A stretch of 32,000 nt of DNA from Halomicrobium mukohataei DSM 12286. Its GTDB lineage: Archaea > Halobacteriota > Halobacteria > Halobacteriales > Haloarculaceae. The position numbers were made by a program, and so were the translations under genes. This document shows, piece by piece, positions 1-32,000 of this stretch. The DNA lies in NCBI RefSeq assembly GCF_000023965.1, contig NC_013202.1:1860001-1892000 (forward strand). The letters run 5' to 3'. The notes under the pieces are model-generated. The model searched no databases, was not told the origin of the DNA, and saw only the letters and a list, made by a program, of their open reading frames with translations. Numbering within the stretch: position 1 is the stretch's first letter; every line of letters begins with the position of its first letter.

Positions 1-2
1 CG

Positions 3-2858
3 ATGGGCACGGCTTTCACTGCAGGAGCAGTTGCGGACACTAGCGGTAATGCGACTGTCGAAAGCCTCGAGGTTACGCAAAACCGCGTCCTCGAAGCTGA
101 CGACTCTCGTAGTAGCGACATTCAAACACAGACCGTCGAATTCGACGCATATCTCGAATCCGGCGACACGGAAGAGATCACGATCGACACGGCCGACGCT
201 GAAGACAACGGCCTGACGATCGACGACGTTTCCGTCGACGGCTCCACGTCTAGCGACGTTTCCGTCGAGGACGTCGACTTCGACGACGACCAGATCACCT
301 TCGATCTGAGCGAGGACGCCGGTGGCTCCACGGTCAATGATGCCACCGTCGCCCTCAACGTCGACTTCGACGTGAGTGACGGTGAGAACGCAAACCGTCT
401 CGAACACGTCGTCACGGCAACTGGTGACGACGGGTCCACGACGCTCTCCCCGGTCACCGCCACGTACAAGATTGCCGGCGATTACTCGAAGACCGTCAAC
501 GGCGAGGATTCGGTCTTCGCTGGTGAGACGATCCGATTCACCCCCGGTGCCGAAAACACCCAGATCGAGGTCTACACGACCGACGACGAGGGTGCTCCGA
601 CGAACAACCGTGTTGCAAACTTCAACACGGCGTTCGACACCGCGATCAACTTCGACACGTCGAACCTCGACACTGGCGAGACGTACAACGTTCAGATCAG
701 TGGCAGTGGTGTCACCGATACTGACTACGATCTCGCTGTCAACGACCTCGGCCTCGACGCCGAAGCACGTGACACGCAGATCTCCACGGAAGACCGCATC
801 GTCGCGGACATCACGTCGAACGCGAACCTCGACGACCCGTGGACGGCTACGCTCCTCGACAGCGACGGTGAGGCCGTCGAGGACGACAACGGTGATGCAA
901 TCGAACGAACTGGTAGCTTCTCCGGCTCCGGTGCAGCAACCGTTCGATTCACCGCTCCGACCGACTCTGACCACTACGGCACTGGCAACTACTCGGTCGA
1001 AGTCACGCACGACGACACCGGCATCACGTCGGAAACCGACTCGATCGAAGTCTCGGAAGCCGGTGACGGCGACGTCTCCTTCGCTGGCGACGGCGTCTTC
1101 ACCGAAGAAGCCGGTGACGTCGCGAACGTCACGGTCGAGATGACCAACACCGACGAAGCGACGGTCACCATCGGTACCGAAGATCAGGGTTACTACATCG
1201 TCTACCAGGTCTCTGACGAGAGCGGTGACGGTCAGGTCTCCCTCGAATTCAACAGCTACACCGCAGGCCGCACGTCCCAGGACAACGTCGTCAGCGTCGC
1301 TAACTCTGACGACGAGATCGAGTTCCTCACGCAGGGTGGCGACTTCACCAACACCTCCGAGGCTGTCGGCTCCGACACCCTCGACCCGACGGAATACGAG
1401 ATGAACGCTTCCGTCGGCCACGTCGACATGGGCACCGACGACTACACTGACTCCGACGCGCTCGGCTCGCTCTCGCTGCAGCCGCGCTCGACCGACGGCA
1501 TGCAGTCGTGGGTCACGCCGAAGGGCACCGACATCAGCGACCTCAGTGATGACGTTGGCAACATCTACGACGAGATCGGCTCGTCGATCACCGAGTCCGG
1601 CGAAGTCGCCTACGACGACGGTGACGCCGACGGCGACACCGTCATCCTCCAGCTCGAAGCTGGCGGTATCGAGGGTGCCATCGACCACGCAAATGGTCTG
1701 AAGACCCTCATCGACAACAACCAGGACAACGACGACGATGAAGCGATCGACCTCACGATCGAGCAGACCAACGAGGATGCAAACCGGAACGCAAAGACGC
1801 TCGACTTCGTGAACGACGACGCGATCTCGGTCATCGAAGACCCCGAGAACAACTCGTACTTCATCGCCGTTGAGCTGTCGAAGGTCGACCAGCCGACCCG
1901 CGACCTCGCGGAAGGCGACAACTTCGAGGCGACATTCACCATCGAGGACGACAACGTCCTCAACACGATCGACGACAACGAGGAAGTCACCAGTGACTTC
2001 ACGCTCGTCGAACCGAACACTGAGCTCGTCACGAACTCTGACGACCTCATCCTGATCGAGTCCGCGTCCGGTCAGACCATCTCGGGTAGCACCAACTACG
2101 CGCCTGGCACCGACCTCAACGTTCGGGTCAAGTCCAGCGACACCGCGAGTCCGTTCCAGACTCGCCCCGAGGCAACCGTCCAGACGGACGGTACCTTCAC
2201 GACCGAAGGTGCTGACTTCAGCGAGGTCTCGCCCGGGACCAACCTGACGCTGCAGACGCGTCGCGGTGGCTCCGCGGTCGGTGACGAGTACGACGGTCGC
2301 ATCGGCGAAGTCCCGACTGCCTCCGTCAGCATCAGCAACCAGACCACCGACGGCTCCACCGTGACGGTCGACTCGGTTACGACCGAGAACGGTGGCTTCG
2401 TCGCGATCCACCTCAACAACGCCAGCGGTGAGGTCATCGGCAACTCCGAGTACCTCGACTCTGGCACCCAGCAGGACGTCGAGATCAGCCTCGACTCCGC
2501 TCTGGACGAGAACGCGACGGTCGTCGCGATGCCCCACCAGGACACCAACGACAACGAAGAGTACGACTTCGGCGATGGTGACGGTGCGGACGGTCCGTAC
2601 ACCGAGAACGGCTCGGCAGTGACCGACAGCGCGTCGATCACGATCCAGACCACCGAGGACACGCCGACGCCGACGGACACGCCGGAAGACACGCCGACGG
2701 ACACGGCGACGCCTGACGAAGGCGAAGACATGACGGACACGCCGACTGACGACGGCGGCGACGAGACCACCACCGGCGACGGTGCTGGCTTCGGCGCAGT
2801 CGTCGCACTCGTCGGCCTCCTCGCTGCTGCGCTGCTCGCAACGCGGCGCAACAACTGA
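3..2858 (+). CDS. Cell-surface (S-layer-type) glycoprotein, 5'-truncated by the window edge, with a PGF-CTERM-type sorting signal
   Basis: The frame is open from the window edge to the stop at 2856-2858. The protein is extremely acidic, rich in Asp/Glu/Thr/Val, and carries many N-x-S/T sequons. The C-terminus has a Thr/Pro/Asp linker 'TPTPTDTPEDTPTDTATPDEGEDMTDTPTDD', then 'GDGAGFGAVVALVGLLAAALLATRRNN' (an AGF variant of PGF, one TM helix and a basic tail). Confidence 0.75.
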   Translation: MGTAFTAGAVADTSGNATVESLEVTQNRVLEADDSRSSDIQTQTVEFDAYLESGDTEEITIDTADAEDNGLTIDDVSVDGSTSSDVSVEDVDFDDDQITFDLSEDAGGSTVNDATVALNVDFDVSDGENANRLEHVVTATGDDGSTTLSPVTATYKIAGDYSKTVNGEDSVFAGETIRFTPGAENTQIEVYTTDDEGAPTNNRVANFNTAFDTAINFDTSNLDTGETYNVQISGSGVTDTDYDLAVNDLGLDAEARDTQISTEDRIVADITSNANLDDPWTATLLDSDGEAVEDDNGDAIERTGSFSGSGAATVRFTAPTDSDHYGTGNYSVEVTHDDTGITSETDSIEVSEAGDGDVSFAGDGVFTEEAGDVANVTVEMTNTDEATVTIGTEDQGYYIVYQVSDESGDGQVSLEFNSYTAGRTSQDNVVSVANSDDEIEFLTQGGDFTNTSEAVGSDTLDPTEYEMNASVGHVDMGTDDYTDSDALGSLSLQPRSTDGMQSWVTPKGTDISDLSDDVGNIYDEIGSSITESGEVAYDDGDADGDTVILQLEAGGIEGAIDHANGLKTLIDNNQDNDDDEAIDLTIEQTNEDANRNAKTLDFVNDDAISVIEDPENNSYFIAVELSKVDQPTRDLAEGDNFEATFTIEDDNVLNTIDDNEEVTSDFTLVEPNTELVTNSDDLILIESASGQTISGSTNYAPGTDLNVRVKSSDTASPFQTRPEATVQTDGTFTTEGADFSEVSPGTNLTLQTRRGGSAVGDEYDGRIGEVPTASVSISNQTTDGSTVTVDSVTTENGGFVAIHLNNASGEVIGNSEYLDSGTQQDVEISLDSALDENATVVAMPHQDTNDNEEYDFGDGDGADGPYTENGSAVTDSASITIQTTEDTPTPTDTPEDTPTDTATPDEGEDMTDTPTDDGGDETTTGDGAGFGAVVALVGLLAAALLATRRNN

Positions 2859-2870
2859 GGACACTAACTA

Positions 2871-2905
2871 ACCGGACTTCGTCCGGTCCCTGACTCGCGA
2901 TTTTT
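2871..2905 (+). terminator. Hairpin plus T5 tract downstream of the surface glycoprotein gene
   Basis: ACCGGAC (2871-2877), loop TTC, GTCCGGT (2881-2887), followed by TTTTT at 2901-2905. Oligo-T tracts are the usual archaeal termination signal. Confidence 0.4.
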
Positions 2906-2986
2906 CTTCGGACGCCAGCCCGTGAGTGCCGACAGCGGGCACAACGGCAAAGCATATACCCGCGATTGCGTAACGTAGAGACACGA

Positions 2987-3961
2987 ATGGTCGGTGTCGC
3001 CCCGCTTACGTCGGCCGTTGGCGATCCGCTCGCCGTCGCACGGCCGCTCTCGTGGCTGCTCGTGATCAGCTTTCTCGCGACGGGCGTCCTCGCTGCCCAC
3101 ACGGACGCACGCGAGCGAGCGCGTCAGCTCGGCGCTCTCACGTGGGGCGTCTTCGGGCTCTTCTGGCTCGTCCTGGTGCCCCACTTCGTCCTCGTCCAGA
3201 AGAGCATCGTCGAGGGGATCGGCAGTATCGCTGCCGTCCCCCTGTCGCTGTACGTCGGCTATCTCCTCTGGAACGGTCGCGACTCGCTGTTTACCCTCTC
3301 GAAGGCGATCGGGTACATGGGGCTGCTCTATCTGCCCTTTACGTACCTCCCGCTGCTGGAGTCGAACCCGCTTCGCAGGTGGATGATCGAGGTCGTCGCC
3401 TCACAGACGGGGACGCTCCTCTCGCTGATCGGCGTCGAGCCCGAACTCGTGAGAGGGACCAGCGTCCTGAGCGAGGTCCCGTCCTCGGACTACGGTTATC
3501 TGAGCACGTTTTACTTCCCGGGCAACGAGCGGCCGATCACGTACACGATCATCGTCGCCTGTACGGGCGTGGGGAGCATCTCGATTCTCGCCGGTGCAAT
3601 TCTGGCGGTCGAGGCTCCGCTGGGTCGGAAGGCCCGCGCGCTGGCGGTCTCCGTGCCGGTGATTTACGGCCTGAATCTGGTTCGGAACGTGTTCATCGCG
3701 ACGATGTTCGGGCAACAGCGAATGCAGTGGTTCGTGGGCACGATCACCGGCCTCTTTGGAACGACCGACGAGCAGATGGTGTCGTACTACATCGCCGACC
3801 GCCTGCTCGCGCAGTTCGGTTCGGTGGTCGCGCTCGTGGGTATCACGTGGCTGGTAGTGAAGGTGCTGCCCGAAATCCTCTCGCTCGTCGACGACGTGGC
3901 GTATCTCGTGACTGGAACGGAGTACGACCTTCGAGAGGAACTGACGGCCGAGCGTGACTAG
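2987..3961 (+). CDS. artA: Archaeosortase A (exosortase/archaeosortase family polytopic membrane transpeptidase)
   Basis: A 324-aa multi-pass membrane protein with a Cys-containing motif 'IIVACTGVGSISILAG', a later 'LVRNVFIATMFG' (Arg) segment and 'YYIADRLLAQFGS'. It lies directly downstream of a PGF-CTERM substrate. ATG 2987 is preferred over the TTG at 2966 because a TATA-like 'CATATAC' (2953-2959) sits about 31 nt upstream. Confidence 0.7.
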   Translation: MVGVAPLTSAVGDPLAVARPLSWLLVISFLATGVLAAHTDARERARQLGALTWGVFGLFWLVLVPHFVLVQKSIVEGIGSIAAVPLSLYVGYLLWNGRDSLFTLSKAIGYMGLLYLPFTYLPLLESNPLRRWMIEVVASQTGTLLSLIGVEPELVRGTSVLSEVPSSDYGYLSTFYFPGNERPITYTIIVACTGVGSISILAGAILAVEAPLGRKARALAVSVPVIYGLNLVRNVFIATMFGQQRMQWFVGTITGLFGTTDEQMVSYYIADRLLAQFGSVVALVGITWLVVKVLPEILSLVDDVAYLVTGTEYDLREELTAERD

Positions 3962-4734
3962 TCGGCAAGCGGCGCGTCGGCGAGCGTCGTGAGGGCGTCC
4001 CGTTCCATCTCGTGGAGGTCGGCGGGGACGACCAGGAGGTGCAGCGGGCCGCCGTAGTCGCCGTCGGCGAGCGCGTCGAGGCTGTCTGCTTCGACGACTG
4101 GGTTCGCGCTGCCCGCTCGTGCGACGACGACGCCGAGCGTGTCGAAGTGGTCCGCGAGCAGCCCGGCGGCGTGATCCGCAGTCATGAACTCCTGTTCGCC
4201 CTCCCAGTGGGGGTCGTCGACTTTGATGTCCAGGTAGACCAGCGTGTGAAGGCCTCGCTCTCGGTTGGCCGTGATCGTCTCGACGACGCTGTCGGGGACG
4301 CCGTCACCACCGTGGGCGTCTTCGAAGGGGAGCGTCGTCGCCTTCCCGAAGCGGTAGTTCTGGAGGCCGGTCAGTGAACTCGCGGCCGTCTGTGCGGTCG
4401 TCCCGTGGATCACCCGCGTGTGGATGCCACGCTCCTCGGCCCGCAGGCGGAGGTCGACGTGTGTCGTCGAGACCATCGTATCGCCTGCCGTCACGAAGGC
4501 GACGTCACCGTCTTCGGCGGCAGCGAGGAGTTCGTCGGGGGTCTGCTCGACGGCCGCGCGATCGAGCAGTTCGATGTCGATGTCGTGGTAGTACTCCAGC
4601 TTCTGGATCGTCGTGCCGATCAGTTTGCTCGTGTAGAACTCGGCGTAGATATCGGTCGCAGTCTGGAGGGCCTCCTTGCCCTCGACCGTGATCGAGCGCT
4701 CGTCGTAGAGTCCGAGACCGACGAATGTGAGCAT
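3958..4734 (-). CDS. dphB: Diphthine synthase (diphthamide biosynthesis methyltransferase)
   Basis: 258 aa. The N-terminus 'MLTFVGLGLYDERSITVEGKEAL', the segments 'AFVTAGDTMVSTTH' and 'RVIHGTTAQTAA', and the tetrapyrrole-methylase-type fold signature are typical of archaeal Dph5/DphB. Confidence 0.85.
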   Translation of the reverse strand: MLTFVGLGLYDERSITVEGKEALQTATDIYAEFYTSKLIGTTIQKLEYYHDIDIELLDRAAVEQTPDELLAAAEDGDVAFVTAGDTMVSTTHVDLRLRAEERGIHTRVIHGTTAQTAASSLTGLQNYRFGKATTLPFEDAHGGDGVPDSVVETITANRERGLHTLVYLDIKVDDPHWEGEQEFMTADHAAGLLADHFDTLGVVVARAGSANPVVEADSLDALADGDYGGPLHLLVVPADLHEMERDALTTLADAPLAD

Positions 4735-4809
4735 ACCCTGTGTCGACGACGCCGGCCAATAAAGGGCGCGAAGCGTCAGGCTTACCGCCTACGGGTGGCC
4801 AGTGGCGGT

Positions 4810-5811
4810 ATGGGCGTTCCCTGCGTGCCTGTCGACCGCGAAGCCGGCGAGGAGAGCCGACAGCGCCTCGCGGACGCCGATCTGGTCGCAGAGGGCTACG
4901 ACATCGTGGTCGACGAGGCGACGATCTACATCCCGATCACGGACCCGGCGGCGGTCCCGGACGATCTCGACGTGGTCGAGTACGACGCCCCGGTCCGCGA
5001 GTCCCAGACGATGCCGGCCGATCGGCTCGACTTCGAGCCCAGCTACGAGCGGATCGGCGAGGTGATCGTCGTCGACGAGGACGACCCGGAACGTGCGCGA
5101 GTGATCGCCGACGCGATCGTCGCGTCCGATCTCCCGGTTCGGACCGTCCTCAACCGCGCCTCGAAGGTCAAAGGAGAGACTCGCGTCCGTGACTGGGACG
5201 TACTGGCCCGGCCCGACGACGAACCGGACCGGCCGGCCACCGAGGTGGTCCACCGCGAGTACGGCTGTGAGTTCCTGGTAGACCTCGACGCGGTGTATTT
5301 CTCCCCTCGTCTGGCGACCGAGCGCCACCGCGTCGTCGAGCAGGTGGGCGCGGACGAGCGCGCGCTCGACATGTTCGCTGGCGTCGGCCCCTTCGTGGTG
5401 CCCTTCGCACAGCGCGGTGCGACGGCCGTCGGCGTCGACGTCAACCCGACCGCGATCGAGTACCTCCGCGAGAATGCCCGACGGAACGGCGTCGCCGACC
5501 GCGTGACGGCTATCGAAGGCGACGTACGCGCGGTGGCTCCCGACTACGAGGACTGGGCCGATCGGCTCGTCATGAACCTCCCGCACAGCGCCGACGAGTT
5601 CCTCGACGCCGCCGAGACGATCGCCGCCAACGACTGCGTGCTCCACTACTACGACATCCAGCACGAAGACGATCCCTACGGGCCGGGCGAGCGGGCGATC
5701 CGGGCCGCCTTCGAACCCGACTACGACGTGACCGTCGAGACCCGCCACACCGTCCGCTCGTATGCCCCCCACGAGCACAACGTCGTGCTGGACGTTCGGC
5801 TCGCTCGGTGA
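4810..5811 (+). CDS. trm5: Trm5/Met-10+ type class I SAM-dependent tRNA methyltransferase
   Basis: The start was trimmed to ATG 4810, in frame within the long 4405 ORF. The upstream part of that ORF is antisense to dphB and is Arg-rich. The SAM-binding motif 'ALDMFAGVGPFVVPFAQRG' and the 'LVMNLPHSA' motif are characteristic of the Trm5/Taw22 family. Confidence 0.65.
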   Translation: MGVPCVPVDREAGEESRQRLADADLVAEGYDIVVDEATIYIPITDPAAVPDDLDVVEYDAPVRESQTMPADRLDFEPSYERIGEVIVVDEDDPERARVIADAIVASDLPVRTVLNRASKVKGETRVRDWDVLARPDDEPDRPATEVVHREYGCEFLVDLDAVYFSPRLATERHRVVEQVGADERALDMFAGVGPFVVPFAQRGATAVGVDVNPTAIEYLRENARRNGVADRVTAIEGDVRAVAPDYEDWADRLVMNLPHSADEFLDAAETIAANDCVLHYYDIQHEDDPYGPGERAIRAAFEPDYDVTVETRHTVRSYAPHEHNVVLDVRLAR

Positions 5812-5886
5812 CCGTGACTCGGTGTCCCATAATCGCCCGACTTCGGAACCCTTATGATCGTCTTGGGCATCGTACCGTATGCCCGC

Positions 5887-5960
5887 GCCGGTGTAGCTCA
5901 GACTGGCAGAGCGAATCCTTCGTAAGGATTAGGCCGAGGGTTCAAATCCCTCCACCGGCT
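5887..5960 (+). tRNA. tRNA-Thr, anticodon CGU
   Basis: Manual cloverleaf fold. Acceptor stem GCCGGTG/CACCGGC; D stem GCTC/GAGC; anticodon stem AATCC/GGATT with loop TTCGTAA (anticodon CGT at 5921-5923). The variable loop is AGGCC, the T arm is GAGGG-TTCAAAT-CCCTC, and the discriminator is T. No CCA is encoded and there is no intron. Confidence 0.9.
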
Positions 5961-6133
5961 TTCTACCGCGATCGATACCGAGGAGCGTTGGCCGGTCCGC
6001 GTCTCGGCGTGGACACCGCCTCGATTTTGAACGGGTGATCGTCTGGCAGCGTGGCCCCCAGGTCGGGATTGTCGCCTCGCCGTGGCACTCGACCGCAATC
6101 TACTACCCGATTTGTGCCCCAGTGTCAGTCGAG

Positions 6134-7339
6134 ATGGAGTCGTACGATATCGTCGTCGCAGGCGGTGGGCCGGCGGGGTTGCAGTTCGCCCGGTCGGTCG
6201 TCGGGCGCTCGGATTACTCGGTCGCGGTGCTCGAAGCAAACGACGAACTGGCGGACAACGACAAGTCCACCGGTGGGACCTTCCACCAGGTCGTCGAGGG
6301 CTTTGGCGTGCCCGACGAGGTCGTCATGTCCGAGTCGGCCACGGTCCAGTTCGAGGGGCCCAGTGCGCGGGTGACTCTCGACATCCCCAATTACGTCCTC
6401 GATTTCCCGGCCTTGCTCGAATTTCTCGGCGCGGACGCGGCCGCCGACGGGGCCGACATCCACACGGGGGTTCGCGTTCGGGAACCGATCGTCGAGGGTG
6501 GTACCGTCGTCGGCGTCCGCGGGACCCGCGACGGCGAGTCGGTGACCTACCGGGCCGATCTGGTCGTCGACGCGACGGGACCCGCGGGGACGCTGACGAC
6601 CCGACTCCACATGTGGGACCGCGAGGCGGCCCAGCGCGGGATCGGCAAGGAGTACGAGGTGACCGGCCGGTACGACCTGTCGTCGATGCTGTTCCGGTTC
6701 GACCACGAGTACGCGCCGGGCGGGTACGCGTGGGTGTTTCCGGGCGGTGACGACGTGTTCAAAGTCGGCGTCTGCTGGATCGACGACTTCTACGCGCGTC
6801 ACAGTCCGCCAGACGACGGGGCGATCGACGACTACGTCGAGCGGTGGGCTCGCAGCGATCCCCGGTGGGAGGTCGACGACGTGCGGGCCGTCCACGCCGG
6901 ACAGGCGATCTCCGACAACTCGATCAACCGCCGTGCGACCGACGGGCTGGTCGCCGTGGGCGACAGCGTCTCCAGCATCAACCCCCTGTTCGGTGAGGGA
7001 ATCCGATCGGGCATGGAGTCGGCCGAGATGGCGGCCGAGGTCGCGACGCGGGCCCTCACCGCCGGTGACGTGTCTCGGTCGTTCCTGTCGGCCTACGAGC
7101 GCCGCTGGAACCGCGAGAAGGGATCGAACTGGAAGCGCCAGCGCATCGCCGGTGAGTTGCTCTACGACTTCGACGCGGCCCAGCAGAATCGTTTCGTCGC
7201 CAACAGCGGCCGCCTCTCGGACGCACAGCTCGATCGCCTCCAGCGGTACGAGCTGACGCTGCCGGATCTGCTCTCGCTGTATCCGTTCCGGCTCGACGAC
7301 GTTCGGAAAGCACCGACGCTACTGCGACACCTGTGGTGA
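6134..7339 (+). CDS. Geranylgeranyl reductase family FAD-dependent oxidoreductase
   Basis: 401 aa counted from ATG 6134. It has the N-terminal dinucleotide-binding motif 'YDIVVAGGGPAGLQFA', the segments 'LVVDATGPAG' and 'GYAWVFP', and a 'VGDSVSSINPLFGEGI' FAD-contact motif typical of GGR/ChlP-like enzymes. Confidence 0.7.
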   Translation: MESYDIVVAGGGPAGLQFARSVVGRSDYSVAVLEANDELADNDKSTGGTFHQVVEGFGVPDEVVMSESATVQFEGPSARVTLDIPNYVLDFPALLEFLGADAAADGADIHTGVRVREPIVEGGTVVGVRGTRDGESVTYRADLVVDATGPAGTLTTRLHMWDREAAQRGIGKEYEVTGRYDLSSMLFRFDHEYAPGGYAWVFPGGDDVFKVGVCWIDDFYARHSPPDDGAIDDYVERWARSDPRWEVDDVRAVHAGQAISDNSINRRATDGLVAVGDSVSSINPLFGEGIRSGMESAEMAAEVATRALTAGDVSRSFLSAYERRWNREKGSNWKRQRIAGELLYDFDAAQQNRFVANSGRLSDAQLDRLQRYELTLPDLLSLYPFRLDDVRKAPTLLRHLW

Positions 7340-7358
7340 GTGTCGCGGTCGTCGATCG

Positions 7359-7997
7359 CTACGCCCGTCGTGCGAGCAGTCCCACCGCGAGGGCGACACC
7401 GGCGAGCGCGCCGACGGCACCGAAGCCGGGGCCGGAGCCGGAGTCGGGGACCGGGCTCTGTGCGCGGATCGGCGATTCGATCGCCTCGTCGCTGTCGTAG
7501 CGCCACGTCGCCGTCGCGCCCTCGACCGTGTCGGCGTTACTGTCGGTGACGTTGGTCGGCATCGTGACCGTGTAGGTCAGCGCGTAGCCGCTCTGGGAAC
7601 CCAGCTGCCCGCTGTTCTGGACGAACGAGCGATCGACGAAGGTGACGTTGCCCGCTTCGACGGTCGTCTCGACGCCGCTGCTCGGGCCGGGATTCCACGA
7701 CGACAGCCGAAGATCGACCGTCACGTTGCCGTCGTCGGCGAGGCTCTGGTTGTACGACACCGACTCCGCGCGGCTCTCGTTGACCCCACGGAGCAGGTAC
7801 CGCTCGACCGAGCCGTATCCCTCGTCTTCGGCCGTCGACTGGAGACGCTCGTAGGTCGAGGGGGACATCTCGATCGTCGTCTCGTAGGACTCGACCGTGC
7901 CGTCGCCGTCGACGGTCGCGTCGACGGCAACGTCGGCACAGCCGCTCAACACCAGGAGGACACCGACTGCGAGTGTCGCGAGCGATCTTCGATTCAT
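7359..7997 (-). CDS. Secreted protein with an N-terminal lipobox and a C-terminal PGF-CTERM signal
   Basis: 212 aa. The N-terminus 'MNRRSLATLAVGVLLVLSGC' carries an RR motif plus an L-S-G-C lipobox. The C-terminus is 'SGSGPGFGAVGALAGVALAVGLLARRA' (PGF, TM helix, basic tail). The middle of the protein is acidic. Confidence 0.7.
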   Translation of the reverse strand: MNRRSLATLAVGVLLVLSGCADVAVDATVDGDGTVESYETTIEMSPSTYERLQSTAEDEGYGSVERYLLRGVNESRAESVSYNQSLADDGNVTVDLRLSSWNPGPSSGVETTVEAGNVTFVDRSFVQNSGQLGSQSGYALTYTVTMPTNVTDSNADTVEGATATWRYDSDEAIESPIRAQSPVPDSGSGPGFGAVGALAGVALAVGLLARRA

Positions 7998-8128
7998 GCT
8001 CTGGCCTCAGTGCCGCCCGGTAAATGCTTTCTCCAATAGCGTCTCCGTTTGTCCCCGTTCTCCGGAGCCGTCGCGGTACGGCCGTGACAACGGGCCGGAA
8101 CCGGAGCACGGCCGGGTAGTCGCCAGTC

Positions 8129-8371
8129 TCAGTGAGTCAACAGGAGGAGTCGCTCGTCGGTCCGGACGAGACAGATCGGGCTGTCGGGATTGCCGAAGGT
8201 GTTCTCGCGACGCCGGGAGACGAACAGCTTCTCGAAGGACTCACCACAGGCCGGACAGGCAAACTCCGCACGGTTTTCGAGTGCCATCGTCTCCCGGTCT
8301 TCCTTGAGGAGCTTGAGTCCGTGGCGATAGTCGTGTACGTCGAAGCCGTCGCTCACGTCCAGTTCGTCCAT
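8129..8371 (-). CDS. Small conserved-looking hypothetical protein (80 aa) with a CPAC motif
   Basis: The composition is acidic, as expected for a haloarchaeal protein. It contains 'FACPACGESF' plus a later Cys ('SPICLV'). I do not recognise a family. Confidence 0.5.
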   Translation of the reverse strand: MDELDVSDGFDVHDYRHGLKLLKEDRETMALENRAEFACPACGESFEKLFVSRRRENTFGNPDSPICLVRTDERLLLLTH

Positions 8372-8412
8372 ACGGGTAGCTGGTGAGAACCGGGCTTGAA
8401 ACTACCGGCGGC

Positions 8413-9285
8413 TCAGATCGACAGCTCCGCGCCCACGTACAGCACGACGACGAGGAAGATCCAGACCACGTCGACGAAGTGCCAGTACATCGAGACCGTC
8501 GAGACCGACGTGTGTCGCTCTGCGGAGTACTGGCCGTAGATCGCCCGGACGAAGACGATGCCCAGCAGGACGGCACCCATCGTGACGTGGAGTCCGTGGA
8601 GGCCGGTCAGCCCGTAGAACGCGGAGGCGTAGGCACCTTCGGCGATGGTGAATCCTTCGCCGACGATGAACTCGTAGTACTCGTAGGCCTGTCCGCCGAT
8701 GAAGATCACGCCCAGCAGCAGCGTCAGTCCGAGCCATCTGACGAAGCTCTGCCGGTCACCGTCGAGGAGTTTGACGTGTGCGTAGTGCAGCGTCAGGGAA
8801 CTGATCACGAGGATGATCGTGTTGGCGATGACGAGGTTGCCGAAGACGTTCCCGCCGTGGGGGAGCAGTTCGGCCGACCACACGTTCGCGCCGCGGACGA
8901 AGAAGTAGTAGACGAAGCCGGCACCGAAGGTGGCGACCTCGCTACCCAGGAACAGCAGCATCGCGAACCGGAGCGTGCCTCCGGAGTGGTGATCCGTCCC
9001 GCGCTCCCAGAAGTTGGCGACGAAGGCGTGGTAGAGCCAGCCATAGAGACCAGCCAGGAAGATTCCGACGGTGGCGACGGTCGTCCCGGCGGCGATCAGC
9101 TCGGAGACGACGGGATTCTCTGCCTGTGAGAGGACGAACAGGCCGGCGGCGACGTAGATGCCGGCAGCGCCGATGGCGGTGATGAAGGGCCACCAGCTGG
9201 CCTCGCCGAACCCGCGGGGCCAGTCCTCGACGGCGGGGAGATGGTGATCCCCGTGCTCCTCTGACGTGTCTTCGGCTACGGTCAT
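8413..9285 (-). CDS. coxC: Cytochrome c oxidase subunit III
   Basis: Trimmed to ATG 9285 ('MTVAEDTSEEHGDHH...'), giving 290 aa. The polytopic sequence includes 'FLGSEVATFGAGF', 'GQAYEYYEF', 'FYGLTGLHGLHVTMG' and 'YWHFVDVVWIFLVVVLY', all classic Cox3 motifs. A TATA-like 'GCTTTTGATG' on the gene strand lies about 27 nt upstream. Confidence 0.85.
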   Translation of the reverse strand: MTVAEDTSEEHGDHHLPAVEDWPRGFGEASWWPFITAIGAAGIYVAAGLFVLSQAENPVVSELIAAGTTVATVGIFLAGLYGWLYHAFVANFWERGTDHHSGGTLRFAMLLFLGSEVATFGAGFVYYFFVRGANVWSAELLPHGGNVFGNLVIANTIILVISSLTLHYAHVKLLDGDRQSFVRWLGLTLLLGVIFIGGQAYEYYEFIVGEGFTIAEGAYASAFYGLTGLHGLHVTMGAVLLGIVFVRAIYGQYSAERHTSVSTVSMYWHFVDVVWIFLVVVLYVGAELSI

Positions 9286-9405
9286 ACGCGCTTCTTGCGA
9301 GTGGACCATCAAAAGCGCTTCCAACTCCGTGCGCTTCGCACGCGTAGCTGGCCGGTCGGGCGCGAATCGATGCCTTCTCCGTCGCCGAGCCGGAACGGTC
9401 GAACA

Positions 9406-10770
9406 ATGCTCCGGCGTCGCGTCGTCGCAGTCGTCGCCCTCGCAGTGCTCGCGGTCGGTCGCGCCGCCGCTCACGGCGGCAGTCTGGCCCAGGACATCCG
9501 CGAACCGCTGACGATTCCGACGTGGTTGTTCCTCTCGACCGGCGGGGCGGCGGTCGGCGCTTCGTTCCTGCTCGCCAGCTTCGTCACCGATCGGGCGCTG
9601 ATCGACGCGATTCACGACTGGCGTCGTGCGGTCGCGGTCCCGGCGCGTCGCGCCGCCGTGGCCTCGCTGCGGGTGCTCGGGATCGCTGGCGTCGTCCTCG
9701 TCGTGGTCGTCGGTTACCTCGGACCGACGGATGCGAGTTCGAACGCCGCGATCTTGCTGGTCTGGGTCGGCTGGTGGGCGGGGCTGTCGATGAGCGCGTA
9801 TCTGGTGGGCAACAGCTGGCCCGCACTCAATCCGTGGCGGACGGTCGCCGAACTGGTGCCCTCGCTCGACCTGCGGTATCCCGACCGGCTCGGCACGTGG
9901 CCCAGTGTCTTCGGTCTGCTGGCGCTGGTCTATCTGGAGGTCGTCAGTCCGCTGGCCGAGAACGCGTCGCTGCTCGCGACCACAGTGTTGGCGTACTCCG
10001 CCGTGACGCTCGCTGGCGCAGTTCTCTTCGGGCCGTCGACGTGGTTCGGGCAGGTCGACCCGCCGTCGCGCGTGTTTCGCTACTACGGGCGCGTCGCTCC
10101 CGTCTCGGCCGACGACGACGGGCTGACGCTGCGCCTTCCGGGAACTGCCCTGTCGGAGCGTCGGCTGGTCGACGGCCGCGACGAGGTCGCTTTCGTCCTC
10201 GCTTTGCTGTGGGTGACGACCTTCGACGGGTTCGTCTCGACGCCCGCCTGGCGTGGACTCGCCGGGCCCTTCGTGGGGCTCGGAATTCCGCCGCTGGGCG
10301 TCTATCTGCTCGCCCTCCTGCTGGGCTTCGGGCTGTTCTGGTCTCTGTACCTGCTCGCGGCCCGCCTCTCGCGTTCGACTGCAGAGACCTTCCTGACGCC
10401 CGCTGCGCTGGCCGCGCGATTCGCGCCGCCGTTGCTCGCGATCGTCGCCGGCTACCACTTCGCTCACTACCTCGACTACTTTCTCGGACTCGCTCCCTCA
10501 CTGCTCCAGACGCTGGCCGCGCCGCTGACGGCCCGGAGCACCGTTCTGGTGCTCTCGATACCGGGGTGGTTCGGCGGCGTCTCGATGGCCAGCATCATCG
10601 TCGGCCACCTGCTCGCGATCTGGGTGGCCCACGCGGCGGCCTACGACCTGTTCCCCGGTCGCTTGCAGGCGATCCGCTCGCAGTATCCGTTCATCGCCGT
10701 CATGGTCGTCTACACCATGACGAGCCTCTGGGTCATCTCCCAGCCAGATATTCCACTCCCCTACCTATGA
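9406..10770 (+). CDS. Polytopic integral membrane protein with a cleavable-looking signal peptide; unknown family
   Basis: 454 aa counted from ATG 9406 (an alternative ATG is at 9370). The N-terminus 'MLRRRVVAVVALAVLAVGRAAA|HGGS' is followed by roughly 10 or more hydrophobic helices. The gene is divergent from coxC and overlaps the next gene by ATGA. Confidence 0.6.
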   Translation: MLRRRVVAVVALAVLAVGRAAAHGGSLAQDIREPLTIPTWLFLSTGGAAVGASFLLASFVTDRALIDAIHDWRRAVAVPARRAAVASLRVLGIAGVVLVVVVGYLGPTDASSNAAILLVWVGWWAGLSMSAYLVGNSWPALNPWRTVAELVPSLDLRYPDRLGTWPSVFGLLALVYLEVVSPLAENASLLATTVLAYSAVTLAGAVLFGPSTWFGQVDPPSRVFRYYGRVAPVSADDDGLTLRLPGTALSERRLVDGRDEVAFVLALLWVTTFDGFVSTPAWRGLAGPFVGLGIPPLGVYLLALLLGFGLFWSLYLLAARLSRSTAETFLTPAALAARFAPPLLAIVAGYHFAHYLDYFLGLAPSLLQTLAAPLTARSTVLVLSIPGWFGGVSMASIIVGHLLAIWVAHAAAYDLFPGRLQAIRSQYPFIAVMVVYTMTSLWVISQPDIPLPYL

Positions 10771-11024
10771 ACGAGGACTACCACGTTCCCACGTCAGCCC
10801 CGGTGTACGAGTGTGCGTACTGCGGCCGCCCGTTCGCTCGTGAGCGGTTCCGGGCGCTCCACCGCGGTCTCGAACACGCGAGCGACCTCGACGACGACGA
10901 GGTCGAACAGTTCCGCGACGCCTACAGCGAGGAAGCGGAGTCGATCGGCATGTTCCGACTGAAGGCGCTTGCGGCGCTGGTGCTCGTGTACTTCGGCTTG
11001 CTGATGATCTACGCGACACTGTAG
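10767..11024 (+). CDS. Tail-anchored C2H2-type zinc-finger protein
   Basis: 85 aa. '[24 protein letters not shown]' fits C-x2-C-x12-H-x4-H. An acidic linker follows, then one C-terminal TM helix '[19 protein letters not shown]'. Its ATG at 10767 overlaps the upstream TGA at 10768-10770. Confidence 0.65.
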
Positions 11025-11082
11025 CGGCCGCGGAAAACCTCGAAGCGAAGCTTTCATGCGCGCGAACGGAATACGGACGGGC

Positions 11083-11367
11083 ATGGATCTGCGCGTCATC
11101 GAGAAAGAGGAGACGATGCTCTCGATCGAGATTGCCGGCGAGGACCACACGTTCATGAACGTCCTGAAGGGGGCGCTGCTGGAGACCGACGGCGTCACGG
11201 CGGCGACCTACGACATGAACCCCGAACAGTCCGGCGGCCAGACCGACCCCGTGCTGACGGTCAAGACCGACGTCGACGTGAACGCGCTGGACGCGCTCGA
11301 AGCCGGTGCGGACCGAGTCATGGAGAAAGCCGACGACTTCGAGGCGGCCTTCGACGCCGCGGCCTGA
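11083..11367 (+). CDS. rpoL: DNA-directed RNA polymerase subunit L (Rpo11)
   Basis: 94 aa counted from ATG 11083. '[38 protein letters not shown]' has the 'EDHT..N.L' signature of archaeal RpoL, followed by an acidic C-terminal extension. Confidence 0.8.
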
Positions 11368-11448
11368 TACGGACGGTTGTAGGCGTTTACCCAGTCGACC
11401 GCACGACGGCGTGCGGTTGATCTGGTAAAGACCTACAACTTTCCGTAT
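11367..11448. repeat. 82-nt long-hairpin repeat element, copy 1
   Basis: By manual alignment, 77 of 82 positions match the copy at 23187-23268. The termini ATACGGA/TCCGTAT are inverted. Internal arms pair as GTTGTAGG/CCTACAAC and TTTACC/GGTAAA, and the core is CCGCACG-ACGG-CGTGCGG. The element lies between the convergent rpoL and 11460 genes. Confidence 0.75.
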
Positions 11449-11459
11449 GACGCGCCTGG

Positions 11460-12281
11460 CTAGCAGACGGCGACGGTGACGAACACGCGGCCGTCCGGTC
11501 CGACGTGTACGTCGACGCCGATCGACTCCTGGGTGGCGGTCAGGGCTTCGTCGTTTCCGTCCCAGCTATCGAGCAGCGCCTCGGCCAGCGACGCGTCGCT
11601 GTCGAACGCGTCGACCGTCGTTTCCGCGGCGATGTACCGTTCCGTGACGGGATCGTCGCAGTAATCGAACACGCTGTTGCGCTCTTCTTGCCTGAGCTGT
11701 CGTCCGTCGCCCGCCACGCTCTGGACGGTGCGCTTGTTGACGTAGGCGGTGTACCACTCCAGATCCGTGTCGTTGGTCAGCGGGCCGACGCCGGCCGCGT
11801 CGCGGCGCTCGTTCAGCTGCTCGACGTAGGCAGCCTCGACGGCCGCGATCGATCGGTCGCCGACGCGGTCGCCCTCGCCGGCCACGTCGTCGGGCACCGG
11901 TGGCCGCCCCATTCCGGGGAGCGTGACGACGCCCGCGTACGCGAGGACGAGTGTGATCCCCAGAACGGCGGCGATGGCGTACCCGGCGACGTACCGCGGT
12001 TCGAGCACGTCGCGATAGGAGGTCCCGCCCAGCTCGTCGAGGTCGTCCCAGTCTGGCTGGCGCTGTTCGAGGTCGACGTTGCCACAGCGCTTGCAGGGCG
12101 GTGAGTTCTTGGTGTGCTGGCGGCCACACTCCGTACAGACCCAGACCGGATCGGTCGTTCCGTCGGTCTCGGCCGTCGGGACCTGTTCGACGGCCCGCTC
12201 GAACGTGTTGTGCCCGCAGTTGTCACACGGCGGATCGTTCTCTTCGTGTGGTTTGCCACACCAGGTACACCGCCACTCCAT
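11460..12281 (-). CDS. Double zinc-ribbon / single TM / CAP(SCP)-like extracellular domain protein, paralog 1
   Basis: 273 aa. It has 'MEWRCTWCGKPHEENDPPCDNCGH' and 'VWVCTECGRQHTKNSPPCKRCGN' (two CxxC...CxxC ribbons) and the TM helix 'YVAGYAIAAVLGITLVLAYAGVV'. The C-terminal domain has CAP/YkwD-like features ('VEQLNERRDAAGVGPL', 'SIGVDVHVGPDGRVFVTVAV'). Confidence 0.7.
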   Translation of the reverse strand: MEWRCTWCGKPHEENDPPCDNCGHNTFERAVEQVPTAETDGTTDPVWVCTECGRQHTKNSPPCKRCGNVDLEQRQPDWDDLDELGGTSYRDVLEPRYVAGYAIAAVLGITLVLAYAGVVTLPGMGRPPVPDDVAGEGDRVGDRSIAAVEAAYVEQLNERRDAAGVGPLTNDTDLEWYTAYVNKRTVQSVAGDGRQLRQEERNSVFDYCDDPVTERYIAAETTVDAFDSDASLAEALLDSWDGNDEALTATQESIGVDVHVGPDGRVFVTVAVC

Positions 12282-12361
12282 TGGCGGCTACTCGGGGACT
12301 CGAACGCAAAAGCGTGCTGGTGGTTCGTCGTGGACGCGGCCGCCTGCTGCTGGCCCGGTGC

Positions 12362-13198
12362 TTAGAACGCGCCCCCGTTACAGACGAAGACGGTCACGAA
12401 GATCCGCTCGTCCGGTGCGACGTGGATGTCGACACCGATCGAGTCGTATCGCTCTTCGAGCAACTCGTTTGGGTCCCCCAAAGTGAATATCTGGAGTCCC
12501 CGAGCGACAGCAGATTCGTTCTGCACGTCGAAGTTCTCGACCGTTTCCGACGATGTCGCGTGGGGTGCGAACGTAATCTCCGAGTTGCAGTTCGGATCGT
12601 GTTGATTGACGGCGTCACGTGGTGTCGGGTCGTCGGCGTCACCGTACTCAGAGCGAACCCATTGTTTGTTGTACGCCGCTGCGGCGTCGTCCAGTGCCGC
12701 ACCGCTGCTGACTGCTGATGCGTCTTCGGCTGTCCGACGGTCGTTGAGTTCCTCGACGTACGCGTCTTCGACGCTATCGAGCGAGAGGTTGCCGTAGCTT
12801 TCGGCGTGGCCTGGTGCGTCCGGCGATCCGACGAACGGAACGGTAATCAGTCCCGTCACACCCAGAGCGAGCGAGCCAACGAGGACGGCGACGAGGAGGT
12901 AGCCGGCAGCGTACTTCGGCTCCAGTACGTCCACGAAGCTCGTCCCGCCCAGGTCGTCGAGTTCGTCGTACTGCGGTTGGCGTTTCTCCAGTTGGGCGTT
13001 CCCGCAGCGACTGCACGGCGGTGAGTGCTTCTGGTGCTCGCGATCACACTCGGTACAGGCCCAGACCGGGCCGTGATCCTGGCCGTCGCTCTCGTTGAGT
13101 TGTTCGATCGCGCGCTCGAACTTGTGGTGGCCACACTCGTCACACGGTGGATCGTCCGCGTCGTGAGGCTTCCCACACCAGGTACACCGCCACTCCAT
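12362..13198 (-). CDS. Double zinc-ribbon / single TM / CAP(SCP)-like extracellular domain protein, paralog 2
   Basis: 278 aa counted from ATG 13198, trimmed from the 12362..13426 ORF. The N-terminus 'MEWRCTWCGKPHDADDPPCDECGH' is nearly identical to paralog 1, and the architecture is the same. An A6/T6 tract at 13224-13229 lies 26-31 nt upstream of the start. Confidence 0.7.
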   Translation of the reverse strand: MEWRCTWCGKPHDADDPPCDECGHHKFERAIEQLNESDGQDHGPVWACTECDREHQKHSPPCSRCGNAQLEKRQPQYDELDDLGGTSFVDVLEPKYAAGYLLVAVLVGSLALGVTGLITVPFVGSPDAPGHAESYGNLSLDSVEDAYVEELNDRRTAEDASAVSSGAALDDAAAAYNKQWVRSEYGDADDPTPRDAVNQHDPNCNSEITFAPHATSSETVENFDVQNESAVARGLQIFTLGDPNELLEERYDSIGVDIHVAPDERIFVTVFVCNGGAF

Positions 13199-13280
13199 TA
13201 TCATTACGAACCAAGTAGCCAACAAAAAATGTGTCGAACCTCGCCACGAAACGGAGTGGTCGTCGAGAATCGCTGGAACG

Positions 13281-14096
13281 CTACAGACGCACCGGAACGC
13301 CCATCTCGTCGAGGCGCTGCTTGGTCTCTGCGATGGAGTACTCGTCGAAGTGGAAGATCGAGGCCGCGAGCCCGGCGTCGGCACCGGCCTCCTCGAAGAC
13401 CTCGTACATGTCTTCGGGACTGCCACAGCCAGAGGAGGCGATCACGGGCGTGGAGACGGCGTCACAGACGGCGCTGGTCAGCGGGATGTCGTAGCCGTCC
13501 TTGGTGCCGTCGGCGTCGATCGAGTTGACGAACAGCTCGCCCGCGCCGCGCTGCTCGGCCTCGATGGCCCACTCGACCACGTCGAGGCCGGTTCCTTCGC
13601 GGCCGCCCTTGACGGTACACTCGAACCAGCAGGACTCGCCGTCGACGTCCGCGTAGTGTTCGCCTTGCTCGTCGAACCGTCGCCGCGCGTCGACCGAGAT
13701 GACGATACACTGGCTGCCAAACGCCGCCGCCCCTTCCCCGATCAGTTCCGGTCGCGCGATCGCACCGGAGTTGATCGAGACCTTGTCCGCGCCGGCCCGC
13801 AGCGTCTCTTTGATGTCTTCGCGGGTGCGAATTCCGCCGCCGACCGTCAGGGGGATGAACACCTCGTCTGCGACCTGCGAGACGGTGTCGAGCATCGTCT
13901 CACGGCCCTCTGCGCTGGCAGTGATATCGAGAAAGACGAACTCGTCGGCTCCGGACTCGTTGTACTTCTTGGCCATCTCGACGGGGTCGCCGGTGTAGGC
14001 CAGGTCCTCGAAGTTGACGCCGGTGTAGACGGCGGCGTCGCCGTCCTCGTCTAAGTCCACGTCGATACAGGGGATGATCCGCTTCGTGAGAGTCAT
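13281..14096 (-). CDS. hisF: Imidazole glycerol phosphate synthase, cyclase subunit
   Basis: 271 aa. The motifs '[10 protein letters not shown]', '[11 protein letters not shown]', 'PLTVGGGIR', 'ADKVSINS' and '[15 protein letters not shown]' are canonical for HisF. Confidence 0.9.
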
Positions 14097-14199
14097 TTAC
14101 TACCCGTCCGTTCGTCGCTCCGGGCTTTGTCGGTTTCGGCTAGCGCATCCGGGACGAGATTCCGACAGGAATAGGTACCACCGCGGGGAACGACCGGAC

Positions 14200-14400
14200 A
14201 TGAGCGACGACCACGGGCACGACGAGGACCGTCCCGACTACGACCCAGAGCACGTCGAACTGCCAGCGCGCGAGCCGCCGCTGCGCGAGACCGCACCCCA
14301 GAGTGAGTTCACGACCGGACAGGTCGGTCGCGGGGCCGCCGTCGCCGCCGTCGGCCTGCTGCTGACGTTCGGGCTGGCGCTGGCGCTGGTGCCGATCTGA
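14200..14400 (+). CDS. Small membrane protein (66 aa): acidic N-terminus plus one C-terminal TM helix
   Basis: ATG 14200 lies within the 14074 ORF. The sequence is 'MSDDHGHDEDRPDYDPEHVE...' followed by 'GAAVAAVGLLLTFGLALALVPI'. The support is codon and composition plausibility only. Confidence 0.4.
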   Translation: MSDDHGHDEDRPDYDPEHVELPAREPPLRETAPQSEFTTGQVGRGAAVAAVGLLLTFGLALALVPI

Positions 14401-14441
14401 TCGGTCGCTATCCGTCCGTCGAACCGCCCGAAAACCGCGTT

Positions 14442-16637
14442 CTACTCCAGTTCGTTCGTGATCGTCGAGCGCAGTCCGGCGATCTCGTCGGCGTTGTAGG
14501 CCAGCGACTGACCGTTGACTGTCAGGTCAAGTGCGCCCGACTCGTCGGCCGATCCGAGATCGTAGACGGGCGCGACGCCGTCGAAGGCCTCGCGCACCGC
14601 TCGGGCGTCCGCCGTCTCGATCACCACGCGGCCCGGCTGCTCGCCAAAGAGCAGTTCGGCCACACTGCCCTTGTTCGGTGCGTCGATCTCGACGCTCGCG
14701 CCGCCATCTTCGTGGACCATCTCCGCCAGTCCGACGGCGAGGCCGCCGTGGCACAGGTCGTGGGTCGCGAGCGTCGCGTCCTCGTTGGCCACGTCGGCGA
14801 GCGTCTCGATGAAGGCGTCGGGGGTGTCCAGCAGCGTCGGGAACCGATCCGTGCCGCCGAACTGCGTGAGGTACTCCGAGCCGCCGAGTCGCGGTTCGGC
14901 GTCGCCTTCGAGCGCGCGAGCACCGACGAGGAGGAGTTCGCCCTCGCCCGACAGCGACATCGGGGGTGCCTCGTAGCCGTCCTTGGTGCCGACCGCTGCC
15001 AGCGTCGGCGTCGGCGGGATCGGGCCGGCCACCGAGTCGTTGTACAGCGAGACGTTGCCACCGACGACGGGGATGTCGAGCGTCGAGCACATGTCGGCGA
15101 GCCCGTCGACGATCCCCTTGAACGCGCCGTACACGTCGGGCTTCTCGGGGTTGCCGCCGTTGAGACAGTCGACCGCCGCCAGCGGCGTCGTCCCCTTGGC
15201 GGCGAGGTTGGTGGCGTTCTCCAGCGCGACGGCGCGTGCGCCCTCGTAGGGTGCCGTGTCAGTCCAGTTGGGGTCTGCACCGGCCGTGTAGGCCAGCCCG
15301 ACTCCGGTCTCACCGTCGTCGCCTGCCTGTCCCGCCGCCGCGCCGGCTTCGCGGACGGCAAGTACCGCCGCGTCGTCGCCCGGCGGAGTCGCCGTCCGGA
15401 CCTGCACCTCGTGGTCGTACTGGCGGTACACCCAGCGCTTCGAGGCGGTGTTGGGGCTGGCGACGACCGACTCGAACGCGTCGTCGAGGGCGACGCCGTC
15501 TGGGAGATCGCGCTCTGGCTGTGTCGGCTCCTCGAACGGGAGGTCGTTGAACGGCGCGCCCTCGCCGAGGAACTCGGCGTCGCAGTCGACGACCGTCTCG
15601 CCCTCGAACGTACAGACGTAGTCGCCCGTGTCGGTGACCTCGCCGATGACGGAGGCACCGAGGTCGAAACGGTCCGCGATCTCTCGCACGCGGTCGACGT
15701 TCTCGGGCGCGACCTCGTAGCACATCCGCTCCTGGCTCTCGGCGAGCAGGTACTCCATGGCGTTCATGTTTGGCTCGCGCTCGTGGACTTCGGTGAGCTC
15801 GATCTCCGCACCCAGGCCGCCCTTGGCGACCAGTTCGGAGCTCGCACCGCCGAGGCCGGCCGCGCCGAGATCGCGGGCCGACTCGATCAGCCCCTCGTCG
15901 ATGAGCTGTTCGTTGGCCTCGATCAGCAGCTTCTCGGTGTACGGGTCGCCGACCTGAACGGCCGGGCGATCCTCGGTCTCGGCGTCCTCCGCGAGGTCCT
16001 CGCTGGCGAAGGAGGCCCCGCCGAGACCGTCTCGTCCGGTGGAGTTGCCCACCAGGACGAGCTTGTTGCCCGGCTGCTGTGCGACCGCAGTGATCATCCG
16101 TTCTTCGTCGACTAGACCGATACAGGAGACGTTGACGAGCGGGTTGCCCTCGTAGTCCTCGTGGAAGGCCGCGCTCCCGGTGACGGTCGGGACGCCGATA
16201 CAGTTGCCGTAGTGGCTGATCCCCTCGACGACGCCTTCGAGCAGGTATCGCGAGTGCTCGCGGTCGAAGTCGCCGAAGTACAGCGAGTCCGCCAGCGCGA
16301 TGGGGTAGGCACCCATCGATAGCGTGTCCCGCACGATCCCGCCGACGCCGGTCGCTGCACCGTCGAACGGGTCGACGTAGGATGGGTGGTTGTGGCTCTC
16401 GATCCCCATCGTGATGTACGTGCCGTCGCTGTCGGGCAGTTCCACGACGGCGGCGTCGTCGCCCGGACCGACGACGACCTGATCGCCCTCGGAGTCGAAC
16501 GCGCCCAGCAGCGGTCGCGACGATCGGTACGCACAGTGCTCGCTCCAGAGGTTCTCGAAGAGGGCCGCCTCGGCCTGGGTCGGTTCTCGGCCGAGCTCCT
16601 CGACCACGAGATCGTGGTCAGCATCGGAGAGACTCAT
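14442..16637 (-). CDS. purL: Phosphoribosylformylglycinamidine synthase subunit PurL
   Basis: 731 aa. The motifs 'EHCAYRSS', '[27 protein letters not shown]' and '[13 protein letters not shown]' are canonical for PurL (FGAM synthase II). Confidence 0.9.
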
Positions 16638-16800
16638 TACCTCCCCGTGGCTTCCGGCCGGCTAAATCGCTTTCCATGCGCGCCCGACGCGTCGCAATCC
16701 GTCGACGAATACCGCCGGTCCCTGCATACTCAGGGGGTTTTTCATCTGGTGGGAATCCCCGTGGCGGGCTATAAGGGAGTACTACCTACGACGAAGTGTA

Positions 16801-17961
16801 ATGACTGATCCCATCGGAGCCCCTGGAACGAGTATGAGTCGCCGAGAGTTCGTCGCCGCAACGGGCCTGAGCGGTTCGCTGGCACTCGCCGGCTGTCAGG
16901 CCCCCACGTCGTCCTCGAAGGTCTCGACGACGAGCGAGACGGCGACGGAGACCTCGATGGCGAGTCAGTCCGAGTCGCTGCCGACGACGTCGCCGCCGGA
17001 GATCGTCAACGTCGACGAGCAGGGCGGCGAGGTCACGATTTCGACCGTCGCCTCGAAGCACATGGTCCACCCCGAGGAGACGATGGGCGGCCCGGTCGAA
17101 CTGCCGAAGGTGTGGGCGTTCCAGGCCGACGACGGCGAGCCCAGCGTCCCCGGTCCGATCCTCCGGACGACCGAAGGCGAGGACATGGAGGTGACGCTCG
17201 ACAACACCGACGCCAACATGCCCCACACGCTGCACTTCCACGGCGTCCGCAAGACCTGGGAGAACGACGGCGTGCCGACGACGACGGGCATCACGGTCAA
17301 TCCCGGCGAGAAGCACACCTACGAGATTCCGGCCAACGTCCCCGGGACGCACCTCTATCACTGCCACTACCAGACCCAGCGTCACATCGACATGGGGATG
17401 TACGGCATCTTCCGCGTCGACCCGAAGGGGTACGAGGAGGCCGACCAGGAGCTGTTCATGACGCTGAAAGACTGGGACTCCACCCTGAACAAGCAGATGG
17501 CCGGCATGGACGCCACCTACAGCCCGCGGGACCGCGACCCCGACGTGTTCACGATCAACGGCAAGAGCGCGCCCCGGACGCTCCATCCCGAAGACGGCTC
17601 GCCGGTCATCGTCTCGCAGGGCGACACGGTCCGCATCCATCTCACCAACAACGGGTACATGAGCCACCCGATGCACACGCACAACCACCGCTTCCGCGTG
17701 GTCGAGAAAGACGGCTCGAAGGTCCCCGAGGCAGCGCAGTACGAGCAGGACATCGTCAACGTCGCTCCCGCGGAGCGAAAGGCCATCGAGTTCGACGCCG
17801 ACGCCGACCCCGGCATCTACCTCATGCACTGCCACAAGGTCAGCCACGCGATGAACGGCAACACCTACCCCGGCGGGATGGTCGGCGGCATCGTCTACGA
17901 GGAGGCGATGGACTCGGATATCTTCGCCGAACTGATGGACTACGCCGGCTACGAAGGCTAA
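16801..17961 (+). CDS. Tat-lipoprotein two-domain multicopper oxidase
   Basis: 386 aa. 'SRREFVAATGLSGSLALAGC' combines a twin-arginine motif with a lipobox. The copper motifs are 'HTLHFHG', 'HLYHCHYQTQRHIDMGMYG', 'HPMHTHNH' and 'LMHCHKVSHAMNG'. A TATA-like 'CTATAAG' at 16769-16775, about 29 nt upstream, supports ATG 16801. Confidence 0.75.
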   Translation: MTDPIGAPGTSMSRREFVAATGLSGSLALAGCQAPTSSSKVSTTSETATETSMASQSESLPTTSPPEIVNVDEQGGEVTISTVASKHMVHPEETMGGPVELPKVWAFQADDGEPSVPGPILRTTEGEDMEVTLDNTDANMPHTLHFHGVRKTWENDGVPTTTGITVNPGEKHTYEIPANVPGTHLYHCHYQTQRHIDMGMYGIFRVDPKGYEEADQELFMTLKDWDSTLNKQMAGMDATYSPRDRDPDVFTINGKSAPRTLHPEDGSPVIVSQGDTVRIHLTNNGYMSHPMHTHNHRFRVVEKDGSKVPEAAQYEQDIVNVAPAERKAIEFDADADPGIYLMHCHKVSHAMNGNTYPGGMVGGIVYEEAMDSDIFAELMDYAGYEG

Positions 17962-18230
17962 TCGCCGGCTGCGACGGGCATCACGCGGATTCCAGCCTCG
18001 TACTGTCGGCTGTCACGTCGTGAGGATATTTACCACTCTGGAGTGGCGCAATCTTTCACAGATGGACAGTCGGTCGTCTCAGTTCGGACGCCCACGAACC
18101 GTCGACCCCTTTCCCGTTCTATCGGTCTCGTCGTCGTAGGTTCGTATCAGAAGGTGGTGCCGGCGCGCACACTTTCGCACTCTGAAGTCGTGCGATGTGG
18201 ACTATATTTATGGGGCACAACGCTTTGGGT

Positions 18231-19142
18231 ATGGATTGGTTTCACTCGAACTCGGACGCCGACTCGAACTCACACACGTCGACTCGACGCCACGTCCTCG
18301 CTACTGGCGCTGCCGGCGCGGCGGCGGCGCTCGCGGGCTGTACGATCTCGGGACAACCGGAGCGCGAAACGACGGACGTGGAGTACAGCGTCGCAGATGT
18401 CGATTCGGTGGCCGTCGACGGCGACGACGGCGAGACGACCGTCGAGCCCTGGGACGGTGACGAAGTCCAGATTCTGGCGACGAAGTACGCCATCGGCGGG
18501 ACGGAGCTGAGCGACGTGCAGGTCACCAGAACTGTCGACGACGGACGGCTCTCGGTCGGTGTGAAAGACACGACGGGGGTCGCGATCGGCACCGTCGGGG
18601 GCGGACTCGAATCGCTCACGGTGAAGGTGCCGTCCGGCGTCCGGGTCACCGAACTCACCGTCGACGACGGCGACGCGACGATCGGCGACGTGGCCGGGGA
18701 CCTCGCGCTCTCGGTCGACGACGGCACCGCCGAGGTCGGCCCGCTCGACGGGGGCGTCCAGATCGACGCGGACGACGGCGACATCGAAGTCGGTGCGGTC
18801 GACAGCGTCGCGGGGAAGGTCGACGACGGCGGCATCTCGGCGACCGAGGCGACAACGATCGGCGACGTCGAGGCCGACGACGGCGACCTCGACCTCGCCG
18901 TCGCGAACGTCGACGGCCCGGCGACCGTCAGCGCCGACGACGGTGACGTGACGCTCCGACTCTCTCCGTCCCTGGATCTCTCGGTTACCGCCCGCAGCGA
19001 CAACGGGACGGTCACGGTCTCGGACGGCGTGCTAGACGAGGTCGAGAGCGGCGAGGAGGGGACGCGCGGACAAATCGGTGCGGGAACCGATCAGCTGACA
19101 GTCGAGGTCGACGACGGCTCGGTCACGCTCGAATCGCTGTAA
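18231..19142 (+). CDS. Tat-lipoprotein with DUF4097-like beta-strand repeats (putative adhesin fold)
   Basis: 303 aa counted from ATG 18231, which is supported by a TATA-like 'CTATATTTA' at 18202-18210. 'TRRHVLATGAAGAAAALAGC' combines a Tat motif with a lipobox. 'DDGD..(V/I)G' beta-repeat units recur through the C-terminal two thirds. Confidence 0.65.
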   Translation: MDWFHSNSDADSNSHTSTRRHVLATGAAGAAAALAGCTISGQPERETTDVEYSVADVDSVAVDGDDGETTVEPWDGDEVQILATKYAIGGTELSDVQVTRTVDDGRLSVGVKDTTGVAIGTVGGGLESLTVKVPSGVRVTELTVDDGDATIGDVAGDLALSVDDGTAEVGPLDGGVQIDADDGDIEVGAVDSVAGKVDDGGISATEATTIGDVEADDGDLDLAVANVDGPATVSADDGDVTLRLSPSLDLSVTARSDNGTVTVSDGVLDEVESGEEGTRGQIGAGTDQLTVEVDDGSVTLESL

Positions 19143-19148
19143 CGCGTC

Positions 19149-19454
19149 TCACACCACGTAGGACTGCAGTTCACCGCGAGACTGCACGTCGACGAACCGG
19201 TAGCGCCGCCCGTCGTCGAGGTCGCCAGCGAAGTCCGGTCCGTCGACGCCGTCCATCCCGTAGACCTCGTCGGCCCCCCGACAGTCGTGGGCCAGGATCG
19301 ACCGCTCGACGGCTTCGGGCAGGCGCTCGCCGGGCGGGACCTCGACGACGAACAGCCGGTCGGTGAAGCTCTTTGCCGTCCAGGCGTCCTGGACGCCGTT
19401 GCGGTCGGCGATCTCCTCGGCCAGCGTGCGCAGCTGTGTGGCACGGTCGCTCAT
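19149..19454 (-). CDS. Hypothetical acidic protein (101 aa)
   Basis: This is the only ORF in the gap with haloarchaeal composition, and I do not recognise a family. It is preceded by a one-mismatch copy of the island palindrome, 37 nt upstream of its ATG. Confidence 0.5.
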   Translation of the reverse strand: MSDRATQLRTLAEEIADRNGVQDAWTAKSFTDRLFVVEVPPGERLPEAVERSILAHDCRGADEVYGMDGVDGPDFAGDLDDGRRYRFVDVQSRGELQSYVV

Positions 19455-19491
19455 ACGCGATGGACGGCGCGTGAGAACGAGGCTCCGATGC

Positions 19492-19503
19492 CGAAGGTGT
19501 TCG
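19492..19503. promoter_or_regulatory. CGAAG-GT-GTTCG, a one-mismatch copy of the island palindrome
   Basis: The site is intergenic. 37 nt separate it from the ATG at 19454 on the minus strand, matching the spacing class of the perfect copies. Confidence 0.4.
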
Positions 19504-19557
19504 CCCGCCTCTGGCCGTCACTGCTCCGAGCGCGTCGCCCCGTGGGTCCCGACGGCG

Positions 19558-21402
19558 TCAGTCGCCGTCGGTCGGCCGGTCCTCGCCATCCTCGGACCGC
19601 AACTCCGACGAGGCTCCGCTCACTTCGCTCTCGGAACCACCGTCGGACCGCAACTCCGACGAGGCTCCGCTCACTTCGCTCTCGGAGCCGCCGTCGGTCA
19701 GTGCGGGCAGTCGCTCGGACGCGAACCACTCGAACTCGCGGGCTCGCATGCCGTCGCGGTCGAGGTTCCACGGGTCGTTGCTGGTCACTCGCGGCCCTTC
19801 GAGCCACGAGGTGACGACGTTCCAGAGGAAGAGGAGCTGGCCGACGACGAGCAGGACGACGCCCAGCGTCGCGATCTGGTGGAGCAGCGTGAACAGGTCG
19901 ATCGGACCGACGGCCACGTCGTAGGTCGCGTACCGCCGGGGCATCCCGGCGTAGCCCAGCAGGATCATCGGGAAGAAGGTGATGTTGGTCCCGATCATCG
20001 TGAGCCAGAAGTGGGCTTTGGCGAGCGTGCGCTGGTACCAGCGGCCGGTGTAGATGGGGAACCAGTAGTAGATCCCGGCGAACACCGCGAAGGCGATCCC
20101 GCCCATGATGACGTAGTGGAAGTGGGCGACGACCTGGTAGGTGTCGTGCAACAGGAGGTCGACGGGGATCGCCGCCTCGAAGACGCCGGTCATCCCGCCG
20201 ATGACGAAGTTGGCGATGAAGCCGACACAGAAGAGGAACGGTGCGGTCAGCCGCAGGCGGCCGTTCCACATCGTCGCCATCCAGTTGAACGTCTTGACCG
20301 CGCTGGGGATCGCGATCGAGATCGTGATCGCCATGAACGCGCCCCGAAGCCGCGGGTCCATCCCGGTCGCGAACATGTGGTGTGCCCAGACGCCAAAGGA
20401 GAGGACTCCCAGCGCCAGCGTCGAGTAGACGACGAACTTGAAGCCGAACAGCTTCCGACCGCAGAACTTCGGGAGGATGTAGCTGATCAGCCCCATCGGT
20501 GGGAGCACGAGGATGTACACCTCGGGATGGCCGAAGAACCAGAACAGGTGTTGCCACAACAGCGTCCCGCCGCCCTCACCGATCGCGAAGAAGGCCGTTC
20601 CCATGTTGCGATCGAGCAGCAACATTACGAGGGCGCTGCCCAGCAGGGGGAACGCAAAGAGGATCTGGCCGGACTGGACCAGCACGGTCCAGCTGAAGAT
20701 GTCGAGGTTGGCCCAGTCGATGTCCTCGCCCTGTTCGGTGAAGATGGTCGCGATGAAGTTGATCGCACCCATCGTCGCCGAGACGCCGGTCAGGTGCAGC
20801 CCCAGGATCATCAGGTCGATCGCGGGGCTTGGCTGATCCAGCGACAGCGGCGTGTACATCGTCCAGGCCGTCTGTGCGGGTGCGATGCCGGGGATGAAGA
20901 AGCCGGCCCAGATCAGGACCGCCCCGAAGGGCAACAGCCAGAACGCGATCGCGTTGATCCGCGGGAACGCCATGTCGTCAGCCCCGATCAACAGCGGGAC
21001 GAAGTAGTTCGAGAACGCCGCCAGGATCGGCGTCCCGAACAGGAACAGCATCGTGATTCCGTGGCTGGTCAGGAGCGCGTTGTACATCGCCGGCTGGAGG
21101 AAGTTCGAGGTCGGGGTGACCAGCTCGAACCGCATCAACACGACTGCCACGCCGCCCCAGGCGAAGGCCAGCACTGCGAAGGTCCCGTAGAGCAGTCCGA
21201 TGTCTTTGTGGTCGACCGTCGTGAGCCAGCGGGTCAGTCCGCCGGGCTTCTCGCCGTGGTGTGCCGTCTCGTCGACCGTCCCGCCACCGCCGCCGACGGC
21301 CGGCGTGTACGAGCGCCAGTTCTCTAGCCTCGTTACGACCGCGGCCGCACCGGCCACCAGTGCGACCATCACTGTCGTCAGGACGAGCTGCGTTGCTACC
21401 AT
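19558..21402 (-). CDS. coxA: Cytochrome c oxidase subunit I (A-type heme-copper oxidase)
   Basis: 614 aa. The canonical motifs are 'DHKDIGLLYG', 'YNALLTSHG', 'WFFGHPEVYILVLPPMG', 'WAHHMF' and 'VVAHFHYV'. The protein also has an N-terminal TM-containing extension and an acidic C-terminal tail containing a tandem repeat. Confidence 0.9.
   Translation of the reverse strand: MVATQLVLTTVMVALVAGAAAVVTRLENWRSYTPAVGGGGGTVDETAHHGEKPGGLTRWLTTVDHKDIGLLYGTFAVLAFAWGGVAVVLMRFELVTPTSNFLQPAMYNALLTSHGITMLFLFGTPILAAFSNYFVPLLIGADDMAFPRINAIAFWLLPFGAVLIWAGFFIPGIAPAQTAWTMYTPLSLDQPSPAIDLMILGLHLTGVSATMGAINFIATIFTEQGEDIDWANLDIFSWTVLVQSGQILFAFPLLGSALVMLLLDRNMGTAFFAIGEGGGTLLWQHLFWFFGHPEVYILVLPPMGLISYILPKFCGRKLFGFKFVVYSTLALGVLSFGVWAHHMFATGMDPRLRGAFMAITISIAIPSAVKTFNWMATMWNGRLRLTAPFLFCVGFIANFVIGGMTGVFEAAIPVDLLLHDTYQVVAHFHYVIMGGIAFAVFAGIYYWFPIYTGRWYQRTLAKAHFWLTMIGTNITFFPMILLGYAGMPRRYATYDVAVGPIDLFTLLHQIATLGVVLLVVGQLLFLWNVVTSWLEGPRVTSNDPWNLDRDGMRAREFEWFASERLPALTDGGSESEVSGASSELRSDGGSESEVSGASSELRSEDGEDRPTDGD
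19592..19693. repeat. 2 x 51-nt in-frame tandem duplication within the coxA 3' end
   Basis: The units at 19592-19642 and 19643-19693 differ at 2 positions. They encode 'DGGSESEVSGASSELRS' twice in the C-terminal tail of CoxA. Confidence 0.85.
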
Positions 21403-21441
21403 TGGAGGCCGGTTTCGCCGCTCGCTACATCGGCGTTACTC

Positions 21442-21453
21442 CGAACACGTTCG
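21442..21453. promoter_or_regulatory. CGAAC-AC-GTTCG palindrome upstream of coxA
   Basis: A perfect copy. 39 nt separate it from the coxA ATG at 21402. It lies in the 94-nt gap between coxA and the upstream 190-aa gene. Confidence 0.6.
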
Positions 21454-21496
21454 TGCGGGTCTTGATGGTCGTTCCCACGACTCACTGTCGCGTCAC

Positions 21497-22069
21497 CTAG
21501 AACGGGGTGTCGAATCCGTCTTCCCCGGCAGCGCCGTCGGCCGCCGTGGCGTCGCCCGCGTCGATATCGGAGGGGATCTCGCCGGTCTCTCGGAACACCG
21601 TTTCGAGTTCCCGTAGCTTCGCGTTGATCGTCTCACTCTGGTGGTGCATCGGGTCGACCCGGACCCGCACGAGGTCGTACTCGTGGGACTCGCGACAGCC
21701 GTTCCAGGCCCGGAACGCGCCGACGGTCAGCGTGTCGCTCTGTGGACAGAACTCGGTCGTCGGCGTGAACTCCGCCCGGAGGACGCGCTCGCCGTCCGTC
21801 TCGGTCTCGCGGGCGTACCGAAAGCCCGACTCGGGATGTCGCCGGTCGAGGTTCAGCCGCGCGAGGTTGTAGCCGAAGGTCATGTCGATGACGCCGCGAC
21901 GCTCGAAGAGCGTCCGGGTCGCCCGGTGGAAGGCGGCGTGTTCGCGGCCGGTCAGGACCGCGCCGTCGAGGAACGGTCCCGGTTCCGGGAGGTGTTCGGG
22001 GGCGAACTCGTCGTAGTCGTCGTACTCGGGGCCCTCACCGTCGCGAGCGAATCCGGAGAGGAGGCTCAT
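21497..22069 (-). CDS. Hypothetical protein (190 aa) with a DUF59/MIP18-like C-terminal half
   Basis: The N-terminus is acidic. 'RAEFTPTTEFCPQSDTLTVGAFRA ... VRVRVDP' resembles the DUF59 'T-x-T-x-x-x-CP' metal-cluster-assembly motif. The ATG at 22069 lies 38 nt from the palindrome. Confidence 0.55.
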   Translation of the reverse strand: MSLLSGFARDGEGPEYDDYDEFAPEHLPEPGPFLDGAVLTGREHAAFHRATRTLFERRGVIDMTFGYNLARLNLDRRHPESGFRYARETETDGERVLRAEFTPTTEFCPQSDTLTVGAFRAWNGCRESHEYDLVRVRVDPMHHQSETINAKLRELETVFRETGEIPSDIDAGDATAADGAAGEDGFDTPF

Positions 22070-22107
22070 ACGTCAGCGTTGGGCCGCCAGCCCGCTGTGG
22101 TTGCTGG

Positions 22108-22119
22108 CGAACACGTTCG
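22108..22119. promoter_or_regulatory. CGAAC-AC-GTTCG palindrome centred between divergent genes
   Basis: A perfect copy. 38 nt separate it from ATG 22069 (minus strand) and 38 nt from GTG 22158 (plus strand). Confidence 0.65.
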
Positions 22120-22157
22120 GGCAAACCCAGACCGCGGTCCCGGCCGACGCTCCGATC

Positions 22158-22532
22158 GTGACCGCAACGTCGATCGACGCCGAACGACGCTACGACGACG
22201 CACAGTTCTCCGCACAGACGATCCACGAGACCGAGCGCCAGAAGGTCGTCCTGGGATACTTCGAGCCGGGACAGTTCATCCCCGTCCACGCGCCCGACAG
22301 CGACGTGGCGATCACGGTCGTGTCGGGTTCGGGCGTGATCCGCGACGGCGAGACCGACCACGCGGTCGAGCCCGGGAGCGTCGCCGTCGTGCCCGCAGGG
22401 ACGGAACGCGGGGTGAAAGCCGACGACGGCGAGCGACTTGAGGCGACGCTCGTCACCGCGCCACCGCCGACCGACGCCGAACACGAGCCGGTACGTCGGG
22501 GCCTCCAGACGGGACAGTTCGACCCGGACTGA
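22158..22532 (+). CDS. Cupin domain protein (124 aa)
   Basis: 'GQFIPVHAPDSDVAITVVSGSGVIRDGETDHAVEPGSVAVVPAG' shows the two-motif pattern of the cupin beta-barrel. The ORF track starts at TTG 22101, which would place the palindrome inside the coding sequence. The in-frame GTG at 22158 restores the 38-nt spacing seen at the other sites. Confidence 0.6.
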   Translation: MTATSIDAERRYDDAQFSAQTIHETERQKVVLGYFEPGQFIPVHAPDSDVAITVVSGSGVIRDGETDHAVEPGSVAVVPAGTERGVKADDGERLEATLVTAPPPTDAEHEPVRRGLQTGQFDPD

Positions 22533-22547
22533 TATCGTCGCTCTGGC

Positions 22548-22559
22548 CGAACACGTTCG
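22548..22559. promoter_or_regulatory. CGAAC-AC-GTTCG palindrome (extended form GGCCGAAC-AC-GTTCGGCC, 22545-22562)
   Basis: A perfect copy. 39 nt separate it from ATG 22599 of the DUF2249-cupin operon. Confidence 0.65.
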
Positions 22560-22598
22560 GCCAAAGTCCCTCCCGCTCGTGGCCACTACCGTCGACCG

Positions 22599-22832
22599 AT
22601 GCCAGCCGAAACACTCGATCTGCGCGAGGTACCGCCGCCACAGCGCCACCCCATGATCCACGAGGCGTTCCAGACCCTCGATAGCGGCGAGGCCCTGGAG
22701 ATCGTCAACGACCACGAACCGAAGCCGCTGTTCTACGAGTTCCAGGCGGAGGTCGAGGCCTTCGACGCGGAGGGGTACTCCTGTGAGGAGCGCGACGACG
22801 GCAACTACGTCGCCCGGCTCCCGAAAGCATGA
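22599..22832 (+). CDS. DUF2249 family protein (77 aa)
   Basis: 'LDLREVPPPQRHPMIHEAFQTLDSGEALEIVNDHEPKPLFYEF' matches my recollection of the DUF2249 signature: a TusA-like small domain with the pattern 'D.R.l.P..' ... 'l.l..dhdP.pL'. Confidence 0.7.
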   Translation: MPAETLDLREVPPPQRHPMIHEAFQTLDSGEALEIVNDHEPKPLFYEFQAEVEAFDAEGYSCEERDDGNYVARLPKA

Positions 22833-23131
22833 GCGACACCGAACTGGTCTCGCTGGACGACCTCGACGACGACGGCCGGGCGACGCTGTTCGAGCACGAA
22901 CCCCACACTGTCCGGCTCAGCCTCGCGGCCGACGAGGGCGTCCCGGCCCACCAACATCCCGACCGCCAGATCGTCTTTCACCAGCTCTCGGGGGAGCTGG
23001 ACCTCCACCTCGGTGACGAGGTCGTGTCACTGACGGCTGGCGACGTGGTCCGGTTCGACGGCGATCAGGACATCTCTCCCCAGGCCCGGACCGACAGCGA
23101 GGCGCTGTTGATCCTCGCGTCTTCGGCCTGA
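22829..23131 (+). CDS. Cupin domain protein (100 aa), translationally coupled to DUF2249
   Basis: Its ATG at 22829 overlaps the TGA at 22830-22832. 'GVPAHQHPDRQIVFHQLSGELDLHLGDEVVSLTAGDVVRFDG' is a cupin motif pair. Confidence 0.65.
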   Translation: MSDTELVSLDDLDDDGRATLFEHEPHTVRLSLAADEGVPAHQHPDRQIVFHQLSGELDLHLGDEVVSLTAGDVVRFDGDQDISPQARTDSEALLILASSA

Positions 23132-23186
23132 CCCCTCGGTTCGACCGTCCCCGGCCTCACCCCCCGTTTTCGCCGCGAACGCACTC

Positions 23187-23268
23187 ATACGGACGGTTGT
23201 AGACGTTTACCCAGTCGACCGCACGACGGCGTGCGATCGATCTGGTAACGACCGACAACTTTCCGTAT
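23187..23268. repeat. 82-nt long-hairpin repeat element, copy 2
   Basis: See copy 1. It lies between the convergent cupin gene (ending at 23131) and the 99-aa gene. Its last base overlaps that gene's stop codon at 23268-23270. Confidence 0.75.
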
Positions 23269-23567
23269 CACCGACTGCCAGAGAACAGCTCCAGGGCGGC
23301 CGACAGCGTCTCGTCGTCGCCGTCGCTCGCGGCCCGTTCGAGTTGCGCTTCCGGGACTGCCAGGAGCCGTTCGACGAGGCGGTCGCCGAGTCGCTCTACG
23401 GCGTCGCGCTCGCGTTCCGACAGCTCAAGCTCCGACAGCGCTCGCTCGACCTGGCGGTCGCGGACGGACTCGCCGCGTTCTCTGATCCGTTCGATCGCCG
23501 CGTTCTCCGCCGACCGGGTGGCGTCGCCCCCGGGTTCGCGGTCCGGCTCCGTCAGGCAGTCGGTCAT
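23268..23567 (-). CDS. Small helical protein (99 aa) resembling the C-terminal dimerisation domain of glutamyl-tRNA reductase
   Basis: Trimmed from the 23268..24149 ORF to ATG 23567, which overlaps the upstream stop (ATGA on the minus strand). 'RALSELELSERERDAVERLGDRLVERLLAVPEAQLERAASDGDDETLSAALELF' resembles the HemA/GlutR dimerisation helix region. Confidence 0.55.
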   Translation of the reverse strand: MTDCLTEPDREPGGDATRSAENAAIERIRERGESVRDRQVERALSELELSERERDAVERLGDRLVERLLAVPEAQLERAASDGDDETLSAALELFSGSR

Positions 23568-23824
23568 GCCTTCCAGATCGTCGTCACGGTCACGTCGTCG
23601 CCCTCGACGGTGTCGTAGGCGAAGCCGCGGTCGTCGAGTTTCGGGTACAGAAACTCCGGCGCGCGGTCGTTGAACTGGACGACGACCTCGTCGTCGTCGA
23701 TCTCCGCCAGGGTTTCGAGGGTGTTTTGCAGTGGCTTGGGCGGGCCCAGCGAACGCACGTCGAGTTCGCGGGTCGGTGCGTCGTCGGGTGCGTCGGTCGT
23801 CTGCAGGGCCTCGGTCGCGTCCAT
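23564..23824 (-). CDS. DUF2249 family protein (86 aa), second copy
   Basis: ATG 23824. 'RELDVRSLGPPKPLQNTLETLAEIDDDEVVVQFNDRAPEFLYPKL' shows the DUF2249 pattern. 38 nt separate the start from the palindrome. Confidence 0.7.
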   Translation of the reverse strand: MDATEALQTTDAPDDAPTRELDVRSLGPPKPLQNTLETLAEIDDDEVVVQFNDRAPEFLYPKLDDRGFAYDTVEGDDVTVTTIWKA

Positions 23825-23862
23825 GCGTGAGCAGACGGCTGCCCCCGGAGCAACCGTTGTCC

Positions 23863-23874
23863 CGAACGTGTTCG
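23863..23874. promoter_or_regulatory. CGAAC-GT-GTTCG palindrome centred between divergent genes
   Basis: A perfect copy. 38 nt separate it from ATG 23824 (minus strand) and 38 nt from ATG 23913 (plus strand). Confidence 0.65.
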
Positions 23875-23912
23875 GCCACACCGACAGCACGCTGGCGGAC
23901 GAACGGACGGGT

Positions 23913-25217
23913 ATGAGCGTCATTCCGGCCGCCGTCGACGAGTCGAGCGGTCCGCCGACTGCGATCCCGCTCGTCCACTTCCTCGTGGCACTGGCGTACC
24001 TGGTCGCGGGAGTGGCGACTGCCGCAGTGACGACCGGCTGGGCGGGGCAGGTCGCTCACGTCCACCTGTTCGTCGCGGGCTGGATCTGCCTGACCATCCT
24101 CGGGGCGATGACGCAGTTCGTCCCGGTCTGGTCGGGCGTCTCGCTGCACTCCAGACGGCTGGCGGTCCTCCAGTTGCCCCTCGCGGGGCTCGGGTTCGCG
24201 GGCCTGGCCGCTGGCTTTCTCACGGGCACGCTCGGGTTGCTCCCGATCGCTGGCGTGCTCGCGGTCGCCGGTGTCTGGCTCTTCGCCTACAATCTCGCCC
24301 GGACGCTCGCCGGGGCCCGTCCGTTCGATGCCACGGAGTCACACTTCGTCGTCGCCGTCGGCTGGTTCGTCGTCGTGACCACGCTGGGGATGGTGCTGGC
24401 GGTCGACTTCGCCGCGAGCGCGCTCCCCGCTGTGGGCCTCACCCACGCGACCGTTCGCTCGGCCCACGCGACGGCGGCGATCTTCGGTGCCGTCCTCACG
24501 ACGGTGCTCGGGGCGCTCTACCAGCTGGCGACGATGTTCACCCAGACCGAACTCGGTCCGATCGAGCGGCGCTTCCAGCGGGTCGAAACGCTCGCGTACC
24601 CGGTCGGCGTGGCGGCGCTCGTCGTGGGCCGGCTGTTCGGCGTCGCCCCGATCGCCCGCGCTGGCGGGGTGGTCGTCGCCCTCTCCGTGCTGGGCATCGC
24701 CGTCGTCGTCGCCAACAGGCTCCGCCAGACTCGCGTCGAGTGGACGCCGATGCTCACCCGGTACGGACTCGCGGCAGCGGGACTGGGCGCGTGGGCGGTC
24801 GCGGCGCTGGTCGGCTGGTCGCAGAACGCGCTCGGGCCGGCCGTCACCTTCGGCGGCCCGACGACGGGCCCGCTGTTACTGGCCGGCGGTCTGGCTTTCG
24901 TCGTCCTCGGAACGCTGTACCACATCGTTCCGTTTCTCGTGTGGGTCGACCGCTACAGCGATCAGGTCGGCCTCGAACCGGTGCCGATGGTCGACGATCT
25001 CTACCTCGATCGGCTGGCGGTCGTCGACGGCGTCGCCTACACCGCCGGGATCGCGCTGGTCGTCCTCGGTTCGGTCGCGCCGACGCTCCTCCCGTCGCCC
25101 GCGATCACTGCGGGCTGGGGACTGGCGGCCCTGGGCGCACTCGCCTTCGCGGCGAACCTGCTGCTCGTCGTCGTCGAACACGGCGACTACTCCGTCGGGA
25201 CCCTCGTCAGTGCGTAA
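23913..25217 (+). CDS. Polytopic (about 12 TM) His-containing membrane protein, possibly NnrS-like
   Basis: 434 aa counted from ATG 23913. 'AHVHLFVAGWICLTILGAMTQFVPVWSG' resembles the NnrS 'H.HE..fGf....i.GFllTAvPnWTG' segment, and further conserved-looking His residues occur ('SAHATAAIFG', 'LYHIVPF'). The family call is tentative. Confidence 0.55.
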   Translation: MSVIPAAVDESSGPPTAIPLVHFLVALAYLVAGVATAAVTTGWAGQVAHVHLFVAGWICLTILGAMTQFVPVWSGVSLHSRRLAVLQLPLAGLGFAGLAAGFLTGTLGLLPIAGVLAVAGVWLFAYNLARTLAGARPFDATESHFVVAVGWFVVVTTLGMVLAVDFAASALPAVGLTHATVRSAHATAAIFGAVLTTVLGALYQLATMFTQTELGPIERRFQRVETLAYPVGVAALVVGRLFGVAPIARAGGVVVALSVLGIAVVVANRLRQTRVEWTPMLTRYGLAAAGLGAWAVAALVGWSQNALGPAVTFGGPTTGPLLLAGGLAFVVLGTLYHIVPFLVWVDRYSDQVGLEPVPMVDDLYLDRLAVVDGVAYTAGIALVVLGSVAPTLLPSPAITAGWGLAALGALAFAANLLLVVVEHGDYSVGTLVSA

Positions 25218-25244
25218 GTGGGGTCGCGTCCGCAAGCGGTGTCG

Positions 25245-25577
25245 TCAATCGACGTACAGCGAGTAGAGGATGATGGCGAAGGCGACCGTCGTCAGGAGGC
25301 TCTGGACGAAGACACTGACCACGAGCCAGTCCTGGAAGCCGCTCCCGGGGAGCCACGAGAGACGGGCCAGGATCCTGGGGACGAAGATGTCGATCACGCC
25401 CCCTATCAACGCCCCAAATGTCATTATCCCGAACCCCCACGAGAGGGCCTGTAACTCTCTGGCGCTCGTTCGCTGGTAGGCCCGATAGGAGTAGTACGTA
25501 ATCAGCCCACCGAGGATGAGCGTGAGCGTCTTCGTCGCGACGATACCGACCTGTGAACTGGGGACATGTGGGCTCAT
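25245..25577 (-). CDS. Small membrane protein (110 aa, about 4 TM), partner of the upstream wHTH regulator
   Basis: The protein is hydrophobic ('LTLILGGLITYYSY', 'WGFGIMTFGALIGGVIDIF', 'LLTTVAFAIILYSLY'). Its ATG at 25577 overlaps the regulator's stop (ATGA on the minus strand). Confidence 0.6.
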   Translation of the reverse strand: MSPHVPSSQVGIVATKTLTLILGGLITYYSYRAYQRTSARELQALSWGFGIMTFGALIGGVIDIFVPRILARLSWLPGSGFQDWLVVSVFVQSLLTTVAFAIILYSLYVD

Positions 25578-25951
25578 GTTTCTTTTCTGACCTCCGACCA
25601 GAGGTTTTCGAGGCGTTCGTCCGGCGTCCGAGGCCGGTGAGAGATCTCCACTTCGAACGTCCGGTCGTCGTCCAGCGAGATGACGACGTCTTCGAAGCTG
25701 ATCGCGTAGCGGCTGGCGTGTTGCCCGTCCGGACGCACCTCGACGCCCTCGTGGAGCAGCGACGCCTCCGTGAGCAGTTCGAGCTTTCGGTAGGTCGTCG
25801 ATAGCGGTACGCCGCTTGCCTCCGCGATCTCGCTGGCTGTCATCGGCTCTTCCAGGACGCTGACGATCGCCCGACAGTCCTCGTCGTCCAGCGCGTCGAG
25901 CACGTCCTCTAGCGCCGGCGACAACTCGTCTTCGAACGGGTCCCGGACCAT
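25574..25951 (-). CDS. ArsR-like winged helix-turn-helix transcriptional regulator
   Basis: 125 aa counted from ATG 25951. 'DCRAIVSVLEEPMTASEIAEASGVPLSTTYRKLELLTEASLLHE' is a wHTH. A TATA-like 'GTTTTACC' on the gene strand (25978-25985) lies about 31 nt upstream. Confidence 0.7.
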   Translation of the reverse strand: MVRDPFEDELSPALEDVLDALDDEDCRAIVSVLEEPMTASEIAEASGVPLSTTYRKLELLTEASLLHEGVEVRPDGQHASRYAISFEDVVISLDDDRTFEVEISHRPRTPDERLENLWSEVRKET

Positions 25952-26058
25952 CCGTGACAGAGTCTCACCTGTGGAGGGGTAAAACAGCACCGACACGGAC
26001 TGACGAGTTCGGCCGCCATACTGCGGCTCTTGTCGGTATCGCCGCCGCCCGCGCCGAC

Positions 26059-26074
26059 GGCGAACATGTTCGCC
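26059..26074. promoter_or_regulatory. Perfect 16-bp palindrome GGCGAAC-AT-GTTCGCC upstream of norB
   Basis: It has the same CGAAC-N2-GTTCG core (26061-26072). 65 nt separate it from norB ATG 26138, and about 109 nt separate it from the divergent regulator's start at 25951. Confidence 0.6.
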
Positions 26075-26137
26075 CCGTCGCCCGGTGCTGGGAACCCGAC
26101 GCGGATTGATGTATTCGGTCGGCCAATCGCCACCTGT

Positions 26138-28426
26138 ATGCAAGTACAACGTGCGACGATCGCGAAGATCATCGCGGTGGTCTTCGTGTTCAATCTGATC
26201 GTCATGGGTGGTGGTGCCTGGCTCGCGTACCAGTCGGCACCGCCGATTCCCGACGAAGTCGTCGGACCCGACGGCGACACGATCGTGACCGGACAGGAGA
26301 TCAGAGACGGCAAGAAGGCGTTCCAGAAGGACGGGCTGATGAACCACGGCTCGATCCTGGGCAACGGTGCGTACTACGGGCAGGACTACACTGCGGACAC
26401 GCTGGACCTGAAGGTCCAGCACATGCGGGACTACTACGCCCAGGAGCGCCACGACAGCGCGTACGACGCCCTCGAAAGCGACGAGCAGGCCGCCGTCGCC
26501 GACGTGGTCGAGCGGGACCTCGACGGCGAGTACGACGGCGGCCCGATCGAGTACTCCGCGGCGGAGGCCTACGCTCACGAGCAGGTCCGCCAGGAGTACG
26601 TCGAACGCTACCACGAGGGCGACCACGAGCGCGGCGTGCCCGTCGACATGATCGACAGCGAGGAGGCGGCCCGCCAGTTCGCGGACTTCGCGCTGTGGAC
26701 GGCGTGGTTCTCCCACACCGATCGACCGGGTGGCGACCACTCCTACACGAACGACTGGCCCTTCCAGCCCGGTGCCGGTAACGACGCGACGGCGGCGGCG
26801 ATGACCTGGAGCGTCATCGCGATGGTCCTGCTGGTCGCGGGGGCCGGCTTCGGCGTCTGGCTGTACAAGTCGATCTCCCTCCCCGAACCGTCCGCGAAGG
26901 GAATTTCCGTCCCCGAACCCGGCGACGTGAAGGTGTTCCCCAGCCAGCGGGCCGCCTTGCGCTTCGTGCCGGTCGCCGCCGGACTCTTCCTGGCACAGGT
27001 GTTGTTGGGCGGGTTACTGGCGCACTTCTACATCGAACGCGCCGGCTTCTTCGGCGTCGAAGAGATATTCGGCGTCCACATCCTCCAGCTCCTCCCCTTC
27101 GCCATCGCGAAGACCTGGCACATCGACCTGGGGATCCTCTGGATCGCCGCGACGTGGCTCGGGGCCGGACTGTTCCTTCCGCCGCTGCTGACGGGCCACG
27201 AACCGGATCGCCAGTCGACGTACGTCAACGGGCTGTTGGCGGCGATCGTCGTGGTCGTCGTCGGCGGTCTCGGCGGGATCTGGCTCGGCTCCAAGGGGTA
27301 CATCGACGGCAGCCTCTGGTGGATCCTGGGCAACGAGGGCCTGGAGTACCTCGAAGTCGGGAAGCTCTGGCAGTTCGGCATCCTCGCGGGCTTCCTCATC
27401 TGGGCCGTCCTCTCGGTTCGGGGCCTGAAGCCGCTGCTCGATAGGGAACCCAGCTACGGGCTCGCACACATGATTCTCTATGCCGGCGGCTCGATCGCCC
27501 TGCTCTTTACCGCGGGCTTCCTCTTTACCCCGGACACCAACATCGCCGTCACGGAGTTCTGGCGCTGGTGGGTCGTTCACATGTGGGTCGAAGGGGCCTT
27601 CGAGTTCTTCATCGTCGCCATCATCGGGCTGACGCTGGTGTCGATGAATCTCCTGAAGCGCCGCAGCGCCGAGAAGGCGGTCATGCTCCAGGCGCTGCTG
27701 GTGATGTCGACCGGCGTCATCGGCGTCTCCCATCACTACTGGTGGATCGGGATGCCCGATATCTGGGTGCCCATCGGGAGCGTCTTCTCGACGCTGGAGC
27801 TGATCCCGCTGGTGTTCATCCTCTACGAGGCACTGGGCCAGTACCGCGCTATGACCGGGGCCGGCGAGAGCTTCCCCTACCGGCTCCCGTTCATGTTCAT
27901 CATCGCCAGCGGCGTCTGGAACTTCGTCGGCGCTGGGGTGCTGGGCTTTTTCATCAACCTTCCGTTGATCAACTACTACGAGCACGGCACCTACCTCACC
28001 GTCGGCCACGCCCACGCCGCGATGTTCGGGGCCTTCGGCTTCCTCGCGCTGGGGATGGTCACGTACATGCTACAGATCGCCATCGAACCCGACCGCTGGG
28101 ACGGCACCTGGCTTCGCTACGCCTTCTGGTGCTGGAACGTCGGGCTGGCGCTAATGGTGTTCGTCTCCGTGCTGCCGGTGGGCTTCCTCCAGCTGGAGAC
28201 GATCTTCACCGGGAGCTACGCGGCCGGCCGGAGCCTGGCGTTCTACAACCAGCCGATCGTCCAGACCCTGTTCTGGGCTCGTCTGCCCGGTGACACGCTG
28301 ATGATCCTGGGGACGGCAATCTACGCGGCCGACATCGTGCGCAAACGGTTCGTCCTCCGAAAGACCGCGGCGGATCCGGACATCGACGACGTCGCCGTCG
28401 CGAAAGGCGTCCTCGACGACGACTAA
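26138..28426 (+). CDS. norB: Quinol-dependent nitric oxide reductase (single-subunit qNOR, NorB/NorZ)
   Basis: 762 aa counted from ATG 26138. An N-terminal TM helix is followed by a periplasmic domain ('GKKAFQKDGLMNHGSILGNGAYYGQDYTAD') and then an HCO subunit I-like core ('HMWVEGAFEFF', 'HHYWWIG', 'TVGHAHAAMFGAFG'). The length and architecture are typical of qNOR. Confidence 0.85.
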   Translation: MQVQRATIAKIIAVVFVFNLIVMGGGAWLAYQSAPPIPDEVVGPDGDTIVTGQEIRDGKKAFQKDGLMNHGSILGNGAYYGQDYTADTLDLKVQHMRDYYAQERHDSAYDALESDEQAAVADVVERDLDGEYDGGPIEYSAAEAYAHEQVRQEYVERYHEGDHERGVPVDMIDSEEAARQFADFALWTAWFSHTDRPGGDHSYTNDWPFQPGAGNDATAAAMTWSVIAMVLLVAGAGFGVWLYKSISLPEPSAKGISVPEPGDVKVFPSQRAALRFVPVAAGLFLAQVLLGGLLAHFYIERAGFFGVEEIFGVHILQLLPFAIAKTWHIDLGILWIAATWLGAGLFLPPLLTGHEPDRQSTYVNGLLAAIVVVVVGGLGGIWLGSKGYIDGSLWWILGNEGLEYLEVGKLWQFGILAGFLIWAVLSVRGLKPLLDREPSYGLAHMILYAGGSIALLFTAGFLFTPDTNIAVTEFWRWWVVHMWVEGAFEFFIVAIIGLTLVSMNLLKRRSAEKAVMLQALLVMSTGVIGVSHHYWWIGMPDIWVPIGSVFSTLELIPLVFILYEALGQYRAMTGAGESFPYRLPFMFIIASGVWNFVGAGVLGFFINLPLINYYEHGTYLTVGHAHAAMFGAFGFLALGMVTYMLQIAIEPDRWDGTWLRYAFWCWNVGLALMVFVSVLPVGFLQLETIFTGSYAAGRSLAFYNQPIVQTLFWARLPGDTLMILGTAIYAADIVRKRFVLRKTAADPDIDDVAVAKGVLDDD

Positions 28427-28558
28427 CCGGGCCTTACCGCCGCTCTTTCGCGTGCTACTTCCGGGTGGATTTCGACGCGCTCCCGTCGGTACGATCTCTC
28501 TGCTGACAGGATAAGCAAGGGTTAAACGGGTCGAAAGCATACGGGTGCTAACCCTTCG

Positions 28559-29332
28559 ATGACCACCGACGATCTCGGGGCCGTTCCCGAGTCGCCCGAC
28601 GCACTGCTTGCCGACCCCCGCATTCGCACCGATCACTTCCGGCTCCTCGAAGATCCGGACGGAGCCGTCCTCCTGATCGGCGTCGTCCACGACCACCCTG
28701 CCAGCGTCTACCGTGTCGACAGCGCGATCCGGGCGCTCGATCCCGACACGGTCGCGGTCGAACTCCCGCCACTGGCACTGCCGCTGTTCGAAGCGGGCGG
28801 CGAGGGAGAGATGAGCGCCGCACTCGCCGCGACCGACGCCGACAGCGCGGCGATCGACGCTCACGGCCCCCGGTTCCTGGCGGCGCTGGTCGACGAGATC
28901 CGCGACCGCTCGCCCGACGGTGAGACGCTCGCTCGAATCGCCTCCAACGCGCTCGCGGTCGGCCGGCAGGCACTGTCCTGTCGTCTCGCGAGCGTCTTCG
29001 GTCGCGATCGGTTCCCGACGCCACTGGCCGACGGGGGGATCGACCTCGACGTCGAGCGGCCGGGCGATCCCGCGACCGTCGCCGAACACGAACGCCGACA
29101 CCTCTCGCGGAGCTTCTCGGTCCTGCGAGCCTTCGAGCGCCCGGCGGCCGACGAGATCGTCGACGCCGCTCGCGAGCGCACGATGGCGCGGGCGTTGGCC
29201 GGAACCGACGGGACCGCAGTCGCCGTCGTCGGCTTCGAACACCTCGACGGGATCGTCGCGGAACTGCGGGATCGCGGAGCCACGTCGCTGTCCGTCGACG
29301 CAGCGAGTCTGTGCGAGTACGCGGAAAAATAG
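28559..29332 (+). CDS. TraB/GumN-like family protein
   Basis: 257 aa. 'LLIGVVHDHPASVYRVDSAIRALDPDTVAVELP' resembles the TraB 'GTAHVS..S...V...I....PD.VAVEL' N-terminal signature, and 'AVVGFEHLDGI' occurs near the C-terminus. Confidence 0.55.
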   Translation: MTTDDLGAVPESPDALLADPRIRTDHFRLLEDPDGAVLLIGVVHDHPASVYRVDSAIRALDPDTVAVELPPLALPLFEAGGEGEMSAALAATDADSAAIDAHGPRFLAALVDEIRDRSPDGETLARIASNALAVGRQALSCRLASVFGRDRFPTPLADGGIDLDVERPGDPATVAEHERRHLSRSFSVLRAFERPAADEIVDAARERTMARALAGTDGTAVAVVGFEHLDGIVAELRDRGATSLSVDAASLCEYAEK

Positions 29333-29410
29333 CCGTCCCGGACGCGACCGGGAGGGCAGTAGCAGCGTCACCGGCTACTGCGGTGGGGGTTCACTGGGAT
29401 CCGAGTGTAA

Positions 29411-29653
29411 TCAGGGATTGCGCTTGATATGCACCTCGTCGTCCGATATCTGGGACACCTCCGAGTGATTGAGCTCGTACACGTCTTCGCTGTCCGATGT
29501 CCAGCCCAGTTTGCTCCGGATGCTCTGGTTCAGTGAGGACTCGGGCTTGACGTGCGCGTTGCTTCCTTTGATGTCTTCGATCGTACCGACCATATTGCCG
29601 TCGGCTGTCAGTACGTCCTTGCCTCTGTCTTCGGCCATGAAGTCTCGTGGCAT
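29411..29653 (-). CDS. PRC-barrel domain protein (80 aa)
   Basis: Trimmed to ATG 29653 ('MPRDFMAEDRGKDVLTADGNMVGTIEDIKGSNAHVKPE'), the typical small haloarchaeal PRC-barrel pattern. An alternative ATG is at 29638. Confidence 0.65.
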   Translation of the reverse strand: MPRDFMAEDRGKDVLTADGNMVGTIEDIKGSNAHVKPESSLNQSIRSKLGWTSDSEDVYELNHSEVSQISDDEVHIKRNP

Positions 29654-29710
29654 GGTAAACCGCCGTCCCGGGGTCGCCGGGCGGCAACCGTTGAGTGACA
29701 CCAGCCCGCA

Positions 29711-29732
29711 TTAAGTATAAATTCGTTATTTT
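29711..29732. promoter_or_regulatory. AT-rich TATA-like block in a divergent intergenic region
   Basis: 'TTAAGTATAAATTCGTTATTTT' is the most AT-rich stretch I saw in the window. It could serve the PRC-barrel gene on the minus strand, a plus-strand transcript toward 29912, or both. Confidence 0.35.
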
Positions 29733-29790
29733 CCCAGCTCTCCTCTCGATATCTGTCCCTTTTCGCCGCTCCGCTGACCGTCTCATACCG

Positions 29791-29815
29791 CCGATCCTAC
29801 CGATCGTAGGATCGG
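29791..29815. promoter_or_regulatory. 9-bp-stem inverted repeat CCGATCCTA-(7 nt)-TAGGATCGG, followed by CTTTTC
   Basis: The arms at 29791-29799 and 29807-29815 are perfectly complementary, and T4 follows at 29817-29820. It lies in the long untranslated region upstream of the PaaB-like gene. It could be an operator or an attenuator/terminator-like structure. Confidence 0.4.
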
Positions 29816-29911
29816 CTTTTCGCCGTCCGTCTCCCGAACCGGTGCGTCCCCGTTCCCAGCCGGTGGGAACGCGGTCCCCCGGTTTTGTGGGTCGGGTCGT
29901 AACTGTTCAGT

Positions 29912-30181
29912 ATGCCAGACGACCCCCTGTCAGTCACCGTCGACGAACCGCGGGACGCTGTCTCTCGGGAGTGGGAACTGTTCGTCCGCGAGCACGAGTC
30001 GGACCCGCTCACGCACGCGGGCAGCGTCAGCGCGCCGTCGGCCGACATCGCCCGCGAACAGGCTCGGCAGCTGTTCGACTGGAGCGCCGAGGCGCTGTGG
30101 CTCTGTCCCGCCGAGGCGGTCGAGCGGTGCCAGACCGAGCGTGCCTCGGCCGTCGCCGCCACGGAGGTCGACGAGGCGTGA
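29912..30181 (+). CDS. PaaB-like small protein (89 aa), radical-SAM-partnered
   Basis: 'REWELFVREHESDPLTHAGSVSAPSADIAREQARQLFDWSAEALWLCPAEAV' parallels the PaaB pattern 'W.l.EVFVR......H.H.GS..A.......AR..Y.RR.....IWVV'. Its TGA at 30179-30181 overlaps the downstream GTG at 30178-30180. Confidence 0.65.
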   Translation: MPDDPLSVTVDEPRDAVSREWELFVREHESDPLTHAGSVSAPSADIAREQARQLFDWSAEALWLCPAEAVERCQTERASAVAATEVDEA

Positions 30182-31401
30182 TCTCCGTCAGCAAACTCCT
30201 CTGTGACCTCGACGCAGAGGGCGACGGGCTGCGCTACGACGCGGCCGAGGACTCTCGGAAAGAACAGATCCGCGACCGCAAGCAGCGCCGGCCGGTCGTC
30301 GTCTGGAACGTCACCAAGCAGTGCAATCTCTACTGTGACCACTGTTACGCCGCCGCCGACACCGAGGTCGCCGACGGCGAGCTGTCGACGGCCGAAGGGA
30401 AGGCGATGCTCGACGGGCTGGCCGACTACGGCGTCCCCGTCGTCCTCTTTTCTGGCGGCGAACCGCTCGTTCGGGACGACCTCGAAGAGCTGATTGCCTA
30501 CGCCGACGAACGCGGCGTTCGTCCGGTGCTCTCGACCAACGGCACGCTCATCACCGAGGACCGGGCCCGCTCGCTCCGGGACGCCGGTCTGAAGTACGCC
30601 GGTGTCTCCGTCGACGGTCTCCCCGAGCGCAACGACGCCTTCCGGGGGAAAGAGGGCGCGTTCGACGCCGCCGTCCGGGGGATCCGCAACTCCCTGGACG
30701 CGGGCCTCAAGACCGGCCTGCGGTACACGATCACAGAACGCAACGCGCCGGACCTCACGGGCGTCGTCGACTTGCTCAGCGACAAGGGGCTCGATCGCTT
30801 TTGCTTCTATCACCTCGACTACGGCGGACGGGGGACGGAGATCCTCGACGCCGACCTGACGCCCGAACAGCGCCGCGACGCCGTCGAGACGGTCTGTGAC
30901 GTGACCCGGGACTACCACGAGCGCGGCGAGGAGATCGAGACGCTGCTGGTCGGCAACTACGCCGACGCCGCTTACATCGTCGAGTACGCGCGCGAACACT
31001 ACGGCGAGGCCAAGGCCCGCACCGTCTACGAGTACCTCCGGACCAACGGCGGCGATCCCACGGGCGAACGGGTCGCCGACGTGGACTACCAGGGTAACGT
31101 CCATCTCACGCAGTTCTGGCAGAACTACTCGCTTGGCAACGTCCGGGACCGCTCCTTCGGCGCGATCTGGGAGGACGAGTCGAACCCCCTGCTCTCGGCG
31201 CTCCGGGACCGCGAGTCTCGCCTGACCGGGAAGTGCGCCGACTGTGCGTACAAGGAGGTCTGTCGCGGGGGCTCCCGCCTGCGCGCGCTGACCGTCGAGA
31301 ACGACCTCTTCGCCCCCGATCCGCAGTGTTACCTCACCGACGAGGAGATCCAGACGCCACCGCCCGCGATGCCCGATACGGGCGCGGGGACGGCGGACTG
31401 A
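30178..31401 (+). CDS. Radical SAM/SPASM-domain enzyme, NirJ/AhbC/AhbD-like
   Basis: 407 aa counted from GTG 30178. It has the 'VVWNVTKQCNLYCDHCY' CxxxCxxC cluster motif, 'VLFSGGEPLVRDD', and a C-terminal SPASM-type Cys cluster ('GKCADCAYKEVCRGGSRLRA...DPQCYL'). Confidence 0.8.
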   Translation: MISVSKLLCDLDAEGDGLRYDAAEDSRKEQIRDRKQRRPVVVWNVTKQCNLYCDHCYAAADTEVADGELSTAEGKAMLDGLADYGVPVVLFSGGEPLVRDDLEELIAYADERGVRPVLSTNGTLITEDRARSLRDAGLKYAGVSVDGLPERNDAFRGKEGAFDAAVRGIRNSLDAGLKTGLRYTITERNAPDLTGVVDLLSDKGLDRFCFYHLDYGGRGTEILDADLTPEQRRDAVETVCDVTRDYHERGEEIETLLVGNYADAAYIVEYAREHYGEAKARTVYEYLRTNGGDPTGERVADVDYQGNVHLTQFWQNYSLGNVRDRSFGAIWEDESNPLLSALRDRESRLTGKCADCAYKEVCRGGSRLRALTVENDLFAPDPQCYLTDEEIQTPPPAMPDTGAGTAD

Positions 31402-31412
31402 CTTCGCCCTCG

Positions 31413-32000
31413 CTATTTTACCGCCCGGAGCGTCGTCGGGGCGTCCCCGGTCGTCACTTCTACGTCGTCGAAACCGGCGCTGCGGAACACGTCTGCGAGC
31501 TTGTCCGGGTCGTGAAACCGACCGTTGAACACTGTCCCTATCTTCGCTTCCGATGCACGGTTCTTGTCTCGCAGGGTGAACAGGTACGTCGTCGTATAGT
31601 GTCCTTCCGGGGAGGTGAGTGCAGTCGTCGCGTGACGCTTGACCGTGTATCGCTCTGATTCGACAGCCTCGACTGTTCTGTTCCCGTTCGCTACGTCCTC
31701 AGTAAACGGTTGAAAGAACGTTCCGAACGCACCTCCCTCTCGGAGACTGTCGTAGGTGTTCACGGCGAGTGCTTGGAGATCTTCGTCTCTAGTGAGGTGG
31801 AGTAGTCCACCCATCAGGACCGCCGTATCGAACGTTCGTCCGTGATCTGTGGCACACCAGTCGGTGAAATCCGCCCTCTTCAGGTCCGCGGTGGTCACTT
31901 TCTCTCTTGCCACCGCGAGCATCGATTCGTCGCTGTCGACGCCCAGCACTTCGTCGTACTCGTCCTCGATCCGTGCGAGCAGAGGGCCGGTGCCACACCC
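31413..32000 (-). CDS. Class I SAM-dependent methyltransferase, N-terminus beyond the window edge
   Basis: The frame stays open through 32000. Translating 31950-32000 on the minus strand gives 'GCGTGPLLARIEDEYDE', which is methyltransferase motif I, followed by 'VLGVDSDESML'. The ORF-track start at 31949 is an internal GTG. Confidence 0.7.
   Translation of the reverse strand, partial: GCGTGPLLARIEDEYDEVLGVDSDESMLAVAREKVTTADLKRADFTDWCATDHGRTFDTAVLMGGLLHLTRDEDLQALAVNTYDSLREGGAFGTFFQPFTEDVANGNRTVEAVESERYTVKRHATTALTSPEGHYTTTYLFTLRDKNRASEAKIGTVFNGRFHDPDKLADVFRSAGFDDVEVTTGDAPTTLRAVK

What the first reader, a model, noticed from the sequence alone, without database searches (positions are those of the whole stretch)
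19492..26074. Six CGAAC-N2-GTTCG palindromes at fixed distance from start codons define a putative regulon joining coxA, qNOR and operons of unknown function
Perfect copies lie at 21442-21453, 22108-22119, 22548-22559, 23863-23874 and 26061-26072, and a one-mismatch copy lies at 19492-19503.

- **Occurrence:** my line-by-line scan of the window found no other perfect copy, and all six are intergenic. Under an assumed composition of about two-thirds G+C, I estimate well under 0.1 chance occurrences in 32 kb.
- **Spacing from the 12-mer edge to the start codon:** 39 nt (coxA), 38 nt and 38 nt (divergent 190-aa gene and cupin GTG 22158), 39 nt (DUF2249-cupin operon), 38 nt and 38 nt (divergent DUF2249 operon and NnrS-like gene), and 37 nt (101-aa gene). 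Only norB differs, at 65 nt.
- **Geometry:** two sites are exactly centred in 88-bp divergent intergenic regions.
- **Spacers:** they are GC-rich without a canonical TATA box. This fits activator-dependent promoters with leaderless or very short-leader mRNAs.

From memory, work on the Haloferax volcanii oxygen-responsive regulator NarO proposed a CGAA-N4-TTCG-type inverted repeat in denitrification promoters. This motif fits that form, but here it also covers an aa3-type oxidase subunit and several uncharacterised genes. No NarO-like gene is present in this window.
Basis: partly seen in the sequence, partly recalled or inferred. Interest (0 to 1): 0.8.

Follow-up and report, generated by a model that had tools for sequence, protein, structure and literature searches.

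The report
Haloarchaeal denitrification activator sites, already described
The repeated 12-base palindromes are real and almost certainly binding sites for an activator that switches on nitric-oxide/denitrification genes in a salt-loving archaeon (Halomicrobium), but the same motif and regulon were already published for Haloferax, so this is a well-supported new instance with a few new details rather than a discovery.

Summary
Five perfect CGAAC-N2-GTTCG copies were found against 0.15 expected, plus a one-mismatch copy. All are intergenic, and the distances to start codons are exactly as reported.

The window is a Halomicrobium chromosome (CP045142.1). The motif is the published haloarchaeal denitrification promoter motif, CGAAYATDKTYG:
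- It was studied in Haloferax mediterranei in 2023 and 2024, and seen earlier in the NarO work.
- It lies about 66 nt upstream of nor.
- It is supported by mutagenesis.
- It is repeated through a nirK-nor island that carries DUF2249, cupin and radical-SAM genes.

What I add comes from 80 haloarchaeal nor loci:
- **Spacing.** The distance from motif to ATG peaks sharply at 38 nt. Basal promoter elements sit where leaderless transcripts would need them. This puts the palindrome centre at about -44.5, just upstream of BRE/TATA, which is an activator position. Single sites serve divergent 88-bp promoters.
- **Second promoter class.** norB, nirK and a RiPP/rSAM operon have the palindrome 64-68 nt out, followed by a G[AG]GAA[CT] box.
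- **coxA.** The coxA paralogue keeps the site at 38 nt in three genera.
- **"NnrS-like" gene.** It is a divergent heme-copper-oxidase-fold protein.
- **Candidate regulator.** The same genome encodes a BAT/HTH_10 regulator with two perfect motif copies in its own promoter. It lies next to a NarO-like gene, about 253 kb away.

The parts
19492..19503 (.). One-mismatch palindrome CGAAGGTGTTCG, 37 nt upstream of the ATG of the 101-aa gene (minus strand)
   Evidence: Orthologues of the 101-aa gene in 5 other loci all carry a motif 38-39 nt from their ATG. Haloarcula rubra has the same CGAAC..CTTCG variant. The PWM score of 12.1 bits is not significant on its own.
21442..21453 (.). Perfect palindrome, 39 nt upstream of the coxA paralogue ATG (minus strand)
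   Evidence: The coxA paralogues of Halobellus rarus (L044) and Halohasta litorea (L025) carry CGAATATGTTCC 38 nt from their ATG.
22108..22119 (.). Perfect palindrome centred in the 88-bp divergent region, 38 nt from DUF7998 (minus) and 38 nt from cupin GTG 22158 (plus)
   Evidence: Of 226 motifs in related loci, 21 have starts 36-42 nt away on both sides, and 11 have the exact 38/38 arrangement.
22548..22559 (.). Perfect palindrome, 39 nt upstream of the DUF2249-cupin operon
   Evidence: DUF2249a orthologues have the motif at 38-41 nt.
23863..23874 (.). Perfect palindrome centred in the 88-bp divergent region, 38 nt from the DUF2249b operon (minus) and 38 nt from the 434-aa HCO-fold membrane protein (plus)
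   Evidence: The distance is exactly 38 nt in 16 of 21 DUF2249b and 14 of 17 membrane-protein orthologous promoters.
26061..26072 (.). Perfect palindrome CGAACATGTTCG, 65 nt upstream of the qNOR ATG (class-2 promoter)
   Evidence: Of 79 norB loci, 37 have a perfect copy at 60-70 nt and about 19 more have a one-mismatch copy at 64-68 nt. H. mediterranei nor has the identical 12-mer at 66 nt (PMC10062603).
26090..26095 (+). GGGAAC box, 18-19 nt downstream of the norB palindrome (proximal element of class-2 promoters)
   Evidence: In the norB logo, position 22 is A in 35 of 37 and position 23 is A in 31 of 37. The offset histogram of G[AG]GAA[CT] after the motif peaks at 18-19 nt with 37 hits.
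29835..29846 (.). Possible degenerate seventh site, CGAACCGGTGCG (one mismatch), 65 nt upstream of the RiPP/pseudo-rSAM operon
   Evidence: It is weak by PWM, at 7.0 bits. It has the class-2 layout: a box or dyad at +18, a TTTTGT element, and the ATG at 65 nt. This layout is conserved in L007 and, in variant form, in L081.
29853..29870 (.). Dyad TTCCCAGCCGGTGGGAAC (TTCCC-N7... GGGAAC) in the RiPP/rSAM promoter
16739..16756 (+). TTTTCATCTGGTGGGAAT element followed by TATAAGG in the nirK promoter, which lacks the CGAAC palindrome in this genus
   Evidence: nirK in other genera has the palindrome at 66-67 nt plus a GGRAAY box.
19149..19454 (-). 101-aa protein, no family
19558..21402 (-). A-family heme-copper oxidase subunit I paralogue (CoxA), with no subunit II nearby
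   Evidence: Pfam COX1 at 2e-148. NCBIfam CtaD_CoxA scores 663 bits against a cut-off of 670.75. The GHPEVY motif is present. It scores 447 bits to mycobacterial aa3 subunit I.
21497..22069 (-). 190-aa DUF7998 protein
   Evidence: precomputed PF25979.
22158..22532 (+). Cupin_2 protein. The GTG start at 22158 is supported by the spacing in orthologues.
22599..23131 (+). DUF2249 plus cupin operon
23268..23824 (-). DUF2249 plus GlutR_dimer-like operon
23913..25217 (+). 434-aa, 12-helix protein with six invariant His and a heme-copper-oxidase subunit I fold
   Evidence: pLDDT 88.9; cbb3 CcoN and cNOR NorB, E 3e-7, TM 0.6-0.7.
25245..25951 (-). HTH_20 (ArsR-like) regulator plus DUF7521 membrane protein, divergent from norB
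26138..28426 (+). Quinol-dependent nitric oxide reductase (qNOR)
   Evidence: It is 98% identical to the Halomicrobium katesii protein.
29912..31401 (+). Htur_1727-family candidate RiPP plus TIGR04347 pseudo-SAM/SPASM protein
16801..17961 (+). Two-domain multicopper nitrite reductase (nirK-type)

Best explanation
The palindromes are upstream activating sites of the haloarchaeal denitrification and nitric-oxide regulon, here in a Halomicrobium nirK-nor island.

**Binding and position.** A dimeric helix-turn-helix activator binds the 12-bp dyad (half-site CGAACA). In most target promoters the dyad spans -50 to -39 relative to the start codon. These transcripts are leaderless, so the start codon is also the transcription start. 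The site centre is then at about -44.5, directly upstream of a weak BRE/TATA. From there the bound protein would recruit TFB/TBP to promoters that are poor on their own.

**Divergent promoters.** Because the site is symmetric, one dimer placed in the middle of an 88-bp divergent region can serve both genes.

**Second promoter class.** The core enzymes (norB; nirK in other genera) and a RiPP/rSAM operon use a different layout. The palindrome sits about 28 bp further upstream. A G[AG]GAA[CT] box occupies the proximal position. This box may be a half-site or the site of a second factor.

**Regulator.** The most likely regulator is the roughly 210-aa BAT/HTH_10 protein encoded about 253 kb away in the same genome. 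Its own promoter carries one site at exactly 38 nt and a second over the start site.

**Shown versus inferred.**
- Shown here: the sites, their spacing, their conservation, the promoter-element logo, and the regulator gene with its sites.
- Shown elsewhere, in Haloferax: loss of promoter activity on mutation, and induction under denitrifying conditions.
- Inferred: the transcription start sites, activation by recruitment, the regulator's identity, and the signal (low oxygen and/or NO).
For: **In the window.**
- Five perfect copies against 0.15 expected. All are intergenic, with start codons at 37-39 nt.

**Across 80 nor loci from many genera.**
- 226 copies were found against about 19 expected.
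- The motif-to-ATG distance has a sharp peak at 38 nt: 74 ATGs there, against a background of 0-3 per position.
- The logo of 75 unique promoters shows A at -33, T/T/A at -29 to -27, W at -11, A at -10 and Y at -1. These recur in unrelated gene families.
- These positions match the haloarchaeal TATA box (-27/-28), the BRE, and the WW element (-10/-11) measured from transcription starts (PMC2151090). In Haloferax volcanii 72% of transcripts are leaderless (PMC4983044).
- 21 sites serve both directions, and 11 of them have the exact 38/38 arrangement.
- The class-2 layout is conserved.

**Published work.**
- The same 12-mer lies 66 nt from H. mediterranei nor. Point mutations lower nor and nos promoter activity. 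The motif was found in 83 promoter regions, including DUF2249, cupin, rSAM and halocyanin genes (PMC10062603).
- Genes of the motif-bearing island are induced under denitrifying conditions (PMC11218638).

**Regulator.**
- The BAT/HTH_10 gene carries the motif 38-47 nt upstream in about 17 of 23 loci.
- In this genome it has perfect sites 38 nt and 5 nt from its ATG.
Against: - No transcription start site, expression data or binding data exist for this organism.
- The leaderless inference rests on sequence logos. Many promoters in the set are orthologous, so they are not independent.
- The spacers in this window carry only vestigial TATA signals.
- The regulator's identity is circumstantial. 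Co-occurrence with the island is confounded, and autoregulation is suggestive but not proof. A NarO/DmsR-like gene and a local ArsR-like gene are alternatives.
- nirK in this genome lacks the palindrome, so the regulon does not map simply onto 'denitrification'.
- I could not read Hattori 2016, so what it showed about NarO and the repeat is taken second-hand.
Confidence: 0.8

Rival explanations
1. The dyad is bound by the NarO/DmsR-type oxygen-sensing regulator (four-Cys DmsR_N domain plus HTH_10), rather than by the BAT/HTH_10 protein.
For: - Papers I could read cite NarO as the regulator of Haloferax volcanii denitrification. They also state that a similar motif was seen in nar, nirK, nor and nos promoters of several genera, including Halomicrobium.
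- This genome encodes a 208-aa protein with DmsR_N, BAT and HTH_10 domains and four Cys residues. Its operon shares the motif-bearing intergenic region with the BAT/HTH_10 gene.
Against: - H. mediterranei is reported to have no NarO or NarO homologue, yet it uses the motif (PMC10062603).
- The NarO-like gene is the last gene of an operon whose first start codon is 107 nt from the nearest site. That is not the class-1 arrangement.
Confidence: 0.25
2. The local ArsR-like HTH_20 regulator (25574-25951), with its DUF7521 membrane partner, binds the palindromes.
For: - It sits inside the island, divergent from norB.
- Homologues lie next to nirK or norB in 25 of 80 loci.
- Winged-helix dimers typically bind short dyads (general knowledge).
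Against: - Its own promoter has no class-1 site. The norB site is 109 nt away, and the gene has a separate, good TATA-like element.
- Most motif-rich islands lack it, and 11 Haloarcula loci that have it carry at most 2 perfect palindromes.
- It is a better candidate for the proximal G[AG]GAA[CT] element of nirK and norB promoters. That is speculation.
Confidence: 0.1
3. The sites are repressor operators, not activator sites.
For: - Palindromic operators are common for archaeal repressors.
- The regulator gene's own promoter has a second site only 5 nt from the ATG. That is a repressing position.
Against: - Class-1 sites lie upstream of BRE/TATA, not over them or over the start site.
- The promoters have very weak TATA boxes, as expected for activator dependence.
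- Mutating the motif lowers nor and nos promoter activity in H. mediterranei (PMC10062603).
Confidence: 0.07
4. The dyad is a basal promoter element, such as an extended BRE read by a particular TFB paralogue, or a chance or repeat-element sequence without a dedicated regulator.
For: - The half-site CGAAC resembles the haloarchaeal BRE consensus CGAAA (PMC2151090).
- Haloarchaea have many TFB and TBP paralogues.
Against: - The site lies 11-13 nt upstream of where the BRE sits.
- It is symmetric.
- In class-2 promoters it occurs about 28 bp further out.
- It is confined to a functionally coherent gene set.
- Chance is excluded.
Confidence: 0.03

Closest known systems
Haloferax mediterranei denitrification promoter motif CGAAYATDKTYG (Front Microbiol 2023, PMC10062603; AEM 2024, PMC11218638)
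   Same: - The half-sites are the same.
- The norB site is the identical 12-mer at essentially the same distance from the ATG (65 vs 66 nt).
- There are multiple copies in a nirK-nor island that also holds DUF2249, cupin, rSAM/RiPP and HTH genes.
- The role is that of an activating element.
   Different: - Four of the five perfect sites here have AC/GT rather than AT at the centre.
- nirK here lacks the motif.
- An A-type coxA paralogue and a DUF7998 gene are members here.
- The published work did not describe the 38-nt leaderless class, the bidirectional 88-bp arrangement, or the proximal G[AG]GAA[CT] box.
NarO-dependent promoters of Haloferax volcanii (Hattori et al. 2016, J Bacteriol; cited, not readable here)
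   Same: - An inverted repeat of the CGAA-N4-TTCG form lies in denitrification promoters.
- An HTH_10-family regulator is involved.
- A NarO/DmsR-like gene exists in this genome.
   Different: - NarO is not in the window.
- H. mediterranei uses the motif without NarO.
- The better local candidate is a BAT/HTH_10 protein without the four-Cys domain.
Archaeal upstream activating sequences placed just upstream of BRE/TATA (e.g. GvpE- or Ptr2-type activation; own knowledge)
   Same: The site abuts the BRE of a weak core promoter, consistent with recruitment of TBP/TFB.
   Different: The sequence and regulator family differ. No biochemical evidence exists here.
Bacterial FNR/CRP-family NO and oxygen regulators (Dnr, NnrR; box TTGAT-N4-ATCAA) and class II activation centred at -41.5 (own knowledge)
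   Same: [quoted passage not shown]
   Different: The sequence, protein family and transcription machinery are unrelated.
Gram-positive LexA 'Cheo box' CGAAC-N4-GTTCG (own knowledge)
   Same: The half-sites CGAAC/GTTCG are identical.
   Different: The spacer is 4 nt, not 2. It is a bacterial repressor system, the host here is an archaeon, and the gene set is respiratory. The resemblance is in sequence only.

Membership tests
Haloarchaeal denitrification motif CGAAYATDKTYG | 12-bp semi-palindrome with CGAAY / RTTCG half-sites | tested here: met
   The norB site matches the published consensus exactly. The other four perfect sites differ only at one central base (AC/GT instead of AT).
Haloarchaeal denitrification motif CGAAYATDKTYG | Located about 66 nt upstream of the nor start codon | tested here: met
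   65 nt in the window. 64-68 nt in 37 loci with a perfect copy, plus about 19 loci with a one-mismatch copy.
Haloarchaeal denitrification motif CGAAYATDKTYG | Repeated in promoters of a nirK-nor island that carries DUF2249, cupin, rSAM and related accessory genes | tested here: met
   compared with Table S8 of PMC10062603 and with PMC11218638.
Haloarchaeal denitrification motif CGAAYATDKTYG | Present upstream of nirK | tested here: not met
   The window nirK promoter has no palindrome. Other genera have it at 66-67 nt.
Haloarchaeal denitrification motif CGAAYATDKTYG | Mutation lowers promoter activity; genes are induced under micro-oxic or denitrifying conditions | not testable with these tools
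   Known only for H. mediterranei (PMC10062603, PMC11218638).
NarO regulon (Haloferax volcanii) | NarO-type regulator (four-Cys N-terminal domain plus HTH_10) encoded in the genome | tested here: met
   Not in the window. L087 3288-3914, from the same chromosome, has DmsR_N, BAT and HTH_10 domains and Cys17/80/82/90.
NarO regulon (Haloferax volcanii) | Expression of target genes depends on NarO; NarO binds the repeat | not testable with these tools
   The primary paper (PMC4800875) is not held.
UAS-type archaeal activation on leaderless promoters | Site at a fixed position immediately upstream of BRE/TATA relative to the transcription start | tested here: met
   The 38-nt peak and the promoter-element logo, compared with PMC2151090 and PMC4983044. 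The transcription start is inferred, not measured.
UAS-type archaeal activation on leaderless promoters | Experimentally mapped transcription start and activator-dependent TBP/TFB recruitment | not testable with these tools
   No data.
Bacterial FNR/CRP-type boxes | TTGAT-N4-ATCAA consensus and a CRP-family regulator | tested here: not met
   The sequence differs. No such regulator is among the called genes.
LexA Cheo box | CGAAC-N4-GTTCG with a 4-nt spacer upstream of DNA-repair genes in bacteria | tested here: not met
   The spacer is 2 nt in all copies. The organism is a haloarchaeon. The gene set is respiratory.
NnrS family (for the 434-aa gene) | Match to Pfam NnrS (PF05940) | tested here: not met
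   No hit even at E<=10. The fold and the names of homologues point to a divergent heme-copper oxidase family protein.

The most novel reading that the evidence does not exclude
The haloarchaeal NO/denitrification regulon may run on a two-tier promoter grammar that has not been described.

**Tier 1.** A single autoregulated BAT/HTH_10 activator binds a dyad centred at -44.5 on leaderless promoters, often driving both directions from 88-bp divergent regions. This tier controls a conserved accessory module:
- DUF2249-cupin pairs
- DUF7998
- a six-His protein with a heme-copper-oxidase fold
- an A-type CoxA paralogue in some genera

**Tier 2.** The core enzymes nirK and norB need the same dyad placed three helical turns further out, plus a second proximal element (the G[AG]GAA[CT] box) read by another factor. 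That would account for the reported requirement of NO or nitrite, in addition to hypoxia, for nir and nor expression.
Probability: 0.35. Interest if true: 0.5.

Novelty: new member of a known kind. Interest (0 to 1): 0.33.

Why it matters
**What is already known.** Haloarchaeal denitrification is an acknowledged source of N2O and NO in hypersaline systems. Its regulators are still unidentified. The motif itself is known.

**What this locus and the 80-genome comparison add.**
- They sharpen the motif into a testable promoter model: a site at -44.5 on leaderless promoters, bidirectional use, and a second class for the core enzymes.
- They point to a specific autoregulated BAT/HTH_10 protein as the binder.
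- They enlarge the conserved regulon with an oxidase subunit I paralogue and a divergent heme-copper-oxidase-fold protein. Both are candidates for NO or O2 handling.

**Limits.** None of this overturns current views. It is an incremental, well-supported extension.

Tried and rejected
**Tried without result.**
- Looking up the 434-aa protein by exact sequence failed because the start-codon call differs. The DUF2249 protein worked.
- Close relatives (L002-L006) are too similar for phylogenetic footprinting. Whole intergenic regions are conserved.
- Hattori 2016 and Pei 2014 could not be read.
- hhalign of the 434-aa family against single CoxA and NorB sequences was not significant. Structure prediction plus Foldseek settled the fold.
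- The dyad pattern TTYNC-N7-GGGAAY is not enriched in the window as a whole: 5 found against 4.5 expected. The proximal element is therefore supported only by its fixed offset from the palindrome in many loci.

**Considered and rejected.**
- I considered the 212-aa ORF at 7359-7997 as a possible regulator. It is a secreted or lipoprotein-like protein.
- One-mismatch copies at 21000 (inside coxA), 27199 and 30055 are coding and occur at chance level.
- I rejected these readings for the reasons given under rivals: LexA Cheo box, FNR box, BRE variant, and repeat element.
- I rejected the idea that coxA is a disguised NO reductase. It has the canonical GHPEVY motif, with the cross-link Tyr and the D-channel Glu, and scores as CtaD.

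Full report
**1. Observation**

An exact search finds five perfect CGAACNNGTTCG copies, at 21442, 22108, 22548, 23863 and 26061. Dinucleotide-preserving shuffles expect 0.15, and none of 100 reaches five.

With one mismatch allowed, the copy at 19492 appears together with four others: 21000, 27199, 29835 and 30055. One-mismatch copies as a class are at chance level, with 3.6 expected.

I called genes by GC3 and ORF length and checked them with Pfam. All six reported sites fall in intergenic DNA.

| Gene | Distance from motif edge to start codon |
|---|---|
| 101-aa gene | 37 nt |
| coxA | 39 nt |
| DUF7998 and cupin GTG 22158 | 38 and 38 nt |
| DUF2249a | 39 nt |
| DUF2249b and the 434-aa membrane protein | 38 and 38 nt |
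| norB | 65 nt |

Both divergent spacers are 88 bp.

**2. Where the window comes from and what it encodes**

An exact-protein look-up places the window on a Halomicrobium chromosome, GCA_009217585.1 / CP045142.1. The qNOR is 98% identical to that of Halomicrobium katesii.

The region is a nirK-nor island containing:
- a nirK-type multicopper nitrite reductase
- a DUF4097 protein
- a 101-aa protein with no family
- an A-family oxidase subunit I
- DUF7998
- a cupin
- a DUF2249-cupin operon
- a DUF2249/GlutR_dimer-like operon
- a 434-aa membrane protein
- a DUF7521 protein with an ArsR-like HTH_20 regulator
- qNOR
- a TraB-like protein
- an Htur_1727-family RiPP with a pseudo-SAM/SPASM operon

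The coxA product is a canonical A-type subunit I:
- NCBIfam CtaD_CoxA scores 663 bits against a cut-off of 670.75.
- The GHPEVY motif is present.
- It scores 447 bits to mycobacterial aa3 subunit I.
- No subunit II lies nearby.

It does not match Pfam NnrS. Instead:
- Its homologues are annotated as heme-copper oxidase family proteins.
- It has six invariant histidines.
- A confident AlphaFold model (pLDDT 88.9) matches cbb3 CcoN and cNOR NorB (E 3e-7, TM 0.6-0.7, 12-14% identity).

**3. The motif is already in the literature**

A 2023 study of Haloferax mediterranei defined CGAAYATDKTYG as a semi-palindrome shared by denitrification promoters (PMC10062603). It reported that:
- the nor and nos promoters carry CGAACATGTTCG, and nirK carries CGAATATGTTCG;
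- the motifs lie 66, 69 and 79 nt upstream of the ATG;
- point mutations reduce nor and nos promoter activity;
- 83 promoter regions carry the motif, including DUF2249, cupin, radical-SAM/SPASM, RiPP, halocyanin, multicopper-oxidase and HTH genes.

A 2024 RNA-seq paper described a 12.5-kb chromosomal nirK-nor cluster with eight motif copies (PMC11218638). It is induced under denitrifying conditions. The authors proposed a bacterio-opsin-activator-like regulator in that cluster as a candidate.

The 2023 paper states that Hattori et al. [quoted passage not shown] I could not read Hattori 2016.

The 'regulon of denitrification plus uncharacterised genes' is published.

**4. Comparative test**

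I fetched 80 qNOR loci with 10-kb flanks from GTDB species representatives spanning about 20 genera.
- CGAAY-N2-RTTCG occurs 226 times in 1.68 Mb, against about 19 in first-order Markov simulations.
- The central dinucleotide is almost always AT or AC/GT.

I measured the distance from the motif edge to an ATG that opens an ORF of at least 70 codons.
- There is a very sharp peak at 38 nt, with 74 cases.
- Positions 37, 39, 40, 41 and 42 have 10, 18, 19, 14 and 8 cases. The background is 0-3.
- Secondary peaks lie at 64-68 nt and 130-133 nt.

Of the 226 motifs, 147 have a start codon at 36-42 nt on at least one side. Twenty-one have one on both sides, and 11 of those have the exact 38/38 arrangement.

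Genes behind the 38-nt class are:
- both DUF2249 families
- the HCO-fold protein
- DUF7998
- the cupins
- the 101-aa protein
- a CGCGG-type RiPP precursor
- a ThiS-like protein in Halorubrum
- halocyanin
- a UbiA enzyme
- a roughly 213-aa BAT + HTH_10 regulator

**5. Why 38 nt**

I built a logo from 75 unique class-1 promoters, numbered from the A of the ATG. It shows:
- the dyad at -50 to -39
- A at -33
- T/T/A at -29/-28/-27
- W at -11
- A at -10
- a pyrimidine at -1

These signals recur in unrelated gene families and in the window's own promoters.

They coincide with the haloarchaeal basal promoter as defined from mapped transcript 5' ends: TATA 'TTWT' centred at -27/-28, the BRE upstream of it, and a 'WW' element at -10/-11 (PMC2151090). 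In Haloferax volcanii 72% of protein-coding transcripts are leaderless (PMC4983044).

The simplest reading has three parts:
- These genes are leaderless.
- The dyad centre lies at about -44.5, directly upstream of the BRE.
- The core promoters are weak.

That is the geometry of an activator site. It agrees with the loss of activity seen on mutation in H. mediterranei.

**6. norB is a second promoter class, not an exception**

In 37 loci the norB palindrome lies 64-68 nt from the ATG. About 19 further loci have a one-mismatch copy there. Halorubrum has a rearranged version.

A G[AG]GAA[CT] box follows 18-19 nt after the palindrome. Position 22 is A in 35 of 37 promoters, and the offset histogram peaks at 18-19 nt. 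A TATA-like element then sits about 27 nt before the ATG.

nirK promoters of other genera share this layout at 66-67 nt.

In the window:
- norB has GGGAAC at 26090-26095.
- The RiPP/rSAM promoter has a one-mismatch palindrome at 29835, a TTCCCAGCCGGTGGGAAC dyad at 29853-29870, and its ATG at 65 nt.
- nirK has only the proximal element (16739-16756) plus TATAAGG, with no palindrome.

The proximal box lies about three helical turns from the palindrome's left half-site. It contains the same GAAC core. It may be a helper half-site or the site of a second factor. This is inference.

**7. Status of the weaker sites and of coxA**

All orthologues of the 101-aa gene carry a motif 38-39 nt from their ATG. 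Haloarcula rubra has the same CGAAC..CTTCG variant. The 19492 site is therefore credible despite its weak score.

The coxA paralogue occurs near nor in only three other loci: H. katesii, Halobellus rarus and Halohasta litorea. In each a motif lies 38-39 nt from its ATG. Its membership of the regulon is conserved where the gene exists. This is the main item not covered by the H. mediterranei lists.

**8. The regulator**

No HTH_10 gene is in the window. In related loci the BAT/HTH_10 gene carries the motif 38-47 nt upstream in about 17 of 23 cases, often with extra copies.

A homologue search found Halomicrobium orthologues. An exact look-up placed one on the same chromosome as the window, about 253 kb away (L087).
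- Its promoter has a perfect CGAACATGTTCG exactly 38 nt from the ATG.
- A second perfect CGAACATATTCG lies 5 nt from the ATG. This suggests positive and negative autoregulation.
- The divergent operon ends in a 208-aa protein with DmsR_N, BAT and HTH_10 domains and four cysteines. This is a NarO/DmsR-like protein.

H. mediterranei is reported to lack NarO but uses the motif. I therefore favour the BAT/HTH_10 protein as the binder, at about 0.5, with NarO-like second and the local ArsR-like protein third.

**9. Verdict**

The feature is real, strongly non-random and functionally coherent. It belongs to a known kind. Four things are new here:
- the genus-specific gene set, notably coxA
- the precise leaderless/-44.5 architecture with bidirectional use
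- the class-2 composite promoters
- a concrete regulator candidate in this genome

Interest is moderate to low for discovery, but the promoter model is directly testable.

Noticed in passing
L087 5951-5962 and 5984-5995 (CP045142.1, same genome as the window, about 253 kb away): Two perfect motif copies lie in the promoter of a 209-aa BAT/HTH_10 regulator gene, one exactly 38 nt and one only 5 nt from its ATG. The divergent operon (138-aa protein, rSAM target, radical SAM) ends in a four-Cys protein with DmsR_N, BAT and HTH_10 domains (NarO-like). A formate/nitrite transporter-Usp fusion lies nearby.
   Followed up: partly
window 16739-16780: The nirK promoter lacks the CGAAC palindrome that nirK carries at 66-67 nt in other genera. 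It keeps a TTTTCATCTGGTGGGAAT element and a good TATA-like TATAAGG. nirK may therefore be wired differently in Halomicrobium (and in Haloarcula rubra, L081).
   Followed up: partly
window 29853-29870; related loci L081, L086: A second dyad type, TTCCC-N7-GGGAA, sits 6 nt after the degenerate palindrome in the promoter of the Htur_1727-family RiPP / pseudo-SAM-SPASM operon. Its right half is the G[AG]GAA[CT] box common to norB and nirK promoters.
   Followed up: partly
window 23913-25217: A 434-aa, 12-helix protein family is widespread in haloarchaea. It has six invariant His (H22, H51, H144, H185, H337, H423) and a heme-copper-oxidase subunit I fold. It has no Pfam or NCBIfam assignment for this member and is nearly always divergent from a DUF2249 gene.
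   Followed up: partly
window 19590-19700: The 3' end of coxA contains a tandem duplication of about 54 nt. It encodes an acidic Ser/Glu-rich repeat in a C-terminal tail of about 70 aa beyond the oxidase domain. Relatives are called at 596-597 aa.
   Followed up: no
window about 29803-29823: A near-perfect hairpin, GATCCTACCGATCGTAGGATC, lies in the divergent region upstream of the RiPP/rSAM promoter. It is conserved in close relatives. Its function is unknown.
   Followed up: no
L048-L066 (Halorubrum loci), about 100-135 nt upstream of norB: In Halorubrum the perfect palindrome near norB serves a divergent ThiS/MoaD-like 140-aa gene, again at exactly 38 nt. norB itself has a GGGAAC box followed by CGAACATGTTGC closer to the ATG, which is a rearranged promoter.
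   Followed up: partly
window 22101-22158: Public annotations disagree on starts. The cupin is called at 143 or 124 aa, the HCO-fold protein at 434, 449 or 464 aa, and coxA at 614 or 597 aa. The longer cupin and membrane-protein calls run through the palindrome. The 38-nt rule supports the shorter starts.
   Followed up: partly

Follow-up and report, generated by a model that had tools for sequence, protein, structure and literature searches.

What unites the small genes that lie between coxA and norB in Halomicrobium mukohataei? The block occupies positions 21497-25217 of the 32,000-nt stretch of DNA that we analyzed (hereafter, the window) and had originally been predicted to be a haloarchaeal NO/low-oxygen module that protects metallocentres or inserts cofactors for NorB and/or CoxA. 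Our analyses identify it instead as the form taken in Halomicrobium by a gene module that archaea and bacteria share. Its invariant core comprises at least one DUF2249 protein, a heme-copper-oxidase-like protein with 12 transmembrane (TM) segments (hereafter, H12) and a DUF59-type protein, represented in Halomicrobium by its DUF7998 variant. A further, variable slot is taken by a small protein that binds a gas or a metal (two cupins here; elsewhere pirin, hemerythrin or protoglobin), and the stand-alone GluTR dimerisation domain is an addition of the Haloarculaceae. The set comes on together with denitrification genes and had previously been noticed in Haloferax and Thermus.

Gene organization and the shared operator

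A scan of the window located the exact palindrome CGAACRYGTTCG at positions 21442, 22108, 22548, 23863 and 26061. Three of these sites serve all five transcription units of the block, and their centres lie 44.5-45.5 nt before the start codons, as expected from the claim that the units are equidistant from a palindrome. The site at 22108-22119 is symmetrically placed between the divergent genes for a 190-aa protein (21497-22069, minus strand) and cupin A (22158-22532, plus strand), 44.5 nt from either start. Cupin A (124 aa) most likely begins at GTG 22158 rather than at TTG 22101, an unlikely start because it overlaps the palindrome. The site at 22548-22559 is centred 45.5 nt before DUF2249-1 (22599-22832, plus strand), which is coupled to cupin B (22829-23131, plus strand) through an ATGA overlap at 22829-22832. 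The third site (CGAACGTGTTCG, 23863-23874) again serves a divergent pair symmetrically, 44.5 nt from the starts of DUF2249-2 (23564-23824, minus strand, ATG 23824) and H12 (23913-25217, plus strand, ATG 23913, in favor of which TTG 23670 was set aside). DUF2249-2 is followed by the gene for the 99-aa, helical GluTR dimerisation-domain protein (23268-23567, minus strand), and the predicted ATGA coupling of this second pair is also present (23564-23567).

The same operator precedes the flanking respiratory genes. The palindrome of coxA (CGAACACGTTCG, 21442-21453) is centred 45.5 nt from the ATG at 21402 of this gene for an A-type cytochrome oxidase subunit I (19558-21402, minus strand; COX1, 2e-148; TIGR02891, 663 bits). 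The palindrome of norB (CGAACATGTTCG, 26061-26072) lies farther, 71.5 nt, from the ATG at 26138 of a quinol-type nitric oxide reductase gene (26138-28426, plus strand) encoding a NorB cytochrome c-like domain and a COX1 domain; the modal spacing for norB in other species is 73.5 nt. A variant palindrome (CGAAGGTGTTCG, 19492-19503), centred 43.5 nt from the start of an uncharacterised 101-aa ORF (19149-19454, minus strand), makes this ORF a possible further member of the regulon. Between H12 and norB, an ATGA overlap joins the genes for a DUF7521 membrane protein (25245-25577, minus strand) and an ArsR-like HTH_20 regulator (25574-25951, minus strand). The HTH-DUF7521 pair recurs in 10 loci among haloarchaeal H12 neighborhoods and is a candidate local regulator pair.

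The looser motif CGAA-N4-TTCG occurs seven times in the window, compared to 0.92 expected by chance, and none of 100 shuffles reached seven. In haloarchaea, each module unit carries this anaerobic/denitrification operator upstream and one palindrome is often common to two divergent module genes; the arrangement shared by DUF2249-2 and H12 is also found in six other species. In 80 haloarchaeal species, the modal spacing is 44.5 nt for H12 (39 loci), DUF2249-2 (32 loci) and the 190-aa gene (19 of 21). The stretch from operator to start codon has a conserved A at -33, -27 and -10 in the 80-species comparison and shows no strong TATA. The promoters may have a weak TATA only and, judging from their geometry, appear to be leaderless; a dimeric helix-turn-helix regulator would bind the operator and activate the units. 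The palindrome matches the operator published for haloarchaeal anaerobic and denitrification genes (PMC10062603; PMC5746218, citing Hattori 2016), whose mutation lowers promoter activity (PMC10062603; PMC5746218).

Expression data from Haloferax mediterranei point in the same direction. Orthologues, matched to the window genes by synteny, were induced 10- to 400-fold under denitrification in a 2024 RNA-seq study (PMC11218638, Tables S3 and S5). The induced set includes two DUF2249 genes, a cupin, a hypothetical gene and a pseudogene, and the genes E6P09_00770 to 00795 have log2 fold changes of 3.2-8.7 and a motif before each (PMC11218638). Values were 7.93 for the hypothetical gene, 8.10 for the cupin and 5.60 for the 'pseudo' gene, the presumed H12 orthologue (PMC11218638); gene order in Haloferax loci agrees with the RNA-seq table. 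Together, the published operator and this induction bear out the proposal that the small-protein block belongs to a low-oxygen/N-oxide regulon.

H12 is an oxidase-like protein of a separate family

The structure model of H12 (pLDDT 88.8) has 12 long helices, in agreement with the predicted 12-TM topology. Its best PDB matches in Foldseek were CcoN and NorB (TM-score 0.62-0.74). The expected similarity to NnrS did not hold: the PF05940 profile had no match to the protein, and in Sinorhizobium meliloti the homologue adjoins a genuine nnrS gene. With 9 His in 434 aa, 'His-rich' was also an overstatement. Six of these residues (H22, H51, H144, H185, H337 and H423) are invariant across Halobacteria, and three His are predicted to lie on the cytoplasmic side. 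Homologues from Thermus and Sinorhizobium (hhalign 99.3% and 98.7%, respectively) keep only H51 and H185; conservation of H22, H144, H337 and H423 is confined to Halobacteria. H12 has neither the canonical CuB/FeB His triad, made up of a TM6 His and the HH pair of TM7, nor the HxH pair of TM10, and its TM10-11 loop, predicted to be cytoplasmic, carries the conserved motif Y-x-[IV]-[VL]-P-F..W..RY..G.E.VP. H12 belongs to a separate heme-copper-oxidase-like family and is neither NnrS nor, in all likelihood, a catalytic oxidase.

Could H12 nonetheless catalyze the turnover of an N-oxide or oxygen as a further branch of the superfamily, consuming NO for example, with the DUF59-like protein inserting its metal and the DUF2249 and cupin proteins acting as subunits or electron partners? 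Its fold is that of an oxidase/NOR catalytic subunit, the six His invariant in Halobacteria equal the number in canonical oxidases, in many taxa the gene lies near nirK or nor, and its Haloferax induction, judged from the adjoining module genes, is on a par with theirs. We consider such an activity improbable, however, given that the binuclear-site ligands are missing and that only two His are common to archaea and bacteria. Further, conservation and the model place the conserved polar residues on the cytoplasmic face rather than in a buried binuclear site, and a complete denitrifier, Hfx. mediterranei, has its presumed orthologue annotated as a pseudogene.

Small soluble partners

The DUF2249 (1.1e-24 for DUF2249-1, 3e-13 for DUF2249-2), Cupin_2 (1.5e-7 and 3.9e-9) and GlutR_dimer (PF00745, 1.9e-13) assignments all scored above the Pfam gathering thresholds, as the original prediction anticipated. 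DUF2249-1 represents the His-bearing type, which resembles DrpA and conserves RH and DHxPxPL motifs; DUF2249-2 is of a type without conserved His. Cupin A has one conserved His; of the canonical cupin metal site, cupin B conserves the HxH half only. All GlutR-dimer homologues are 92-120 aa long. The 190-aa protein, which carries a TPTTEFCPQ motif, belongs to Pfam DUF7998 (PF25979 in precomputed Pfam annotations of all homologues) and is a remote DUF59 homologue. A direct search with the DUF59 profile (PF01883) gave no match, so the suggested DUF59 likeness stands as remote homology: the family aligns with the DUF59 neighbors of the oxidase-like protein (hhalign 94%, E 1.4e-7) and its top fold matches are DUF59 proteins only (CIAO2B, FAM96A, Rv1466 and 3LNO). 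H44, H48, H78, C108, H129 and H142 are invariant in the alignment, and the acidic tail ends with an invariant Pro-Phe.

Conservation of the module across archaea and bacteria

Of the H12 loci in the 80 haloarchaeal species, 54 have the 190-aa gene within 10 kb, about 50 a DUF2249 gene, 40 cupin B and 21 GlutR-dimer. Co-directional DUF2249-1/cupin B pairs occur in 12 loci and DUF2249-2/GlutR-dimer pairs in 10. The constant partner is the oxidase-like protein and not the respiratory enzymes: only 8 of the 80 species have coxA within this distance, and 14-18 have norB. These counts, against 54 of 80 for the 190-aa gene, argue against the small proteins being dedicated assembly or cofactor-insertion factors for NorB and/or CoxA. 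The idea draws on the operator that the module, norB and coxA have in common in the window and on the annotation of the DUF59 family as 'metal-sulfur cluster assembly factor'. Yet in bacteria DUF59 invariably follows H12 directly, rather than nor or cox genes, and, to our knowledge, NorB and CoxA are both free of Fe-S clusters. We regard this original version as very doubtful, although metallocentre protection or cofactor insertion is in itself a plausible function for the module.

The module is not confined to haloarchaea, as first assumed. DUF2249 genes, the oxidase-like protein and DUF59 also come together in Thermus, Sinorhizobium pSymA, Aliarcobacter, Hydrothermarchaeales and metagenomic contigs. 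The S. meliloti pSymA order is pirin / DUF2249, H12, DUF2249, DUF59 / nnrS / nirK. Contig L083 encodes DUF2249, DUF2249, H12, DUF59 and a cupin, contig L084 DUF2249, a DUF1858+DUF2249 protein, H12 and DUF59, and the families are also together on contig L085 and a JGI contig. Hydrothermarchaeales contigs pair the module with ScdA_N and hemerythrin, a direct view of the DUF2249-hemerythrin-NO link that the original prediction took from family descriptions. Profile searches found no hemerythrin among the window ORFs scanned, as had been noted, and the proposed replacement of hemerythrin by cupins fits what is seen across taxa, where the slot is occupied by a cupin, a pirin, a hemerythrin or a protoglobin. 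The Aliarcobacter H12-DUF59 pair is carried by a plasmid and flanked by transposases; no gene there is annotated as DUF2249, and denitrification genes are absent from its vicinity. The 10.6-kb contig L083 has no denitrification gene either. These two cases link the module to anaerobic/NO conditions generally and not strictly to denitrification.

Module gene arrangement differs from genus to genus, and about one quarter of the haloarchaeal H12 genes stand alone, with no other module gene within 10 kb, as might be expected of unrelated small genes gathered between coxA and norB without forming a functional unit. The synteny and operator data already contradict such an explanation: identical families co-occur across archaea and bacteria, one common operator sits at a fixed distance, and three gene pairs are translationally coupled.

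A proposed cytoplasm-facing complex in anaerobic respiration

In Thermus, the module lies directly 3' of drpAB. The JL-18 order is narGHJI, MFS, drpA-like, drpB-like, protoglobin, H12 and DUF59, where the drpAB-type genes, the H12 homologue and DUF59 form a single run of one orientation. This arrangement would suit a module that is mainly a sensor and signal-transduction device: nitrate, NO or O2 would be detected by the DUF2249 proteins together with a gas-binding partner (cupin, hemerythrin-PAS or protoglobin), H12 would serve as membrane anchor, and the output would modulate NarO-type or HTH regulators, in line with the role suggested for DrpA/DrpB. In support of this, the variable slot holds sensor-type architectures (DUF438-hemerythrin-PAS_10 and protoglobin) and transcription factors adjoin the module (HTH_10 in Hydrothermarchaeales, Crp/FNR on L085 and HTH_20-DUF7521 in this window). 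Weighing against it, Pfam detects no output domain in any module protein of the window, and the nar operon of Hfx. mediterranei has a DUF2249 domain fused to an iron-sulfur carrier NTPase. We know of no signalling role for DUF59 proteins. A sensor thus seems possible but rather unlikely.

We favor, with a probability of roughly 50%, a membrane metalloprotein complex that faces the cytoplasm and serves in the handling of NO, iron centres or redox state, with feedback, in anaerobic respiration. H12 would be a membrane protein with a cytoplasmic N-terminus and would probably bind one heme via the two universally conserved His (TM2 and TM6). Its highly conserved cytoplasmic face (the TM10-11 loop and, in Halobacteria, the three cytoplasm-side His) could dock the acidic, soluble partners, which lack signal peptides: the DUF2249 proteins, the cupins and the DUF59-like protein, which has a Cys/His site. 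The GluTR-dimer protein plausibly links the module to tetrapyrrole supply. On the cytoplasmic side of the membrane, the complex would manage NO, the status of iron centres or the redox status during N-oxide respiration, perhaps by combining protection or maturation of metal centres with feedback on expression, like Thermus DrpA/DrpB. The genetics of these two proteins, the only genetics on any module component, revealed regulatory as well as maturation phenotypes (PMC6282519). Mutants in drpA and drpB alter dnrST and nar expression, and the membrane-associated DrpB binds the membrane without a TM segment (PMC6282519), observations that a sensor would also accommodate. The double mutant loses nitrate control; it still produces NarG yet shows little nitrate reductase activity, a result that speaks for a role in maturation and against the sensor reading (PMC6282519).

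Operator geometry and regulon membership

The five transcription units of the block lie between the gene for an A-type cytochrome oxidase subunit I (coxA; 19558-21402, - strand) and the gene for a quinol nitric oxide reductase (norB; 26138-28426, + strand). Three units are single genes, which encode a 190-aa protein (21497-22069, -), cupin A (22158-22532, +) and a 12-transmembrane (12-TM) oxidase-like protein that we call H12 (23913-25217, +). The other two are the gene pairs DUF2249-1 and cupin B (22599-22832 and 22829-23131, +) and DUF2249-2 and a 99-aa protein (23564-23824 and 23268-23567, -). The ATGA overlaps attributed to both pairs in the original prediction were seen in the sequence, and a third (25574-25577) was found directly downstream of the block. 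This third overlap couples an HTH_20/ArsR-like regulator (25574-25951, -) to a DUF7521 membrane protein (25245-25577, -) between H12 and norB; the pair recurs in 10 loci (Haloarculaceae and others) and is a candidate local sensor-regulator pair. The window has a G+C content of 66%, and the closest genome is that of Halomicrobium katesii (95-97% protein identity). NCBIfam gave no family for the 190-aa, DUF2249, H12 or DUF7521 proteins, and the sole match of an Rfam scan of the window was a tRNA outside the block. Scans for sigma-70 promoters and intrinsic terminators found nothing, as expected in an archaeon.

Exact CGAACRYGTTCG palindromes stand at 21442, 22108, 22548, 23863 and 26061, and the sequence is found upstream of all five block units, plus coxA and norB. 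The looser form CGAA-N4-TTCG has 7 sites in the window versus 0.92 expected, a number reached in no shuffle. As had been claimed, the five units start at nearly the same distance from the palindrome (44.5 or 45.5 nt from its center in each), and so does coxA. Two of the palindromes (22108 and 23863) are exactly centered between the start codons of divergent genes. For norB, the start codon (ATG, 26138) is 71.5 nt from the palindrome; a start at 26111, which would restore the 44.5-nt distance, was rejected because the codon there is GTA. The geometry extends to the 80 haloarchaeal species whose H12 loci we compared, where the operator is enriched eight-fold around H12 and the commonest center-to-start distance is 44.5 nt (H12, 39 loci; DUF2249-2, 32 loci; 190-aa gene, 19 of 21). 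Across haloarchaeal loci, the spacing is 45.5-46.5 nt for DUF2249-1 and approximately 73.5 nt for norB, and in the 80 species 14 palindromes are each common to two divergent module genes. Within the operator-to-start interval only positions -33, -27 and -10 are A-rich, and weakly so, a pattern that would fit activator-dependent, leaderless promoters.

The operator palindrome itself has been published. The part of PMC5746218 that cites Hattori 2016 places CGAA-X4-TTCG in the Haloferax volcanii promoters of nirK, norB, ahbD (which encodes the anaerobic heme synthase) and the halocyanin genes, and describes it as required for the activity of a nirK reporter. The nir, nor and nos promoters of Hfx. 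mediterranei have CGAAYATDKTYG in common, and point mutations in this motif reduced promoter activity (PMC10062603). By its operator, the block thus belongs to the haloarchaeal CGAA-N4-TTCG anaerobic/denitrification regulon. A variant palindrome, CGAAGGTGTTCG, is centered 43.5 nt from the start of a 101-aa ORF of no known family downstream of coxA (19149-19503, -). Only two homologs of this ORF were found across the 80 loci; the matches of its HMM to antisense ORFs within H12 genes were discarded as an artifact.

Transcription data are available for the Hfx. mediterranei counterpart. Under denitrification, the syntenic orthologs were induced with log2 fold changes of 3.2-8.7 (PMC11218638 Table S3), and the RNA-seq values in the nirK-nor cluster were 8.65 and 3.24 for the DUF2249 genes, 7.93 for a hypothetical gene, 8.10 for a cupin gene and 5.60 for a pseudogene (PMC11218638). 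The motif precedes each induced accessory gene of the cluster (PMC11218638). Five other Haloferax species have an arrangement (DUF2249-1, H12, cupin B, 190-aa gene, nirK, DUF2249-2 ... norB) that agrees one-to-one with the RNA-seq table, so that by synteny the “hypothetical” gene would encode the 190-aa protein and the “pseudo” gene would be H12. These Haloferax counterparts rank among the strongest denitrification-induced genes. The main texts of both studies treat the DUF2249 genes alone and do not name the cupin, the 190-aa protein or the oxidase-like protein (PMC11218638; PMC10062603), and literature searches on the family of the 190-aa protein (DUF7998) and on cupin plus Haloferax returned nothing relevant.

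Families and folds of the soluble proteins

Profile searches upheld the assignments of two DUF2249 proteins (PF10006; 1.1e-24 and 3e-13, 86.5 and 49.8 bits vs a gathering cutoff of 29.5), two cupins (Cupin_2, PF07883; 1.5e-7 and 3.9e-9, 31.5 and 36.5 bits vs 27.2) and a protein resembling the glutamyl-tRNA reductase (GluTR) dimerization domain (PF00745; 1.9e-13, 51 bits vs 22.9). Across 45 sequences DUF2249-1 keeps its RH and DHxP motifs, no His is conserved in DUF2249-2, and a search by sequence for a solved DUF2249 relative in the PDB found none. The full cupin metal site (HxH..E and ..H) is absent from both cupins: cupin B keeps H41-x-H43 only and cupin A one His. All 18 homologs of the 99-aa protein carry PF00745, and the best PDB match, a weak one, is the isolated plant GluTR dimerization domain (4YVQ). 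The HemA catalytic and NADPH-binding domains are absent from the 99-aa protein, which matches positions 340-413 only of the TIGR01035 model (28.6 bits vs a cutoff of 209).

The 190-aa protein falls in PF25979 (DUF7998; precomputed Pfam), a family with more than 1200 relatives whose named members are all from Halobacteria. Its alignment has six invariant residues, H44, H48, H78, C108 (inside TPTTxFCPQ), H129 and H142. The C-terminus is a variable, acidic, disordered linker followed by a Pro-Phe that is invariant in all DUF7998 proteins and absent from bacterial DUF59 counterparts; this tail may be a docking peptide. The protein had been described as DUF59-like, and a direct test with PF01883 gave no match at E<=1, nor did NCBIfam give any. 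The structural model (pLDDT 75, and 86-96 over most of the core, residues 81-160) had DUF59/MIP18 proteins as its best seven Foldseek matches in the PDB (CIAO2B, FAM96A, Rv1466), followed by 3LNO and 3CQ1. Alignment of profiles (hhalign) with genuine DUF59 proteins gave 94% probability (E 1.4e-7) with the T..CP motif aligned, and in 7 other taxa DUF59 genes flank H12 homologs. Given the fold, the profile-profile match and the T..CP motif, the DUF59-like call is right at the superfamily level, a level at which operon position agrees as well, though not as a direct PF01883 match.

H12 is an oxidase-superfamily protein distinct from NnrS

NnrS proteins span the membrane 12 times, belong to the oxidase superfamily without being catalytic, and are encoded in denitrification loci that respond to NO. 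H12 is likewise a 12-TM, non-catalytic oxidase-superfamily protein in denitrification loci, and it had been read as NnrS-like. This identification failed. H12 had no NnrS match in Pfam (PF05940) or NCBIfam, and in a set of 22 family members one matched NnrS (E 0.33) and 14 matched COX1 (best 4e-11). Furthermore, Sinorhizobium meliloti pSymA carries a genuine NnrS gene adjoining its H12 homolog, so the two are distinct genes. The segment behind the NnrS reading, “AHVH...QFVPVWSG”, has local profile similarity to the “HFH” region of COX1 TM10-12. More than 700 close relatives of H12 were found, many with a weak COX1 match and, where named, all from Halobacteria.

The H12 model (pLDDT 88.8, 12 long helices) resembles cbb3 CcoN, cNOR NorB, and subunit I of the bo3 and aa3 oxidases (TM-score 0.62-0.74; E 1e-6 to 1e-4 for the CcoN, NorB and CoxA matches). 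Profiles of H12 and DUF7998 had no meaningful match among PDB sequences, and hhalign of H12 against a qNor alignment gave no match. Six His (H22, H51, H144, H185, H337 and H423) do not vary among Halobacteria; Thermus and Sinorhizobium homologs keep H51 (TM2), H185 (TM6) and a cytoplasmic motif in the TM10-11 loop, with nothing else universal. The canonical set of six His ligands (TM2, TM6, TM7 HH, TM10 HxH) is incomplete, as the HH pair is absent and TM10 has a single His. H12 is, then, an oxidase-superfamily protein that is neither a canonical oxidase or NO reductase nor NnrS.

Conserved neighborhoods in haloarchaea and beyond

Within 10 kb of H12 in the 80 haloarchaeal species we counted the 190-aa gene in 54 loci, a DUF2249 gene in about 50, cupin B in 40, the GluTR-dimer protein in 21 and cupin A in 18. 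True NirK was present in about 19 loci, a different two-domain multicopper oxidase in 17, norB in 14-18 and coxA in 8. Operon-type pairs (upstream gene first) were DUF2249-H12 (13 loci), DUF2249-1-cupin B (12), 190-aa gene-H12 (11), H12-cupin B (11) and DUF2249-2-GluTR-dimer (10). These arrangements center on H12, and the link to coxA is peculiar to Halomicrobium.

Other features of the window were also recorded. Upstream of the cluster, a multicopper oxidase with two domains (16801-17961, +) was rejected as NirK (TIGR02376, 72.8 bits vs a cutoff of 296; 26% identity to Haloferax NirK). Its identity to the H12-adjoining protein is 67-74% in 16 other species and 97.7% in H. katesii. The 3' end of coxA (19592-19697) contains a 51-bp tandem duplication (2.1 copies, 96% match) that doubles a 17-residue Ser/Glu-rich C-terminal segment. 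Approximately 1.8 kb downstream of norB (~30178-31401, +) lies a gene whose product scores 724 bits against TIGR04347, a “pseudo-SAM/SPASM” family of Halobacteria akin to NirJ, AhbC and AhbD. Its parallel in the Haloferax nirK-nor cluster is ahbD; a palindrome-driven promoter for the window gene was rejected, no operator being found at the usual distance. A PGF-CTERM surface protein with DUF7827 and DUF7282 (3-2858, +), a tRNA gene (5887-5960, +) and an ORF with a COX3 domain (8413-10467, -) are unrelated to the block.

An exhaustive profile search collected 1947 representative relatives of H12 (807 at E<=1e-10), and every distant relative with a readable context had the same partners. One metagenomic contig reads DUF2249, DUF2249, H12, DUF59, Cupin_2; a second reads DUF2249, a 272-aa DUF1858+DUF2249 protein, H12, DUF59; and in two more H12 is flanked by DUF2249 and DUF59. 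Candidatus Hydrothermarchaeales has HTH_10, then DUF59/DUF7998, ScdA_N, H12 and DUF438-hemerythrin-PAS, and Aliarcobacter has H12 and DUF59. On S. meliloti pSymA the set comprises pirin; DUF2249, the H12 homolog, DUF2249 and DUF59; NnrS; and nirK. In Thermus thermophilus JL-18 the order is narGHJI, MFS, DUF2249 (72 aa), DUF2249 (273 aa), hypothetical, protoglobin, H12 homolog and DUF59. The Thermus and Sinorhizobium proteins are securely homologous to the haloarchaeal H12 family (hhalign, 99.3% and 98.7%, respectively). The module had been proposed as a haloarchaeal one; the same gene set occurs in other archaea and in bacteria, and the block is another member of a module already noticed at archaeal and bacterial denitrification and NO loci, not a haloarchaeal invention.

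In both position and size the JL-18 DUF2249 genes correspond to drpA and drpB, and on plasmid pTTJL1801 (4527-8325) these drpA/drpB-type genes are followed by the co-oriented hypothetical, protoglobin, H12-homolog and DUF59 genes. The drpAB genes have been treated as a bicistronic operon (PMC6282519). In DrpA/DrpB mutants nitrate no longer controlled the nar and dnr operons, and the double mutant made NarG with low nitrate reductase activity (PMC6282519). DrpB is membrane-bound though it has no TM segment (PMC6282519). Thermus DrpA/DrpB, the rhizobial “hypothetical” genes beside nirK and nnrS, and the haloarchaeal genes appear to be a single module around an oxidase-like membrane protein.

A putative membrane complex for iron centers under NO

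Regulon membership by operator, conserved synteny, and the fold and family of each part are established here, and the mechanism built on them is tentative. In one reading, to which we assign a probability of roughly 0.3, the oxidase-like, DUF59-type and DUF2249 proteins, together with an exchangeable cupin, pirin, hemerythrin or protoglobin, form one physical, cytoplasm-facing membrane complex whose task is to sense NO and redox damage at iron centers or to repair it. Such a complex, distributed from Halobacteria to Thermus and rhizobia, would add a fourth functional branch to the heme-copper oxidase superfamily, distinct from the oxidases, the NO reductases and NnrS. H12 is predicted to have its N-terminus inside, with Arg-rich loops after TM2, 4, 6 and 8, and probably binds one heme via the TM2 and TM6 His. 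Soluble acidic partners without signal peptides (DUF59-like, DUF2249, cupins) would dock on its conserved cytoplasmic surface, and the exchangeable slot suggests a gas- or metal-reactive center. From the DUF59 and ScdA_N/hemerythrin neighbors, and from a protein of the Haloferax nar operon in which DUF2249 is fused to an Fe-S carrier NTPase, we infer a role in handling iron centers under NO; the Thermus data suggest feedback on transcription as well. The regulon of the stand-alone GluTR domain contains anaerobic heme synthesis (ahbD in Haloferax; here, the TIGR04347 gene at ~30178-31401), and we speculate that the GluTR-dimer protein may link the module to tetrapyrrole supply through HemA binding.

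If true, the single-complex reading would account for the membrane binding of DrpA/DrpB and for the dual regulatory and maturation phenotypes in Thermus. The observations behind the original prediction were largely correct, and its interpretation is supported in part. The present analysis adds the recognition of DUF7998 as a DUF59 relative, the reassignment of the 12-TM protein to an oxidase-like family other than NnrS, the constant operator position at -44.5 common to divergent genes, and the ties of the haloarchaeal genes to Thermus drpAB and rhizobial nnrS-nirK neighborhoods. Module genes recur in denitrification and NO loci from archaea to rhizobia and are biochemically uncharacterized. 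They offer a concrete set of partners for co-purification and deletion, which could help to explain how cells deal with NO, or adjust N2O-relevant respiration, in hypersaline habitats and elsewhere.

Comparison with known systems

The components share features with well-known families and depart from them. H12 has the 12-helix fold of CcoN, NorB and CoxA but lacks the TM7 HH and TM10 HxH pairs, has no subunit II gene, and has its conserved surface on the cytoplasmic side. DUF7998 resembles DUF59/MIP18 proteins (SufT, CIAO2A/B, PaaD; PF01883) in fold, T-x-T-T-x-x-C-P motif, profile-profile match and operon place beside H12; unlike them, it is not scored by PF01883 and carries both an additional helical segment at the N-terminus, which contains invariant His, and an acidic, disordered Pro-Phe tail. 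The 99-aa protein shares with glutamyl-tRNA reductase the C-terminal dimerization domain (PF00745, above the Pfam threshold), yet it stands alone, without the catalytic/NADPH-binding domain, and is translationally coupled to a DUF2249 gene.

At the level of loci, Hfx. mediterranei E6P09_00770 to 00795 has two DUF2249 genes, a cupin, a hypothetical and a pseudo gene under the same operator, and these are induced (PMC11218638; PMC10062603). The gene order differs from that of the window, which has in addition cupin A, the GluTR-dimer protein, coxA, the HTH_20-DUF7521 pair and an intact H12. Genetics exist for Thermus DrpA/DrpB only. Like DUF2249-1 and DUF2249-2, these are DUF2249 proteins; their genes lie in a cluster for nitrate respiration and are induced when anoxia is combined with nitrate (PMC6282519). 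DrpB combines DUF1858 with two DUF2249 domains, whereas the DUF2249 proteins of the window are single-domain and coupled to a cupin or to the GluTR-dimer protein.
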